DNA of 63,912 nucleotides, filler included, from Lenisia limosa (Eukaryota; Protista; Breviatea), in assembly GCA_001655205.1 (NCBI GenBank). It is 15 parts of 15 records of this genome, joined end to end, with 100 filler letters (N's around TTAATTAATTAA, not from the genome) between each part and the next. Parts side by side here need not be neighbours in the genome. Positions count along the whole stretch, not along the records: positions 12,488 to 15,377 come from LPNZ01005072.1; positions 15,478 to 16,745 come from LPNZ01008331.1; 13 more parts are not named here. One strand, 5' to 3'. A program made the translations under genes and the position numbers. Positions 1-63,912 of the stretch are shown here, piece by piece (positions within the stretch are counted from its first letter, which is position 1; the number at the start of each line of letters is the position of its first letter). The notes beneath the pieces are model-generated. The model had not been told where the DNA came from, ran no database searches, and saw nothing but the letters and a program-made list of their open reading frames with translations.

Positions 1-685
1 TTACCCCAGTTGTCATATCGCCTCCCTGCATTTTGTGAATTGCACTGGCAGAAAATGCGGGGAGTGTTCCCCCCGAATGGCAGCCTACAAACATGCGCTG
101 AAATGGTGAACTGGGAACTGACAATATGATTCAACTGAAATGTGAAATTGTGATTGAATTGGGAAAAGAATGCCAAAAAGTGAGACCTTTTCGACAAGCG
201 CTGAAGCGGAGCTATGATTATATTAGATCTAGGTTGAGAATATGAATACCTTCATGTAGCTATCGAAAAACAGATGTCTGTATTGACATATGATACTGTG
301 AGCTTGGAACAGACTCCGCTGAAATGAAGAAAGAATGTTGATCATGGTGCAGCTTATTATAAAAGTCCGTGGTTATTATCAAAGTCCGTGGTTATTATAA
401 AAAACAACTGCAAAATATAATATGTATTAACTATCACTAACCCCCACTAATTGGTATCACATATTAAACTTTTATCACAATCCCTCCCACCGTGTCCCCC
501 TTTTCCATTGTTAGAGCAGAAGATTGGTGAATCTGAACTGCGTTTCGAAAGAGTGTGGTCTATAGAATTAAAAGTATAAAAAAAAACTTGAAAAAAAAAA
601 ANNNNNNNNNNNNNNNNNNNNNNNNNNNNNNNNNNNNNNNNNNNNNNNNNNNNNNNNNNNNNNNNNNNNNNNNNNNNNNNNNNNN

Positions 686-2420
686 CCTTGAATGACCATG
701 GCGTGGTGTACCCACTCGTCTTCTAAAAAGGTGAACAGAGAAAAATGTGCGTTAAGAGAAACGTAGGGCTTTTGAAGTTTTAGATTGGGTGGTTTGTCTT
801 GATTATGAATATATTTACTGATAAGTCTATTGAATGTATGAAAAGGCACACATCACGTAATAATACCAGTGTATTATATATCATATGATATATCCTATGA
901 ATACGTATAAACGGTGAAGAACCTCCAAAATATACACAAGTATACCTCAGCCTCCCATTTGATCACAACTATACCCGTTGCAATAAATAATATGAGGAAA
1001 TTAATTGACAACAACTGAAATGAAAGAAGCTGAAATCCCGAAACCCACGAAGACACGCAGAGCCGGATGGATATGCCTGGTTGTTGATGTAAAATTGCTC
1101 CACATTTCCAATCTAAGTCGTCAACGTGTAGTATGTATGCGTATGCCTCTTGTATAGTATTTACATATGACTCTTTCGTATATAATTTACGTGCAGCATG
1201 TACCATGTATGCCCCTTTAGTACATATTTACGTGCAGCCATAACACTTAGTATATAATATGTATACTATACAGTAAATTCAATAATATCGATATAAGAAT
1301 ACGAAAGTATACTGTACAGTGACAAAGATAAGTTTTGACCGGTTTGCTCAGAGATTTCCCCTGGAAAATCGGTCAAGACTTACCCCAGTCACTGTATGTA
1401 ATTATGTAAATTGACTGTGATAAACCTTGCTCTGAGGGATAATAGTACAATATCGGTCAAGACTCACCATGGTTTGTGTATGTAGAAATGATAATAAAAT
1501 AAGAGAGTGTCTANNNNNNNNNNNNNNNNNNNNNNNNNNNNNNNNNNNNNNNNNNNNNNNNNNNNNNNNNNNNNNNNNNNNNNNNNNNNNNNNNNNNNNN
1601 NNNNNNNNNNNNNNNNNNNNNNNNNNNNNNNNNNNNNNNNNNNNNNNNNNNNNNNNNNNNNNNNNNNNNNNNNNNNNNNNNNNNNNNNNNNNNNNNNNNN
1701 NNNNNNNNNNNGTTGAGAAGTAGTGGGGTGTGTCATAGCCCGTTGAGGAGTCCGAATAGAACCAGGTCTGGGAGGGTAAAAGATGGAGGGAAGGAGCAAG
1801 GATGAAGTTAATAATACCATAATGTGACTAAAAACTATTTTTTTTACACTGTAATTAGTTTTCCGACTATCTCAAGACAGCTGTAATACACATAGGTATG
1901 ACTTTATATTAACAGCAACCCCCCCCCCCCCNNNNNNNNNNNNNNNNNNNNNNNNNNNNNNNNNNNNNNNNNNNNNNNNNNNNNNNNNNNNNNNNNNNNN
2001 NNNNNNNNNNNNNNNNNNNNNNNNNNNNNNNNNNNNNNNNNNNNNNNNNNNNNNNNNNNGAGGAGTCTTTCATCCACGCGTAGTTTTTCACTGGACTCTT
2101 GACCAGAAATGTTGGACCGCAGAATTCGCCTATACAGGCCTACATAATAAGAACAACAGAACGTCACTTCCCTTTCGGTCTCAATTAGACTGTATTCTCT
2201 TGAATAATATCGATATTAACAATATTATGGAACTGAGAGTGACCTAGAATTCTGGTCTGGTCCTATTCTGCAACGATTTGACCACAAACCTGGACATTGT
2301 AGGCAAGGCTTGTGGTCGGCTTGAACTCCAGAGTGTTGTTGGTCACTCCCTCCAGGGAAACAGTGATGGTTTCTCCGAATTCCGACGGGGTGGCCTGGGC
2401 AATCAGACAAATTGAGGGTT
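686..2420 (-). CDS. Fragmentary multi-exon gene, possibly extracellular (weak LamG/pentraxin-like motif)
   Basis: AG/GT-bounded open segments give AQATPSEFGETITVSLEGVTNNTLEFKPTTSLAYNVQ, ACIGEFCGPTFLVKSPVKNYAWMKDS, TWFYSDSSTGYDTPHYFS and DEWVHHAMVIQ. The last loosely resembles the LamG W-H-H-V strand. Interrupted by gaps. Confidence 0.3.
1317..1394. mobile_element. MITE family A (Tc1/mariner-type), 78 bp
   Basis: TA|CAGTGAC...GTCACTG|TA. The TIRs start with CAGTG and the flanks are TA. Same length and structure as 8198-8275 and 61968-62045. Confidence 0.8.
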
Positions 2421-2614
2421 TATTGTTCATTTCTAGTTGTTACATTGTCTGGTTATCAAAAACAATGTTTGAGACTCAGAAGATGAATTTAGCTCTACAT
2501 TTAGGGATACAAATAAACAAATACTAGGGATACTCCCGAAGTACGCTTAGCAAACAGCCCCCATCCTTTCCATGAAGAAATCTATATAATTACCCTCATA
2601 CAATACCTAAGGCT

Positions 2615-2712
2615 TCCCCACGGTCCCAAAAAAAGACTGAATTTCTCAATAAATCCTCATAAATATCGATATTATATTTTAACGGTCTTTTTCCGACCGT
2701 TGGGAAGCCCTA
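2615..2712. mobile_element. MITE family B (hAT-type), diverged copy
   Basis: Carries the family core aaaaagactgaatttctcaataaatcctc...atatcgatatt and ends gaagcccta. Confidence 0.65.
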
Positions 2713-2764
2713 ACAATACCAAACACACTCCCTCCTAATAAATAACACCACTAATCCTTGTAGG

Positions 2765-3072
2765 TATGCTGAGGAGGCACGCAGAAAGCTGTGTACAGAG
2801 AGTTGTAATGCAAAAGGTNNNNNNNNNNNNNNNNNNNNNNNNNNNNNNNNNNNNNNNNNNNNNNNNNNNNNNNNNNNNNNNNNNNNNNNNNNNNNNNNNN
2901 NNNNGGAAGTGGAGTGTTTTTTAGCAATGAGAAATAAAAAATAAAGTTGTATCTGGCCAAAGCCGTCCACACCATCACGCTTAAAAGAGATATTGGATAA
3001 GAGCTTGATGTTGATTCACCCAATCATTTGCCTTACAACTCTGTGCACCCAGCTTTCTACGTGCAAGCATAC
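2765..3072. mobile_element. Candidate MITE with ~50-bp inverted ends (family G) enclosing a family D repeat
   Basis: gtatgctgaggaggcacgcagaaagctgtgtacagagagttgtaatgcaaa (2765-2815) is the reverse complement of the segment at ~3028-3070. A third copy of the arm is at ~34920-34980. The interior contains an N gap. Confidence 0.55.
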
Positions 3073-4167
3073 CCCCCACCCCACTAAGATGTAACTGTCC
3101 GAAGTTCTTTGTAGTTTAGTGATATTGAGAAACGGGACTCGATTCGATGACCAGCTGGGAAGGGGTGGTAAAATTGGAAAATTTAGAACAAAAAAAAAAC
3201 CCGGGATCATTTGAAAGATCAAACAAAAACAGTGGGGGGGGGGGCGGACGGGTGNNNNNNNNNNNNNNNNNNNNNNNNNNNNNNNNNNNNNNNNNNNNNN
3301 NNNNNNNNNNNNNNNNNNNNNNNNNNNNNNNNNNNNNNNNNNNNNNNNNNNNNNNCCAGGAAATACCAGTAAAATATCGATAGTTATCGAGGATTTATCG
3401 AGAAAAGAGGTCTTTTAGGCATCATCAGGAAGCCAAGATAAAAAGTCTGTAATCCTTGACAAAACAAAGAACAGAGAAAACAAGATAAGCCGTCCAAATC
3501 ATCAAACTCGAATTCCGATAATTAAATTGGGATTGGTTGGTGTATCCATCAGTAAGGAATGGAAAGCTTCATATACTTAACTATATGAGCAGATAAATTT
3601 TGAAAATCTGGCTACATATGATAGCTATATGTATACTATATGAATGAAGTATACCCCGCCTGCCCTATGAAACCCTCCCACCCAATAGAAAACTTGGACA
3701 ACTCGTTCTGCTTCTGTAGGTCCAAAATAACGGACGAGGTAACATCTCCATTTGGGTCTATCATCATTTGACCCGAAACAGAGATCCTAAAAGAGGGGAA
3801 ATAATGAGTTCAAATAAGAGACAATCTGACGTATAAAACCCTGTACTTGGAAGAGTGATTATCCACATATCATATTAGGAGTGGAAGAGATTTTATTTTC
3901 TCCACCTCAAGTCCAATATCTGTAAATCTAGATATTATTCTTCTGCTTTGTATCGGTGCGTTCTCTTCAGGCAATGGTTGGTGAATAATATATACATATT
4001 ACAGCCTAATCATTATTAGAAGGTGGAAAGGCTTTGACAGGAAACTGTTATCAAGGCGGACTATTATTTTAAACTATAAAACCTTATGTTGTCCAGCAGA
4101 GAAAAAATTACAATAAGAAAAGGTTTACATCATTCGTGAGGGAAAATTTACTCCATTTCACACTCTT

Positions 4168-4245
4168 TTGTGACCGTATTAGTCTTGACCGCAATGATTG
4201 CACATTCAGAAAAATTAGCCAAGACTTATCCCGCTCAGTGGTATG
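4168..4245. mobile_element. MITE family A, diverged copy
   Basis: gtgaccgtattagtcttgacc ... gccaagacttatcccgctcagtg matches the family A TIRs. Confidence 0.6.
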
Positions 4246-5103
4246 GCTGACAATTTCCCCAGAGATTCGAACACTATGATATCATCCCTTGATCAAGAAA
4301 TCAATTCATTTCAATAATCAATGATATCCCTTGATTCAATAACCAATGATATCCCTTGAACAATCCCCNNNNNNNNNNNNNNNNNNNNNNNNNNNNNNNN
4401 NNNNNNNNNNNNNNNNNNNNNNNNNNNNNNNNNNNNNNNNNNNNNNNNNNNNNNNNNNNNNNNNNNNNNNNNNNNNNNNNNNNNNNNNNNNNNNNNNNNN
4501 NNNNNNNNNNNNNNNNGTGAGCTTCATTTTCACTGTGTTTGGTTTGAAGATTTGATAAGCTCAGATTGTTGAGTCAGTGCTATGCTATCGATCTCTCACG
4601 GAATGTTGGAATGTTGGGACACTGGATTGGAATTGGGGGAGCGATCGAAATGATCGCTGAATTCTACCTCCTAACTCCCCACTTCTTGCTGCTCTTGCCA
4701 CTCCTCCTTGTCCTTCATCACTTCCTTCAGTTCTTGTTTTGTTTGTTCAACAACAAAAATAATATCTCTGCACTGCCGTTGCGAAAACCACCCTTTTCTG
4801 TCAGCAATCTGTCAAATCCAATCAGGTGAGTTGTTCTCAATCTCTTGAGTTTACCTCTCTCAATATTTAAAATCGCTCAATAAGTTTAAGCGCATCAACT
4901 ATGCACACAGGTAGGATGGGGTGATTTTTCACTCGGTATTTTGCTCCTCCTTTCCTCTTTCCTCCTTTCCTCATTTCCTCATACCTGTAGAGAGAATGGA
5001 CACCCTCCTCTGGGCTACCGCCCATAACCACAGCGAATCTGTAAAACTTCGTGAAGGAGGAAACTGACAACATCAATAGAAATAATTTTGAGTAACACGT
5101 TTA

Positions 5104-5195
5104 GGACATAACATCTCCATAATGTTGTTATGGAAAACATTGAATCTGTAAAATACCTGGTAGAAGCAGGCTCAGGTGTTAATGTTCGTGATAAG
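5104..5195 (+). pseudogene. Isolated ankyrin-repeat-like exon, possibly degenerate
   Basis: HLHNVVMENIESVKYLVEAGSGVNVRDK is followed by a GT donor. An in-frame TAA lies immediately upstream of HLH. Confidence 0.35.
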
Positions 5196-6526
5196 GTGTG
5201 GGGTGTGATGGGAGGGGGGGTGTAATTGAAAATTTCTTGGCTGTTATCACCTCTCAGTCAAAAGTAGCTTGCATCTAAACTTATAGGATAAATGTACACC
5301 CCTCCATGTGGCTGCTGATGACGATACCGAAACTTTAAAATACCTGATAAAAGGTTAATGCTGGTGATAAGATAAGATAACCAATACCAGAAATTTATTT
5401 GATTCCCCACTAGTACGATACATTTCCCTTCCTCTAAAACCATGGACTGGAAGAGGGTGAAAATCGGAATCCCGAGCCATTTTTGGTACCATAGGTTATC
5501 TGTAAAAGACAGATTTTCTTGAATCTACGACACCTATTGATTTATTGGTCTTTTTCAGTCCATAGAAAATCTCTAATCATAAACCTCACAGTAATCCAGG
5601 ATTCAGGATAGCACCAAGAAGGGGTAAGGGGTATTCCATTCATCGATACCCATCCTCACAAAACTTGACAAATATACCATATCCTATGACCAAGCCGAAC
5701 AAAATAAAAAATAAACAAACAAAAAACTAAAAGAGGCCTAAAGAAATTGACATCCAATCTGATATAACTATTGTAACTAATGAAGAGCGTTGACGGCTGA
5801 ACTCAAAATGGATATCACACTATCCGAAGCCGACTAATTGTAAATGAAAGATACCAAAAAAGGAAATTTCCCCCAAAAAAAAACAAAGGTGTCACATACT
5901 ACCTCATGTCATATATGTTCTAAATTAAGGTTGATGATGAATTCAAACGAAAAAAAGACCCAAAGCCAAAAAAGATTCAAAATCCCCCAATCACAAAAAC
6001 CCTGTTGATACGAAAACAAAGACCTCACCTCTATTGCAAGGTGCATTAAATTGCTACCATCAGGAAGGGGGTCCAGAATGGAGGCTTTTGAGTCTTTGGC
6101 CTAGGAGTGTGACAAGAATTACTTTGGTTTTTTTAAAATTAATTAATTTTTATCGTTTTACAATTTAAACAGGAAATAGTCCTAAAAAAGCGGTAAAATA
6201 TCGAAATATCAAGAAATTATTTTTTATGGGACCATAGGAAAGACCCATATAAGGAAACTGTTCCAACACCAACCAGGGACAACATCCAGGAAACAAGATC
6301 GTCGTTGGCTGAAACTGTCGAAAGATGAAGGCCTGTCCACCCCTGGGGGTATACTATCGGCAGCAGGGTCTACTTTGTGACGCGAGACAGAAAAAGGGAT
6401 AAGGAATGAAAAAAGAGAAGGAAAGGGAAGGGAAGAAAAAAAGAGAAGGAAAAGAGAAAAGAGATCAGATGATGGGGGGAGGTACGCGGAAGCAACAAGA
6501 AAAAACAATTCACCACAACCTTGATT

Positions 6527-6613
6527 TAGGTCTTCACTTTGGTTCGAAAAAAGACTAAATTCCTCGATAAATCATCGGGAACTATCGATATTTTACCGGT
6601 CTCTTCCGAACCG
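6527..6613. mobile_element. MITE family B copy (truncated by scaffold end)
   Basis: ttaggtcttcactttggttcgaaaaaagactaaattcctcgataaatc...ccgaaccg. Confidence 0.75.
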
Positions 6614-7129
6614 NNNNNNNNNNNNNNNNNNNNNNNNNNNNNNNNNNNNNNNNNNNNTTAATTAATTAANNNNNNNNNNNNNNNNNNNNNNNNNNNNNNN
6701 NNNNNNNNNNNNNGCACTGCTTTATCAGTCCTACGGTTCCCCTTTTTTTGAACGAGAGAAATAATATACCTTAGAAATCTAGGGAAACAAATAAATACGT
6801 AGGATACCATCAACAAATTACCATGTTCCCCGTCACCTAATAACAGATATATTATATAACGATATGTCATATATAGTATGTCTTATATGTGATATATTTT
6901 AGATCATATATACTATATAGATATGTATGTATTATGTATGTATGTATGTATACTCCCGTCACCTCTCAGCTGTGCGCTGCTTTATCAGCCCTCCGGTTCC
7001 TGAGGGCTTAGAGGTGGAAATGTCGTCCCTCCGAGCCAACTCTGCCGGCACCTCTGTAGATGTCTCTGTCACTGTGGGGGGTAGTGTTGTTGGATGAAAC
7101 AAAATAATTCAATTCAGAATTAATCGTGC

Positions 7130-7222
7130 TAGCTTAACTTTGGTTCGAAAAAAGACTAAATTTCTCGATAAATCCTCAAAAACTATCGATATTTTGCCGG
7201 TATTTTTTGGAAGTGAAGCCCT
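7130..7222. mobile_element. MITE family B copy
   Basis: tagcttaactttggttcgaaaaaagactaaatttctcgataaatcc...gaagtgaagccc. Confidence 0.75.
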
Positions 7223-7533
7223 CGGTGTGAATATGTAATCAAGGGGGATTTTTCTTGGGTGGGCAAGACAACTTGGAAGAACCTTGTCGCCGGACGAACC
7301 TTCAGGCTTTTGGCAGCCCTCGATCCTGTGGGATTTTCTTTGAGGTGACAGAATAGAGATTAGATNNNNNNNNNNNNNNNNNNNNNNNNNNNNNNNNNNN
7401 NNNNNNNNNNNNNNNNNNNNNNNNNNNNNNNNNNNNNTTGAAAATTGATAAAAGTGGTATTTTTATGAACAAAATCAAAAAAGATTAATTTTGGCAAATA
7501 AAACTCTTTATCCCATGTAAATTAACCGTTCAG

Positions 7534-7630
7534 GGTGCTTGTTCAGCTGGTTACGAAGCGTCTTACTCGTCCAAGAGAATTTCCTGCTCTTTTGCGGGGG
7601 GCTGGACTGATGCGCCTGCATGTGTCCAAG
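7534..7630 (+). CDS. Exon encoding a Sushi/CCP-like module (part of an unresolved multi-exon gene, ~6970-7630)
   Basis: cag|GACSAGYEASYSSKRISCSFAGGWTDAPACVQ|gtgag matches the Sushi consensus C-x-x-GY...I-x-C...G-x-W...P-x-C. Confidence 0.55.
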
Positions 7631-8197
7631 GTGAGGAGGGTGTCTTTTGTGACATGTTAACCCATATCCGCATGACCGACTTTCGAGTTGATATGTTAAC
7701 CCATATGACTGATTTTCAAGTTGAAATGATGAACGAAGATAGCACGAGTGTTTATCCCGAGTGTATCAGAGTATCATTGAGACTTACGGTCAATTATAAT
7801 ACGGTGGAAATGAGGTATCATATCCTGCGTGGAAAATGATAGTTTACACTTGTGAAAATGATCCAAATAGTGATATGATAGCTCGAAGGCACTTGGGTGA
7901 GTATTGACCGACAAGTCTCAGTGACACCTGATACACTAACGTGTCCAATACCTTTCCCCTCACCCTTCCAGTCACGTGCCCAACATCCACTATTCCTTCG
8001 TTTGTTACAAGTAACTGTACTGGTAGGAGGGGAAGCTGTGTGCAAGCTGGATTCTTTTGGTGCATTTTTTTTTTGGGGGGGGGACAATTATATACTGCTA
8101 AATAAGACGCTTCCCTGACATTTGGTCCTTATGTTTCCCTTGTCTAGTATTCAATATATAAAAACAACAACCTAACAAGTCCGAAAATGATCACATA

Positions 8198-8275
8198 CAG
8201 TGACCGGGATAAGTCTTGACCTATTTTCTTTATGAAATCACATAGCAAATCGGCCAAGACTTATCCCGGTCACTG
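8198..8275. mobile_element. MITE family A (Tc1/mariner-type), best copy, 78 bp
   Basis: TA|CAGTGACCGGGATAAGTCTTGACC...GGCCAAGACTTATCCCGGTCACTG|TA. The ~24-bp TIR is near-perfect and the TSD is TA. Confidence 0.88.
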
Positions 8276-8553
8276 TACATATCGCCTTCAACATCCCCTC
8301 TGCCAGTAACATGTCGGGTACAAGCATTTCACATTCAACACCCCGAGGTTCATAATCCCTGGAGTTTAAGGGCGAAATGCATATATTGGGCAGACCGAAA
8401 GTAACATAGAACCTAACAATAACCCCCCATTGGAGTGATGGGATGCAGTGCTGNNNNNNNNNNNNNNNNNNNNNNNNNNNNNNNNNNNNNNNNNNNNTTA
8501 ATTAATTAANNNNNNNNNNNNNNNNNNNNNNNNNNNNNNNNNNNNNNNNNNNN

Positions 8554-11511
8554 ATCATATGGTTTGACAACCACATACGCCCCTCACCTTGACAGCCTCA
8601 GCGTTGCTTTCCATGCAAATAGTTTGGAGTTCGTCCAACTGTCCAACCGCCTGAGGTATTAAATATGCACAGGCTAAGAATGCGCCCCATGATTCTTAAT
8701 TTGGCTGTATTTAAAATGTTTTTTCTTCAAACAATACTTAAATACCCCCCCCCCCCGGACACACCTTNNNNNNNNNNNNNNNNNNNNNNNNNNNNNNNNN
8801 NNNNNNNNNNNNNNNNNNNNNNNNNNNNNNNNNNNNNNNNNNNNNNNNNNNNNNNNNNNNNNNNNNNNNNNNNAACTTGACCAGTTTGTTGCCGTCCTTA
8901 ATCTTGGCCTGCTTGGTCTGCTGTGTGAGGGGGATAGTTTTTGATAAATTCAAATGCTGTTACTAGCCAGAGGAACCCTGAAACAGGTACACCAATGTAG
9001 CACAGAAATACAGCAAATCGAAGTCAACCAAACCGATCTCGTGTTTACCTGGTATGTCTGAACTGCAGAAGTGTACTTCTTCTTCAACTTTTCCACTTCA
9101 GCAAGCTGTTGTGTGAGCTTTTAATGTGCGTATCGTATCATTGTCATATCATATTCACAGTAGTGCAATGCCATATTATCGTTGAATGCAATCTATTATA
9201 TTCTATATTGAAATCACCATAAAACAAGTCCCTCCACCTTGGCAACAATAAGACGGTTATCTTGCTTGCGGGTTTTGATAGCTTGGTTCATATGCTGGTA
9301 AATTAGAGACGAAATGAAAACTGGCGGCAGAGTAAATAATACGTTTAGCGGTTTGAAGTCCAGGGATTTCCTTCCAAACCTCTCTGGCCTTGTTCTTCCA
9401 GTCCACACTGAACTTCTGGAGGGCCATAACCTTGTCGCGGATCTAAGACATAACACAGGAAAACGTCATCATCCCATTGTCTCTGCGCTTGAAGAAGGCT
9501 TCAATGTACTAATAAAAAAAAGCGATATGTATGTACATGTGCATGTATGTAATATGTAGATTCTTTGAACCTCAAGATCCCCCCCCCCNNNNNNNNNNNN
9601 NNNNNNNNNNNNNNNNNNNNNNNNNNNNNNNNNNNNNNNNNNNNNNNNNNNNNNNNNGATGGCCAGTACGGCAAGGAGCGAGTTACGAAGTCCCCTGCAT
9701 TGTGACTTTTGTTTATTCCAGTTCAACCCAAATGTATTTATAGCATGGTACTATTGGCATTAGATACACTCTTCGAATTATCAATAGTACTCCAGCCAAC
9801 CCATTGACGTCATCATTGCGGTCCAGTGGTGACATAGGGGGGCGCTTGGCCAGCTTTGCCATACGGGACGAATACTCCAACTCTGCCGAGACCCGCTCTT
9901 GAAGGGCCTTGATCAAGGCTGGAGGGGGGGGGGGTGAAGGCTTACTGGGCATTTTGGGAATTGTGTTTGGTATATTTGACAGGTCAAGAAAGGAATCGAT
10001 AATTTTTTGATTAACTACAATGATATCATTTTGAGGATTGGAACTAGCTTGGAAAAGCACGATTTCGTTCAAATTTGCACCATCATATAATTCAGTTTGT
10101 GCCATAATGACCTACTTTCCATTTGGTAGTGACCAGTCATCGCATGCTCAAGAAGGGATTGGAGTCCTTCTTCATCCTAAAACACCATTACCAATCATGG
10201 TTAACTGAATAATGGGGAAGGAAAGAGGATTTCTACATGTCAGTATCATGCAAGTATCAGGGTCAGAGAAGCAGTAAAGTACAAAACCACCTCCATCAAG
10301 CATACCCAGAAAGAGCCAGAGATTTCATTGATGAATACACCTTCAGGAGAACCTTCAAGGACCTCTCCTTCGGGAAGAACTTCATTGGGAAGAGGTTTGA
10401 CGGCTGCAGAAGCGATTGCCTGTGCAACAGCCTGTTCCTTTCTTGCAACACGAGCTAAATAGTCGGGTGACTTCAGATGTTCATCACTTTCTTCACTACC
10501 AAGAACCACTTCCGAAACATCAACTTCTTCTTCACTGGGAGTTTTTGAGCTCTCCTCTTCCTCTTCTTCTTCTTTCGAATCTTCGCTTTCTAATTCAGTA
10601 TCTTCATCGTCGCCTTTCTTGGCTTCATTTGCCTTCTCTTCCTCTTCGATTCTCTTCTTCTCTTCCTCTTCCTGTTTCTTCTCCTCAATAATTCTCTTCT
10701 TCTCTTCCTCAATTCTCTTCTTCTCTTCCTCCTCAATTCTCTTCTTCTCCTCTTCTTCCTCAATTCTCTTCTTTTCTTCCTCTTCAATTCTCTTCTTCTC
10801 TTCCTCTTCAATTCTCTTCTTCTCTTCCTCTTCAATTCTTTTCTTCTCTTCTTCTTCTTGTTTCTTCTTCTCTTCTTCTTCTTGTTTCTTCTTCTCTTCT
10901 TCTTCTTGTTTCTTCTTCTCTTCCTCTTCTCTTCTCTTCTTCTCTTCCTCTTCTTGTTTCTTCTTCTCTTCCTCTTCTTGTTTCTTCTTCTCTTCCTCTT
11001 CAATTCTCTTCTTTTCTTCTTCCTCAATTCTCTTCTTCTCTTCCTCTTCAATTCTCTTCTTCTCTTCCTCTTCAATTCTCTTCTTCTCTTCCTCTTCCAT
11101 TCTCTTCTTCTCTTCCTCTTCTTGTTTCTTCTTCTCTTCCTCTTCAATTCTCTTCTTTTCTTCTTCCTCAATTCTCTTCTCCTCTTCCTCTTCAATTCTC
11201 TTCTTCTCTTCCTCTTCCATTCTCTTCTTTTCTTCCTCTTCTTGTTTCTTCTTCTCTTCCTCTTCAAGTCTCTTCTTCTCTTCTTCCTCCTCCTTATCAT
11301 CAACAACTTCCTTCTCGTCGTCCTTCATCTCAACATCAACAGTTTCTGCCTCAATATCCAGTTCCTCTTCAACTTGCACTTTGTCCTCTTCAACCTGGAC
11401 ATCAGCCTGTTCGGTTTCTTCAACTTCATGGTCGCTGACCTCTTCGGATTTAACTGTTTCCTCAGCAACAGCCTTCTTGTTAGTGTTATTGCGCCTACGA
11501 TTCTTACCCAT
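8554..11511 (-). CDS. F-BAR (FCH)-domain protein with long N-terminal E/K/R repeat region; 3' partial
   Basis: Exon 1 (11511-10306) splices phase-consistently to give ...ISGSFW|DEEGLQSLLEHAMTGHYQME|TLIKALQERVSAELEYSSRMAKLAK...NG|GLRNSLLAVLA. This matches the F-BAR start (FW...G+..L...G...L+ER...E..Y...L.KLA). A later exon reads LAEVEKLKKKYTSAVQTYQ. Confidence 0.65.
10640..11290 (-). repeat. Coding tandem repeat of ~24-nt units (EEEEKKRI / EEEEKKKQ), about 25 copies
   Basis: Visible directly in the 421-aa ORF 10246-11511. Confidence 0.92.
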
Positions 11512-11974
11512 TATTTTCTTACTAATATCTAAGAAAGAATATACAAATAATGAAAAAAAAAAAAAAAAAGTAATATAAATAAAATAANNNNNNNNNNNNN
11601 NNNNNNNNNNNNNNNNNNNNNNNNNNNNNNNNNNNNNNNNNNNNNNNNNNNNNNNNNNNNNNNNNNNNNNNNNNNNNNNNNNNNNNNNNNNNNNNNNNNN
11701 NNNNNNNNNNNNNNNNNNNNNNNNNNNNNNNNNNNNNNNNNNNNNNNNNNNNNNNNNNNNNNNNNNNNNNNNNNNNNNNNNNNNNNTGAAAATTGCATCA
11801 TTGAAAGTTCACTAATAATTCTGAAAGGCAATATTTCGCAACTCAGTCCCCACTGATGCTGTACATAAAGGAAAATAAATAACAGAAGACTTCGACACAA
11901 ATAGCGTTAAATGAAGCATAATTTGCTTGAAACTTAAAAATACAGCCAAAAATCATCCCATATACCAACAGTGC

Positions 11975-12387
11975 TTATCTCGAAATAACACATCCCTCGA
12001 GCGGCTTTGGCCACTTATCAGCCCCGGTACAATGCCGCAGAAGACACGCAATCACGAAATCATGAGTTACCGCAAGGGTCAAATCAACTGGCTTGTCGAG
12101 GGCTGTTAGGAGTTTGCAGCAACTGTTTGAAAGGGGGTGGAAACCGGGTATGGTGGCACCTCGTGCGTATTCCCGCAGTACACTGATATCCCCTTGAGAG
12201 TCAAAAATTAAAATTAAACGCAAAAAGCAGGGATATTTATTAGATGCTAAAATAATGTTAGCCTCACCATCCTTCTCAAAGCGAGACACTAAATAGTCTC
12301 TGTTGTGAACAAACAAGCTGCTGGGACTGAGGCCTTCCTCCACTGTTATGTCGGACTCTTCGGGCCGGACCAGTTCGGCTGTCTCCT
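11975..12387 (-). CDS. Histidine phosphatase (phosphoglycerate mutase-like) superfamily protein, C-terminal part; 5' partial
   Basis: ETAELVRPEE... then, after one intron, ...LTLAVTHDFVIACLL...KWPKPLEGCVISR*. ETA and VTHD match the superfamily motifs. The RHG motif is off the scaffold. Confidence 0.55.
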
Positions 12388-12487
12388 NNNNNNNNNNNNN
12401 NNNNNNNNNNNNNNNNNNNNNNNNNNNNNNNTTAATTAATTAANNNNNNNNNNNNNNNNNNNNNNNNNNNNNNNNNNNNNNNNNNNN

Positions 12488-12561
12488 AGACTGAATTCTC
12501 GATAAATCCTCGAAAACTATCGATATTTTCCTGGTGTTTTTCGAACCGAAGTGAAGCCCTA
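12488..12561. mobile_element. MITE family B copy (5' truncated)
   Basis: agactgaattctcgataaatcctcgaaaactatcgatatt...tcgaaccgaagtgaagcccta. Confidence 0.8.
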
Positions 12562-12685
12562 GGTGGGGGGTAACTAAAAAATATGATGTGAACATCTAAT
12601 GGGGGTGACGTTGGAGGCATCAGGGAGAGAATGTGGTGTTTCATTATTTAGCTGGTTATAATTATTCTATAATAATAGTTCTAAA

Positions 12686-12770
12686 TTGGTCTTCATTTCG
12701 GTTCGAAAAAGACCGGCAAACTATTGACATTTTTAAATTCAGCCTTTTTTCGAACCGAAGTGAAGACCTA
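12686..12770. mobile_element. MITE family B copy with degenerate 8-bp TSD
   Basis: TIRs ttggtcttcatttcggttcgaaaaag / ttttttcgaaccgaagtgaagaccta. Flanks are gttctaaa / attctaca (6/8 match). Confidence 0.75.
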
Positions 12771-13467
12771 ATTCTACATCAAATGTTTATTTCCAGCACA
12801 CGTTCGATAACACCTGTCTCTCCATAATTGCAGGCTGCTAAACCAGAATGAAACCTTGGCGTGTAAGGATTTCCTTATAGATTTAGGGTACTGCTTTTGA
12901 CTACTTTTGACTAAAATCCATGGATTTAGGGCTCGGAGAAGCGACTGGCCTGGACTTTGTTTGTTTTGTTGTTATCAATGTGTCGTCAGCCAAGATTTTG
13001 GCTTTTTTTGATTCATAAATGTTACAAATTTACCCCCCCCCTCCCGCAAAGTTCTCTCCACCAACATGGTATCTTGTGAGCATTCAGTTCCCATAGTTGC
13101 TAGCGTGTTTGCTGTATCGGTTCGCTACAGGGGTGAAAATGGTCAACTTATAGAGGTAAGAATGGACAATTTACTGGGCGGGGTGGGGGTAAATAGTAAT
13201 TTATGTGTATATGGATTGTTTCCCAAGATTGTTAATGTTTATTACTTCTTGCCAATAACACAATCCCGGCAAACATGAAAGTTCCTGTAGTTCAGAATAT
13301 CAGTATCAACAGAGGCCAGCGATGAGTCTTTTTTTATGGGGTTGAAAACCTCCATCTAAAATGGTCACGTGACACGATTATAATATATCACTAATAAATA
13401 TCATCCAAATATTACATTAATATAATAAAGATTTATCAAGAAATGCAGTGAAGCCCTCCTTATACAC

Positions 13468-15293
13468 CCCACCTCCTTCAATGACTGGCCAATCTCAGTC
13501 CGGTCAGAGAGGAGTTCACGAAGAGACTCAGAGAAGTGCTCGCTTTGCATAAGCGTTCTTGAAGCTTGGAGGGACTTCGTGGATTGGGATAGCGGGTTGG
13601 CTGGGGGGGGGGCATAAGGAGGATGATGATGGTGATGATAGGGATGATGATGATGATGATAGGGATGGTGATGATGATGATGATGATGATAGGGATGGTG
13701 ATGATGATGATGATGATGATAGGGATGATGATGATGATGATGGTCAAAAAAATAAGAGATGGGAAATCGAAATTGATAGGGAAGGAGGGGGGGGACTTTA
13801 ATCAGTGTTCATAGATCTACATCCCTTTTACCATAATTTCCAGTTATTGAATATATTTTCACCTAGATCTATATCACAGCCTTTTATCAAGGTCTTTGAT
13901 CTAGAGATCTTCAACTCACAAGGGGCTTCTGAGAATTCTCGCTTAATGAGGTTCGGGTGGATGTTGGAGAGGGAGTCAGACAGAGCCGCAATAGTGTGCT
14001 AAATGTAATTAATGTATGTATGTGACAACAAATATAGGCGCAGAATTAAAAGAATGAAACCATAGCCATTATTGAGAAATTAATTTCAAATTCGAAGTGA
14101 TATATATTATTGTAACGATGAAGCCATTTTAAACCCTTTAATATCAAATTCTGTCAATTTCTTCGAAAAATGAATTGCACAGAGCCTTCTAACTAGAGCT
14201 TCACTTTCGGTTCCAAAAAAGACTGAATTCTCCATAAATCCTCGATTTACTTCGTATGCTCAGATTTCCATTAGACTCNNNNNNNNNNNNNNNNNNNNNN
14301 NNNNNNNNNNNNNNNNNNNNNNNNNNNNNNNNNNNNNNNNNNNNNNNNNNNNNNNNNNNNNNNGGTCACCACATAGGCGGTTTGAGAAAACGGAGTGATT
14401 GGGGTGACTGGTTCGGGGGAACCTTCTACATGCGGTAAGTGACGACTTCCTCAAAAGGCAAGTCCAAAAAAGGCAACTTAAATATTTTTGATTCAATCCC
14501 TCCTCACTTTACGATTTAACAAATAAAACCCACTCTTACCCCGCGTGCCCTTCAGCCGCCTGATCGACATCGGTGGAGAGGCATCCTTAACAGTAAAAGA
14601 TGCCGCTGGCGCGGGCTGTGGGGTCAGATGATAAATTGGGGGTGGGGGGTATACCTAAATATGGTATTTATCTTAGTAGGGAAGCCCATGAGCCCAAGCT
14701 ATGCTAAATATACTAGGAGCGTGGGCACGGAGGCATGGTAATTTGTTTATTGTATCCCGATCTATTGAATTGTTTCCCTAGATTTCTAATCTAATTTCTC
14801 TTCTTCAAAAACATACACAGTGACTCTTCTAAGCCCAAGAACCTGATCCTCCGATTCCTTAACAGGAGAAGCGGAGAACTGNNNNNNNNNNNNNNNNNNN
14901 NNNNNNNNNNNNNNNNNNNNNNNNNNNNNNNNNNNNNNNNNNNNNNNNNNNNNNNNNNNNNNNNNNNNNNNNNNNNNNNNNNNNNNNNNNNNNNNNNNNN
15001 NNNNNNNNNNNNNNNNNNNNNNNNNNNNNNNNNNNNNNNNNNNNNNCTTGCTAGAGGGGGGAGTAAAACGAAGACAATTTCGATGAAGAATATTGGCGTA
15101 AAGGTACTAATCACGAATAGAATAATCTGAAACTCCAAACGGAAAAGAAACAAACAAAAATCAAAGAAAGAAGCAATAACAAACACCCACATACCCTCAG
15201 TGACAGCACCCGTGAGTTGGCCGGAAGTTGAAATGGGGTCCCACATGAGGAAAGCTGGACGTTGCTGACCAACGACCCCTGTAGTTGCTGAGC
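13468..15293 (-). CDS. Unidentified multi-exon gene fragment (Ser/Pro-rich)
   Basis: AG/GT-bounded exons include AQQLQGSLVSNVQLSSCGTPFQLPANSRVLSLR (15293-15195), PAPAASFTVKDASPPMSIRRLKGTR and ANPLSQSTKSLQASRTLMQSEHFSESLRELLSDRTEIGQSLKE. No family recognised. Confidence 0.45.
13620..13745. repeat. Compound (GAT)n microsatellite, probably intronic
   Basis: gatgatgat... interrupted by recurring 'agggatggt'. It lies just upstream of a ccccag acceptor on the minus strand. Confidence 0.85.
15051..15194 (-). repeat. Intron composed of repeat family E (GT...AG, 144 bp)
   Basis: GTATGTGGG...tttggagtttcagattattc...gattagtacctttacgccaatattcttcatcgaaattgtcttcgttttactccccctcTAG. The same sequence recurs at 15294-15378, 15674-15783, 21290-21361, 63838-63890 and as a short tail at ~34425-34455. 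Confidence 0.75.
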
Positions 15294-15478
15294 CTAGGGA
15301 GGGGGGGCAGGGTAAAATGAAGGAAATTTGGATGAAGAATATTGGCGTAAAGGTGCTAATTACGAACCGAATAATCTNNNNNNNNNNNNNNNNNNNNNNN
15401 NNNNNNNNNNNNNNNNNNNNNTTAATTAATTAANNNNNNNNNNNNNNNNNNNNNNNNNNNNNNNNNNNNNNNNNNNNT

Positions 15479-15577
15479 TAGGGTTTCACTTCGGTTCGAA
15501 AATAACCAATAAAATATCGATAGTTTTAGAGGACTTATTGAGAAATTCAGTCTTTTTTCAAACTGAAGTGAAGCCCT
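15479..15577. mobile_element. MITE family B copy (opposite interior orientation)
   Basis: tagggtttcacttcggttcgaaaa...aactgaagtgaagcccta. Confidence 0.85.
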
Positions 15578-15673
15578 ACCCACAATATTCTTAAAAACGA
15601 GGGCCAGCTCCTCGGAGTCCTTCAAAGGCCTTCCGGCGAAAACCAAAGTTTGGGACATCGGTGCTGGGGACTC
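15578..15673 (-). CDS. Exon with ubiquitin-like-domain similarity
   Basis: ccag|ESPAPMSQTLVFAGRPLKDSEELALVFKNIV|gtagg resembles the UBL Q-x-L-I-F-x-G-K-x-L-x-D motif. Confidence 0.45.
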
Positions 15674-15933
15674 CTGGGAGGATGAAACGAAGGAAATTTC
15701 GATTGGCGTAAAGGTACTAATCGCAAGTGAATAATCTGAAACTCCAAAAGAAAACAAACAAAAACAACCAAAAACAAACACACTTGAGGGACTAAATTTG
15801 GAACACTTGAAAATCGTCAGTATTCATGCTTATCAGAGATATTCGATTCTATAGTATCAGGCCGGAGCCATCCATATCATCACACAAAGATATTAGAAAG
15901 TTAGGTAAAATGAAATTGTTTGCGATATGAAAA

Positions 15934-16612
15934 GACCTCTTTCCCGTCTCTCAGCATCTTTTTGGCGCTATTTATATCCAAAACAGTAATTGATACAGTC
16001 ACTGCGTGGGAGGAAGTGACCCAGTAAGTGGAGTGATAGTTCTTTTCATCTTTTAGGAACGGAACTATTACCTCACTTTCTGCACTAGCATATGATCACA
16101 TGACTGGCTTTCGAGTCGAACTGATAAACAATTCGAAGTTGATCTGAGAACACAATCACGATGTGGGATAGGACATATTTATGCTGACGTCATAATATAC
16201 TATGTGAACATGAGAAAAACAAAAGAAGGGGAGAGAGCTGGCCGAAGCGCTCCACTCCATCACACTTAAATTATTGGTTCATTATAGTATAATATTAAGC
16301 CAAATAATCATTTGCGAAGTGCACACAGCTTTCTGATTCATTATTTGAAGAACTGTTCACATAAATAGAGCAGGGGGCCTATGATCTCACCGGGAAGTGG
16401 TTCATGAGGTACTGCTTTAGCGTGTATATTGTACTGTCTTCCTCCAACGTCACGTCAAAGACCGCCCTGTTACTGGGGGACTTCACTGTAAGGCTGATCA
16501 TTTAGGGCAAGTGCTGAGAATGACTGGTCAACAAAAGCGGGTTACTGTATCAATTATTGTTTACTGGATATAAATAACGCCAATATGATGCAGAGAGACG
16601 GAAAAGAGGGTC
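15934..16612. repeat. ~90-bp inverted repeat pair separated by ~500 bp
   Basis: 15934-16025 (gacctctttcccgtctctcagcatc...aattgatacagt) is the reverse complement of 16522-16612, with high but imperfect identity. Confidence 0.75.
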
Positions 16613-16846
16613 ACGTCAAACTTTTCCCCGGTTTTATTGGCATTGGCGCATACGCCACATCCCTTTTGTAATAGGAAAACAGAAACAGGGGGCCACAGAC
16701 CCGGGGATTTTACCATTATTTTTTTGGGAGATCTGTCGGAGATCTNNNNNNNNNNNNNNNNNNNNNNNNNNNNNNNNNNNNNNNNNNNNTTAATTAATTA
16801 ANNNNNNNNNNNNNNNNNNNNNNNNNNNNNNNNNNNNNNNNNNNNA

Positions 16847-19800
16847 GTTGATTTGGGCTCTTTTTGTTTCATAATTTTCCCATTTTACTCCCCCCCCCCT
16901 CATACAGCCAAGCCATTCCCAACCTATCCGACCGCTATCCAGCCCTCTTTCGTCTGTTTAATGTTCTTCTCGTGGCGCGTGGTGTGATGATTGTTTTTCT
17001 GCTGTCACAACTTGAAACAACGCATCTCAATTCCGAGTACTCAATGTGTGTCGTTTTTCAGATCTCGGCGACAATCTGTGGGTGGCCTTATTTCGTTGTT
17101 TTCAATTCCAGATATTTATTTTTTCAAATGTGATAGCGATTCCGAGTAAATGATTATGATAAAAGGAAACAAGTCATAATGCCTCACAACGTTATGGTTG
17201 AAATGATATTTACCTTTCCAGTGCTGTTCAAATTCATACCCTTCCGAGCCTCACTTTTTGTCGACTCTCTTTGCTGGAGTTTTCTTTTGATTGCTCTCTT
17301 TATTGTTGAGGGTGTTCTCAATGTATGTTGGGAGTAACCTGCCTTTCGGGCCAAGGGGGGATTAAATAAGGACATGCTGGGTTGTTTCCTTTTTGGTCTC
17401 TAGCAGTAACTCCTAACATGACTTGTATGATTACTCCCCTGACATGACTTGTATGGTTACTCTGCCCCTAACATGACTATGCCCTTTGTCTTTGCAATGC
17501 CCGTAACATGACTTAGCCCTTTGTCTTTGCAATGCCCGTAACATGACTTAGCCCTTTGTCTTTGCAATGCGCCTAACATGACTTAGCCCTTTGTATTTGC
17601 AATGTGGTTCTACGTGTCTCTTGCTGCGTACTACCTGGACAAGGCCGCGTTCACATCGAGAGTTGCCAAAGTTGTGGCCGAACACAAACTCCAGATGGAA
17701 TCGAAACGAATAGGTTGGGAGGTATCAACTGTAAGGTGTCTATCCGCTCTCCTTGTTTGACTTTGAGTTGGAGTTGAGATTAATTATTTTGAAATAATTG
17801 ACTTTATTTCAGTATTTATTCTCAAAATTTCCCTCAATACTCCCCCCCCCCNNNNNNNNNNNNNNNNNNNNNNNNNNNNNNNNNNNNNNNNNNNNNNNNN
17901 NNNNNNNNNNNNNNNNNNNNNNNNNNNNNNNNNNNNNNNNNNNNNNNNNNNNNNNNNNNNNNNNNNNNNNNNNNNNNNNNNNNNNNNNNNNNNNNNNNTA
18001 TTTCGCCGACGGAAGCGTTCGACAGTGTATCAGTCCTCTTTATATATGTACGTGGCGGTTTCCCCCCAATTTTTTGCACATTCCTTGATTTCTTTGTGTC
18101 ATCTCTCATTTTTGCTCCACCAACTCTTTTAGTTGCAACTTTTTGAGTTCCTCATTCAAAGAGCAGCACCAGCTAAAGTAGGGTGACATTGTACTTTGTA
18201 TCATTAGTGCTGATTCTGCAATAGGGGTATATGAAACTGTATTTTGATAATCGTAAATATTTATCTTATTCTGCCTCTTCCAGGTTGTTTATCATATTCT
18301 GCCTCTTCCAGGTTGTTTATCTTATTCTGCCTCTTCCAGGTTGTTTTGACAGTGAATCACCATGTTCTTGTCATTGATGAGGCGATTTCAAATGCTGGAT
18401 GGTAAGAGGGCTATTTTAGATATTTTGTGCAGTGTGCACGCATGTTGTTTATCATGTAGCTACAAAGTGGAGCAAGTGGAAGAGTCGATATTGGTTGTTG
18501 GTGGACTGCCTTCAGATGAAGACGTTGTCACCACCCAGACCAAGAAAAGGGACGCTGAGAAGGCTACATCTTTGGTAGGGTCAACCCTTGACATGTTCAT
18601 TTTGTTCGATTACCGGCGCAATGGTTCTCTCACACTTCCGTGTTTCTTAAGTGTGTATTGATATGATAATATTGATATATTTTCACCATTTTGAAAAATG
18701 GATTTACCCCCCAGCGATCCAGTGGGGCCCGTGCGGCATTGAAGGTTGGCGTTGAGACCCTGAAACACATAAGTGGCGTCAATGGCGTCGGTGTGCAGAT
18801 GGGCTGTCATTCAGGCTCCGTCGTTGCTGGCGTGCTGGGTGGGGGGGGGGGNNNNNNNNNNNNNNNNNNNNNNNNNNNNNNNNNNNNNNNNNNNNNNNNN
18901 NNNNNNNNNNNNNNNNNNNNNNNNNNNNNNNNNNNNNNNNNNNNNNNNNNNNNNNNNNNNNNTCCAATTCGGTCTCAGCATTTCATCAGGCCATCTGACC
19001 CTCAGGTCTCACAACGCTACATTGGTGCATGGTCGGTTCCACTTTGAATGAGGCGTCAAGAGTGGCCACATCCGAACCGATCGCAGATCCTGTGGGCAAG
19101 GGGTATTGCAATGAACCGATTGTAGATCCTGTGGGCAAGGGGGTATTGTACTTTCGATTAGGCTTGTTATGACTGCTCTCTACTTGCATCTTACATGACC
19201 TTCAAGCTTGACGCACACGCACATACGCCACTGCCTTCCTTCGTTCTCAATACAGAGGGTGACTATCTTCGATTCTCATCATCCACATGCCGGGCCTTAC
19301 TGGAGGTTGGAATAGGGAGGGTCATTTATCCCTGAGCGTGTCACTTGACCTCGACAGTCACCCGAAGTGTCGCTGTTTTCAGCATCAGGTAAAATACCGG
19401 CATCTTCACTCGAACAAGGTGAGGTTGTGCATGTTACAACTTCTTCAGCCATGTATTGATTGTTTCAATAACACTTCAGGGCTGAACGAGTCGTTTGCCA
19501 AATTCGATGTAGGGAGGAGCCAAATGAGATTATTCAGTGTACTCGTGGTATTACAGAATTCTTGTAGTCTGTCAACAGGATACCAAGCATTTGACCTGTG
19601 TAGCTCCCAGGTCAAATTTCCAGTCCGCAAGTACTTTCGAACAATGAAGCCTTGGAGGAACCTGGACTTGATATGTACTCGGCCATTGTCCAGGTATGGT
19701 AATGTTGTATACAAAGGAGGGAAAGCGAAGTTAATCAAATTCAATTTGGTGCCAAGGCCAGATAAGCCTTTTCCTTACCGCCTCCCCCCAGGACACGTTT

Positions 19801-22800
19801 GGCTGGGAGGCGGGCTATGCGGGTCGGGTAGCGGCAAAGGGGCTCGGAACCATTCCGGTGTGGACTGTGCACCTCACGTCGGAGCTAACTCCAGAGGCGG
19901 AAGTTGTCAAAGATCAATATGACGATTATGGTGAGTCATTCAGATTGGGTGTGCATTTCCAGTACAATTCAAAAACCTCGATTACTGGTATCTTTTTCAG
20001 TGTGTCATCTCGTCATCATTCATCGTTATTATCATTGTTATAATCCCTATCCCCAATACATCTCCACCACCATCCCCATCATTCATTGCATAGTGCCCTC
20101 TGACGAGGATGAGCAGGCGGATGAAACGTTCAGCCAAATGGACAGTCGAGTCAGCTCCAGCTTCTTTGGAGACTCACCCTTTGTTACACAGAACAGCCTG
20201 TCACAGGTGAGCTCCAAGCAAGTTGCAGTTTCTCAAAACCCGCAAAACTGACCCCCCAGAGTTTCGGCGAATCCATGACATTTGCTGTGCCGGCGGCTTT
20301 GACGCCGCTTGATTTGGATGACGTCATACCGAACGGCATATTTCCTTCTCTGGATCTCCATGATCATTCAGGTGCTCATTTACCTTGCTAATCGCATTCT
20401 GAGAGTTTTGGCATGATCTAGCCACTCATGTCTTTGAGATGTCTCATTGATCATTCATAAAAGCTCTGTTGCCAATGGATTTGTTTTTNNNNNNNNNNNN
20501 NNNNNNNNNNNNNNNNNNNNNNNNNNNNNNNNNNNNNNNNNNNNNNNNNNNNNNNNNNNNNNNNNNNNNNNNNNNNNNNNNNNNNNNNNNNNNNNNNNNN
20601 NNNNNNNNNNNNNNNNNNNNNNNNNNNNNNNNNNNNNNNNNNNNNNNNNNNNNNNNNNNNNNNNNNNNNNNNNNNNNNNNNNNNNNNNNNNNNNNNNNNN
20701 NNNNNNNNNNNATCAGTCCTCTGATTACTTTAGGCTCCGTACTGCCCCCAAAAATCATTCCGGTAGGATATCCTATGCTTATTGCCTCTTTGAACGTGAT
20801 ATCTTGTTGAATAATCTTCTCTCGTTTACCTCCTCTCACCCCTCGCAGCAATGGAAGACGTTTCATCGATTACGGGCATGGGGATCAAGCTCTTCGGGAG
20901 GGGTTTCACCTGTCTGCAGCAAACCAAGGCGGACCGAAGTGAAAAACCCGAATGTAATGAGTGGCGGAAGGGATTTAGAGGGGACGGAGGCTAGAAGTTG
21001 GTACAAAACGATTGGAGTATACCTACTTTGGTTATTGTGCCCAGTTTTTATCCAACATCTGCAGTGTAGTTATTGTGATGAGATGCTGTACAGCAGAAGC
21101 GACTGGCCTGGGCTTAGTTTTGTTGTTATTAACCCTCGTGTGTTGTCAACCAACAGAGTTAATTTTGGACTTTTTTAATTTTTCAATTTTACGACTCTTC
21201 AAAGGCTGGCTTTGGCTTGTTTTTTTTTGTGTGTGTTTTTGTCATCTGGTTTTTGTCTAGTTTTAGCGTTGGTTTCTCGTGTTTGTTTGCTTGTTTTTTT
21301 TTGTTGTTTTAGTTTTTTTTGTTTGGAGTTTCGGATTATTCGGTTTATGATTAGTACCTTTNNNNNNNNNNNNNNNNNNNNNNNNNNNNNNNNNNNNNNN
21401 NNNNNNNNNNNNNNNNNNNNNNCTCATACCTCCGGTCCGCGTCAACGCGTTCGTTGGCGTCGAGCGTGACGTCGCACCATTCCTTCCAGCAAAGTGTTGC
21501 GCCAAAAAGTGGGCGGGGGGGATGAATGTGTTAATCACACTTCTATTATCTTGTCAGATTGAGGCATTGGAGTACTTTCGATATTTACCAAACCAGTTCT
21601 GACCTGTAGAATTGACAATGGTGACAAAGAGTTTCGTTAAGGACGTTGAGGACCTCTTTTGGCTGCCATACTCCAAACAGAACCGAGTGAGGCGCTTTCT
21701 GTTTTTCATTCATCAATGGAATCACCATGCTTGTACTGACTCTGCAGACTGTCGATCGCATTGCCTCCGTTCTGTACCTCACGCTTAAGCTCTACTTTCA
21801 CATTCTAACGTGGTTGACTCCCTCTGAGTTCGGCTCACTCTGGGTGGGGGGAGTGACGGGACTTGGTATCATTACCACCGGTTACTTTACAGTTTGACCT
21901 CCTACATGGGGCATTTTAGCATTTACACGGTCATTACATCTTATCAGGTGCGGAGAGCGACCGACATCATTGCCATCTGCATCGCCCTTTCTTCATACCT
22001 GACACTCAAGTTCAACATCTCTTCTGAGTATGCTCTTGCTATCAGTCAATGTTTGGCGCCATGAAGTCTACTTAATCATTATTGCCAAACTGTTAAGTTC
22101 ACACCTGCCTTTAATTAAAAGCTCATCCTTTTTCTCCCTAAACTGTTGTGTGGCTGTGGTGGACGGCTTCTGTCGTATTATTCACTTTTTTGTCTATATA
22201 ACATAAAGTATAAATTATTGTTTAATCAACGCAGAAAAACGACATACTTCCTGAAGGCCGCCCTCTGGATTGTTGCCTTTTTTGCTGCTATGACCTTGCC
22301 TGGTTGGTGGTGTGGTACTGGACAATGAGGTCCCGATAAATCCAATCATGTGTTGCCTATTCCAAGTTGAAAATGATAAGCCTTCAAAGGCTAATCACAC
22401 CTGCCCTAAATAACCTCACTTGGTGACCGTACAGGTGACGGTGATGAACGAACTGATAATTTGGCGTCTTCCCTCGTAGTAGCCCTTTTCGCTGGAATCA
22501 CGGTCGTCAGAATCAAGATACTGCATTTGTGGGGATATGGCGGGGTATTTTATCACTTGGTTCTTATTTTTTTGTGAGTTTCCAAATCCTTCTGAGTTCT
22601 GAAGAGGATTTTGCAATTGCGAATGAGACACTTACTCCCCCTTTTTCCCAGAACCATCGGAGTTCTAAGCGTGATTCTGACACAGATTTCAATCCTGTTC
22701 TACTTTGACGTTGTCCCATTCGCTGACTTATTGGCCAGGTGGGGGGGGGCACGTTGATTTAGTGCTACTCCTGTTCCTTTTTCCTCAAGACTTTTTTCCT

Positions 22801-24661
22801 TGACACATTCACTCTTATCAGTTCTCTTTCCAAGCAAAAAGCTCTTTTATTTCTTCCCACCAATTTGATAAATATCAAGTCTCTCATCACTTCTCCAGGA
22901 CAGCCATTTTGATCGCAGTTTGTCCGTTTCTCTTACCCGTGAGTTGGAAAGAGGCCAAGGCAAGAAAAGCTTTTCTCACAAGAGTTGGGGGGTGTATTCT
23001 TGCTCATGCGCTTTTTTAAGTTTCATCGTTTGTGTATTAATGACCATACTTCAATGATGATGCAATCTTATTTGTCATTAGTTTGCACTACGTCGACAGA
23101 AGTCCGTATCTAAAAGTGGGGGGACTTCATGTTAAAAGTGGGGAGACTTCATGTTAAAAGTGGGGGGACTTCATGTTAACTCCGAGGAATGGTAATGCTG
23201 GTTGACTTCGAGGCTTTTCTATCACCAGTACCCCCCTCTCCACCCATGGATGTCACACCCGACAGAGTTCCTGGGTCAGCTCATACCCGGAGACTTGGTA
23301 CCAGATTTGCTGCAGTTCGGCCGCGTTGTGGCTGACCTACCCTCCAAGGTGGCTGTTGTACAGGTATGATGTTGTGCGTGTGGGTACTGAGTTGTGCGTG
23401 TGGAATACAGACTTTCTTACCCCCCCTCCCCCTAGTCTGACATAGTGGGCTTCACAGCATTGGCGCACTCGCTAACACCTCAACACATCTTCGCCGTCTT
23501 GAACCGCATTATCAAGTGGGGGAGGTTGCTGTGTCTCTATGTGGCTTTCATCCCCCAAGAACACTAATTCCACCCCCACCCCCAGGACATTTGACTCTCT
23601 TGGAAGCCGGCACGGGATGTACCGCCTGTACACTGTTGGTGACGCCTGGGTGGTATGGGGGTATAAAACGTTTACTTTGGCGAGAACCATTAACACTCCC
23701 CCCGCAACCCCCCTTTTATGCCGCAGGCCGTAGCCGGAACACAAGGTACATCGGAGGTGCCATGCTCCTCCGCTGCCGCGTTGGCTGTTCTTTTGCAACC
23801 TGCTGTGGATAAACTCAAACCGGTGAGTCTGTCCTTACTGCCTTTCTAGGTAGCAATCCACCTGTGGGACTTTGTTCCTGTTAATGGGAGAGTTTTCCAT
23901 CTCTTTTATCAATGTTGTTTAATTGTTTAATTGTTGTTTTATTTCGGCCATTGCCACTTACCCCTCTCCTCCAGTCCCTGCAGCTGGAGCAACCACTGAC
24001 CATACGGTGCGGCATTTCGTTCACGTCGGCAGTTGCCGGGGTGGTCGGTTCCGCGCGACCGAGGTTCCTCATGGTTTGGGGGCTATCATGCATTTGACTG
24101 AATAGTGGGCCATATCATGCATTTGACTGAATAGTGGGGCCAAGCAGTGCGACATGCAGCAGCCTGTGAAATGAGTAGCGCGCCAGGCGCCGTCATAACA
24201 AATAACAGCGTGGTTCTGGGTGTACAGGAGGAGGTCGGCGCTGTCAACCACTTCCGAGCACCTTCACTTGCTGAAGGTTTCATGGTTGGGGAGGGGGGAT
24301 GAGTGTGGACATAATCTTGTCATGGTCATTTGTTGACTCAAAAGGTGCCTCTGTCTTTGCCATTCAACTCCAAACGGTTCCTTGGCCGCGCGGGAGGATT
24401 GAAGTGCACTATTGTTGCTTCGAGGTTTGTGGATAGGAATGTAATTATAGCTTTCAACAAAACTGTTTATGATCCGCTTGTTTTTTTGTTTTTTTTTTGA
24501 TATGCAAGTGACATTTCAGGGATCCCGAAATGATCTATGATTCTTCGCCCCTTTCCCTGCGACAAGATGCAGTAGACAATGCCCTTCGAATAACAACTTC
24601 ACTGTGGTGCATTGAGCGACCGGGTGTGAGTAAACGAAGTACTGGCGTGGCCTTCTCCTGA
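16847..24661 (+). CDS. Membrane guanylyl cyclase, TM-C-TM-C topology with transposed catalytic domains (Dictyostelium GCA-like); 5' partial
   Basis: Domain 1 (18000-19061, spliced): FDSVSVLFIYLQLF...AGCYKVEQVEESILVVGGLP...QMGCHSGSVVAGVLGLTTLHWCMVGSTLNEASR. About 6 hydrophobic exons follow (21750-22970). Domain 2 (23250-24280): LGQLIPGDLV...SDIVGFTAL...LNRII...TFDSL...YTVGDAW...IRCGISFTSAVAGVVGSARPRFLMWGQAVRHAAACE. Probable stop is TGA at 24659-24661. Confidence 0.85.
17470..17604. repeat. Minisatellite, 35 bp x ~4, ending in a splice acceptor
   Basis: The unit taacatgacttagccctttgtctttgcaatgcccg has acatgact at 17471, 17506, 17541 and 17576. Confidence 0.9.
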
Positions 24662-24942
24662 TTAGATCTTTCATCTAGATTGTATATTATGTTGTTATTT
24701 TGTTTGTTTAGTTTTTTGGCATGTTACTAATTTACATTAAATGGGTGGGAGTGAAACCGGCAAAGGTTTCCAATAATCCTGACGGGTCACGCCTGAGTTC
24801 CGTCTCAGGGAACCACCAAAAAATAAGAAAAGACGGTTTATTTGAAGTATCTCTACTCCTTGGTTAAATATCACTATCATACAGCACCCAACAAGTTCGC
24901 TCGCGTATAAATAGAACACTATCACATCTAAATAAACCGAAT

Positions 24943-27270
24943 TCAGGACCATCTTTTCTTTCGAGGCTTGCAGGGCAGGGATCTGAAGAAGGCGGTGATG
25001 TTTGTGTGACCTCTTTCTTTGGCAATGGAAAAGGGTGATTGTTGATCCTGGGGGGGGGGGGGCANNNNNNNNNNNNNNNNNNNNNNNNNNNNNNNNNNNN
25101 NNNNNNNNNNNNNNNNNNNNNNNNNNNNNNNNNNNNNNNNNNNNNNNNNNNNTCGTCCATCGCATGCGGCTGAGCTCCTGCCATCACCAAGGCTTTGCAC
25201 ACGTCAAAATGGTCGTTTTTTGCTGCAAGGTGCAGAGGTGTCACGCCAAACTGTTCGGTAATTCAGGCATCTCAACGGCACTGACAATCTTCCAACTCAT
25301 TACCCACCCACTGTCGTTCTGCTTGAGGCGCGGGCCTTGAACTTGAGTAGCAGCTTCACGTTTTCCAGAAGGCCCTTTTCGGAGGCCAAGTGCAGAGGCG
25401 TGTAATATTCCTACATACAATGATGAAATGCCAATCCGTTATGATGACGGTTGTGATATCATTATCCGCACTCAACTTTCCAGATGTGTCCCCACAAAAA
25501 AAAACATGATACTATACTGCTATATCATATCATATCAAAAAATGATATGAATTTGATATATTTCATTGTAAATGTATTAATATATCATACAATATGACAT
25601 GCATACTGCATACTATATATGAAACGTATTAACTATGTTGTCAGGCAACCCACAAAAAGTTCGTCATCAAGAAGACAGGCCTCAACGTCAGCACCTTTCT
25701 GAAGAAGTGCCTCAATTCTCTTTGTTTGGCCTTTTTCTGTGGCCAATGATGAGAGAGGTGTACTGCCTTTCTGAAAGGGTCAATAACATATTGCAGCGAG
25801 ACGGATCCATGTTTTGATAACAATTACACCTACTTCGTTCTTGGCATTGATATTTGCACCTGATTTGATAAGGAAGTCGCCCACTTCAAAATGTCCACTG
25901 TCATAGGCAACTTGCAGAGGAGTAACACGTTCCTATCAGTGTGAACCTTGGAAACTATCACTGTGACCCTTGGAAACTAGCGTTGCAGTATTGTTTGTTC
26001 ATTGGTCCAACAGCAGCAAACAACGCCCTCCCACGTCGAAGTAGTGAGACAACAGGTTGATAGGCGCTTTGCACTTTACAAGGTACTGGACAACGTCCAT
26101 GTGGTCGTTTGCACATGCTTCATGAAGCGCACTCCCTAAGGATCCCTTCAAGATCATTTGTCACTCTTGGTCTCTAATGAATCCCTCACATAGCCCACAT
26201 CATCCTTTGGAGCGATATGTGCCCCGGCTTTGAGCAAGAGCTTCACAGCATCAAGGTTGCCGTGTTGGGCCGAACTCATGAGGGCTGTAACCCCACCCTG
26301 CAAATTACAGAAGGCATTTGACAGATCCTAAATACACTAGGGATATACTTAGAGACAACAGAAGAGTGATCAGCGATGAGCAACCAAGCCATCTGAGAAG
26401 AAAAACGAAATACCATTACATATTGCTCCAAGTTCACTCGGTCATAAGAACACCATGACATATTGCTCCATGCTCACTCGGTCATAAGAGTGGACATCTG
26501 CGCCATTTTCAATGAGAAAAGAGATAACGTCCAAGTGCTGCTTGTCAGCAGCCAGAGTGAGCGCAGATGCCAGGGACTGAAAAGGTTAACTGATTTCTTA
26601 GCAGAGGAGTAGAAAGTTGTTGATTCGACAAACCTCCTCAGCCTTAACATTAATGCCGGCCCCCGCTTGCAACAGCGACTTTACCACAAGGAGGTGGCCA
26701 TTTCGTGCAGCTTTGTGAAGGGCGGTCTCCCGGTACTGCTAAGGTTAATGTCCCAGTGAAGACATGCAGATGCAGCATATTTGTGTGCATTTACATGTAG
26801 CTATCACAGAAGAAATGACAACCAATAATTTGCTTCAATTATTGTTATTATATCCCTCAAGACTTATTATTCCCTTGCATATCTTCCACCCTAATTTTCA
26901 ATTAATTGGCAATTTATTGTAAAGGTCAGGTAATTAATTAAATAATAAAGACAGAAACCCTCTCACAACATCAGTTAAAGATACATCCGCCCCGGCTTTC
27001 AGGAGGATCTAGAATGTTAAATATTACAATATGGGTGAGATAATAACACGTTTCCAGCCAAGAACTCCAAAATAAACCCAATGAACAACACATGGACATT
27101 TGAGGATAACTTCAAACCAATAAACAACACATGGACAATTGAGGCTAACTTTTACAACCTCATCATGTCCGCTATCTGATGCAAGGTGCAGCGGTGAAGA
27201 CTTATACGAGGGCTGAGGTGGGTGAAAAAATGCAACACAAGGGTTAGAGGGGGAGTTGAACAGTACAGGC
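24943..27270 (-). CDS. Ankyrin-repeat protein (~8 repeats, roughly one per exon); 5' partial
   Basis: Exons read SSPLHLASDSGHDEVVK, ETALHKAARNGHLLVVKSLLQAGAGINVK, ALTLAADKQHLDVISFLIENGADVH, VTALMSSAQHGNLDAVKLLLKAGA, VTPLQVAYDSGHFEVGDFLIKSGANINAKN, YTPLHLASEKGLLENVKLLL and VTPLHLAAKNDHFDVCKALVMAGA. Stop at 24943-24945. Confidence 0.9.
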
Positions 27271-27420
27271 ATAATGAGGGGAGTAAGAAAAGAGTGTGTA
27301 ACAAGGGTTAGAGGGGGAGTNNNNNNNNNNNNNNNNNNNNNNNNNNNNNNNNNNNNNNNNNNNNTTAATTAATTAANNNNNNNNNNNNNNNNNNNNNNNN
27401 NNNNNNNNNNNNNNNNNNNN

Positions 27421-29884
27421 TGCGCACTTGGAAACGAAGTTCTCAAGGTCTTCCTTGTTGCAGCTCAGTCTGAACAGGCCCTCAAGGTCAGTGGACGGCT
27501 TCTTGCATTCTGAACGAAAGTCAAGGGAATTGTTTACAAGAAAATATAGGAAAATGTTCTGTGACGAGGGGCGATAGTAATAAATAAACGGATAAATTTA
27601 AAAGGCGGTTAAGAGGGTGGCGGCTTTTTGCATTAAGTACATATGAGTGTTGTTAATAATGGGAAAATTCTGGGGGTTTTTCTAGGAAAAATTACATATG
27701 ACCATCCAACCTCATCAGATAGAGACAGGAAAAACTTTTCGATTATCGAGGCCCCATATCTTGTGTGCTTTTGTTTTCTTTAATAGTATTTAGTTATTTG
27801 TTCAATTGTTTCTCTAATATTGTGAGTTAGAATTATTCCATTCAAACCTTCAGTGAGATAAGAGAAGGCCTTTTCGATAATTTCGGGCAGCTGGTCCTGG
27901 ATTCTGGGGGCGCTGCTCCACAAACGGTAGTGCGAGGCGAGGTTCTTGCCAAATATCTGGGGGGGAGGGGGGAGGGGAAGTAAGAATAGTGTGGTGGTGG
28001 CGGTAGTGATAGGNNNNNNNNNNNNNNNNNNNNNNNNNNNNNNNNNNNNNNNNNNNNNNNNNNNNNNNNNNNNNNNNNNNNNNNNNNNNNNNNCTTGTAA
28101 CCCTAAGCTAAGCTCCATAATACACTGATTACACTTAGTATTGTCACGATTGAAAGCTCAATATTATGTGTCAGGACTTGTCGATCAGTGTATAATTTTT
28201 AAATGTTCTTACCTGGGGGTCACAAGCGTCTTTCAAAAGACTTTCACGCCAGTCGCCGTAGTTGCTATATATGGTAAGTGCCAAATAATGAGTTGCTATA
28301 TATGGTAAGAGCCAAGTAATAAGTTGCTACAGATGTATATTTGGCGTTGTTACTATATACTATATATATTTGACAAAAAGTTACCCTATAGGCAAGTGTA
28401 ATCTAGTAGACAAGTTGCCAACCTGCTCATATCAATGACGACAGTCGGGTCACCCTCCGCAGTCTTAGAAACGGCTGTGACACGCAACTACGGGGTGGGG
28501 GTGATTTGAGGGGAAAATCCAATGGTTTAGAGGGAGGGATTGGATTGGGTTCCATAAAAATCGAAACTTACCTGCTCTGAGGACCCCCCTCCCCCTCTTC
28601 AATTGACATATTGAAAACCAAAATCTCCCTCGAAATTTACCTGCAAATCAGAGGACGTTTCAAACGGCGGATCGCAGTCGAACTCGGCCGCTTCCAGGAC
28701 CAATTTGCCGTACTTGGTACTTAGGTCATTGAGAGCCTTAGTGAGCCTGCTTTCGATCTGGGGGAAGGAGGTGGTGAGTACAACCGGCAAATTTATGAAA
28801 CAAAACAAAAAAGCCCAGAATCAACTCTCTGTTCGCTGCAACACACGGGGTTGAGAACCTTAAGAAATCGGGGGATAAACGGGTATAATGATGATAGAGC
28901 GATGAATACACAATGGATATGTAATTAGGGCTTCGAAAAAGATGGAATTTCTCGATACATCCTCGAAAACTATCGATATTTTCCCGAACCGAAGTGAAGC
29001 CACTATATTTTTGATATATTACAGCACCCGGGCATTCTAACACTCCCTCTACTTTATATGTTAGATTATAAACGTCAATCTCCCCCCCCATATAAACACC
29101 CCATGTTATATCAATACCCCCCACGCCGGAAGCAAGGTCGTCCCAGGCAGTCACCCGCAAGTTATCCGATCTTTCGATCTCCTTCAGAATCTCAGCGTGG
29201 AGCTGGAAGCAAGTTAAATATTGGTTACAATAGCTAGAAATGTGTCAAATATAGAATAAAATAGCCAAAAAGAGTTAAAAATAGGATAGAAGAACTATGA
29301 TAGACCTCCCCCTCTCCCCACTTTTTCATAAGTCTCCGTCTTAGTCTTTAGTGTAGCTTCCGCTTCGGTTACTTCCTGCTCTGCCTGTTTCAGCTTCTTT
29401 CCTCCCTTCGCCTGTGGGGGGGGGGGGAGTGAAATTGGAAAATGCATGAAAAAAAAAAGAAGCCCAAAACCAACCTCTCTTCATATCAAATGTATAGTAA
29501 AAGAGTAAGTGATGATACCCCCCTCCCCCCACTTGGAGGCTAGTCACCTTCTCGGTCTTCTTCTTCAGGTCTTTTTTTGCCTCCTCCATCTGCGAGAGAA
29601 CTGAACTTCTGTGCTGGAGCACCGACTGCGGGGGAAAGGTGTAAATGTAGCCAATGTATGAAACAAAATGAGTAAAATGTTAGGTAAAATATATAGTCCA
29701 ATCATAAAAAACAAAAAAAAACAAGGTTGTACCTCTGGTCGAAACCGTCCACCCCATCACGCTTATAGAGATTAAAATTATAGTAAAATATTAATTCATC
29801 CAATCATTAATATTTTAAGGCAATAAACATATAATATTATACCCCCCAGAAAAACAGATTATACCCCCAGCTCCCACCTGCTCT
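27421..29884 (-). CDS. BAR-like coiled coil + RhoGAP-domain protein; partial at both ends
   Basis: RhoGAP motifs IFGKNL...LPEIIEKAFSYLTEG and DLEGLFRLSCNKEDLE. Upstream helical exons read MEEAKKDLKKKTEKVTSLQ|AKGGKKLKQAEQEVTEAEATLKTK and FQLHAEILKEIE. Confidence 0.7.
28926..29002. mobile_element. MITE family B copy (internally deleted)
   Basis: tagggcttcgaaaaag...cgaaccgaagtgaagcc. Confidence 0.75.
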
Positions 29885-29984
29885 NNNNNNNNNNNNNNNN
29901 NNNNNNNNNNNNNNNNNNNNNNNNNNNNTTAATTAATTAANNNNNNNNNNNNNNNNNNNNNNNNNNNNNNNNNNNNNNNNNNNN

Positions 29985-32900
29985 GTAGTCATCACTGACA
30001 CTTTCGGTCTTGAAGAGGGGATGTACCTCGGCAAAGTACAGGGAGAAGGGGAATTCCTCGGCAACAATGCTAACAGCAGGGGCTCCTGAGGGGGGGGGGT
30101 AAAGAACCATTGCTAATTTGACCGAATGGTATAGTAATAGGTAAACTCCTGCCCACCCTTTTCAATGGCGGAGTCAATTTTGCGGCAGAACAATCTCCAT
30201 CTTGGTAAGACCTAGGGAGTAAGGCAGGGAACAAGTAAGGATTAGCACTCAAAAAGTCAGAAGTCAACAATACCTCAGTTCTGAAGAAGATAGCAGAGGT
30301 TTCAGCAGTATGATGAGCGTGTTGGTTGGGCGGAAGGCCAAGTGAGACAGCAAGCTTCTCAACATCCCTACGAGGTCACAGGGAACAACCATGAAACAGT
30401 ACACATAGCTTATCAAGAAATCCCACCCCCTCCCCCACTTGAGGCGATCCTGTCTGAGCTTGAGCAGATGATCAACACGTCCCCATTTGCTGAAGTCCTT
30501 GGTGGTCTCCAGGAGGCCCTCACCGTGACCTGGTGTGTGAGTGCAATCCGAGAGGGCTTATTTCAGAACATTCTATTGTACGTAATACAAATCATATGAT
30601 ATTCATATTTGAAATACGACCCCCCCCCCCCCNNNNNNNNNNNNNNNNNNNNNNNNNNNNNNNNNNNNNNNNNNNNNNNNNNNNNNNNNNNNNNNNNNNN
30701 NNNNNNNNNNNNNNNNNNNNNNNNNATTTTGTCGAAGAGGGCGTTGAGCGCCTGGTTACTATGGGCAAGCATGAGAGTGCGCGTGTTGGGCAGGGCGTGG
30801 TACCAGTTCGAGAGAATCTGAGCGGTCAATGCAAGCAGCAAACTGAGCTATTCGCTAACTCCGGCATACCTGAACAGCAACATCGGTTTTACCGGTACCT
30901 GGGGGTCCCACAACCATGGTGAGGCCAGGGGACATGGCTCCTCGGATAGCCTTGACTAAAATCGTAAACATTGGTTCTTGGAAGTGTGTGATGGAATGGA
31001 TCCAATAAAATGATGAACAAGTAAAACTCTAACGTACTTTGAGAAGGGGTGAAGCGGACGGAGTTGAAGTTGTGCTTGACAGTGTAGGGGCCGACTTGGG
31101 GGATGGAGTAGGCGGTGGCGATGATGGGTTTTGAGGGGTCTTCAGTGGGAAGATCTTCCACATCAATGTGGGGAATGGCAAGCTGGGGGGTGAGAGAAAA
31201 TACTATGTATGTACATGTCATATGTAGCTGAAGAGAAGAATAAAAGGGTCAAATCTGATGAAGATACGATTGAGTATTGAAAAGAGTTTGGCAATAAATC
31301 ACAGACCTTCATGCAGTCACCGTTGTCGTCTCCAGTGAACTCAACCTTGAAGCCTGGGAAGGACTCAGCAAGGTGGTCACGTGACACAAAAGTGTCGCGC
31401 ATGTCCAGGTTAAACAGCTGGTCCTTCATGTTGCTGAACTACTCAGGTCACTATCACTCTAACTCCGCCAAACGAGAACAAAAAGACTGGTTGGTAGAGA
31501 AACTTCAATTTTTGACCCCCCCCCCCCCNNNNNNNNNNNNNNNNNNNNNNNNNNNNNNNNNNNNNNNNNNNNNNNNNNNNNNNNNNNNNNNNNNNNNNNN
31601 NNNNNNNNNNNNNNNNNNNNNNNNNNNNNNNNNNNNNNNNNNNGCCACGGTGGCAAGTCCGCATTCTCAGTCAGTAGCTCGCGGATAGTTGCCAGGATGG
31701 CCTTGAAGTTGTTCTCTTCAGGGCGGCGGCGGACCATCAGATTCGACCTGGGGAGGGGGGTAAGCAATATTCGCGGTCCGTACTGAAGTGCCCAATGAAG
31801 TGTAGATAGGGGTGCTTTTTTAAACAGCATACGTGGCATATTGTCTGTTGGTGGCCTTTTGGTTGAATCCGTTTTCGCGATCGTCAGCCTGAAGGTTAGT
31901 GAAGAACCTCACTTAAAATACAAAGGAATAAGCCAACAATATGACGCTGAGTGCTGTAACAGATGATAATGGTATTGAGACCACCCACAAAGTACTGTGC
32001 TGGGTCGAGACTGAGTTTGTAGAACCGCTCAGTGCCGACAAGGACGATGGCGTCTTCACGACCTTGGCGGGCCTACACGGTCAGACGCCACGTGCTGTGT
32101 CCTGACACCCACCTCATCGTAGACATTCCCGTGACCATCAGACACCTCCATGATTTCTGCTCCGCGAACCTAGGGGTGTCAACACGTAATAATCTCTGGA
32201 ATGCTGGAAAGCACTTTCTGTCATTAGGCCTTCTTCAGTCCCAAAAAAAAAAACCGAATTCCCAATAAATAATTACCTGGTTTTTTTTCTTTAATCGAAT
32301 TGTACCCCCCCCCCCCCCNNNNNNNNNNNNNNNNNNNNNNNNNNNNNNNNNNNNNNNNNNNNNNNNNNNNNNNNNNNNNNNNNNNNNNNNNNNNNNNNNN
32401 NNCTCAACAGTTGGCAGTCCGTTCTGGTGGGGGTGGGTTAATATGATAACAGTATTCGCGAGCACCGAAGAAAGGAAGCCCTAGTAACAAGAATATCTGA
32501 AAAGTCCCCAACCTCGTCAAAGTATTCCATGCTGCCTTGACGGTTGACGATGAAGATGTTGTCAAACTTGCGAAGATTCTCCCACTCATTCAAAATGTCT
32601 CCCTTCCAGGTCAATAATTCGAAGAAAATGGCCAAAAGGCAAATTTGATTTAAAGGATACTTGAGGAGACGAAAGGACCATACCTGGAAGTTCCTGAGGT
32701 TGACCTTCATCTGAGCAGTGATGCGGCCGGGCCTGTTCTCACCAACGTGTGGCTTGGACACGGTCACAATTTTGAAGTCCTCAATGGCAGTGGCGTAACG
32801 TGACCAGGATGTGCGTTCAATGGCAGACTAAATGGTTATGAATGGGTATTGCATATCATCGTAGTGATGTGTATTGCTATCGCCCAACCTCAAGGTCCTT

Positions 32901-34424
32901 TCTGATACCGTAAGCGCACTCCAGGAGGTAGAGCTGGAAGTTGCGGAAGAGATAGTCGCGGAAGGAGAGGAATTGGAGGTTCAACTGCAGAGTGAGCCGT
33001 TCCTATCTCTAATTTCTCAAATTCCGCCCAACGGGTGAAGGCACATCAGACTCCATACCTTGGGCAGGGCTCGCACACGGTCATTCACCTCCATGTTGGG
33101 AGGAACAAGATCGTCGTCCCAGAGAAGCTCCTGGGGGGTAAACGGAAGCGTGCCATAATATTGAAATATTTATGAAATAAATCACAAAAAGAAAATTGTC
33201 ACCTCCATAACATAGGACACAAACGAGGTTTCAGAAAAGGCAAATAGAGAATAAGTCCATCCCAGCCGCCTTGGATAATAAGCCATACCTGGGTGGGGTA
33301 GAGGGCGAGTTTGTTGACATCTTCGATGTGAGTCGGTCTTCTCTCCAAATAGTGCACCAAAACTGCGATGGTGAGTGACTAACCTCCAAAACTCAGTTGG
33401 CTCTAACCAATCCCCCCACGGAAGATGAGGAACTCCTTGGTGTGTTCGGGTTCAAACTCAGAAGACACTGGGCCCACAATTGAAAGCTTGCGGCAGAAGT
33501 CTTCCAACTCCTCAACTGACAGGTTCTAGGGGGTGAGGAAAGAATTAAGGGGGCAGAAACTGTTATTGTTCTGCAATTGAGCGAACCTCGAAGTGCTCCG
33601 TGAGCTTGACGGCGTTCTCAACAGTGGACATGGGGGCCATGGCAAAGGACTCCATTGTGCCCTGATAGTTAGCAATGCCTGCCTCCCCCCTCAAGGATAT
33701 TGATGGTTAGCAATGCCTGCCTCCCCCCTCAAGGGTTTCATACTGGATGGTATTTGAAAGAGAGGCGCTGGGCGCGGGAGAGGCGCGCCGAATGAGCCGT
33801 CACAGCGTTATCGACAGAGAGTTCGTCGCCGGTGTGCACGTTGATCTCGAAGCGAAGGTACATATGGAAGTGTTGCAGCTGATGACGGAAGGCCCTGGCA
33901 TGTTAACAATATTGTAAATCGGTGCAGAATATTGCCAAAACAACACCTCTCTCATAGAGGAGAAAGGAATGAGCACCGCATACTCGCCAGCATCGACTCC
34001 GTGGAGGTAGGAACGGCGTGATGTCACAAAAATGTGCTTGTCTAAACAATTATTTCATCAGAGCAAAAAATGTGGTTGGGACCACCCCCCTCCCCCACCT
34101 TCGAAAAGCGCAAGGGTGTGTCTACGGGTAATGAGGCAAGAGAGCAGGTCAGTGAAGAACGACAGGACAGCCTCAACCTTGTGTACTGTGTCAACTTGGC
34201 CTGGGGTGGTGAGAAAAGGGAACTGAAAACAATCTGAAAAGAAAGAAACGATATGCAAGGCAAAAGTCAAAACGCCAACAGTTTGAAGAGGAGACGCCGG
34301 TAAGCATTCCAAGATAGCACTCAACAAGACCGTTGACGAAGTCTCTCTCAAGAGGGTCGATGGCCTTCCCGCGGGCTTCCTTGGCCTTACGCTTGGCCCA
34401 GCGTTCCTGGAGGGAAGGCTCATT
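29985..34424 (-). CDS. AQR: Intron-binding spliceosomal RNA helicase Aquarius; partial at both ends
   Basis: Exons match recalled Aquarius motifs: [15 protein letters not shown]|QELLWDD...ALPK|[79 protein letters not shown] (P-loop), [30 protein letters not shown] and FPFSLYF. Confidence 0.93.
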
Positions 34425-35599
34425 CTGGGGGGGGGGGTAACGAAGGAAATTCATTGAATAGTGGAGAAAGTTTTATTTACATCTAACATATTTTTTGCCC
34501 ATTATTTTTGTGATAAAAGAACGTCGTTTCTTCCCACGAGCGGTCTTAGTCGTGTTTTGGATGTATTTTGAAGGAAATAATGAGCTACTATGAAGATAGT
34601 ATTTCGCATGTATGTTGATACCCCTGATCATGCTATTATATGTAACTCTTTTAAAATGTGAGTTTAGTGCGAAAATTAGTGAAAATAGTAAAAGAAAGGT
34701 TAACAAGGAATCTCTTGTGTCCAAAAGTGAGGGGAAAACCCCTAGTTTTTGTTCGAGGTTTTAATCATGTTCGCGGACCATACATAGATCCATTTTTTTT
34801 TCNNNNNNNNNNNNNNNNNNNNNNNNNNNNNNNNNNNNNNNNNNNNTTAATTAATTAANNNNNNNNNNNNNNNNNNNNNNNNNNNNNNNNNNNNNNNNNN
34901 NNTTAATATGTTAATAATGCACCCAATCATTGGCCTTACAACTCTGTGCACACAGCTTTCTGCGTGCCTCCGCAGCATACTATATATCAATAATATATAC
35001 ATGTATATATATACACATATTTTTTTATATTTCAAAGTTTTATTGTTCTTATTAAAACTGAAGTGTAGCCATTACCTGAAAAGGGAGGAGGTGGGGGTGG
35101 TATCCCAGCTACATAGTAGTCAAAAACAATTTGATCAGATCAAAATGTATATCTATATACATATGATATAGTATATATCATACTATATGTACTATGTACT
35201 ATAAGATATATAGTATATTATATATTATATCAAGTCAAATGAGTATATTTTGGACTAAAGTTTTCATTTTTGAAAAATGACGTCGATAAAATATGATATA
35301 TCAATACAGTATAATACATGGATACATATTAATATATTAGTAAAAGGTTAAAACCGCTATTAAGGTGGTTCAGTACTTTTTCGTTTGAAATAGCTTCGGG
35401 TAGGAAAATGTAAAAATGCCCATTTTCCCAACTTCCGAGGTTGTTCCAATTTTAGACGTTTTTGGGCTTCGCTTTTTTTCACCTTTTTGGGATTTAAACA
35501 CGATATTTGAGGAAAATAATTGAATTGACAAAGCAAAACCAACCCCTACTCATATATTCAGGGGGTGTATTTTTGCCAACCTCAAAATGGAAATTTTCT

Positions 35600-37230
35600 T
35601 GTTTTCCCTCCCTTTTATTCTTGTTATTACACACAAATACTCTAACTTTCTTCTAGTGATACTGTGGTTAGGTGACACGTAATTGAGTGTGAAGAAGACA
35701 GCTATGCTGGCTTTGTTATCTCGAATCAAAGCGATGTTAACCACACTTTTGCAGCTAAATCGTGTTTTATTGCTTAATGAAAATTGTTAAACCAAGCATC
35801 AATATGAGAAACATTAGGCGAGGGAACGAGTGTCTTTTCGAAAATGGAGACACTATCACTTCATCTGGAGGCGACGTGCACCACCTCCACATCGCTGAGG
35901 CTGTTGAGGCTGTTGGTGCAGCTGCTTTGCAGGATGAATTTGGCCACCGTGTTCGAGGAATGCGTAAGGGTGATCATCCAAACTATATGATATATAGACT
36001 ACATTTTTTTAAAGAGGAAAGGGGGTCCCTCAGAGGGGTGAGAAGGTATACATAAGGTATACATACCAGGGGGGGGGGGGTCAGNNNNNNNNNNNNNNNN
36101 NNNNNNNNNNNNNNNNNNNNNNNNNNNNNNNNNNNNNNNNNNNNNNNNNNNNNNNNNNNNNNNNNNNNNNNNNNNNNNNNNNNACTGTTTTGCGCTTCAA
36201 AAAAAAAAGCAACTTTTCACAAGAAGTTGTAAGAATGGAAATTGGTAGAGATTAATAAATATGTTTTTTTACATTTTTCTATTTCATAATGAAAGAATCT
36301 ATCTTTTTTCTGCTTGAGCTGTATGATTCTTTAACTGGTCCCTCAACCGTGACCTCCTCATGGACGAAGACCACTCCTGGACCAACAAGGAGAGGAGGTT
36401 CGTCACCAACAGGTTGTTTTGGGTGTTGTGAACCAGCGTCTCACGCTTCCCAAATGTGTAGTTGATTATGCACGATCTGTATTCTGATGAATAATTCTGT
36501 CTTATTATTACCCATTTCTTCTGAATTAATCACGAAATATTATCCATTTTGGGTTGCAAAAAATTATATTCTCTCGTAATTGTAATTATAACGGAATCTA
36601 CACCTTATCCTCCTCCTCTACGTCATATTCGGTGTCGCTTTTGTCGGGGTTCCAACCTCCTCCTCCTCCTTCTTCTTCTATTTCTTCACCCGAATATTCG
36701 GCCTCATCGTCAGCGTTTAAGAGGGCAACAGGAACCATTTTCATCTCGAGGTACTTGGATTCATAACTATGTTGAAAAATGGGAAAATCTCATCCTTGAT
36801 GATGCGGTTCATGGTGCTCTCAGAGGTGATCTCGTCAACAGGCTTGCAAATGTTTCCAAGAGCAGCAGCCTTAACAGGAGTACCGGAGAGAACAGTACCA
36901 AGGGTGTTTACCTGATGTCTCATGGAGCTTCGAAGATAAAAGAAAAAACAAAGAGAACTTAACCTTACACAACATTGTAAAACACATCAAAAAAAAGACA
37001 ACTTTACAGTCAAAATCATTCATACCTTGAAATTAGGGTGGCATCCATGTTGAGCTTCTCACCAAGAGACTGGTTGGAGGAGCGAAGATCCTTCTTGACG
37101 GGAGACGAGACGACAGCAGCATTCCTCGATTTGTGACTTCTCACAATTGACGGGGAGACTTGATGGCAAGAGGATCAAGAGTCACGAGAGGGGGGAGAAA
37201 GGGACGAGGAGTTTTTCAGCTTCATCCTGA
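35600..37230 (-). CDS. Unidentified multi-exon gene fragment
   Basis: Open segments include SCHQVSPSIVRSHKSRNAAVVSSPVKKDLRSS..., VNTLGTVLSGTPVKAAALGNICKPVDEITSESTMNRIIK and an acidic YESKYLEMKMVPVALLNADDEAEYSGEE. No family recognised. Confidence 0.35.
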
Positions 37231-37525
37231 TCATGTGAAAAAAAGGGAAACAAGCTGAGCCTACAATCTGATGAAGTCAATCTGATAAACAGAAGGAAGG
37301 CTCTAGAGGTTATTTAAATTATGAAAAAGCTTACAATTATAAACTCAGAGTAGCACTTGGTGCATCCCTGCCCATTCGGTTTTACTTTTTCCTTTCCTTG
37401 GCTGCCTCTCCATCAAATCAAGGGCNNNNNNNNNNNNNNNNNNNNNNNNNNNNNNNNNNNNNNNNNNNNTTAATTAATTAANNNNNNNNNNNNNNNNNNN
37501 NNNNNNNNNNNNNNNNNNNNNNNNN

Positions 37526-40500
37526 TGCCTCTCTTTTTCTGCTCCCCCCCTCCCTAGGTTTGAATATCGAATTCTTTCATAACGTTTACTTAACCAGGAT
37601 TCTTGGAATACAATTTGATGTTTTGACTGTTCTTATCAGTTCAGTTCGAAGATCGCACCTACATCTTGAAGGTACGGGGTGAAACACAGCAATGAGAATT
37701 TTATTCTATTACTGCATACATTGACCTTCAGATGGAGGGAACCAAGAAACTTGCCCAGTCCCCTACAGACTCGTCGAAAATATATATTGCCCATCGGGAC
37801 GGCGTCTCAAAGGTCTGAAGCCAAGACTGTTGACCAGTTCAGGTTGTCTTTGGTGATCAGTTGCCACACACTGAAAACTTCGGCTTGAAGTGGCAGTCCT
37901 CTTGCCCTATGACATACCCCTCTATGAACGTTGGCGTCGGGTGCCTTTTCTGACAGTTTAGTTTGATATCCTTGCCTCAGCCACATCCGGAACCAAAATG
38001 TCTGTTATAATCCGTTGTTGTGCCGCCAGTAATTGCCTCAATGAAACCGACACCTTTGTCCGAGTCGACCTTCTTGTCTCGGATATGAGCATCGTGTTCA
38101 GTGAAGAGGTTGGCATACCGTTTGTGTTATCACGTTTGTCAGGTTGCTATCCCAGGATCCCTCAATCTGGAGACTGTGATGACGTCATCTTACGTTATTG
38201 CCCGGTCCGGTGCTGCCCTGACTCGTTACCAATATGGAGTACACTCTAATGGAACCCAGTCTTCTGACCAGGTAATTGGCATGCTCCTTTGAAACTCTAA
38301 ACCTTTCTTTGCTCCCGTCTTATGTCTCCAAGTTTGTGGTCGGAGCAATGGAGGAAATGGCGGTGGTGTCCGACACGCATCTTCTTCTGAGAAAATCGTC
38401 GTCAGTATGAGGCTTGGTGTCATTCTATTGGGGTGTAGCACCGTCTTGTCATCAGAAAGCCTATCCCCTCCGCCCCACACACTAACTAGCAACACGTCTC
38501 CTTTTTTATTGTTGTGATAATCATTATTTTGTTTGATTGGAACCTAACACGTCAGGTAAGTCTATTCCACCTGACTTCCAGTTGGGCCTCTATAGCGACA
38601 GAAACTACCATTGTCGCTAACAAGATGATTAGAGTTGGTCTTTTGATTTGCTGTCTTTCCCGTACATAATGGTCACTCTAATGGCAATGCAGGTGCATGG
38701 ATCCAACAAGTATGTACTTATTGACAATGGAGGATGGAGCACTCCTGGGGCTCTGCAGGTTTGTTTTCATTCATTTTGACTCAATCTCACTCCTTTAGAC
38801 TGTCGACGTCACCACAAGTACCATTCTCGCACCTACCGCTCTCATCCTTGGAAGTAATCCTTATGGGTGGGCAGCCTTTTCAATGTAGTTGTTTTTAACG
38901 TTTTCAGTCTCACTGGCCCACACCTCATTTCGGGTGCCAACGAAGCCGTTTTCCTTGCATCTGTAGGGGAACTGAACTGCTTATTTTTTGATTCTTTAGG
39001 ACATTAATGAAATTTATCGCTTCGATCTCACTCGTAATACAGTCGTAGAAACCTTCAGGTTTGCTGGGTGTTTAGCGACCTTATCTTTTAGGATGGAAGG
39101 GGGGCAGCCAATCAAAATGGCGTTTCCAACAACTGCTGGACAAGTGGGCCCTGGATTGTCACACTTGCTGGCTTATTTCTGATCGATCTTCTTGACCACT
39201 TCAGGAAGCTGGATGGGCGTCCATTTATGACACCGCCGCCGACCGACTTTTTGTCATCAACGACGTGGGGGGTGGGGCCAACTATCTCTGTTACCCTACT
39301 TTAATTTAATTCTTCAGAATGGAAACTCTCTGCGCATCTTCAAGATTAAAAACACAATTACGGTAGGTTTTGACACTCTTTCTCCCGAGGTAACCCCCCA
39401 GGAATTGAACCAAATCAGCCTTCCTGCCTCCCCATCCCGCTTCATGATCGACCCCTCGACCAGTACGTTGTACTACTATGCCAATGACATGGTAATGGCG
39501 ATTGTTTCTTTCCTTGCTTACTCCACAGGGCTATTTCCTGTACACGGTGGATTACTCTGGTGACTCCTCTGCTTCTCCGGTCAAATCGACTTATGAAGAC
39601 ACTAGGTCTGTTCTAGGTCATCAATATGACAGGAACTCACTATTTAGCTCCCTATACTGGTCTGTGTACCCACATGTTGAAACGATTGACGCAACTCTTT
39701 GGGCAGTTGGGCTCCAGTGCGACAACTACCAACGGTGCGCTGGCTCTTGCTGTTGTTCAAGTTTATTCGTTTTACGGTCGTAGATACGCTTGTTCAGTGG
39801 GGCGTTACGAAGTATTCAATACTTCCAACATCGTAATTGGAGAGAGAATTGATACCGGTTCCGACACTCTTATCATGTCTTACGAAGAAGGTAAGTCTTC
39901 TGTATGAGGAAGATCTTCTGACATTTAGGACTGAACTACGCACTTTTGAACAGCTATGGCACTGTCCGTCTCATGAATATGGGTTGGATGCCCTGACACC
40001 CACTCACCTTCTCAGCTTCTTATGCCTTGGAGTCGACAATCGCTCTTTCAACTTATTCCTCTGATGCCTCCCAAAACACACAGTATGGCTATCCTGAAAT
40101 GACTACTCTCGGTATCTTGACCTCTTAGGCCTGGAGCGACATGGGACGCAGCAAACAGCCGCTTCCTCTCCCACCAGTACAAAGTGACCGGGGTGGCCTT
40201 GATGAGTCAAAGTGATAGGGTGGTCTTGATGAGTCAAAGTGACCGGGTGGCCTTGATGAGCCAAAGTGACGATCTCAGTCCTTTCTAATTGTTTAGTTGA
40301 GATCCATTCATGGCTGGGTGATCCAAGTTGACCAGTCGGTCGGTGTCATGTCTATTGTAAGCCGAACTTGGTTCAAATTGGTGCTAACACCCCCAGTCCC
40401 ATAAAGCAGGATTGGCGGTTGCGGATTACCACCCTGCTGGCCACGTCATTCTTCCCGACGGCTCGGTTCTCATTCCTTCCGATGGTAACAGAATCTACGT

Positions 40501-42304
40501 TCTGCGGTATGGTACCGCTGTCGATACGTGTCCGGTCGCGGGGTGCCCTGATGAACATGATGTACGTTTGGCATTCGACTTGGTTCGCTCTGACCCATCA
40601 GGGCTCAGTGAGTCAAAGCCGCTGCAAGTTAGAAGCAGCCTTCCAGACTGACAGCAGTAATTGTGGAGGCTGCGGAGTTTCCTGTAATGGTATGTGTTTT
40701 TCAGCAAAGCTGCCATATACGTATTGTGTAGTATGAGTTTTACCTTCGCAGGAGACGTCTGCATTGATGGAAGCTGTGTTTCTGTCGGAGACTCAACTTG
40801 CACTTCGGGAGATTTCTGCGCCATCTCCTGCTAGTAAGATTTATTTTGCTACTTATACCGTAGTACGGATTTCACGTCACCTGAGCACTGTGGCACATGC
40901 GACAAACAATGCCCATTCCAGTTCAGCTGCTCTGTGGACACCTGCGTTGCCCCACGTAAGAAGGCCTAATCCCCATCTCCCCCCCCCCCCCCNNNNNNNN
41001 NNNNNNNNNNNNNNNNNNNNNNNNNNNNNNNNNNNNNNNNNNNNNNNNNNNNNNNNNNNNNNNNNNNNNNNNNNNNNNNNNNNNNNNNNNNCTTCAGGCG
41101 CTGATGGGTCCTGTGGCTTTGAATCTCGGTTGGAATCATGGCTGCATCTGACTTTCTAGTTATCTTTTCCAATCAAATAACTGTGGTTCTTGTGGAAACC
41201 AGTGTTCCAATGGTAAAGTATGTCATCGGTAAGTCTGAATCTGCCCTGGTGCATACCCTGATTCTTGTGACGCTTTAGTGGAGGTTGTGTGTCAGGTGAG
41301 GAGTACCAGTGCCAAGACATTAACATTGACGGATACTACTACGCCACAATGTGGTGCGACGGAGGATGCATGGCGTATGACCTTGACTTCGACAACAACG
41401 CAAAACACTGTGGCGCCTGCGGTGCGTACCAGGGTTGCAACTCCTTGGTTGACAAGTTTAGGACAAAGCTGCGCAGGTGATGAGATTTGTGTTGACGGGC
41501 TCTGTGCGTGTCCAATGTCGTTCGAAGTTGAGTTCTGCAGCGACACTTGCACAAACACATCATCTTCCACCGCTCATTGTGGCGCTTGTGGCAACAGCTG
41601 CAACCCAGGCGAGGTGACCAGGGTCTTTTACCGCTTTTGGGCTCCTCCGTTTAACTGTGTAGATCTGTGTGGCGGGGATGTGTGAAGGATGCCCTGACCT
41701 CGAATGCAATGGTCAGTGTATGGACTCCGCCAATATGACTTCCGTGGATAACTGTGGCACCTGTGGTAACATGTGTCTTGGCACACAACTCTGCACTGAT
41801 GGACAGGTACTTGGCGTTAAAGCAAGTCGAAATTATTTATTATATTAGTGTGTCGAGTACTTTCTTTACTGTTTAATTATTACCCTTCTTCCCCCGATGT
41901 ATTTTCACAATTCAGTGTGTATGTGGCCTCTCTGAGACAGCATGTGAGGGGACGTGCTTCACGGCCGACCAGTTCCTTGGAGACCCCAGCAATTGGTATG
42001 ACTAACGCTGCTCCCACTGACTTTTTAGCGGTTCTTGTGGCAAGGTGTGTACTGTGGCTTCTTGCTATAACGGAGAATGGTGGGTACTGGCCTTCCACAT
42101 ATAGCAATAACTCACTTTCCAGCAACCAAGACCCTAGTGATAATAATAATGATGGTAATAACGACGATGATAACAACAACAATGGCGGAGACGGGTGAGT
42201 GCCTTGCCCATTTTCGGTCCCTTTAACTGTTCAGTGGTGATGGCTCTCCTGCCATGTCACTCACGGCTTCTCTTTTGGTTGTGCTTTTGACTCTTTTGTT
42301 CTAG
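37526..42304 (+). CDS. Large secreted/GPI-anchored-like surface protein: beta-propeller-like N-terminus plus ~8 STIG1-like Cys repeats; 5' partial
   Basis: Many short-intron exons. The N-terminal part has propeller-like strands (SKIYIAHRDGVSK, PGATWDAANSRF). Repeats include TDSSNCGGCGVSC, SPEHCGTCDKQC, NAKHCGACG, STAHCGACGNSC, SVDNCGTCGNMC and DPSNCGSCGKVC. A D/N/G linker precedes the hydrophobic tail GSPAMSLTASLLVVLLTLLF* (TAG at 42302-42304). Confidence 0.75.
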
Positions 42305-42797
42305 GCTCAGATTCCAAGGACTTTGTATTATGTTATGTTGAAAATGAATGAACGATGAGTGACGAATTTACAATATTAAATATTAATATAACAACAATGA
42401 GTCATATTCATTTGATCATGATGAAGTGAAACAAACTAGGACGAAATTGAAATTTGTAGTGTTGGAATCTCTGTGATGCAATCAATCTAAAATCTCAAGT
42501 TAGCAGCTTTGTTGTTTGGTACACATAGTTACCAGAACGCAAAAGAAAGGGACTCGCAACCTGTGGGTTGTGAGTGCTTTTTTCTCAAAAATCCAAAAAT
42601 ATATCGGTTCTCTCTTTTCAAAGAAGTTCTATCATAATATATTATCCTAGTAAGACCCAGTTCATTATAAATGCATATGGAAATGATCAGCTAAGTGCCT
42701 TGCTCCCCCTTCTAGGGCTTAGATAGCTATCAAATTGTATATAACACCTAAAACTGGAGGAATTTAGTCATTTACAGCTGTTTCCGTGAGTTTCCAC

Positions 42798-45700
42798 ATG
42801 GACCTGGTCACCAAGCTGTACAATGGGTTGTCTTCCGCGGTCAATGTCAACAAATCGACACTTAGCGGTGCTATGGATGTCATTGCTGTGGTTGATGACG
42901 ATAGAAATATCAAGACAACACCTTTCCATGTTCGCTTTGGAAAGTTCCGCCTGATCAAGCCCAAAGAAAAACTGGTATGCTCTTGTGGTTGTAGTCTAAC
43001 TGATGTTCAGGTTGAGATCCGAGTCAATGGCAAGCTTGCCCCCTTCCACATGTATCTCGACGAGGAGGGTGAGGCCTACTTTGCCAGGACCGTCCCTGGA
43101 GTGAGCAAGTCTAAGTCCCCGGGTGCTGCCATGCCTCCAAGGTCGACTTTTGAGGTGAGCTAAGAAAGATGGACCAAGGGAATATGATGTGTTTTTGGTA
43201 TAATATTTGGTCTGATTCAATCGGAAAAGACTGACCACATGTGTATTTCTTCTGTTGTTGTTTTTTTTTTTCCGTCCTTTTCATATTCCACTGGGCATTC
43301 TCTGATGGTGTAGATTTGCTTGCCACGAAGACCATCAAAGGCTACAAATCTGAATAGTGGTAGGAGTATTGATGACATCTTCTGGAAATGAAGTAACCTG
43401 GTTGTAACAATATTATAGTGGACCATGCTTTCCTCCCTGGCACCCGCAACTGCTCTTCAGATGATGAAGGTAGGTCAGTTGGTGACAGGCTGGTTTATGT
43501 GAAAGAAAAGCCGAGGCGACGACGACGCAATAGACCCACGCGCGCATCTCGGCCTGACCCTGATGCTGACCCCGATCCGGATGCTCCAGATGACGACTTG
43601 CAGGCCCGGGGCTACCGCAGCATGGATGAGGTTTGTGGACTTGGTGGTGTGGTTGACTCTTTAGAACGAATCACTCAAACTGTCTTCGCTGAGAGGTGTG
43701 ACCTCAGATGATGAAGTAAGGTGGTGTTTGTCAGAGAAAAGTATCCTGAAAACTCGGAAGACTATTGATATTTATATAGGCTCAAGGTCCAAAATTATGT
43801 CGTTAATTCGAAATTGTCGTTAAATAGTTACGGTCGCCAAATCAGCTCTTCCCCTTCAAAACAGTAATATATTTCTGAGATATACGTACTTTATTTGTTT
43901 TTTTTGTTTTTTTTAGCGCCACGCTTGCACAATTTTTTTTCAGTTTATGCTCATTTTTCTCATAGTATGTCCTTTTTTACGAGTTAAATTGTTGTGAAGT
44001 TGACCATAACATGAAAAAGAGACAGTTACAGAAAATTGAATTAACGACAATAATTCGAATTAACGACAAAATGTAGGACCTCGAGCAGGTAATATATGAT
44101 ATTATATGATATGATATATTATGATGCATGTAAGGCAGATGAGAAAGAGTGAAATTCATGTTAAAAGTACTCTCAAGGATTCAAAGCCAGACCATTCGAT
44201 TATATTTCCGCATCTCACGCACGCATACCCTGCACCCTCCGATGCGACAACGCGGCCGTTCATGGTACGGCAGCCTTCTGCGGATGTTCAGCAGACAGGA
44301 TGACGATGGCGACAGTCTCACGGATGCAATGCGCGAACTGATGCTGGAAGAGGACCAGAAGGAGGCACAAACAGAGAAACAGGTATGGTGACGTGGCTCT
44401 GATCGCTGTAGACGGAAGGTTCTCAAAGTCTTGAAACACCTTCGCTTCCGGAGACAAATAAGTGAGTATTATACCCCACCATCAGCCTTGATGACCGCAC
44501 AGGGTGCCGCTTTCACCACAGCCCTCTGTCCCCCGTGCCGACCTGGTGCTTTCCGACCTGACGTCATCAATGCTGCTGTCTGAGCCCGATGTCAGCACTT
44601 CCACGCCCGTGCCGGATAAGTCCAAGTTCCCAAAGGGTCAGCAGGGCTCAAATGACGCCATTCTGCAGCGCGAATCCCCAGGTATTCTACTCGATCGGTA
44701 GTTGGAAAAATTACAATACATACTGTGACACTAAATAGAATAGTGGGGTTCAAACAAATACACGAAGGAAATAATTAGTTGCAGTTCTCATCATTCAGGC
44801 GTCAACGCCACGCCCAGCGCCTCGCCCCTCCCAACCCTGCAGGAGACCACACCAGTGCCAAGAGTGGAGCTCTCCCTATGCCGCCGTATTCTGCCTGAGA
44901 GCTGTGTCGTTGGGGATATCGAGGGCGGAACTCAGAAAATGAAGGTTTGCCTGGTTTATTCAAGCAAGAATGTCACACCTTGGGTTGCTTTTTGAGCTCT
45001 CAGGCACATGACGAGGCCCTTTTTGCTAGCAGACAGGTGGGCATTTGGCAGCGTTTCGTTTCATTTACAATTACTCATACCAGCTTGTTCGTTTCATTTG
45101 CCGTTACTCACACTCAGGTGTCCTGGGAAATGTTCAGCACCAACCCAGCAATTGCATTATCTCCGGATCTTGTAGTCAAAATTGGAGACAAGTGGGTGCA
45201 ATCCTGTGGCTATACTGACATCCAGGCTGTACCCCTCACATCTCTCAATGCCGGCTCTCATGGCACATGTCGCGTTTGGCCAAACTCTTCCCGACCACAT
45301 TCTGAAGTGGGTGTTGCTTACACTTCCTCGTCATGCCTGCCATTTTTACTTCTTAGATCGGTTGTGATAGGAGAGCCTCAGGCTGAAGCGCAAACTCCTC
45401 CAAAAGAAGACAGTTGGTGGTAGCAATATGACTTACCATATTAGGAAGTTGGGCGCGTTGGTTCTGGCCCTCGAAGAAGCAGCAAGAGTCTGCCGCGACC
45501 GTGGCTGCTTGCCCCCCTTCTCCGCCCCTTCAGGACGACTCTGTCCAAACCTCTCCACAGTTCTCGGAGTCACGTGACTTGGAAGAGGCGTTCATGACAT
45601 CCAGTGGGCCGACCGCCACGCTACATGACGTCATGGCGCAAGAGGCCCTTGGAACCCCTATTCAGACTGAAACACCCGCCATTCAGGAGGCTGAGAAGGA

Positions 45701-47234
45701 CCCCTACACGGCCCCCCTCCCTCCCGGTCGCGGTCGCCGCTACTCCCTCTGGACAGACGACGACACTTGCGATGAGCTTGAGGACGACGATGAAGACGGC
45801 CCGGCCGTAGCCGACTTCGGAGTGCTTAAAAGTCTCCTTCCGAGCCGTGAAGAACTGGTTGGTCCTTCACGTGTTTACTTGACGGGTGTAGCGGTCTATT
45901 TCTCTCCAAAAAGGCGCAAATCGACTCACTTTCTCTGTAAAAACCAGAACTGTAGGTGCTTGTAGGTATTGCTTACCTGTCAGGGTGTAAGTAAAGTCAA
46001 TTCCACGCTCTACTATCTACCTCCTTCTGTTAAAATGGTTGTGAGTGATGTTGACGGCACAATCACCCGGTGAGGGCTCTTCTATAAACTGATAATACCT
46101 CATAATAACGCATACCTGCATGAATATTCTCATCCCTGAGGTCTTAATCAGTCATGAGGGAATGAGAAACATTGAGCGTTATTAAAAACAAAAATACCCA
46201 ACCGCCGTTTACTACTCTCACCAGAGCAGGTCGGATGTATTAGGACAGATTCTCCCAAAGCTTGGCAAGGACTGGTCGCAAGTCGGTGTCTGTGGACTCT
46301 TCCAAGAAATTAAGTCCCGGGGGTACATCATTGTGTACCTGTCTTCGCGACCTATCGGTTCTGTTTCAACGGTATGCACCTCAAAAGTCCTTGTTCCTGC
46401 GGTTTGTTTCCCTGAACTGCTGTACCTTATCTGTTCCGTGTTTATCAAGGTGACAGCAAAAAGTCACGGTTTTAGACGAGGAAATACCTTCGGAACATTC
46501 GACAAGGTGGGTGCCGCCTTCCGCACGGCCCCGTCCTTATGTCCCCCGACCGTCTGCTGCACTCCTTCGTCAGGGAAGTCATACGGAGACAGCCGCAGGT
46601 ACGTTTGCTCTCCATTATGAGAATGTTGTTATGTGGCTTTTCACCGAAATGATGAAGTATTGATGGCGCACAGGAGTTCAAAATTCAAGCACTGGAGGAG
46701 GTGAAGGAGCTGTTTCCACCGGAAGCCAACCCCTTCTACGCGGGCTTCGGCAACCGACACACGGTTGGCGTTGGGATTAATAGAAAGTTATTCGAATTTG
46801 AGAATGGCCGGTTTGACCCTTTAGGACGCAGTATCTTACCAGTCAGTGAACATACCCAACGAGAAGATCTTCACCATAGACCCCCACGGTCGCATTACCT
46901 CTTTCGGACTTGAGGATGAATCGTCGTAAGAGGGCTTCTTTCGGAAAAGGATCTCAATCCGACGTTTGTGGCCACTTTGGGATTTGTTTTAGCCTCTATT
47001 GTTGTGCTCTTTGGGGTCTAAGTGCCTTTAGATACAAAGAACTCCACTCTTCTGTCAACGCAATGTTCCCCGAGTTGCCTGCTGACAGTCGTGTCTCTAT
47101 ATCGCCGCCGGTGTCGTCAATGTTGGTCCTTTGCTTGTTCTCTTCCTGGTTTCACTCTTCCCTCATTCTGACCATCCAGCTATGTGCCTTGCCGCGAAGC
47201 CCTCATCACCGCCATTCCAGAATGGTCTGATTAG
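42798..47234 (+). CDS. LPIN: Lipin / PAH1 Mg2+-dependent phosphatidate phosphatase
   Basis: N-LIP: [12 protein letters not shown]...PFHVRFGK...[16 protein letters not shown]-like: [28 protein letters not shown]: [11 protein letters not shown]|[15 protein letters not shown]...YLSSRPIG...[13 protein letters not shown]...EFKIQAL...FYAGFGNR. The catalytic DxDxT is intact. The 3' end is tentative. Confidence 0.93.
43780..44086. mobile_element. Candidate ~300-bp MITE with ~45-bp TIRs in a lipin intron
   Basis: Left end gctcaaggtccaaaattatgtcgttaattcgaaattgtcgttaa. Right end ttaacgacaataattcgaattaacgacaaaatgtaggacctcgagc. These are reverse-complementary and the interior is AT-rich. Confidence 0.65.
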
Positions 47235-47389
47235 TTCTAATTTATTATATGTTTTGTTTCCACTATCGCTATTGTTTCCCCTGATTTCACTTTTTGATAA
47301 ACATGTAAGTCAAACACAACTGGAATTTATACTGTACAACTAATAAGAAACATTACCATTAAGATTGATTTTGGGGAAAGGAGCGGAAA

Positions 47390-47800
47390 ACATCAGTGTA
47401 ATACTTGTCATCCGCTGGTTTGGGAAGGGGAATGGGTACTGAGCCGTCAGCAAAAGGAATAAAACAACAAAAACAAAGACAAGATTACATGATACCCAAG
47501 TCCTTCCACTCACAATGTGCGACCGATTTTTGGTCAAGGTTGGCGATTTGTTCCCAGTTGCTCAAGTCGTCCCTGAAACATGCAAACGGGGCGAAGTGGT
47601 CAAACTAAGCAGTGAGCTTGGCAATTGCGGCACTTTGCAACACAAAAGCAGGGAAAGAGTCAACAACAGACAAAGAAGTGAAGAAATCCCTTGTACCTCT
47701 GCAGAGGGCTCACGGTCACTGTGTGGGAAGTTATGACGAACATAGGCCAAAAGATCATCAATAGTGTGGGTCTTGGGGTTGGGGCACGAGTCAGGAACCT
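47390..47800 (-). CDS. Unidentified gene, 3' exons
   Basis: ccag|VPDSCPNPKTHTIDDLLAYVRHNFPHSDREPSAE|gt, FDHFAPFACFRDDLSNWEQIANLDQKSVAHCEWKDL and FADGSVPIPLPKPADDKYYTD. Confidence 0.4.
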
Positions 47801-47972
47801 GGGGGGGGGGGGGNNNNNNNNNNNNNNNNNNNNNNNNNNNNNNNNNNNNNNNNNNNNTTAATTAATTAANNNNNNNNNNNNNNNNNNNNNNNNNNNNNNN
47901 NNNNNNNNNNNNNTTTTTTTTTTTTTTTCATTTTTTCATTTTTTTCATTGCTCTATACCCCCCCACAACGCC

Positions 47973-50900
47973 ATGCCCCTGACCCCCCAGGAACGACTTG
48001 ACCTTGTGTGGCGTCTTGATAGTGAGAGCTGGTACCGTCCGAGCACACCTTTGGAACAATTTGAGGAAAGCCAGCAGGCAATCAATGAGGTTAGTGTCCC
48101 CTCCAGCGTCTATAGTTCTCACTTCTCAGCTCCTTTCATCCGCCCCATTCTCTATCGAGGTCTTCATTGGCATCTTCGAAATCCCCCTCTTTGTGGACCA
48201 GCTCAAGAGTAAGCACCTAAAAACTAGGCACTCATCTTTTTAGCCATCCTCCTGGAGCCGCGTGACATCCTGGATGTCGGTATGCATTGGGGGGGGGGGG
48301 NNNNNNNNNNNNNNNNNNNNNNNNNNNNNNNNNNNNNNNNNNNNNNNNNNNNNNNNNNNNNNNNNNNNNNNNNNNNNNNNNNNNNNNNNNNNNNNNNNNN
48401 NNNNNNNNNNNNNNNNNNNNNNNNNNNNNNNNNNNNNNNNNNCTACTTAGATGGAGCGCCTACCTCCGTTCCGCACCTGCTTGCACCCCTTACTGGTAAG
48501 CTGGCCTTTTCATCTCAAAGACTGAATTGGATCGTTGTAAGGCCGTCTATTGTGTCGTTCTCGATATTGTTGACTCTCCAGACATTCTCACCCCCACCTC
48601 CCTCGAAACCCTTCTCTCAGTTCCTCTCCACACCAAATCCCGAACAACGCAACTCAAGGTATGCACTCGAAGGAGACGTATAGTTGCTCACTCTTCAGCT
48701 GAGCCAGGTTGTGTCCATGCTGATGCTGCATGAAACGTTTGGCGCTTTGGTCAACAAGCTTGCTGCCGTATCTGCCACCCGTACCCTCTACCTTCTTGCT
48801 CACTGCTGTGTCACTGCCGCGCGAATCAGTAGGCATGTTCCGTTTGTTCGAATGTCGAATTGGTCAAAATGGCCTTCACCGCAAAGGTACTGAAGTGGCG
48901 CCGTATACATCGTACACCCTTCCTCTCCTGAGCCAGGCGTGTGGCGAAAGTTGGACCGACACCGATAGTCTCATATGCACCCAAGTCCTTGGCTACTACT
49001 ATCTGTCACTCATCAAAAANNNNNNNNNNNNNNNNNNNNNNNNNNNNNNNNNNNNNNNNNNNNNNNNNNNNNNNNNNNNNNNNNNNNNNNNNNNNNNNNN
49101 NNNNNNNNNNNNNNNNNNNNNNNNNNNNNNNNNNNNNNNNNNNNNNNNNNNNNNNNNNNNNNNNNNCTATTGGTAACTTCCCGTCCGCGGTGTTCCAGAA
49201 CTGCATTAGTCGCTCTACTGCCGACACCCTCATCCCGCCCCTTCTCACGGTCTGCACTTAGAACCCAAAATATGAATGGGCCCAATTCCTCACCCCCCAG
49301 GACACCACCACAACATTGACCAAACTATTATCATCACACGTTGCCTTCTTGGGCGGAATTGCATTCAGATGTCTCGCAAGCCCTTCAAAGGTGTGCTTCC
49401 TGTCTTTTCAACATGATTTATTTATGCTAAATCGCATTTCGGTGGAGTAGTGTTCAGTACACATAGTAGCATACTCATTGTCCTCCCCCAGAAAGCCTCA
49501 GCCACAATGCTTGTTCTCCTGACAACTCTTTTGGGCATGACTGACGTTTATAAGGTAGGTTTCCATCATTTGGTCCACAAGATATCAGAATTGAATATTG
49601 TCATTGATATTATGGCACAAGAATTGAATCTCATCGCCAAGGTTATCGAGGCTGTCCGGTCCCCCCGCACTGGCTTCGTAAATCAGATCAGAAACCTGGC
49701 GCTGTCAAGGCTCTCCCACGCTCAATTTGCCGCGTCGTCACTGTTCAAATGCCTTCAGGTTTGGTTCCCCCAACGCATGTGAGGAGTAACGCTTCAGACC
49801 GGGCCGTGGGAGCTATTCCTCGTCTCACAATACACCACGCAAGACTTGATCCGCATTGATCTGACTCAGCACCTCACTGTCGCTAGGTTGTTGGGCAATT
49901 CCTGGACTCCAAGCTCTTGTCTTTCCTTACCGCCCAGGGCACCAACACCAATGGGCAAGTCCAAGGCCTGGCAGTCGGTCACCGCGGCCTTCAAGAACCC
50001 TACGTCCACTCTGGCCCTTTCCAACCTTCCGTCCCAGTTGAACCTTGAATACCCGGTATGGCCAACCCCAATTTTACCCATTATGTCTGCCGTCTCACCT
50101 GAGTTTCAGGATCTGCCCGGCCGCGTGGTCCAGAACCAGCTCAACGAATTGGCAATGGCTCCGCCCCTTCTGTGTCGCCTAGTCAGTGAAATGATCATCC
50201 CCCAGGTTGGTGCGGTGTGGGTATTCGGCCATATGCCCCTATTATTATTTGTACAATTTGCTGCTTCAAAAAAGTAGTCATTGTCAAAGTTGTTCTTCTC
50301 TTAGCTTGAGCAAATTGACTGGACTGGCTTTCTTTTCGATTCTCATTATCAAGAGTTGATCTTAATAATAGTCACCTCACCACCCCCCGCAGGCCCAACA
50401 AGCCGCCCTCGGCTCCTGTTCCCCCCAACATGTGCACTTATTGGACGCGGGCCTCTTCCATACCCTCCTCAAGGTCAGAGTCTCAACTTGCATAGAACAT
50501 TTCAGTTGGTCCGTTGCTGACGCTTTAGACGCTTTTGAACCACAAGGACACCCCATCGGAGTCGATTCTCGTCATCTCCAAGACTCTCGAAGCGATCACG
50601 CGAGCTTTTGCATACAAGCAGCTTATCACCACCACGCAAACACCGTACAACCTCACGGCACGTGCCAACGGCCAGCTGCCTACTCCGCCGACCCAGCTGC
50701 CGATCCACTTCCAAGGTCTGTGCACTCCTCTTTCATAGCATCGCACTACTGCACAAAAACTCGATAGTATCGATGTTTATTGAGGATTTATTTACAAGAA
50801 AAGAGGCCCGTTTGTAACCGTGGAAAGCCCTATGTATGTACATGCCCCAAAAAGACCCTAACCACCGCAGACATTTCGGCCCTCATAGCAGTGTGCCAAC

Positions 50901-51600
50901 AGGAGGGCAAGACGGACGCAGGCCAGCGGTTCCGCACCAGCTGCCTCGTGACGCTGCGCCACGTACTCAAGAAGGAGCAGACGTTCCAGCTTGTCCGAGC
51001 CGAGCCCGACTTCTTCTACAAGTCGGCGTCCTTCTCGTGTCATTGAATATTTATTCCTTTCTGTTGTTTCGTTAACCTTCAGACTGTTGCAATTCTGCCG
51101 AGACCGGAGCGACCGTAACTTCAATCGCAACGCCTGGCGCCTGTTTTATCAGAGCATTCGCTACCATGTGGGGGGGGGGGGCTTAGATGCCATGAGTGAT
51201 GAGGGGTCTCATCTTTTAGACTGGAGTTGCGGATCACTTGATCAAAAGTGGACACATGCAGCAATTCTTCGAGACTGTGGAGATCAACCATGGCCCAATT
51301 GTCTTTGGACACGGACTGCATTACCTCTCCAAAGTACGCGGCTTGTTCCGTTGATCTGTTGTTATTTGTTACTCTTTTTGCACAGTGGCTGGCCGCTTAA
51401 GTGCCTGGCCTAGGCTTTGTTTGTTTGTTGTTCTCGACCCTCGTATCAGCCAACAGAGTTGATTTTGGGCCTTTTTTTGTTTCATACATTTTCCAATTTT
51501 ACTCCCCCCTCGTGTAGCTCTTCCGAATGTTCCAACTGGAGCAGAAGCACCTTCTCAACGGCAGAACGCCGTCACGTGCCGAACTCGACAACAAGGTGCG
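47973..51600 (+). CDS. Unidentified large alpha-helical (ARM/HEAT-like) protein; 3' partial
   Basis: A continuous series of GT-AG-bounded Leu-rich exons runs from MPLTPQERLDLVWRL to LFRMFQLEQKHLL. No family recognised. Confidence 0.55.
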
Positions 51601-51744
51601 GATGCATGGATCATAATAGTATACTATATAATATATCCCCGTCCNNNNNNNNNNNNNNNNNNNNNNNNNNNNNNNNNNNNNNNNNNNNTTAATTAATTAA
51701 NNNNNNNNNNNNNNNNNNNNNNNNNNNNNNNNNNNNNNNNNNNN

Positions 51745-52107
51745 GTGTAATTGATATGGGAACAACTACGATGTCCGAAAGGGATTTGGCTACTTTCCTC
51801 AACTCAATCAAATCCGAATTTTGCGCGACTAGGTGGGACTATACCGGGAGCTGTATCTGGTGAAGGGAGGATGTGGGAGTATCTGGAGAGGGTCATTGGA
51901 GAACGGGCCAACCTTCACTTCCTCAATAAAGGGTTGAAATTTCTCTCATTCTTCAGATACAATCTCTTCAATCACAACTGCAACACTTTCTCCAACACTC
52001 TCGCCCAGTTCCTGGTGAACCACCCAATCCCGGCCGAAATCACCAACCTCCCCGCCAACTTCCTCAACACCCCTCTCGGTAGCATGCTCCGCCCGATGTT
52101 GGAACAG
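51745..52107 (+). CDS. DESI1: PPPDE-family desumoylating isopeptidase (DESI1-like); 5' partial
   Basis: IDMGTTTMSERDLATFLNSIKSEF...|YNLFNHNCNTFSNTLAQFLVNHPIPAEITNLPANFLNTPLGSMLRPMLEQ contains the family HNCN catalytic-Cys motif. Further 3' exons are possible to ~52550. Confidence 0.88.
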
Positions 52108-52742
52108 GTGGGAGGGGTCGCTGTGAATTATGTTTATCAGTAAATAATCTTATTCACATATTCAAGTTAGGGCATTCTGTCCAAGAAGGATTTTCTGATA
52201 ATCAGTTTTTTAAGACCGTTGTTAGCGGAAAGTATAGCACCAAGCAGTCTCTCATCATAAGTATAGCACCAGGCAGTCTCTCATTTTGCAGATAATGGGC
52301 CCAATTACGACTCCGGAACCCGTAAGAGCCACCCAGGTTTGCGGGGAGTATGTGGGTGACAAAGGGATACATACACAATAAACAAGACAATACTGCAATA
52401 AGATTTCATATTATAGTATTACTCTTCTGCTGCTTTAGCTTCGTTTTTATTATATTTAGGGGCAAACTATGGGCCCAACTTCGAGTCTTCCGTCTCTCAA
52501 CTTGTGGGTTGGATTGGCCCCTTGCATACGGGGTCCTTGGGAATGCATGATTAATGAGGGTGATTTTCTCATTTATTGTATATATTCCCGTTAATTTGCT
52601 TGTTTTTGAGATTTTTTCATCGAATTTGGGGTAATCTGGGCTGCTCTACTCGATGAGGGGGTGTACCAGGAGTGTTGTCGTGAAATTCGCGAAAATTTTC
52701 GAGATTTCGGAAAAAACTTGCATCGGAAATGAAATAGGTGGT

Positions 52743-55060
52743 TTAGCTTTCGGCTACGGTCATACTCTGGGGGTCATCGCGCATCCCGTCCGCTCTGCGA
52801 ACGCAAGCCCCAGCAGGCCTTGGTAGTACTGACGTCGGAGACGAGTCGGGAAGGCAGGGTACTGTAGTTTTTTTTCTTTCTTTTTTCTTTCTTTTTTCTT
52901 TCTTTTTTCTTTCTTTTTTCTTTCTTTTTTCTTCCTTCTTTTTTCTTTCGCTTTTTCTCTTTGTTTCTCTTGTTAACCAATGATGGTGATTGAAAGATAT
53001 GGTACTATCAACATACAACCCTCTTTATTGAATCATTTATGAAGTCTAATTATACAAGCACCAAAAATAGCGTGGATCGCAGTTGCCGTCACCCACAATC
53101 GTGAATCCGTTCCACGTGCTCACTTTTCTGAAAATGGGAGGAGGTTGAGTTGAGAAACAGAACGAGGGGGGGGGGGAGAAAGTTGCTTCTAATAGGCAGG
53201 CGAGNNNNNNNNNNNNNNNNNNNNNNNNNNNNNNNNNNNNNNNNNNNNNNNNNNNNNNNNNNNNNNNNNNNNNNNNNNNNNNNNNNNNNNNNNNNNNNNN
53301 NCACCACATTATAACAAGCAACTCCTCTTGATTGCTCATCTCTTCCCCAAAACAGTGGAAAAGTATCAATAAGTTGAAAAATATAACATAGTCCTTATAC
53401 AGCTTTCACATTCGCGAGAAGCTCCTTTTTCAGCTGGGCTGAGACTGCATCAGCGCGGTTTTCAAGCCTTGTTCCTCTTGTTGGGACATTATCATATTGT
53501 AATATGAGCTAAGGTACCTTATTGTACCTTTTTGGGATTTTCTGATATAATGAATCCTCACATGGGGCAAGCATGGTTTAACTGCCGTCCCATGGATTTT
53601 TCTTACACGCAAGAGTTTTTATCTCCTTCATCATGGCACTAATTGGGTTTATACACATTCTCGCAACTTCAACTTCAACTTCAGGCAATTTTCTGAAGTA
53701 TTCTGCTACCAAAGCGGTTGAGTTGTGGTGACATAGCAACCGGATCATCCCAAAAACATTTTCAACCGGACACTTGTCAGTTTTCTCAACATCACCTTCC
53801 GCTTCAATGGATGACTTTACTGTTGCAATCAAACTTGAAACTGGTCCACCTGTTTTTGCATTTGGCTACCATATATTTTGCAACTTCTACATCCCTCATG
53901 ACTTACGTAAAAGCAATTTGTTGAGTGTAGTGACAGTCCTTGTTGTAAACCGGACAGTGTCAAGGTCTAGAACAAAATCAAAAACAAGTGTGTGTTACCT
54001 AGAGGTACCTAACACTCAATATTGACCCAGTATAACTGCCAGTAGCAATCGCTTTGATCGCTCACCTTTGAGGTGTGTGACTTTAAACTCAGACTAAAAA
54101 TCCAAAATCAGCAAAAAAAATTTAAACAAAATTTGGATTAAGCGGAAAAAAGAGATCAATATTTCGCTCTCTCTTGTGTTGTCATACTCTTTTGGACTCG
54201 TGCTTTATTGGAGTCACCTTCCTCTTTCTTCTCCTCTCCAGACAGGAACTCTGACCCTCTTAGAAGTGGCCACTCAACAGCATCGGGAGCCACGGTGGCG
54301 TCAACGCAACTGCCGGGACTGAAGTCCCTGGGCACACCAATTCCGGGTGGGAGGAGTGGGATTAAAGGTTTGAAATATCCCAGGGAGGGGGAGAAATAAG
54401 GGAACGGTGATTTTGACAATTTAGGAGGAATAACGAACATGCTACCCCAGTCAGTGCAAGTCCAAATTCCCTTTGTAAGCACTTTGACGATCAAGTTTTC
54501 ATTTAATTCTGAGGTTATAACAAGCTCTCTTCAGCTATTCGCATCCCAGACTATCTGTATTATTCATACCTCAGACCAGCCTCCAAGGAGGAGCCAAGTC
54601 TGCAGCCAATCGCCTCATCAAGCTGGCAAAAGCTGCTGACAATATGAACAATGTGAGACGGAGGTACTACCTTCTGTTGTCTGTGGTTGCCCTTTACTAT
54701 TCTTGCGTATCGTTGAACTGTTTCCCTTGTTTTGATGGTAAAACTCTATCACTGAAAGTTGCTGTTGGTGTCATCATTGGGGTTATGGACTGAAAGTTGC
54801 TGTTGGTGTCATCATTGGGGTTATTGACTGAAAGTTGCTGTTGGTGTCATCATGGGGTATTTGACTGAAAGCTGCTGTTGGTGTCATCATTGGGGTATTT
54901 GACTGAAAGTTGCTGTTGGTGTCATCATTGGGGTTATTTGACGATTTTTTGAGAAACAATTTGGTCAAATAACACTCCACAGTCGCCTCCGACATCACCC
55001 ACAGAACAACACTACGAGGATCTTCTTATCATTGCGGATGCTGTTGATAAGGTGGGCTTT
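52743..55060 (-). CDS. Unresolved multi-exon gene(s) with weak ankyrin-like segments
   Basis: Open segments include NVEVAKYMVAKC, LLCHHNSTALVAEYFRKLP and NVPTRGTRLENRADAVSAQLKKELLANVKA. I could not fully assemble the exon phases. Confidence 0.3.
54752..54942. repeat. Minisatellite, ~38 bp x 5
   Basis: actgaaag recurs at 54751, 54789, 54827, 54864 and 54902. The unit is ctgaaagttgctgttggtgtcatcattggggttatttga. Confidence 0.92.
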
Positions 55061-55754
55061 ATGGCAGTAGAAAGGTAAGGGTTCAGGTCTCTATAAGGCA
55101 TGGCGGGCTACGTACTTTTATTCTCATTTGTATTGTTACTTAGTGGGTTTTATACTTCTTTTGTTAATATGGATTGAAAATATTTAACCAAGACAAGTCC
55201 GACGTAATATGTTCGAATGCTTAGACGACTTTTGGATTATGATTAAAAGGATTCATATCAAGTTAATTATTATATCATCAATATTATACTATAATCCAAA
55301 ATCTCTTGTAAGCGTGATGGTGTGGACGGATTGGGCCAGATACAACATTATTTTTAAATTTCTCATTGTTAAATTTTATATCATCATCATTACACTTTTT
55401 GAAACCAAATATTTCCCTTTGAAGGCCCACCATATTTTACTTTTCAGCAAGCCGTGACACAAACCACACTGGCTCCCTACATTTTCAGGTCCATTTCTCT
55501 GATATCTGCAACACTTTCTCCCAAGGTATACAGTGCCAGTGAAACAACAATTTTACTTNNNNNNNNNNNNNNNNNNNNNNNNNNNNNNNNNNNNNNNNNN
55601 NNTTAATTAATTAANNNNNNNNNNNNNNNNNNNNNNNNNNNNNNNNNNNNNNNNNNNNGGGGGGGGTATCACTGGAACGATAACTTTGATATGGGGCTCT
55701 TATACATATACATGTATAATGTAATAATGTACACTGCTTTACTGTTCTCATACC

Positions 55755-58700
55755 CCAGACTGAGGCGTATCAGCACTTCATTCACGGCACGCACCATGTT
55801 ATGAGGGGCGAGTGGAAGGAGGGCCTTGAACGCATGCAAAAGGCCACTGACTGCTATTCTGCTCTTGCTGTGGGGGGGGGGGGGGTNNNNNNNNNNNNNN
55901 NNNNNNNNNNNNNNNNNNNNNNNNNNNNNNNNNNNNNNNNNNNNNNNNNNNNNNNNNNNNNNNNNNNNNNNNNNNNNNNNNNNNNNNNNNNNNNNNNNNN
56001 NNNNNNNNNNNNNNNNNNNNNNNNNNNNNNNNNNNNNNNNNNNNNNNNNNNNNNNNNTTAACTTTACTCACTGATATTCCTTGTACAATTTACTCTGAAA
56101 GCTCTTGTTGATATTCTGCTTCTTTTCCTTTTATGGATCTAAATTGGTCTGACATGACCAGAAAACGACAAACGAGGACCTGAAAACTCTCTGTGAAGAA
56201 AAGATCAAGGAGATCAACCCCTCACTCAGATACTGCAGATATAACCTTGGAGAGCCCCTTGATGGTGGGGGTAGAGGGTTTGGAATCTTTGACTGAATGT
56301 AATCTATGCAAAGTAAATTATATTTATTTTATTTTGTTTTATTTTGCATGACTGTATTATTCATTTTGCTCTTGGGATGTAAAGATCATGATTGGGTGAC
56401 TACAGCGATCCCGGACCATTTACATCACTTACAGTGTAGGCCCAACTCCAACTCTTGCCACACAGTCAATGTCTCTTGATGTGAGGGGATGGAGGTTGCT
56501 CGGTTTATATAAGCAAATCATATGAGATGTACAGTGACTGGATAGGAAAATTCAAGACTTTTCCTGGTCATTGTATATCAGTGTAATTAATTCAAGAAAG
56601 ATTGAATTTGGTATAAAATGGGAGGAAATGGTACAAAATGTGTGAAATTATAAATGTAAACAGTTCCCACCACCTTTTATGATGAAATCCCCTTCTTTAT
56701 AACTTACTTTGATGGAGACAGTCTTTTCTCTTTTTTATTTTTTGCAATCTTCAACCCTCATGTGTTTTCGCATACCTTGCCAAAAGCGCCCTGCTCTTAA
56801 TCTGTCAACACCTCACTGGACCCCCAGGTTATGGACATGGAAGCTGACGCTGCCAAGAAACACCACACTTCGACCAAGGCCAAGGTTGTCGACACCAAGC
56901 ATCTGAGAATCAGAGTGGGGGTGCTTGAAACTTAATATCAGACAGTGTAGTGTAGTAAAAGCAGTTCTTAGTGGCAAATAATAAGAACAATTGTTGTGAT
57001 CAACATAACGCGACAGTGTTTTGGTTGCACTTCGGTTCGAAAAAGACCGGTAACATATCGATAGTTTTCGAGGATTTTTCGAGACATTCAATCTTTTTTT
57101 CGAACCGAAGTGGTGACCCAGTTGGTACCCTGTTTATAACTGTGATGCATTTTGATACTGACGGCTTCGGTCAGATTGCTTGCTAACGATTCCCTTACCA
57201 CCACAGGCGAAAGCCCAGGCCATTCTTGCTCAACTCAACCCTGAACGTCCGCAAGCCGAACACTCCACCAAGGTAGGATGCGCTTTTTTCTGTGCTTTTG
57301 GGGCTTCCATCAAAACAGAGTCCTCACAGTTGGACGATGAAAGAACATATCATATAGAGATCGGGATAAGTCTTTGCCGATTTGCTATGTAATTCCAGAC
57401 TTATCCCGGTCACTTTTGTTGATTGTTAACAGAATTAGATTCCTCTTTTGGAAATACTGGTAAAGACTTACCTCGGTCAGTTTATATTACTCCGTGCAAT
57501 TCATTTTTTGAGGAAATTAATTTACAAAATGTAATTAAAGAGTCCCACCCTCCCCTTCTCACCCGATCAGACCACCAGCGCAGAACCAGCATCCATTTCA
57601 ACAAAACGCCTGTCAGACGAGGCTGCTTCCTCTCTCCTCTCTAACGTCGCTCCCCTCCCCCCTGCCTTCACCGCCATTCCCGCCAAGGTGAGTCGGTTAC
57701 GGCNNNNNNNNNNNNNNNNNNNNNNNNNNNNNNNNNNNNNNNNNNNNNNNNNNNNNNNNNNNNNNNNNNNNNNNAAGACCAGATTTCTGATAAATCCTCA
57801 ATAAATATTGATATTTTGTCGGTCTTTTTCAGACTGAATGAGACTGAATTTGTTGGAAAATCCGATAAATATCGATATTTTGCTGGTCTTTTTGGGGGGC
57901 AGGACGGAAGCTACCCTGTGATCCAAAAAAAGCGGTAAAATATCGATGTTTATCGAGGATTTATCGAGAAATCTGGTCTTTTTTGGGACCCTCTCCACCC
58001 TCCCTAACCCATACCAGCCCCTCTTCTTCGACCTTGCATATTCGCACCTCGAATTTCCGGACATCAAGGAGGCACAGAAGCCGTGGGCCCNNNNNNNNNN
58101 NNNNNNNNNNNNNNNNNNNNNNNNNNNNNNNNNNNNNNNNNNNNNNNNNNNNNNNNNNNNNNNNNNNNNNNNNNNNNNNNNNNNNNNNNNNNNNNNNNNN
58201 NNNNNNNNNNNNNNNNNNNNNNNNNNNNNNNNNNNNNNNNNNNNNNTCAATATCTCATGGTGTGGACAGCTTCGGCCAGATACAACCTTGTTTTATTTCT
58301 CATCTCTATACCATATTGTATGTACATCATATGTTTGTTATTAGGCTTCATTTTGGTTTGAAAAAGACTGAATTTCTCGATAAATCTTGGAAAATTTTCG
58401 ATATTTTCCGAAGTGAAGCCTGATATCTTGTGCATGTTTTAACTCATAAAGGGTCTCCAAAAAGTCCAAAAAGGCCGCTCCTGAACCCGAGCCTGAGGTG
58501 GAAATCCAGAATTTGGAAATTAAGGAGGTTGGGGNNNNNNNNNNNNNNNNNNNNNNNNNNNNNNNNNNNNNNNNNNNNNNNNNNNNNNNNNNNNNNNNNN
58601 NNNNNNNNNNNNNNNNNNNNNNNNNNNNNNNNNNNNNNNNNNNNNNNNNNNNNNNNNNNNNNNNNNNNNNNNNNNNNNCTACACAAGGCAAAACGTTCTA

Positions 58701-58917
58701 TTCATGATATATCGTGAATTCTCTTATCTGTACCGTGGGGTTGTGTATGAAGTTAGGCTTAACTTCATACACAACCCCATGCCCGTAACTCATCATCATA
58801 TGAAGAAAGGGCTGTAGATCTGATAGCATTGAAAGTCGAATTCTAATTTTACAGGATAAGCCAAAGGAGACAGCCCCGGTTGAGGAAAAGAAGGGATGGT
58901 TTGGCAGTTGGTGGTAG
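55755..58917 (+). CDS. SRP68: Signal recognition particle subunit SRP68; 5' partial
   Basis: EAYQHFIHG...EWKEGLERMQKATDCYSALA, LCEEKIKEINPSLRYCRYNLG, VAPLPPAFTAIPAK|PLFFDLAYSHLEFP and C-terminal EKKGWFGSWW* all match recalled SRP68 motifs. Confidence 0.88.
56530..57415. mobile_element. Degenerate MITE family A copies (~56530-56575 and ~57360-57415) in SRP68 introns
   Basis: tacagtgactggata...caagacttttcctggtcattgta and gggataagtctttgccg...agacttatcccggtcac. Confidence 0.55.
57025..58422. mobile_element. Cluster of MITE family B copies/fragments (57025-57115, 57775-57990, 58340-58422) in SRP68 introns
   Basis: Repeated cttcggttcgaaaaagac / atatcgata / ttcgaaccgaagtg cores. Confidence 0.75.
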
Positions 58918-59159
58918 TGTATGGTGTGTTTTCTTTGATTTTATTATTTTCCTTTTTTCATGAAGACCAAGTAAAAACCATGGACGGAGATCTGTAGCTA
59001 ATTGAATTTCATTGGGGAAAGACTTCGAATACCGAGATAACTACATATCACATCATGATAAAGGATGATGAAATATATTTATGAGACTGCAAGTCCATTT
59101 CTGAAAAGTTATTTATATATTTTGCCGCAATACATTTTCAACCTTTAAATAACTTTTAC

Positions 59160-59642
59160 TGTCTTTTGACAGATTCTGACATACGGAGCAATTTGTTTAA
59201 CCCGACCATGAACTCTGTTCTCTGCGTCTGAGAAGCTCTCTCAGCTAATTTCAACCAAAGTGAAGTTTGAAAGAGTTGTATGATACACGAAAACAGCTAC
59301 TAGCGCAAAAACAAATATACAAGAAAACAAGAAACAACTATACCCCTATATTTCAAAAGAAGCTACTCTGCTTTGTACCTCTACTACTGCGTCTTTTGCC
59401 TGGGGGGGGGGGTAAATTGGAAACTTTATGAAATAGCCCAAAATCAACTCAGTTGGCTAACACATGAGGGTTGAGAACAACAAAACAAAGCCCAGGGCAG
59501 TTGCTATTGCAGCACATATATGGGGGGTACGATGACGTGGACAAAAGGTGATCCCAAGAACCGCACCTTTTCCGAGGCAAATTGCTGCAGGATTTCTATT
59601 ACTAAGTCATCAACAAGTCCTCGATTTGACGTGGACGTAATG
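59160..59642 (-). CDS. Unidentified gene, 3' exons
   Basis: EILQQFASEK|...cccccag|AKDAVVE|gtac...|AERASQTQRTEFMVGLNKLLRMSESVKRQ*. Confidence 0.35.
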
Positions 59643-59839
59643 NNNNNNNNNNNNNNNNNNNNNNNNNNNNNNNNNNNNNNNNNNNNTTAATTAATTAANN
59701 NNNNNNNNNNNNNNNNNNNNNNNNNNNNNNNNNNNNNNNNNNTTTAGAGCTAAGATAAATGACAAATAAAACGAGATAATAGGATCTGGCCGAAGCCGTA
59801 CAAGCTAACACGTCTATATATGAAATAAAACAAGTAACC

Positions 59840-60990
59840 CAACAAGAGACCCCAGGAACCTGTCCTTCTTCAGCTAGCTTGAGTGCATCACTGAGCTCCT
59901 CTGCGCTTGCACCTGAAAAGAGTATTATTTTTTGCGGTAAAGTCTCTATTGGAACTAGGATCATAAACATATAATGTATGTTATGACCACGGTAAGTCCT
60001 GACACGAAAGCTCAAAATCAGTTTCAGGACTTTTCATGATCAGTGTATGCACTATTATTGATATTTGTCGAGGATTATTAAGAATTCCATCTATTTTTGG
60101 AACCGAAAGTGAAGCTTTAAAAAACATAAAGCAGCAACCTGAAAGAAGCATGGCAACAACTCGCTGATATTTGACATCAGCAATCCCGGGTTCGTCATCA
60201 GGGGCAATTTCAATATATCTAGAGCTTCATCACAACAATTGTATTTCTGAAACGTGAATAATGCAAAAAATCAATATAATAATTTGAGTATATCTAATAA
60301 CTAATTAGTATCAAATATCGTTGAATATCACATCCTTGTATCAATAGTACCGATTCTATTCCATACAAACCTATTGATATCCTTCAAAGACTCAACTGGC
60401 TGTTTTTTGAACCGCAAAACTCTCGAACGTAAGTACAAAGCCTGTATGTGTTAAAAAAATCTAAGATTTATCGATTGTAACTTCAGCGTCTTTAGGAATC
60501 TAATATGTTAGATGGATTATTAAGGTTTCACTTCGGTTCGAAAAATACTGATAAAATATCGATAATTTTCGAAGATTTATTGAAGAATTCAGTCTTTTTT
60601 CGAACCGAAGTGAATCAGGAGGGTCTGAGTCTTTAGATGATCAAGAACAATTATTTTCTATTGTGGTTATAGAACTCACAAGAGACGGTAAATTAGAAAA
60701 AAAAATCAGTTGTGCTAGTGATCTCAAGAAATATTATAATAATGTAATTATTAATCAAAGGAGGGAATAAATACTATGTGATCAAATGTTAAACCAAATT
60801 GTGTGCTTTAACAGAGCTTCATTTTCGACTCAAAACACGGGGTAATTGTCAATCTACATACCTTCCTTATATTAATCTAATGTCCTATTGGGCCTACATT
60901 TCTATTCCCATATCCCCCAATTTGCATATCAAAGACGGGTGCAGCGTTGATCCCCCAATTGGCATATCGAGAATTACTTGGCTGTAGGTG
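59840..60990 (-). CDS. Gene fragment with TPR-like exon
   Basis: RYIEIAPDDEPGIADVKYQRVVAMLLS|gt and GASAEELSDALKLAEEGQ|gt. Confidence 0.3.
60520..60615. mobile_element. MITE family B copy
   Basis: taaggtttcacttcggttcgaaaaa...ttttttcgaaccgaagtgaa. Confidence 0.8.
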
Positions 60991-61499
60991 ATGTTGAGTA
61001 CGTGCAGTCAGAATATGAATATACATATGTTTGGTAAAATGAATACACTGCTTTCAGCCTGTCGCTTTTGGTATTCTAGTATTCAGTCTTTTGAAATCGA
61101 AAATGAAGCCCTACTCTTGGTCATTTGGTTAGAGATTGGGAATGAACTGTNNNNNNNNNNNNNNNNNNNNNNNNNNNNNNNNNNNNNNNNNNNNTTAATT
61201 AATTAANNNNNNNNNNNNNNNNNNNNNNNNNNNNNNNNNNNNNNNNNNNNGTGATGAACCCCCCAAATATCTGGTTTGAAGGGGTGGGGAGTTAATGTGG
61301 TTATGGGGTCGGGTTTTGTATTTTTGTATTACGGCTGATTTCTTCTTTTCAAATTACGTATATTTTATTGATATAATTTCTTACTTTCAAATTGCATATA
61401 TTTTCTTGATATGTAGTTTCTTACTTTCAAATTGGAAATACAGCGGGAGGGCGGGCAGTTTGCTTTTTTTGGGACAAAAAGGGAAGCTCAACTTCTCAC

Positions 61500-62880
61500 A
61501 CTCACTAGCCACTCAACACTCCTGTCAAGCAGATTATGGCCGTTATATTGGCACCTTGTGTTCCGGATCATGTTTGCGGGGGGTGGGGTGTGATCCTATG
61601 TGAGGAGGATGGGGGGGTTAATGACCGTTCTTGATGGTGATATTTGAACATTATTTTCAGAAATATGTGATATCATTGTGGATACTCACGTTATTTAGGT
61701 GATTATCCAATTAAATTTTGTGGAAATTTTAAGAAATTTATGGTGTTTCCAAATGCATCATGGAAATAGCAAGTTGATGTGCCTTGTGAAAAAGTGATAA
61801 GGTGTCATCCTCGTGTTTTATTAGTTCCTATCTCTACATACATGTATATAGTGATAAGGTGTCATCCTCGTGTTTTGTTAGTTCCTATCTCTACATATAC
61901 ATATATTGACCGTTTTTGATGGTGATAATGCGGTTTTTTTTTGTGCTCACACATTCATTCATGTCTACAGTGGCCGGGATAAGTCTTGGCCGATTTTCTA
62001 TGTGATTTCCCAAGGAAAATCTGTCAAGGCTAACCCCGGTCACGGTATATTCTCTAACAATTTCATTTTTGTTCACCCCCCCCCCCCNNNNNNNNNNNNN
62101 NNNNNNNNNNNNNNNNNNNNNNACTCTCCCCCTATTAAGTCGATGCGCCGAAATGAAAAGTAAATTAATGACCGTTACAGGTAGTGATTAAGTTAATGAC
62201 GGCGCACCCAGGGCTTCACGACGTTATATCCTTGGCTTCGAGTAGTGAGTTGGCACTTCGGCTTCAAAGCAGAGTGATTCAGGCTTTTGAGGTTAGAAAA
62301 GGGGGTGAGGGGTTATTGGTAAGGCTTCACTTCGGTTCGAAAAAAGACTGAATTTCTCGATAAATCCTCGAACTATCGATATTTACCGTCTTTTTCGAAC
62401 CAAAGTGAAGCCCTAGTTATAGGATAGAAGGGATTAAGTTATAGTTGAGTCAATAATACACTGTTTGTTTGGGGTGGGGTGCTTGAACAAATAATATGAT
62501 GTTTAGAGGGAGGGTTAATAAAGACGGTTTATAATATGATTTGTCAATAAGGTTATAAAAAATGAAAAATAAGCAAAGAAAACTGTTGCAATTCCTCAAT
62601 GATCTTTTCATCAATCCCTCCACTGCTCACTGCACTCCCCTCCCTCCAGTACGCTGGAGTGATGGGATGCTGCTGAAGCTGCTGACCTGGACTTTTTGTT
62701 TGTTTTGTTGTTCTCATCCCTCGTGTGTTATCAGCCAATAGAGTTGATTTTGGGCTTTATTTCATAATCCCCTCTCGTCACTGCACCCCCCCCCCCTCCA
62801 GAAAACAAACTATCACGATGATATGGACAATCTTCCAGCTGTTGTTGTGAGGGCTGTGGAGTATCAATGTCTGCATAAGG
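61500..62880 (+). CDS. Unidentified multi-exon fragment; last exon weakly RhoGAP-like
   Basis: ccag|KTNYHDDMDNLPAVVVRAVEYQCLHK|gt resembles the RhoGAP P-x-x-V...I-E-Y helix. The other exons are unrecognised. Confidence 0.3.
61968..62045. mobile_element. MITE family A, 78 bp
   Basis: TA|CAGTGGCCGGGATAAGTCTTGGCC...GTCAAGGCTAACCCCGGTCACGG|TA. Confidence 0.82.
62320..62415. mobile_element. MITE family B (hAT-type), best copy, 96 bp with 8-bp TSD
   Basis: gttattgg|TAAGGCTTCACTTCGGTTCGAAAAAAGAC...GTCTTTTTCGAACCAAAGTGAAGCCCTA|gttatagg. The TSD matches 7/8. TAGGG-type termini and an 8-bp TSD are hAT-like. Confidence 0.88.
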
Positions 62881-62956
62881 TGCGTGGTTTATTTTGGGGA
62901 AATTTTTAAGGCCTTGTGTTATTAGATTTACTAGATGTTGTAAGGATCAGTCCTGC

Positions 62957-63052
62957 CAAGGGCTTCACTTCATTTCGAAAGGACCAGAAAAATATCGATA
63001 GTTCTCGAGTAATTTTCGAGAAATTCAGTCTTTTTTTGAACCAAAGTGAACA
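62957..63052. mobile_element. MITE family B copy (opposite interior orientation)
   Basis: aagggcttcacttcatttcgaaa...ttttttgaaccaaagtgaa. Confidence 0.75.
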
Positions 63053-63912
63053 CAGTTATTGAGCTTCATCTCTTGTCAATTGTGTGTCATATAATGTCTC
63101 GGTTACTTTTTGTCCACTTATCGTTTTTGTTCTCATTTACATGCTGCATAATATATTAACTTGATGGTACTGCCGGGTACATATCTTAATAAACAGTATT
63201 TCTGGTTGTTGGAACGCTACTTTTTTTTATTCTTTTTTCTTTAGAGTTTATATTGTATTTGTCATTCATTTTGAGGTTGATTTTTGTTCAGAGGGTGGAT
63301 CCCTCTTTTTTTTTTTTTTTTNNNNNNNNNNNNNNNNNNNNNNNNNNNNNNNNNNNNNNNNNNNNNNNNNNNNNNNNNNNNNNNNNNNNNNNNNNNNNNN
63401 NNNNNNNNNNNNNNNNNNNNNNNNNNNNNNNNNGAATGCACGGACAATATATTGGGATACTAGAAAGTCAACAAACAGAACTACTCCCGCATCCTTAAAT
63501 ATTTTGACAGCTTCGGCTTAAAATAGTCATGGCAAAACTAACTACTGACATCCAATCAAACCGGAGTGTGGTAAAATGAGACTTGTCAGGCCACTTCAGT
63601 TCAGTTCAACATATTTGTGTTGGAAATAAGGCAAACAACCGGCCCGGCACAATATATGATCTGATATATTACTAGATATACTATATGCATACTCGATTGG
63701 TGGCAGTTCATGGGGTCAATATCTTTTCCTTCAAGTGCTGCAAACACAGCTACGATTGCATTTTAGTAAAGCCCGCTTTGATTGGCTGGGATATAATATG
63801 ATATTAGTCCAAGACGAAGCCATGTTATTTCATTTTATTTTTTTTTTTGTTTGGAGTTTCAGATTATTCATTCAGTTCGTGTTAGTACCCCACCACCCAC
63901 TGATGTGTTTTC

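Follow-up and report, generated by a model that had tools for sequence, protein, structure and literature searches.

The window, by which we mean the whole stretch of 63,912 nucleotides analysed here, comes from Lenisia limosa and consists of 15 small scaffolds with many internal gaps. N44-TTAATTAATTAA-N44 spacers, with a 12-mer in the middle, are identical at 14 places (e.g. 15378-15477). They are artificial scaffold joins, so the sequences on either side are not real neighbours. Host strands and most exons are predictions from a rough exon-calling script. The introns in the window are of the GT-AG type. Aquarius and lipin were identified using Pfam, Aquarius on exons other than the one beside the repeat tail at 34425. 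A homologue search with an Aquarius exon gave no match, and a lipin exon had local matches elsewhere at 42–73% identity only. The gene at 15584-16498 (-) encodes an N-terminal ubiquitin-like domain, is expressed (RNA contig of 377 nt), and is presumably HERP-like. Also present are a 5S rRNA gene at 52752-52870 (+) (73.5 bits), followed by a T-rich tandem run, and a long intronless ORF at 10249-11586 (-) that is repetitive and Glu/Lys-rich.

The plain introns used for comparison, 24 hand-picked sequences of which some are mis-cut, have a median length of ∼40 nt. The scaffold at 37526-47813, which holds lipin and a cysteine-rich surface-protein-like gene, has mostly 25–50-nt introns and no match to the repeat families E, F, B, G or H described below. 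Most of the other scaffolds carry repeat-expanded introns. Two sequencing runs were used along with the window. X1 is a DNA run that behaves as the same organism, its unique contigs having 0 differences and a depth of 14–29. X2 is a polyA RNA run, used in contig form.

The initial annotation had described the intron at 15051-15194 as a member of an introner-like family, E, whose sequence recurs at several sites. The recurrence was confirmed. With blastn in the window, 15051-15194 matched 15300-15377 (85% identity, E 4e-19), and further matches were found at 15676-15772 (78%), 21279-21361 (81%) and 63833-63889 (79%). A core-only profile, from which the T-rich head and the C-run were removed, recovered the same five copies at 18.8–76 bits, and all else in the window scored ≤3.6 bits. 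The top score of the full E profile over 20 locally shuffled windows was 5.6 bits. The short E tail claimed before an Aquarius exon was also found, as an exact 13-mer at 34439-34451 (3 matches in the window vs 0.32 expected). Family E is a real repeat, with five clear copies and one 28-nt tail in the window. It is ∼110–140 nt long and non-coding, and its copies are 15–22% diverged. The stretch at 17760-17851 scored 22 bits with the full E profile, yet was missed by the core-only profile and is listed as doubtful. The E features are as follows.

15051-15186 (-): E copy 1, all but the first 8 nt of the predicted 144-nt GT-AG intron 15051-15194
15195-15293 (-): predicted exon of 99 nt that separates E copies 1 and 2; open in two frames
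15294-15377 (-): 3' part of E copy 2, ending at a predicted acceptor; 5' part lost at the scaffold end, 15378 being N
15674-15783 (-): E copy 3, the final 110 nt of a 717-nt intron shown by RNA; the end of E is exactly the acceptor
15674-16390 (-): the 717-nt intron, GTGAGA...CCCAG, in the ubiquitin-like domain gene; family H and another repeat lie upstream of E
17760-17851 (+): doubtful decayed E copy, 29 nt past a predicted donor; C-run end at an N gap
21279-21361 (+): E copy 4, preceded in one long intron by an F copy and ∼73 T-rich nt; its 3' end falls in the N gap 21362-21422
34425-34452 (-): 28-nt E 3' tail at the predicted acceptor of an Aquarius exon; the preceding 350 nt are not E
63825-63893 (+): E copy 5, without the 3' tail; a C-rich run comes after it

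A Pfam search with the 99-nt exon at 15195-15293 gave no match, and no PDB match was found for the exon after the E tail at 34425-34452. A tandem exon-intron duplication was ruled out, as the likeness is confined to the repeat and the flanking exons are unrelated. A Helitron, considered because copies 1 and 2 end in CTAG, was also ruled out, since the other copies end in CCAG and there is no subterminal hairpin.

In X1 the E core reached a summed contig depth of 134,382 at 15118 and 214,248 at 15087, where unique contigs have 14–28, and at least 127 X1 contigs carry one E core variant. Summed contig depth is not copy number and was taken solely as a rough sign of abundance, by which E likely has thousands of copies in the genome. 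Relatives of E were sought elsewhere by exact pattern, with 0 matches for a 21-mer in metagenomes, 0 in prokaryote genomes and 0 in viral contigs. A 17-mer scan of metagenomes produced 87 matches, all of them seed-sized (best 18.9 bits), which were taken as chance.

The position of E inside an intron is shown by RNA at copy 3. Contig 9 of X2 joins 16391 to 15673; it spans 15584-15674 with 0 differences, and its loose end is the window from 16392 on. Copy 3 is therefore the final 110 of 717 nt, and the donor is 609 nt away. Splice junctions were expected to coincide with the repeat ends, which holds for the acceptor of this copy and not for its donor. One contig of depth 7 verifies the acceptor, the only E acceptor verified by RNA. 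The two exons flanking the intron fit consecutive parts of the Pfam ubiquitin profile, 1–27 (E 0.04) and 36–55 (E 0.02), both weakly.

The distance from donor to E is 8 nt for copy 1, 262–325 nt for copy 4, >350 nt for the tail at 34425, 609 nt for copy 3 and ∼940 nt for copy 5. These distances rest on predicted donors except at copy 3, and the donor of copy 2 is lost in a gap. Thus 4/5 clear E copies with a bounded donor have it 262–940 nt upstream. When the 5' 100-nt ends of E-bearing introns were compared, 0/5 pairs were alike above shuffles. Contigs of other E copies stop matching copy 1 at 15184-15186, short of the donor (4 among the matches listed). The claim that family E consists of whole GT-AG introns copied from one another was not borne out; the donor lies 8 nt off only at 15051-15194, and copy 3 makes up just 110/717 nt. 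Among E copies, only 15051-15194 looks like a whole-intron copy, and its intron is predicted. No X2 contig spans its junction; X2 is empty over 15204-15300, which counts neither for nor against copies 1 and 2. The stretch is 144 nt and stop-free in the exon frame (ORF 15049-15375), so its splicing remains a prediction.

E hits lie on the inferred host strand in 7/7 cases, counting the doubtful copy. Sense orientation with a C-run and AG at the acceptor had been noted in the initial annotation, and wherever the 3' end is visible and complete (15051, 15294, 15674, 34425) it does finish in this way (4/4), with RNA support at 15674. E copy 5 has no AG among the 19 bases between it and the window end. 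Two X2 contigs contain other E copies that end in a C-run, with AG 4 and 16 nt beyond, and the X1 consensus past the E 3' side reads C-run then CAG, with weak agreement (17 contigs, 0.55). The final 0–16 nt ahead of the AG vary among copies, which fits a host-derived acceptor, with insertion just upstream, as well as an element-borne one. A run of C5 or longer is found at 16/83 called acceptors without E or F, and a run of G5 or longer at 12/89 called donors. The RNA-bridged non-E intron 13601-13919 ends in C10-AG. The terminal TTTAC-C-run-AG is therefore not specific to E. The C-run and AG are partly the host's, and the non-generic feature is the placement. The 3' end of E is fixed while its 5' truncation is variable.

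A second family, F, is placed in the same way. F is a ∼150-nt repeat, and its resemblance to E is confined to the last TTTTAC-C-run. In the window there are 9 profile matches (E≤0.01) and, where a scaffold ends, a 5' fragment; they start at 3155, 8431, 12924, 16846, 21074, 28758, 29412, 51386, 59400 and 62651. They are in sense and at acceptors. Summed X1 depth is ∼173,000 across 12876-12972. The following F copies bear on placement.

3155-3212 (-): F 3' tail at a predicted acceptor
12924-13049 (+): F ending at a C-run and AG; host exons tiny and uncertain
16846-16907 (+): F 3' part at a predicted acceptor; 5' part lost at the scaffold start
21074-21204 (+): F whose acceptor end has decayed, pushed inward by sequence added later and by E copy 4
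28758-28860 (-): 5'-truncated F with an acceptor-like stretch before it, ending at a predicted acceptor
29412-29478 (-): 5'-truncated F after a 54-nt GT...AG older intron
51386-51517 (+): F immediately preceded by an older GT...AG intron of 52 nt; F ends at a predicted acceptor
59400-59517 (-): F after a 49-nt older intron with a C6 end, ending at a predicted acceptor
62651-62801 (+): F flanked by a duplicated host acceptor region of ∼23 nt, with rank 0 of 93 in the duplication test

The donor-to-F distance is 49, 52, 54, 58, 75 and 259 nt, compared with the plain-intron median of ∼40 nt. In 4/6 cases the piece upstream of F reads as a complete short intron (49–58 nt), three with a terminal AG and one ending in C6-A. 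The X1 consensus upstream of F is C-rich, with weak agreement (211 contigs, 0.54). At 21017-21361 a stack is found, in the order 53-nt intron-like piece, F with decayed end, T-rich stretch and E copy 4. At 62620-62801 the old acceptor and the start of F form an inverted repeat with a 4-nt loop, and the ends of this F copy are complementary over 6 nt.

Three other repeat families served as controls, B with 18 hits, G with 7 and H with 9 (e.g. at 62321-62413, 8195-8277 and 2920-3070). The initial annotation had set MITE family B, inserting both ways, against E. B does occur in both orientations (10 on +, 8 on -), but it is nearly palindromic and so makes a weak contrast. G repeats are TA-flanked with inverted ends starting CAGTG, and we take the family to be Tc1/mariner-like. 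Coding-like sequence follows the 3' end in 7/13 E/F ends vs 1/55 ends of B, G and H (Fisher p 1.3e-5). The codon score was trained on other exons, and at the cut-off of 4 bits it was passed by 70% of the training exons and 15% of random non-coding positions. Ends in gaps were left out (3 E/F, 13 control), and copy 5, at the window end, was counted as a miss. All profile hits at E≤0.01 (16/16; 9 F and 7 E, the doubtful copy among them) are on the strand inferred for the host. Antisense E/F at donor G-runs was found in 0/16, although plain DNA targeting of C-runs would place ∼12 in 28 there (p ∼1e-4). The sole candidate exception to sense placement, a weak F-tail-like antisense match at 32278-32317 (+) (7 bits, E 0.1), adjoins the G-run of a donor in the Aquarius gene. 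The sequence immediately before 15 E/F starts scored 3.5 bits on average for acceptor-likeness, against 0.0 at 59 control ends (p 8e-4) and 0.85 at random positions (p 3e-3). We placed these starts by eye, and F accounts for most of the effect, with E alone ranging from -1.5 to 5.4 bits.

E and F were also examined for hallmarks of known mobile elements. The initial annotation had suggested looking for TSDs or TIRs at the boundaries; at E copy 1 there is neither a TIR nor a TSD, and one F copy has the 6-nt complementary ends. The host acceptor is duplicated in 1/11 copies, the F at 62651-62801 (E 0/3, F 1/8). Short TSDs may have decayed, given the 15–22% divergence of the copies. No stable fold was detected (z -1.9 to +1.2 over 8 folds, E -1.0 to +0.4). 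Neither family has an Rfam match at E≤1, nor any likeness to tRNA, 5S or 7SL RNA by Rfam or ARAGORN. By fold and Rfam, E and F do not look like structured RNAs encoded in introns, such as snoRNAs. Among Pol III signals, E has no B box and only an A-box-like 11-mer, at position 44 on the opposite strand. Read on the opposite strand, E has a variable A-rich tail at its end; F has no such tail. No mobilising protein (transposase or RT) was found in the 108 scanned of 158 ORFs of at least 75 codons.

Introners have been defined by similarity within 10 intronic or 5 exonic nt of both boundaries, in both introns (Gozashti et al. 2022, as given in an extract of PMC9860276). In E, only 1/5 clear copies with a bounded donor shows such similarity at the 5' end. 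At the 3' side the repeat reaches the boundary and is spliced out, as seen in RNA at copy 3 and predicted at 15051, 15294 and 34425, and it falls short of the boundary at 63825. Every E hit is in sense in its gene. E works like an acceptor-bearing introner, but it is not an introner by this definition. The earlier introner-like reading is right in that E is dispersed, in sense, linked to splicing, and has its 3' end at the acceptor (RNA-shown once); it is wrong in that most copies are not whole introns. A minority of full-length copies such as 15051-15194 may create introns.

What the window shows is a repeat, its orientation and position, one RNA-verified acceptor, donors far upstream and a second family placed alike. 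We propose that E is a non-autonomous repeat appended to existing intron acceptors, lengthening old introns through an RNA copy of the 3' part of an excised intron. The proposal is tentative, and we put it at slightly under an even chance. An RNA route fits best with the single orientation, the 3' end fixed at the acceptor, the ragged 5' ends, and the lack of a TIR or constant TSD. After excision of an intron bearing E or F, its 3' end would be joined precisely to the start of a downstream exon, either by partial reverse splicing or by a host reverse transcriptase primed at the exon start. The cDNA would halt early and be joined raggedly to upstream DNA, giving a fixed 3' and a variable 5' junction. 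Inserts truncated at the 5' end would be lethal in exons and harmful in mid-intron. At an acceptor that is already present they would do no harm, as the donor would come from the old intron and the insert would carry its own branch point, C-run and AG; the previous acceptor would then decay. Selection would keep truncated copies only where an older intron provides the donor, and a rare near-full-length copy would have the whole-intron look of 15051-15194. Successive rounds would stack elements at one end, in the order older intron, F, then E, as at 21017-21361. Two copies count against the appending model: that at 63825 is truncated at its 3' side, the wrong side for the model, and copy 1 has only 8 nt ahead of E, a stretch too short to be an older intron.

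The ordinary introner reading starts from copy 1, in which E occupies 136/144 nt. E would enter an exon with its acceptor and co-opt donor bases upstream, and later insertions would separate donor and E. The doubtful copy at 17760 begins 29 nt past a donor, other repeats sit between donor and E in the 717-nt intron, and masking by secondary insertions is known (PMC9860276, in part). The body of E, however, is unbroken in copies 3 and 4 despite 262–609 nt upstream, and the insertions would need to have hit an 8-nt head twice and spared a 100-nt body, which we estimate at <1%. The 0/5 pairs alike at the 5' end, the complete-looking short introns that precede the similarly placed F, and the lack of a TSD or TIR at copy 1 also make this reading distinctly unlikely. 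Random insertion of an ordinary small DNA transposon, with selection leaving only acceptor copies, seems most improbable. The genome is rich in MITE-like families, as the B, G and H hits show, and sense copies in mid-intron would make cryptic acceptors and be purged. Antisense and intergenic copies, on the other hand, would be expected to be neutral and frequent, and the window showed none; E also lacks a TIR, a hairpin and a constant TSD.

An antisense SINE-like retroposon is another unlikely candidate. Here the opposite strand would be transcribed, with a G-rich start, the core and an A-rich tail, and a LINE would insert it at TTTT|A in the branch/C-run region. The A-rich tail and the A-box-like 11-mer are in keeping with this, copy 63825 is truncated on the side that SINEs would lose, both E and F abut TTTTAC, and one F copy has the 23-nt acceptor duplication. 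A precedent, at a single locus, is the canine merle insertion (PMC7349775, in part). Evidence to the contrary includes the absence of a B box and of any tRNA, 5S or 7SL likeness, the lack of an A-rich tail in F, and the rarity of the duplication (1/11 copies, 0/3 E). Since TTTT|A sites are common on both strands, a SINE leaves the acceptor-only, one-strand placement unexplained. The need for a dedicated element would disappear if breaks at unstable acceptor C/G runs were mended from the 3' end of another intron, copied by way of C-run microhomology, with common ends spreading as templates. Splice sites frequently carry long C- and G-runs, which often lie next to assembly gaps, and the variable 5' length, the lack of a TIR or fold, and the stacking of F and E agree with such repair. 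The same DNA geometry exists in antisense at donor G-runs, yet 0/16 significant copies are there, and the sharp consensus of each of two discrete families is better explained by master elements than by arbitrary templates. We consider repair templating very unlikely.

Returning to appending through RNA, E and F might be 'acceptor-homing' 3' fragments of introns. Partial reverse splicing at existing 3' splice sites would then have replaced thousands of acceptors, with lengthening at one end and rare full-length events that create or replace introns. We regard this as doubtful. If true, E and F would be the first footprint in nature of retrohoming by the spliceosome in which the 3' junction is precise and the 5' junction ragged. 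Reverse splicing into R-loop DNA, in sense only, has been proposed for Micromonas introners (PMC4540971, in part), and a reverse-splicing origin of introners is described as still unproven in the relevant part of PMC11146597. In an extract of PMC3280974, linear group II introns undergo partial reverse splicing in which the 3' junction is precise and the 5' junction ragged and truncated. The product predicted for E would be alike in having a precise 3' end, a ragged 5' end and one orientation. The group II system is an experimental ribozyme-plus-RT system, whereas E lacks both a ribozyme fold and an ORF, so that the two are alike only in their products.

Micromonas IE-A/C and fungal introner-like elements resemble E in being short, non-coding, repeated, in sense, provided with 3' splice signals, and free of TIR/TSD (parts of PMC3879977, PMC4540971 and PMC11146597). 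According to the same extracts, Micromonas IEs are whole introns and make up over half of the introns in one strain, whereas E copies are mostly partial by position. Introners on record in Micromonas include nested or merged ones and remnants that lie within older introns, and partial IEs there are a degenerate minority with both splice sites lost, as described in a portion of PMC3879977; E keeps a working acceptor and leaves the donor to the host. The Symbiodinium element, like E, provides the acceptor side only, but its donor is at the element edge in the TSD and it has TIRs (PMC9860276, in part), while the donor of E is mostly tens to hundreds of bases off and there is no TIR or constant TSD. 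The canine merle SINE (PMEL intron 10/exon 11) shares with E and F an acceptor repeat with a T-rich part upstream and, with one F copy, a duplicated acceptor. As presented in an extract of PMC7349775, merle arose when a tRNA-derived SINE inserted once, by chance, and it disturbs splicing; in E/F, acceptor placement is the rule and a tRNA origin was not found.

A search of the open-access literature by title and start of abstract found no description of a family confined to working intron 3' ends. A 2025 survey left ∼72% of introner families unclassified (PMC12130899, in part). Introner screens require similarity at both ends and drop one-ended repeats as secondary insertions (extract of PMC9860276), so a class that systematically gives acceptors to old introns would escape detection. 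Should the pattern extend to the whole genome, the likely thousands of copies in the two families would provide a direct and countable test of whether intron sequence is moved by the spliceosome or by an RNA intermediate, as well as a route by which 40-nt introns grow from the 3' end.

G-runs after GT and C-runs before AG adjoin many of the assembly gaps in the window. Being complementary, such G-run and C-run intron ends could pair with each other.
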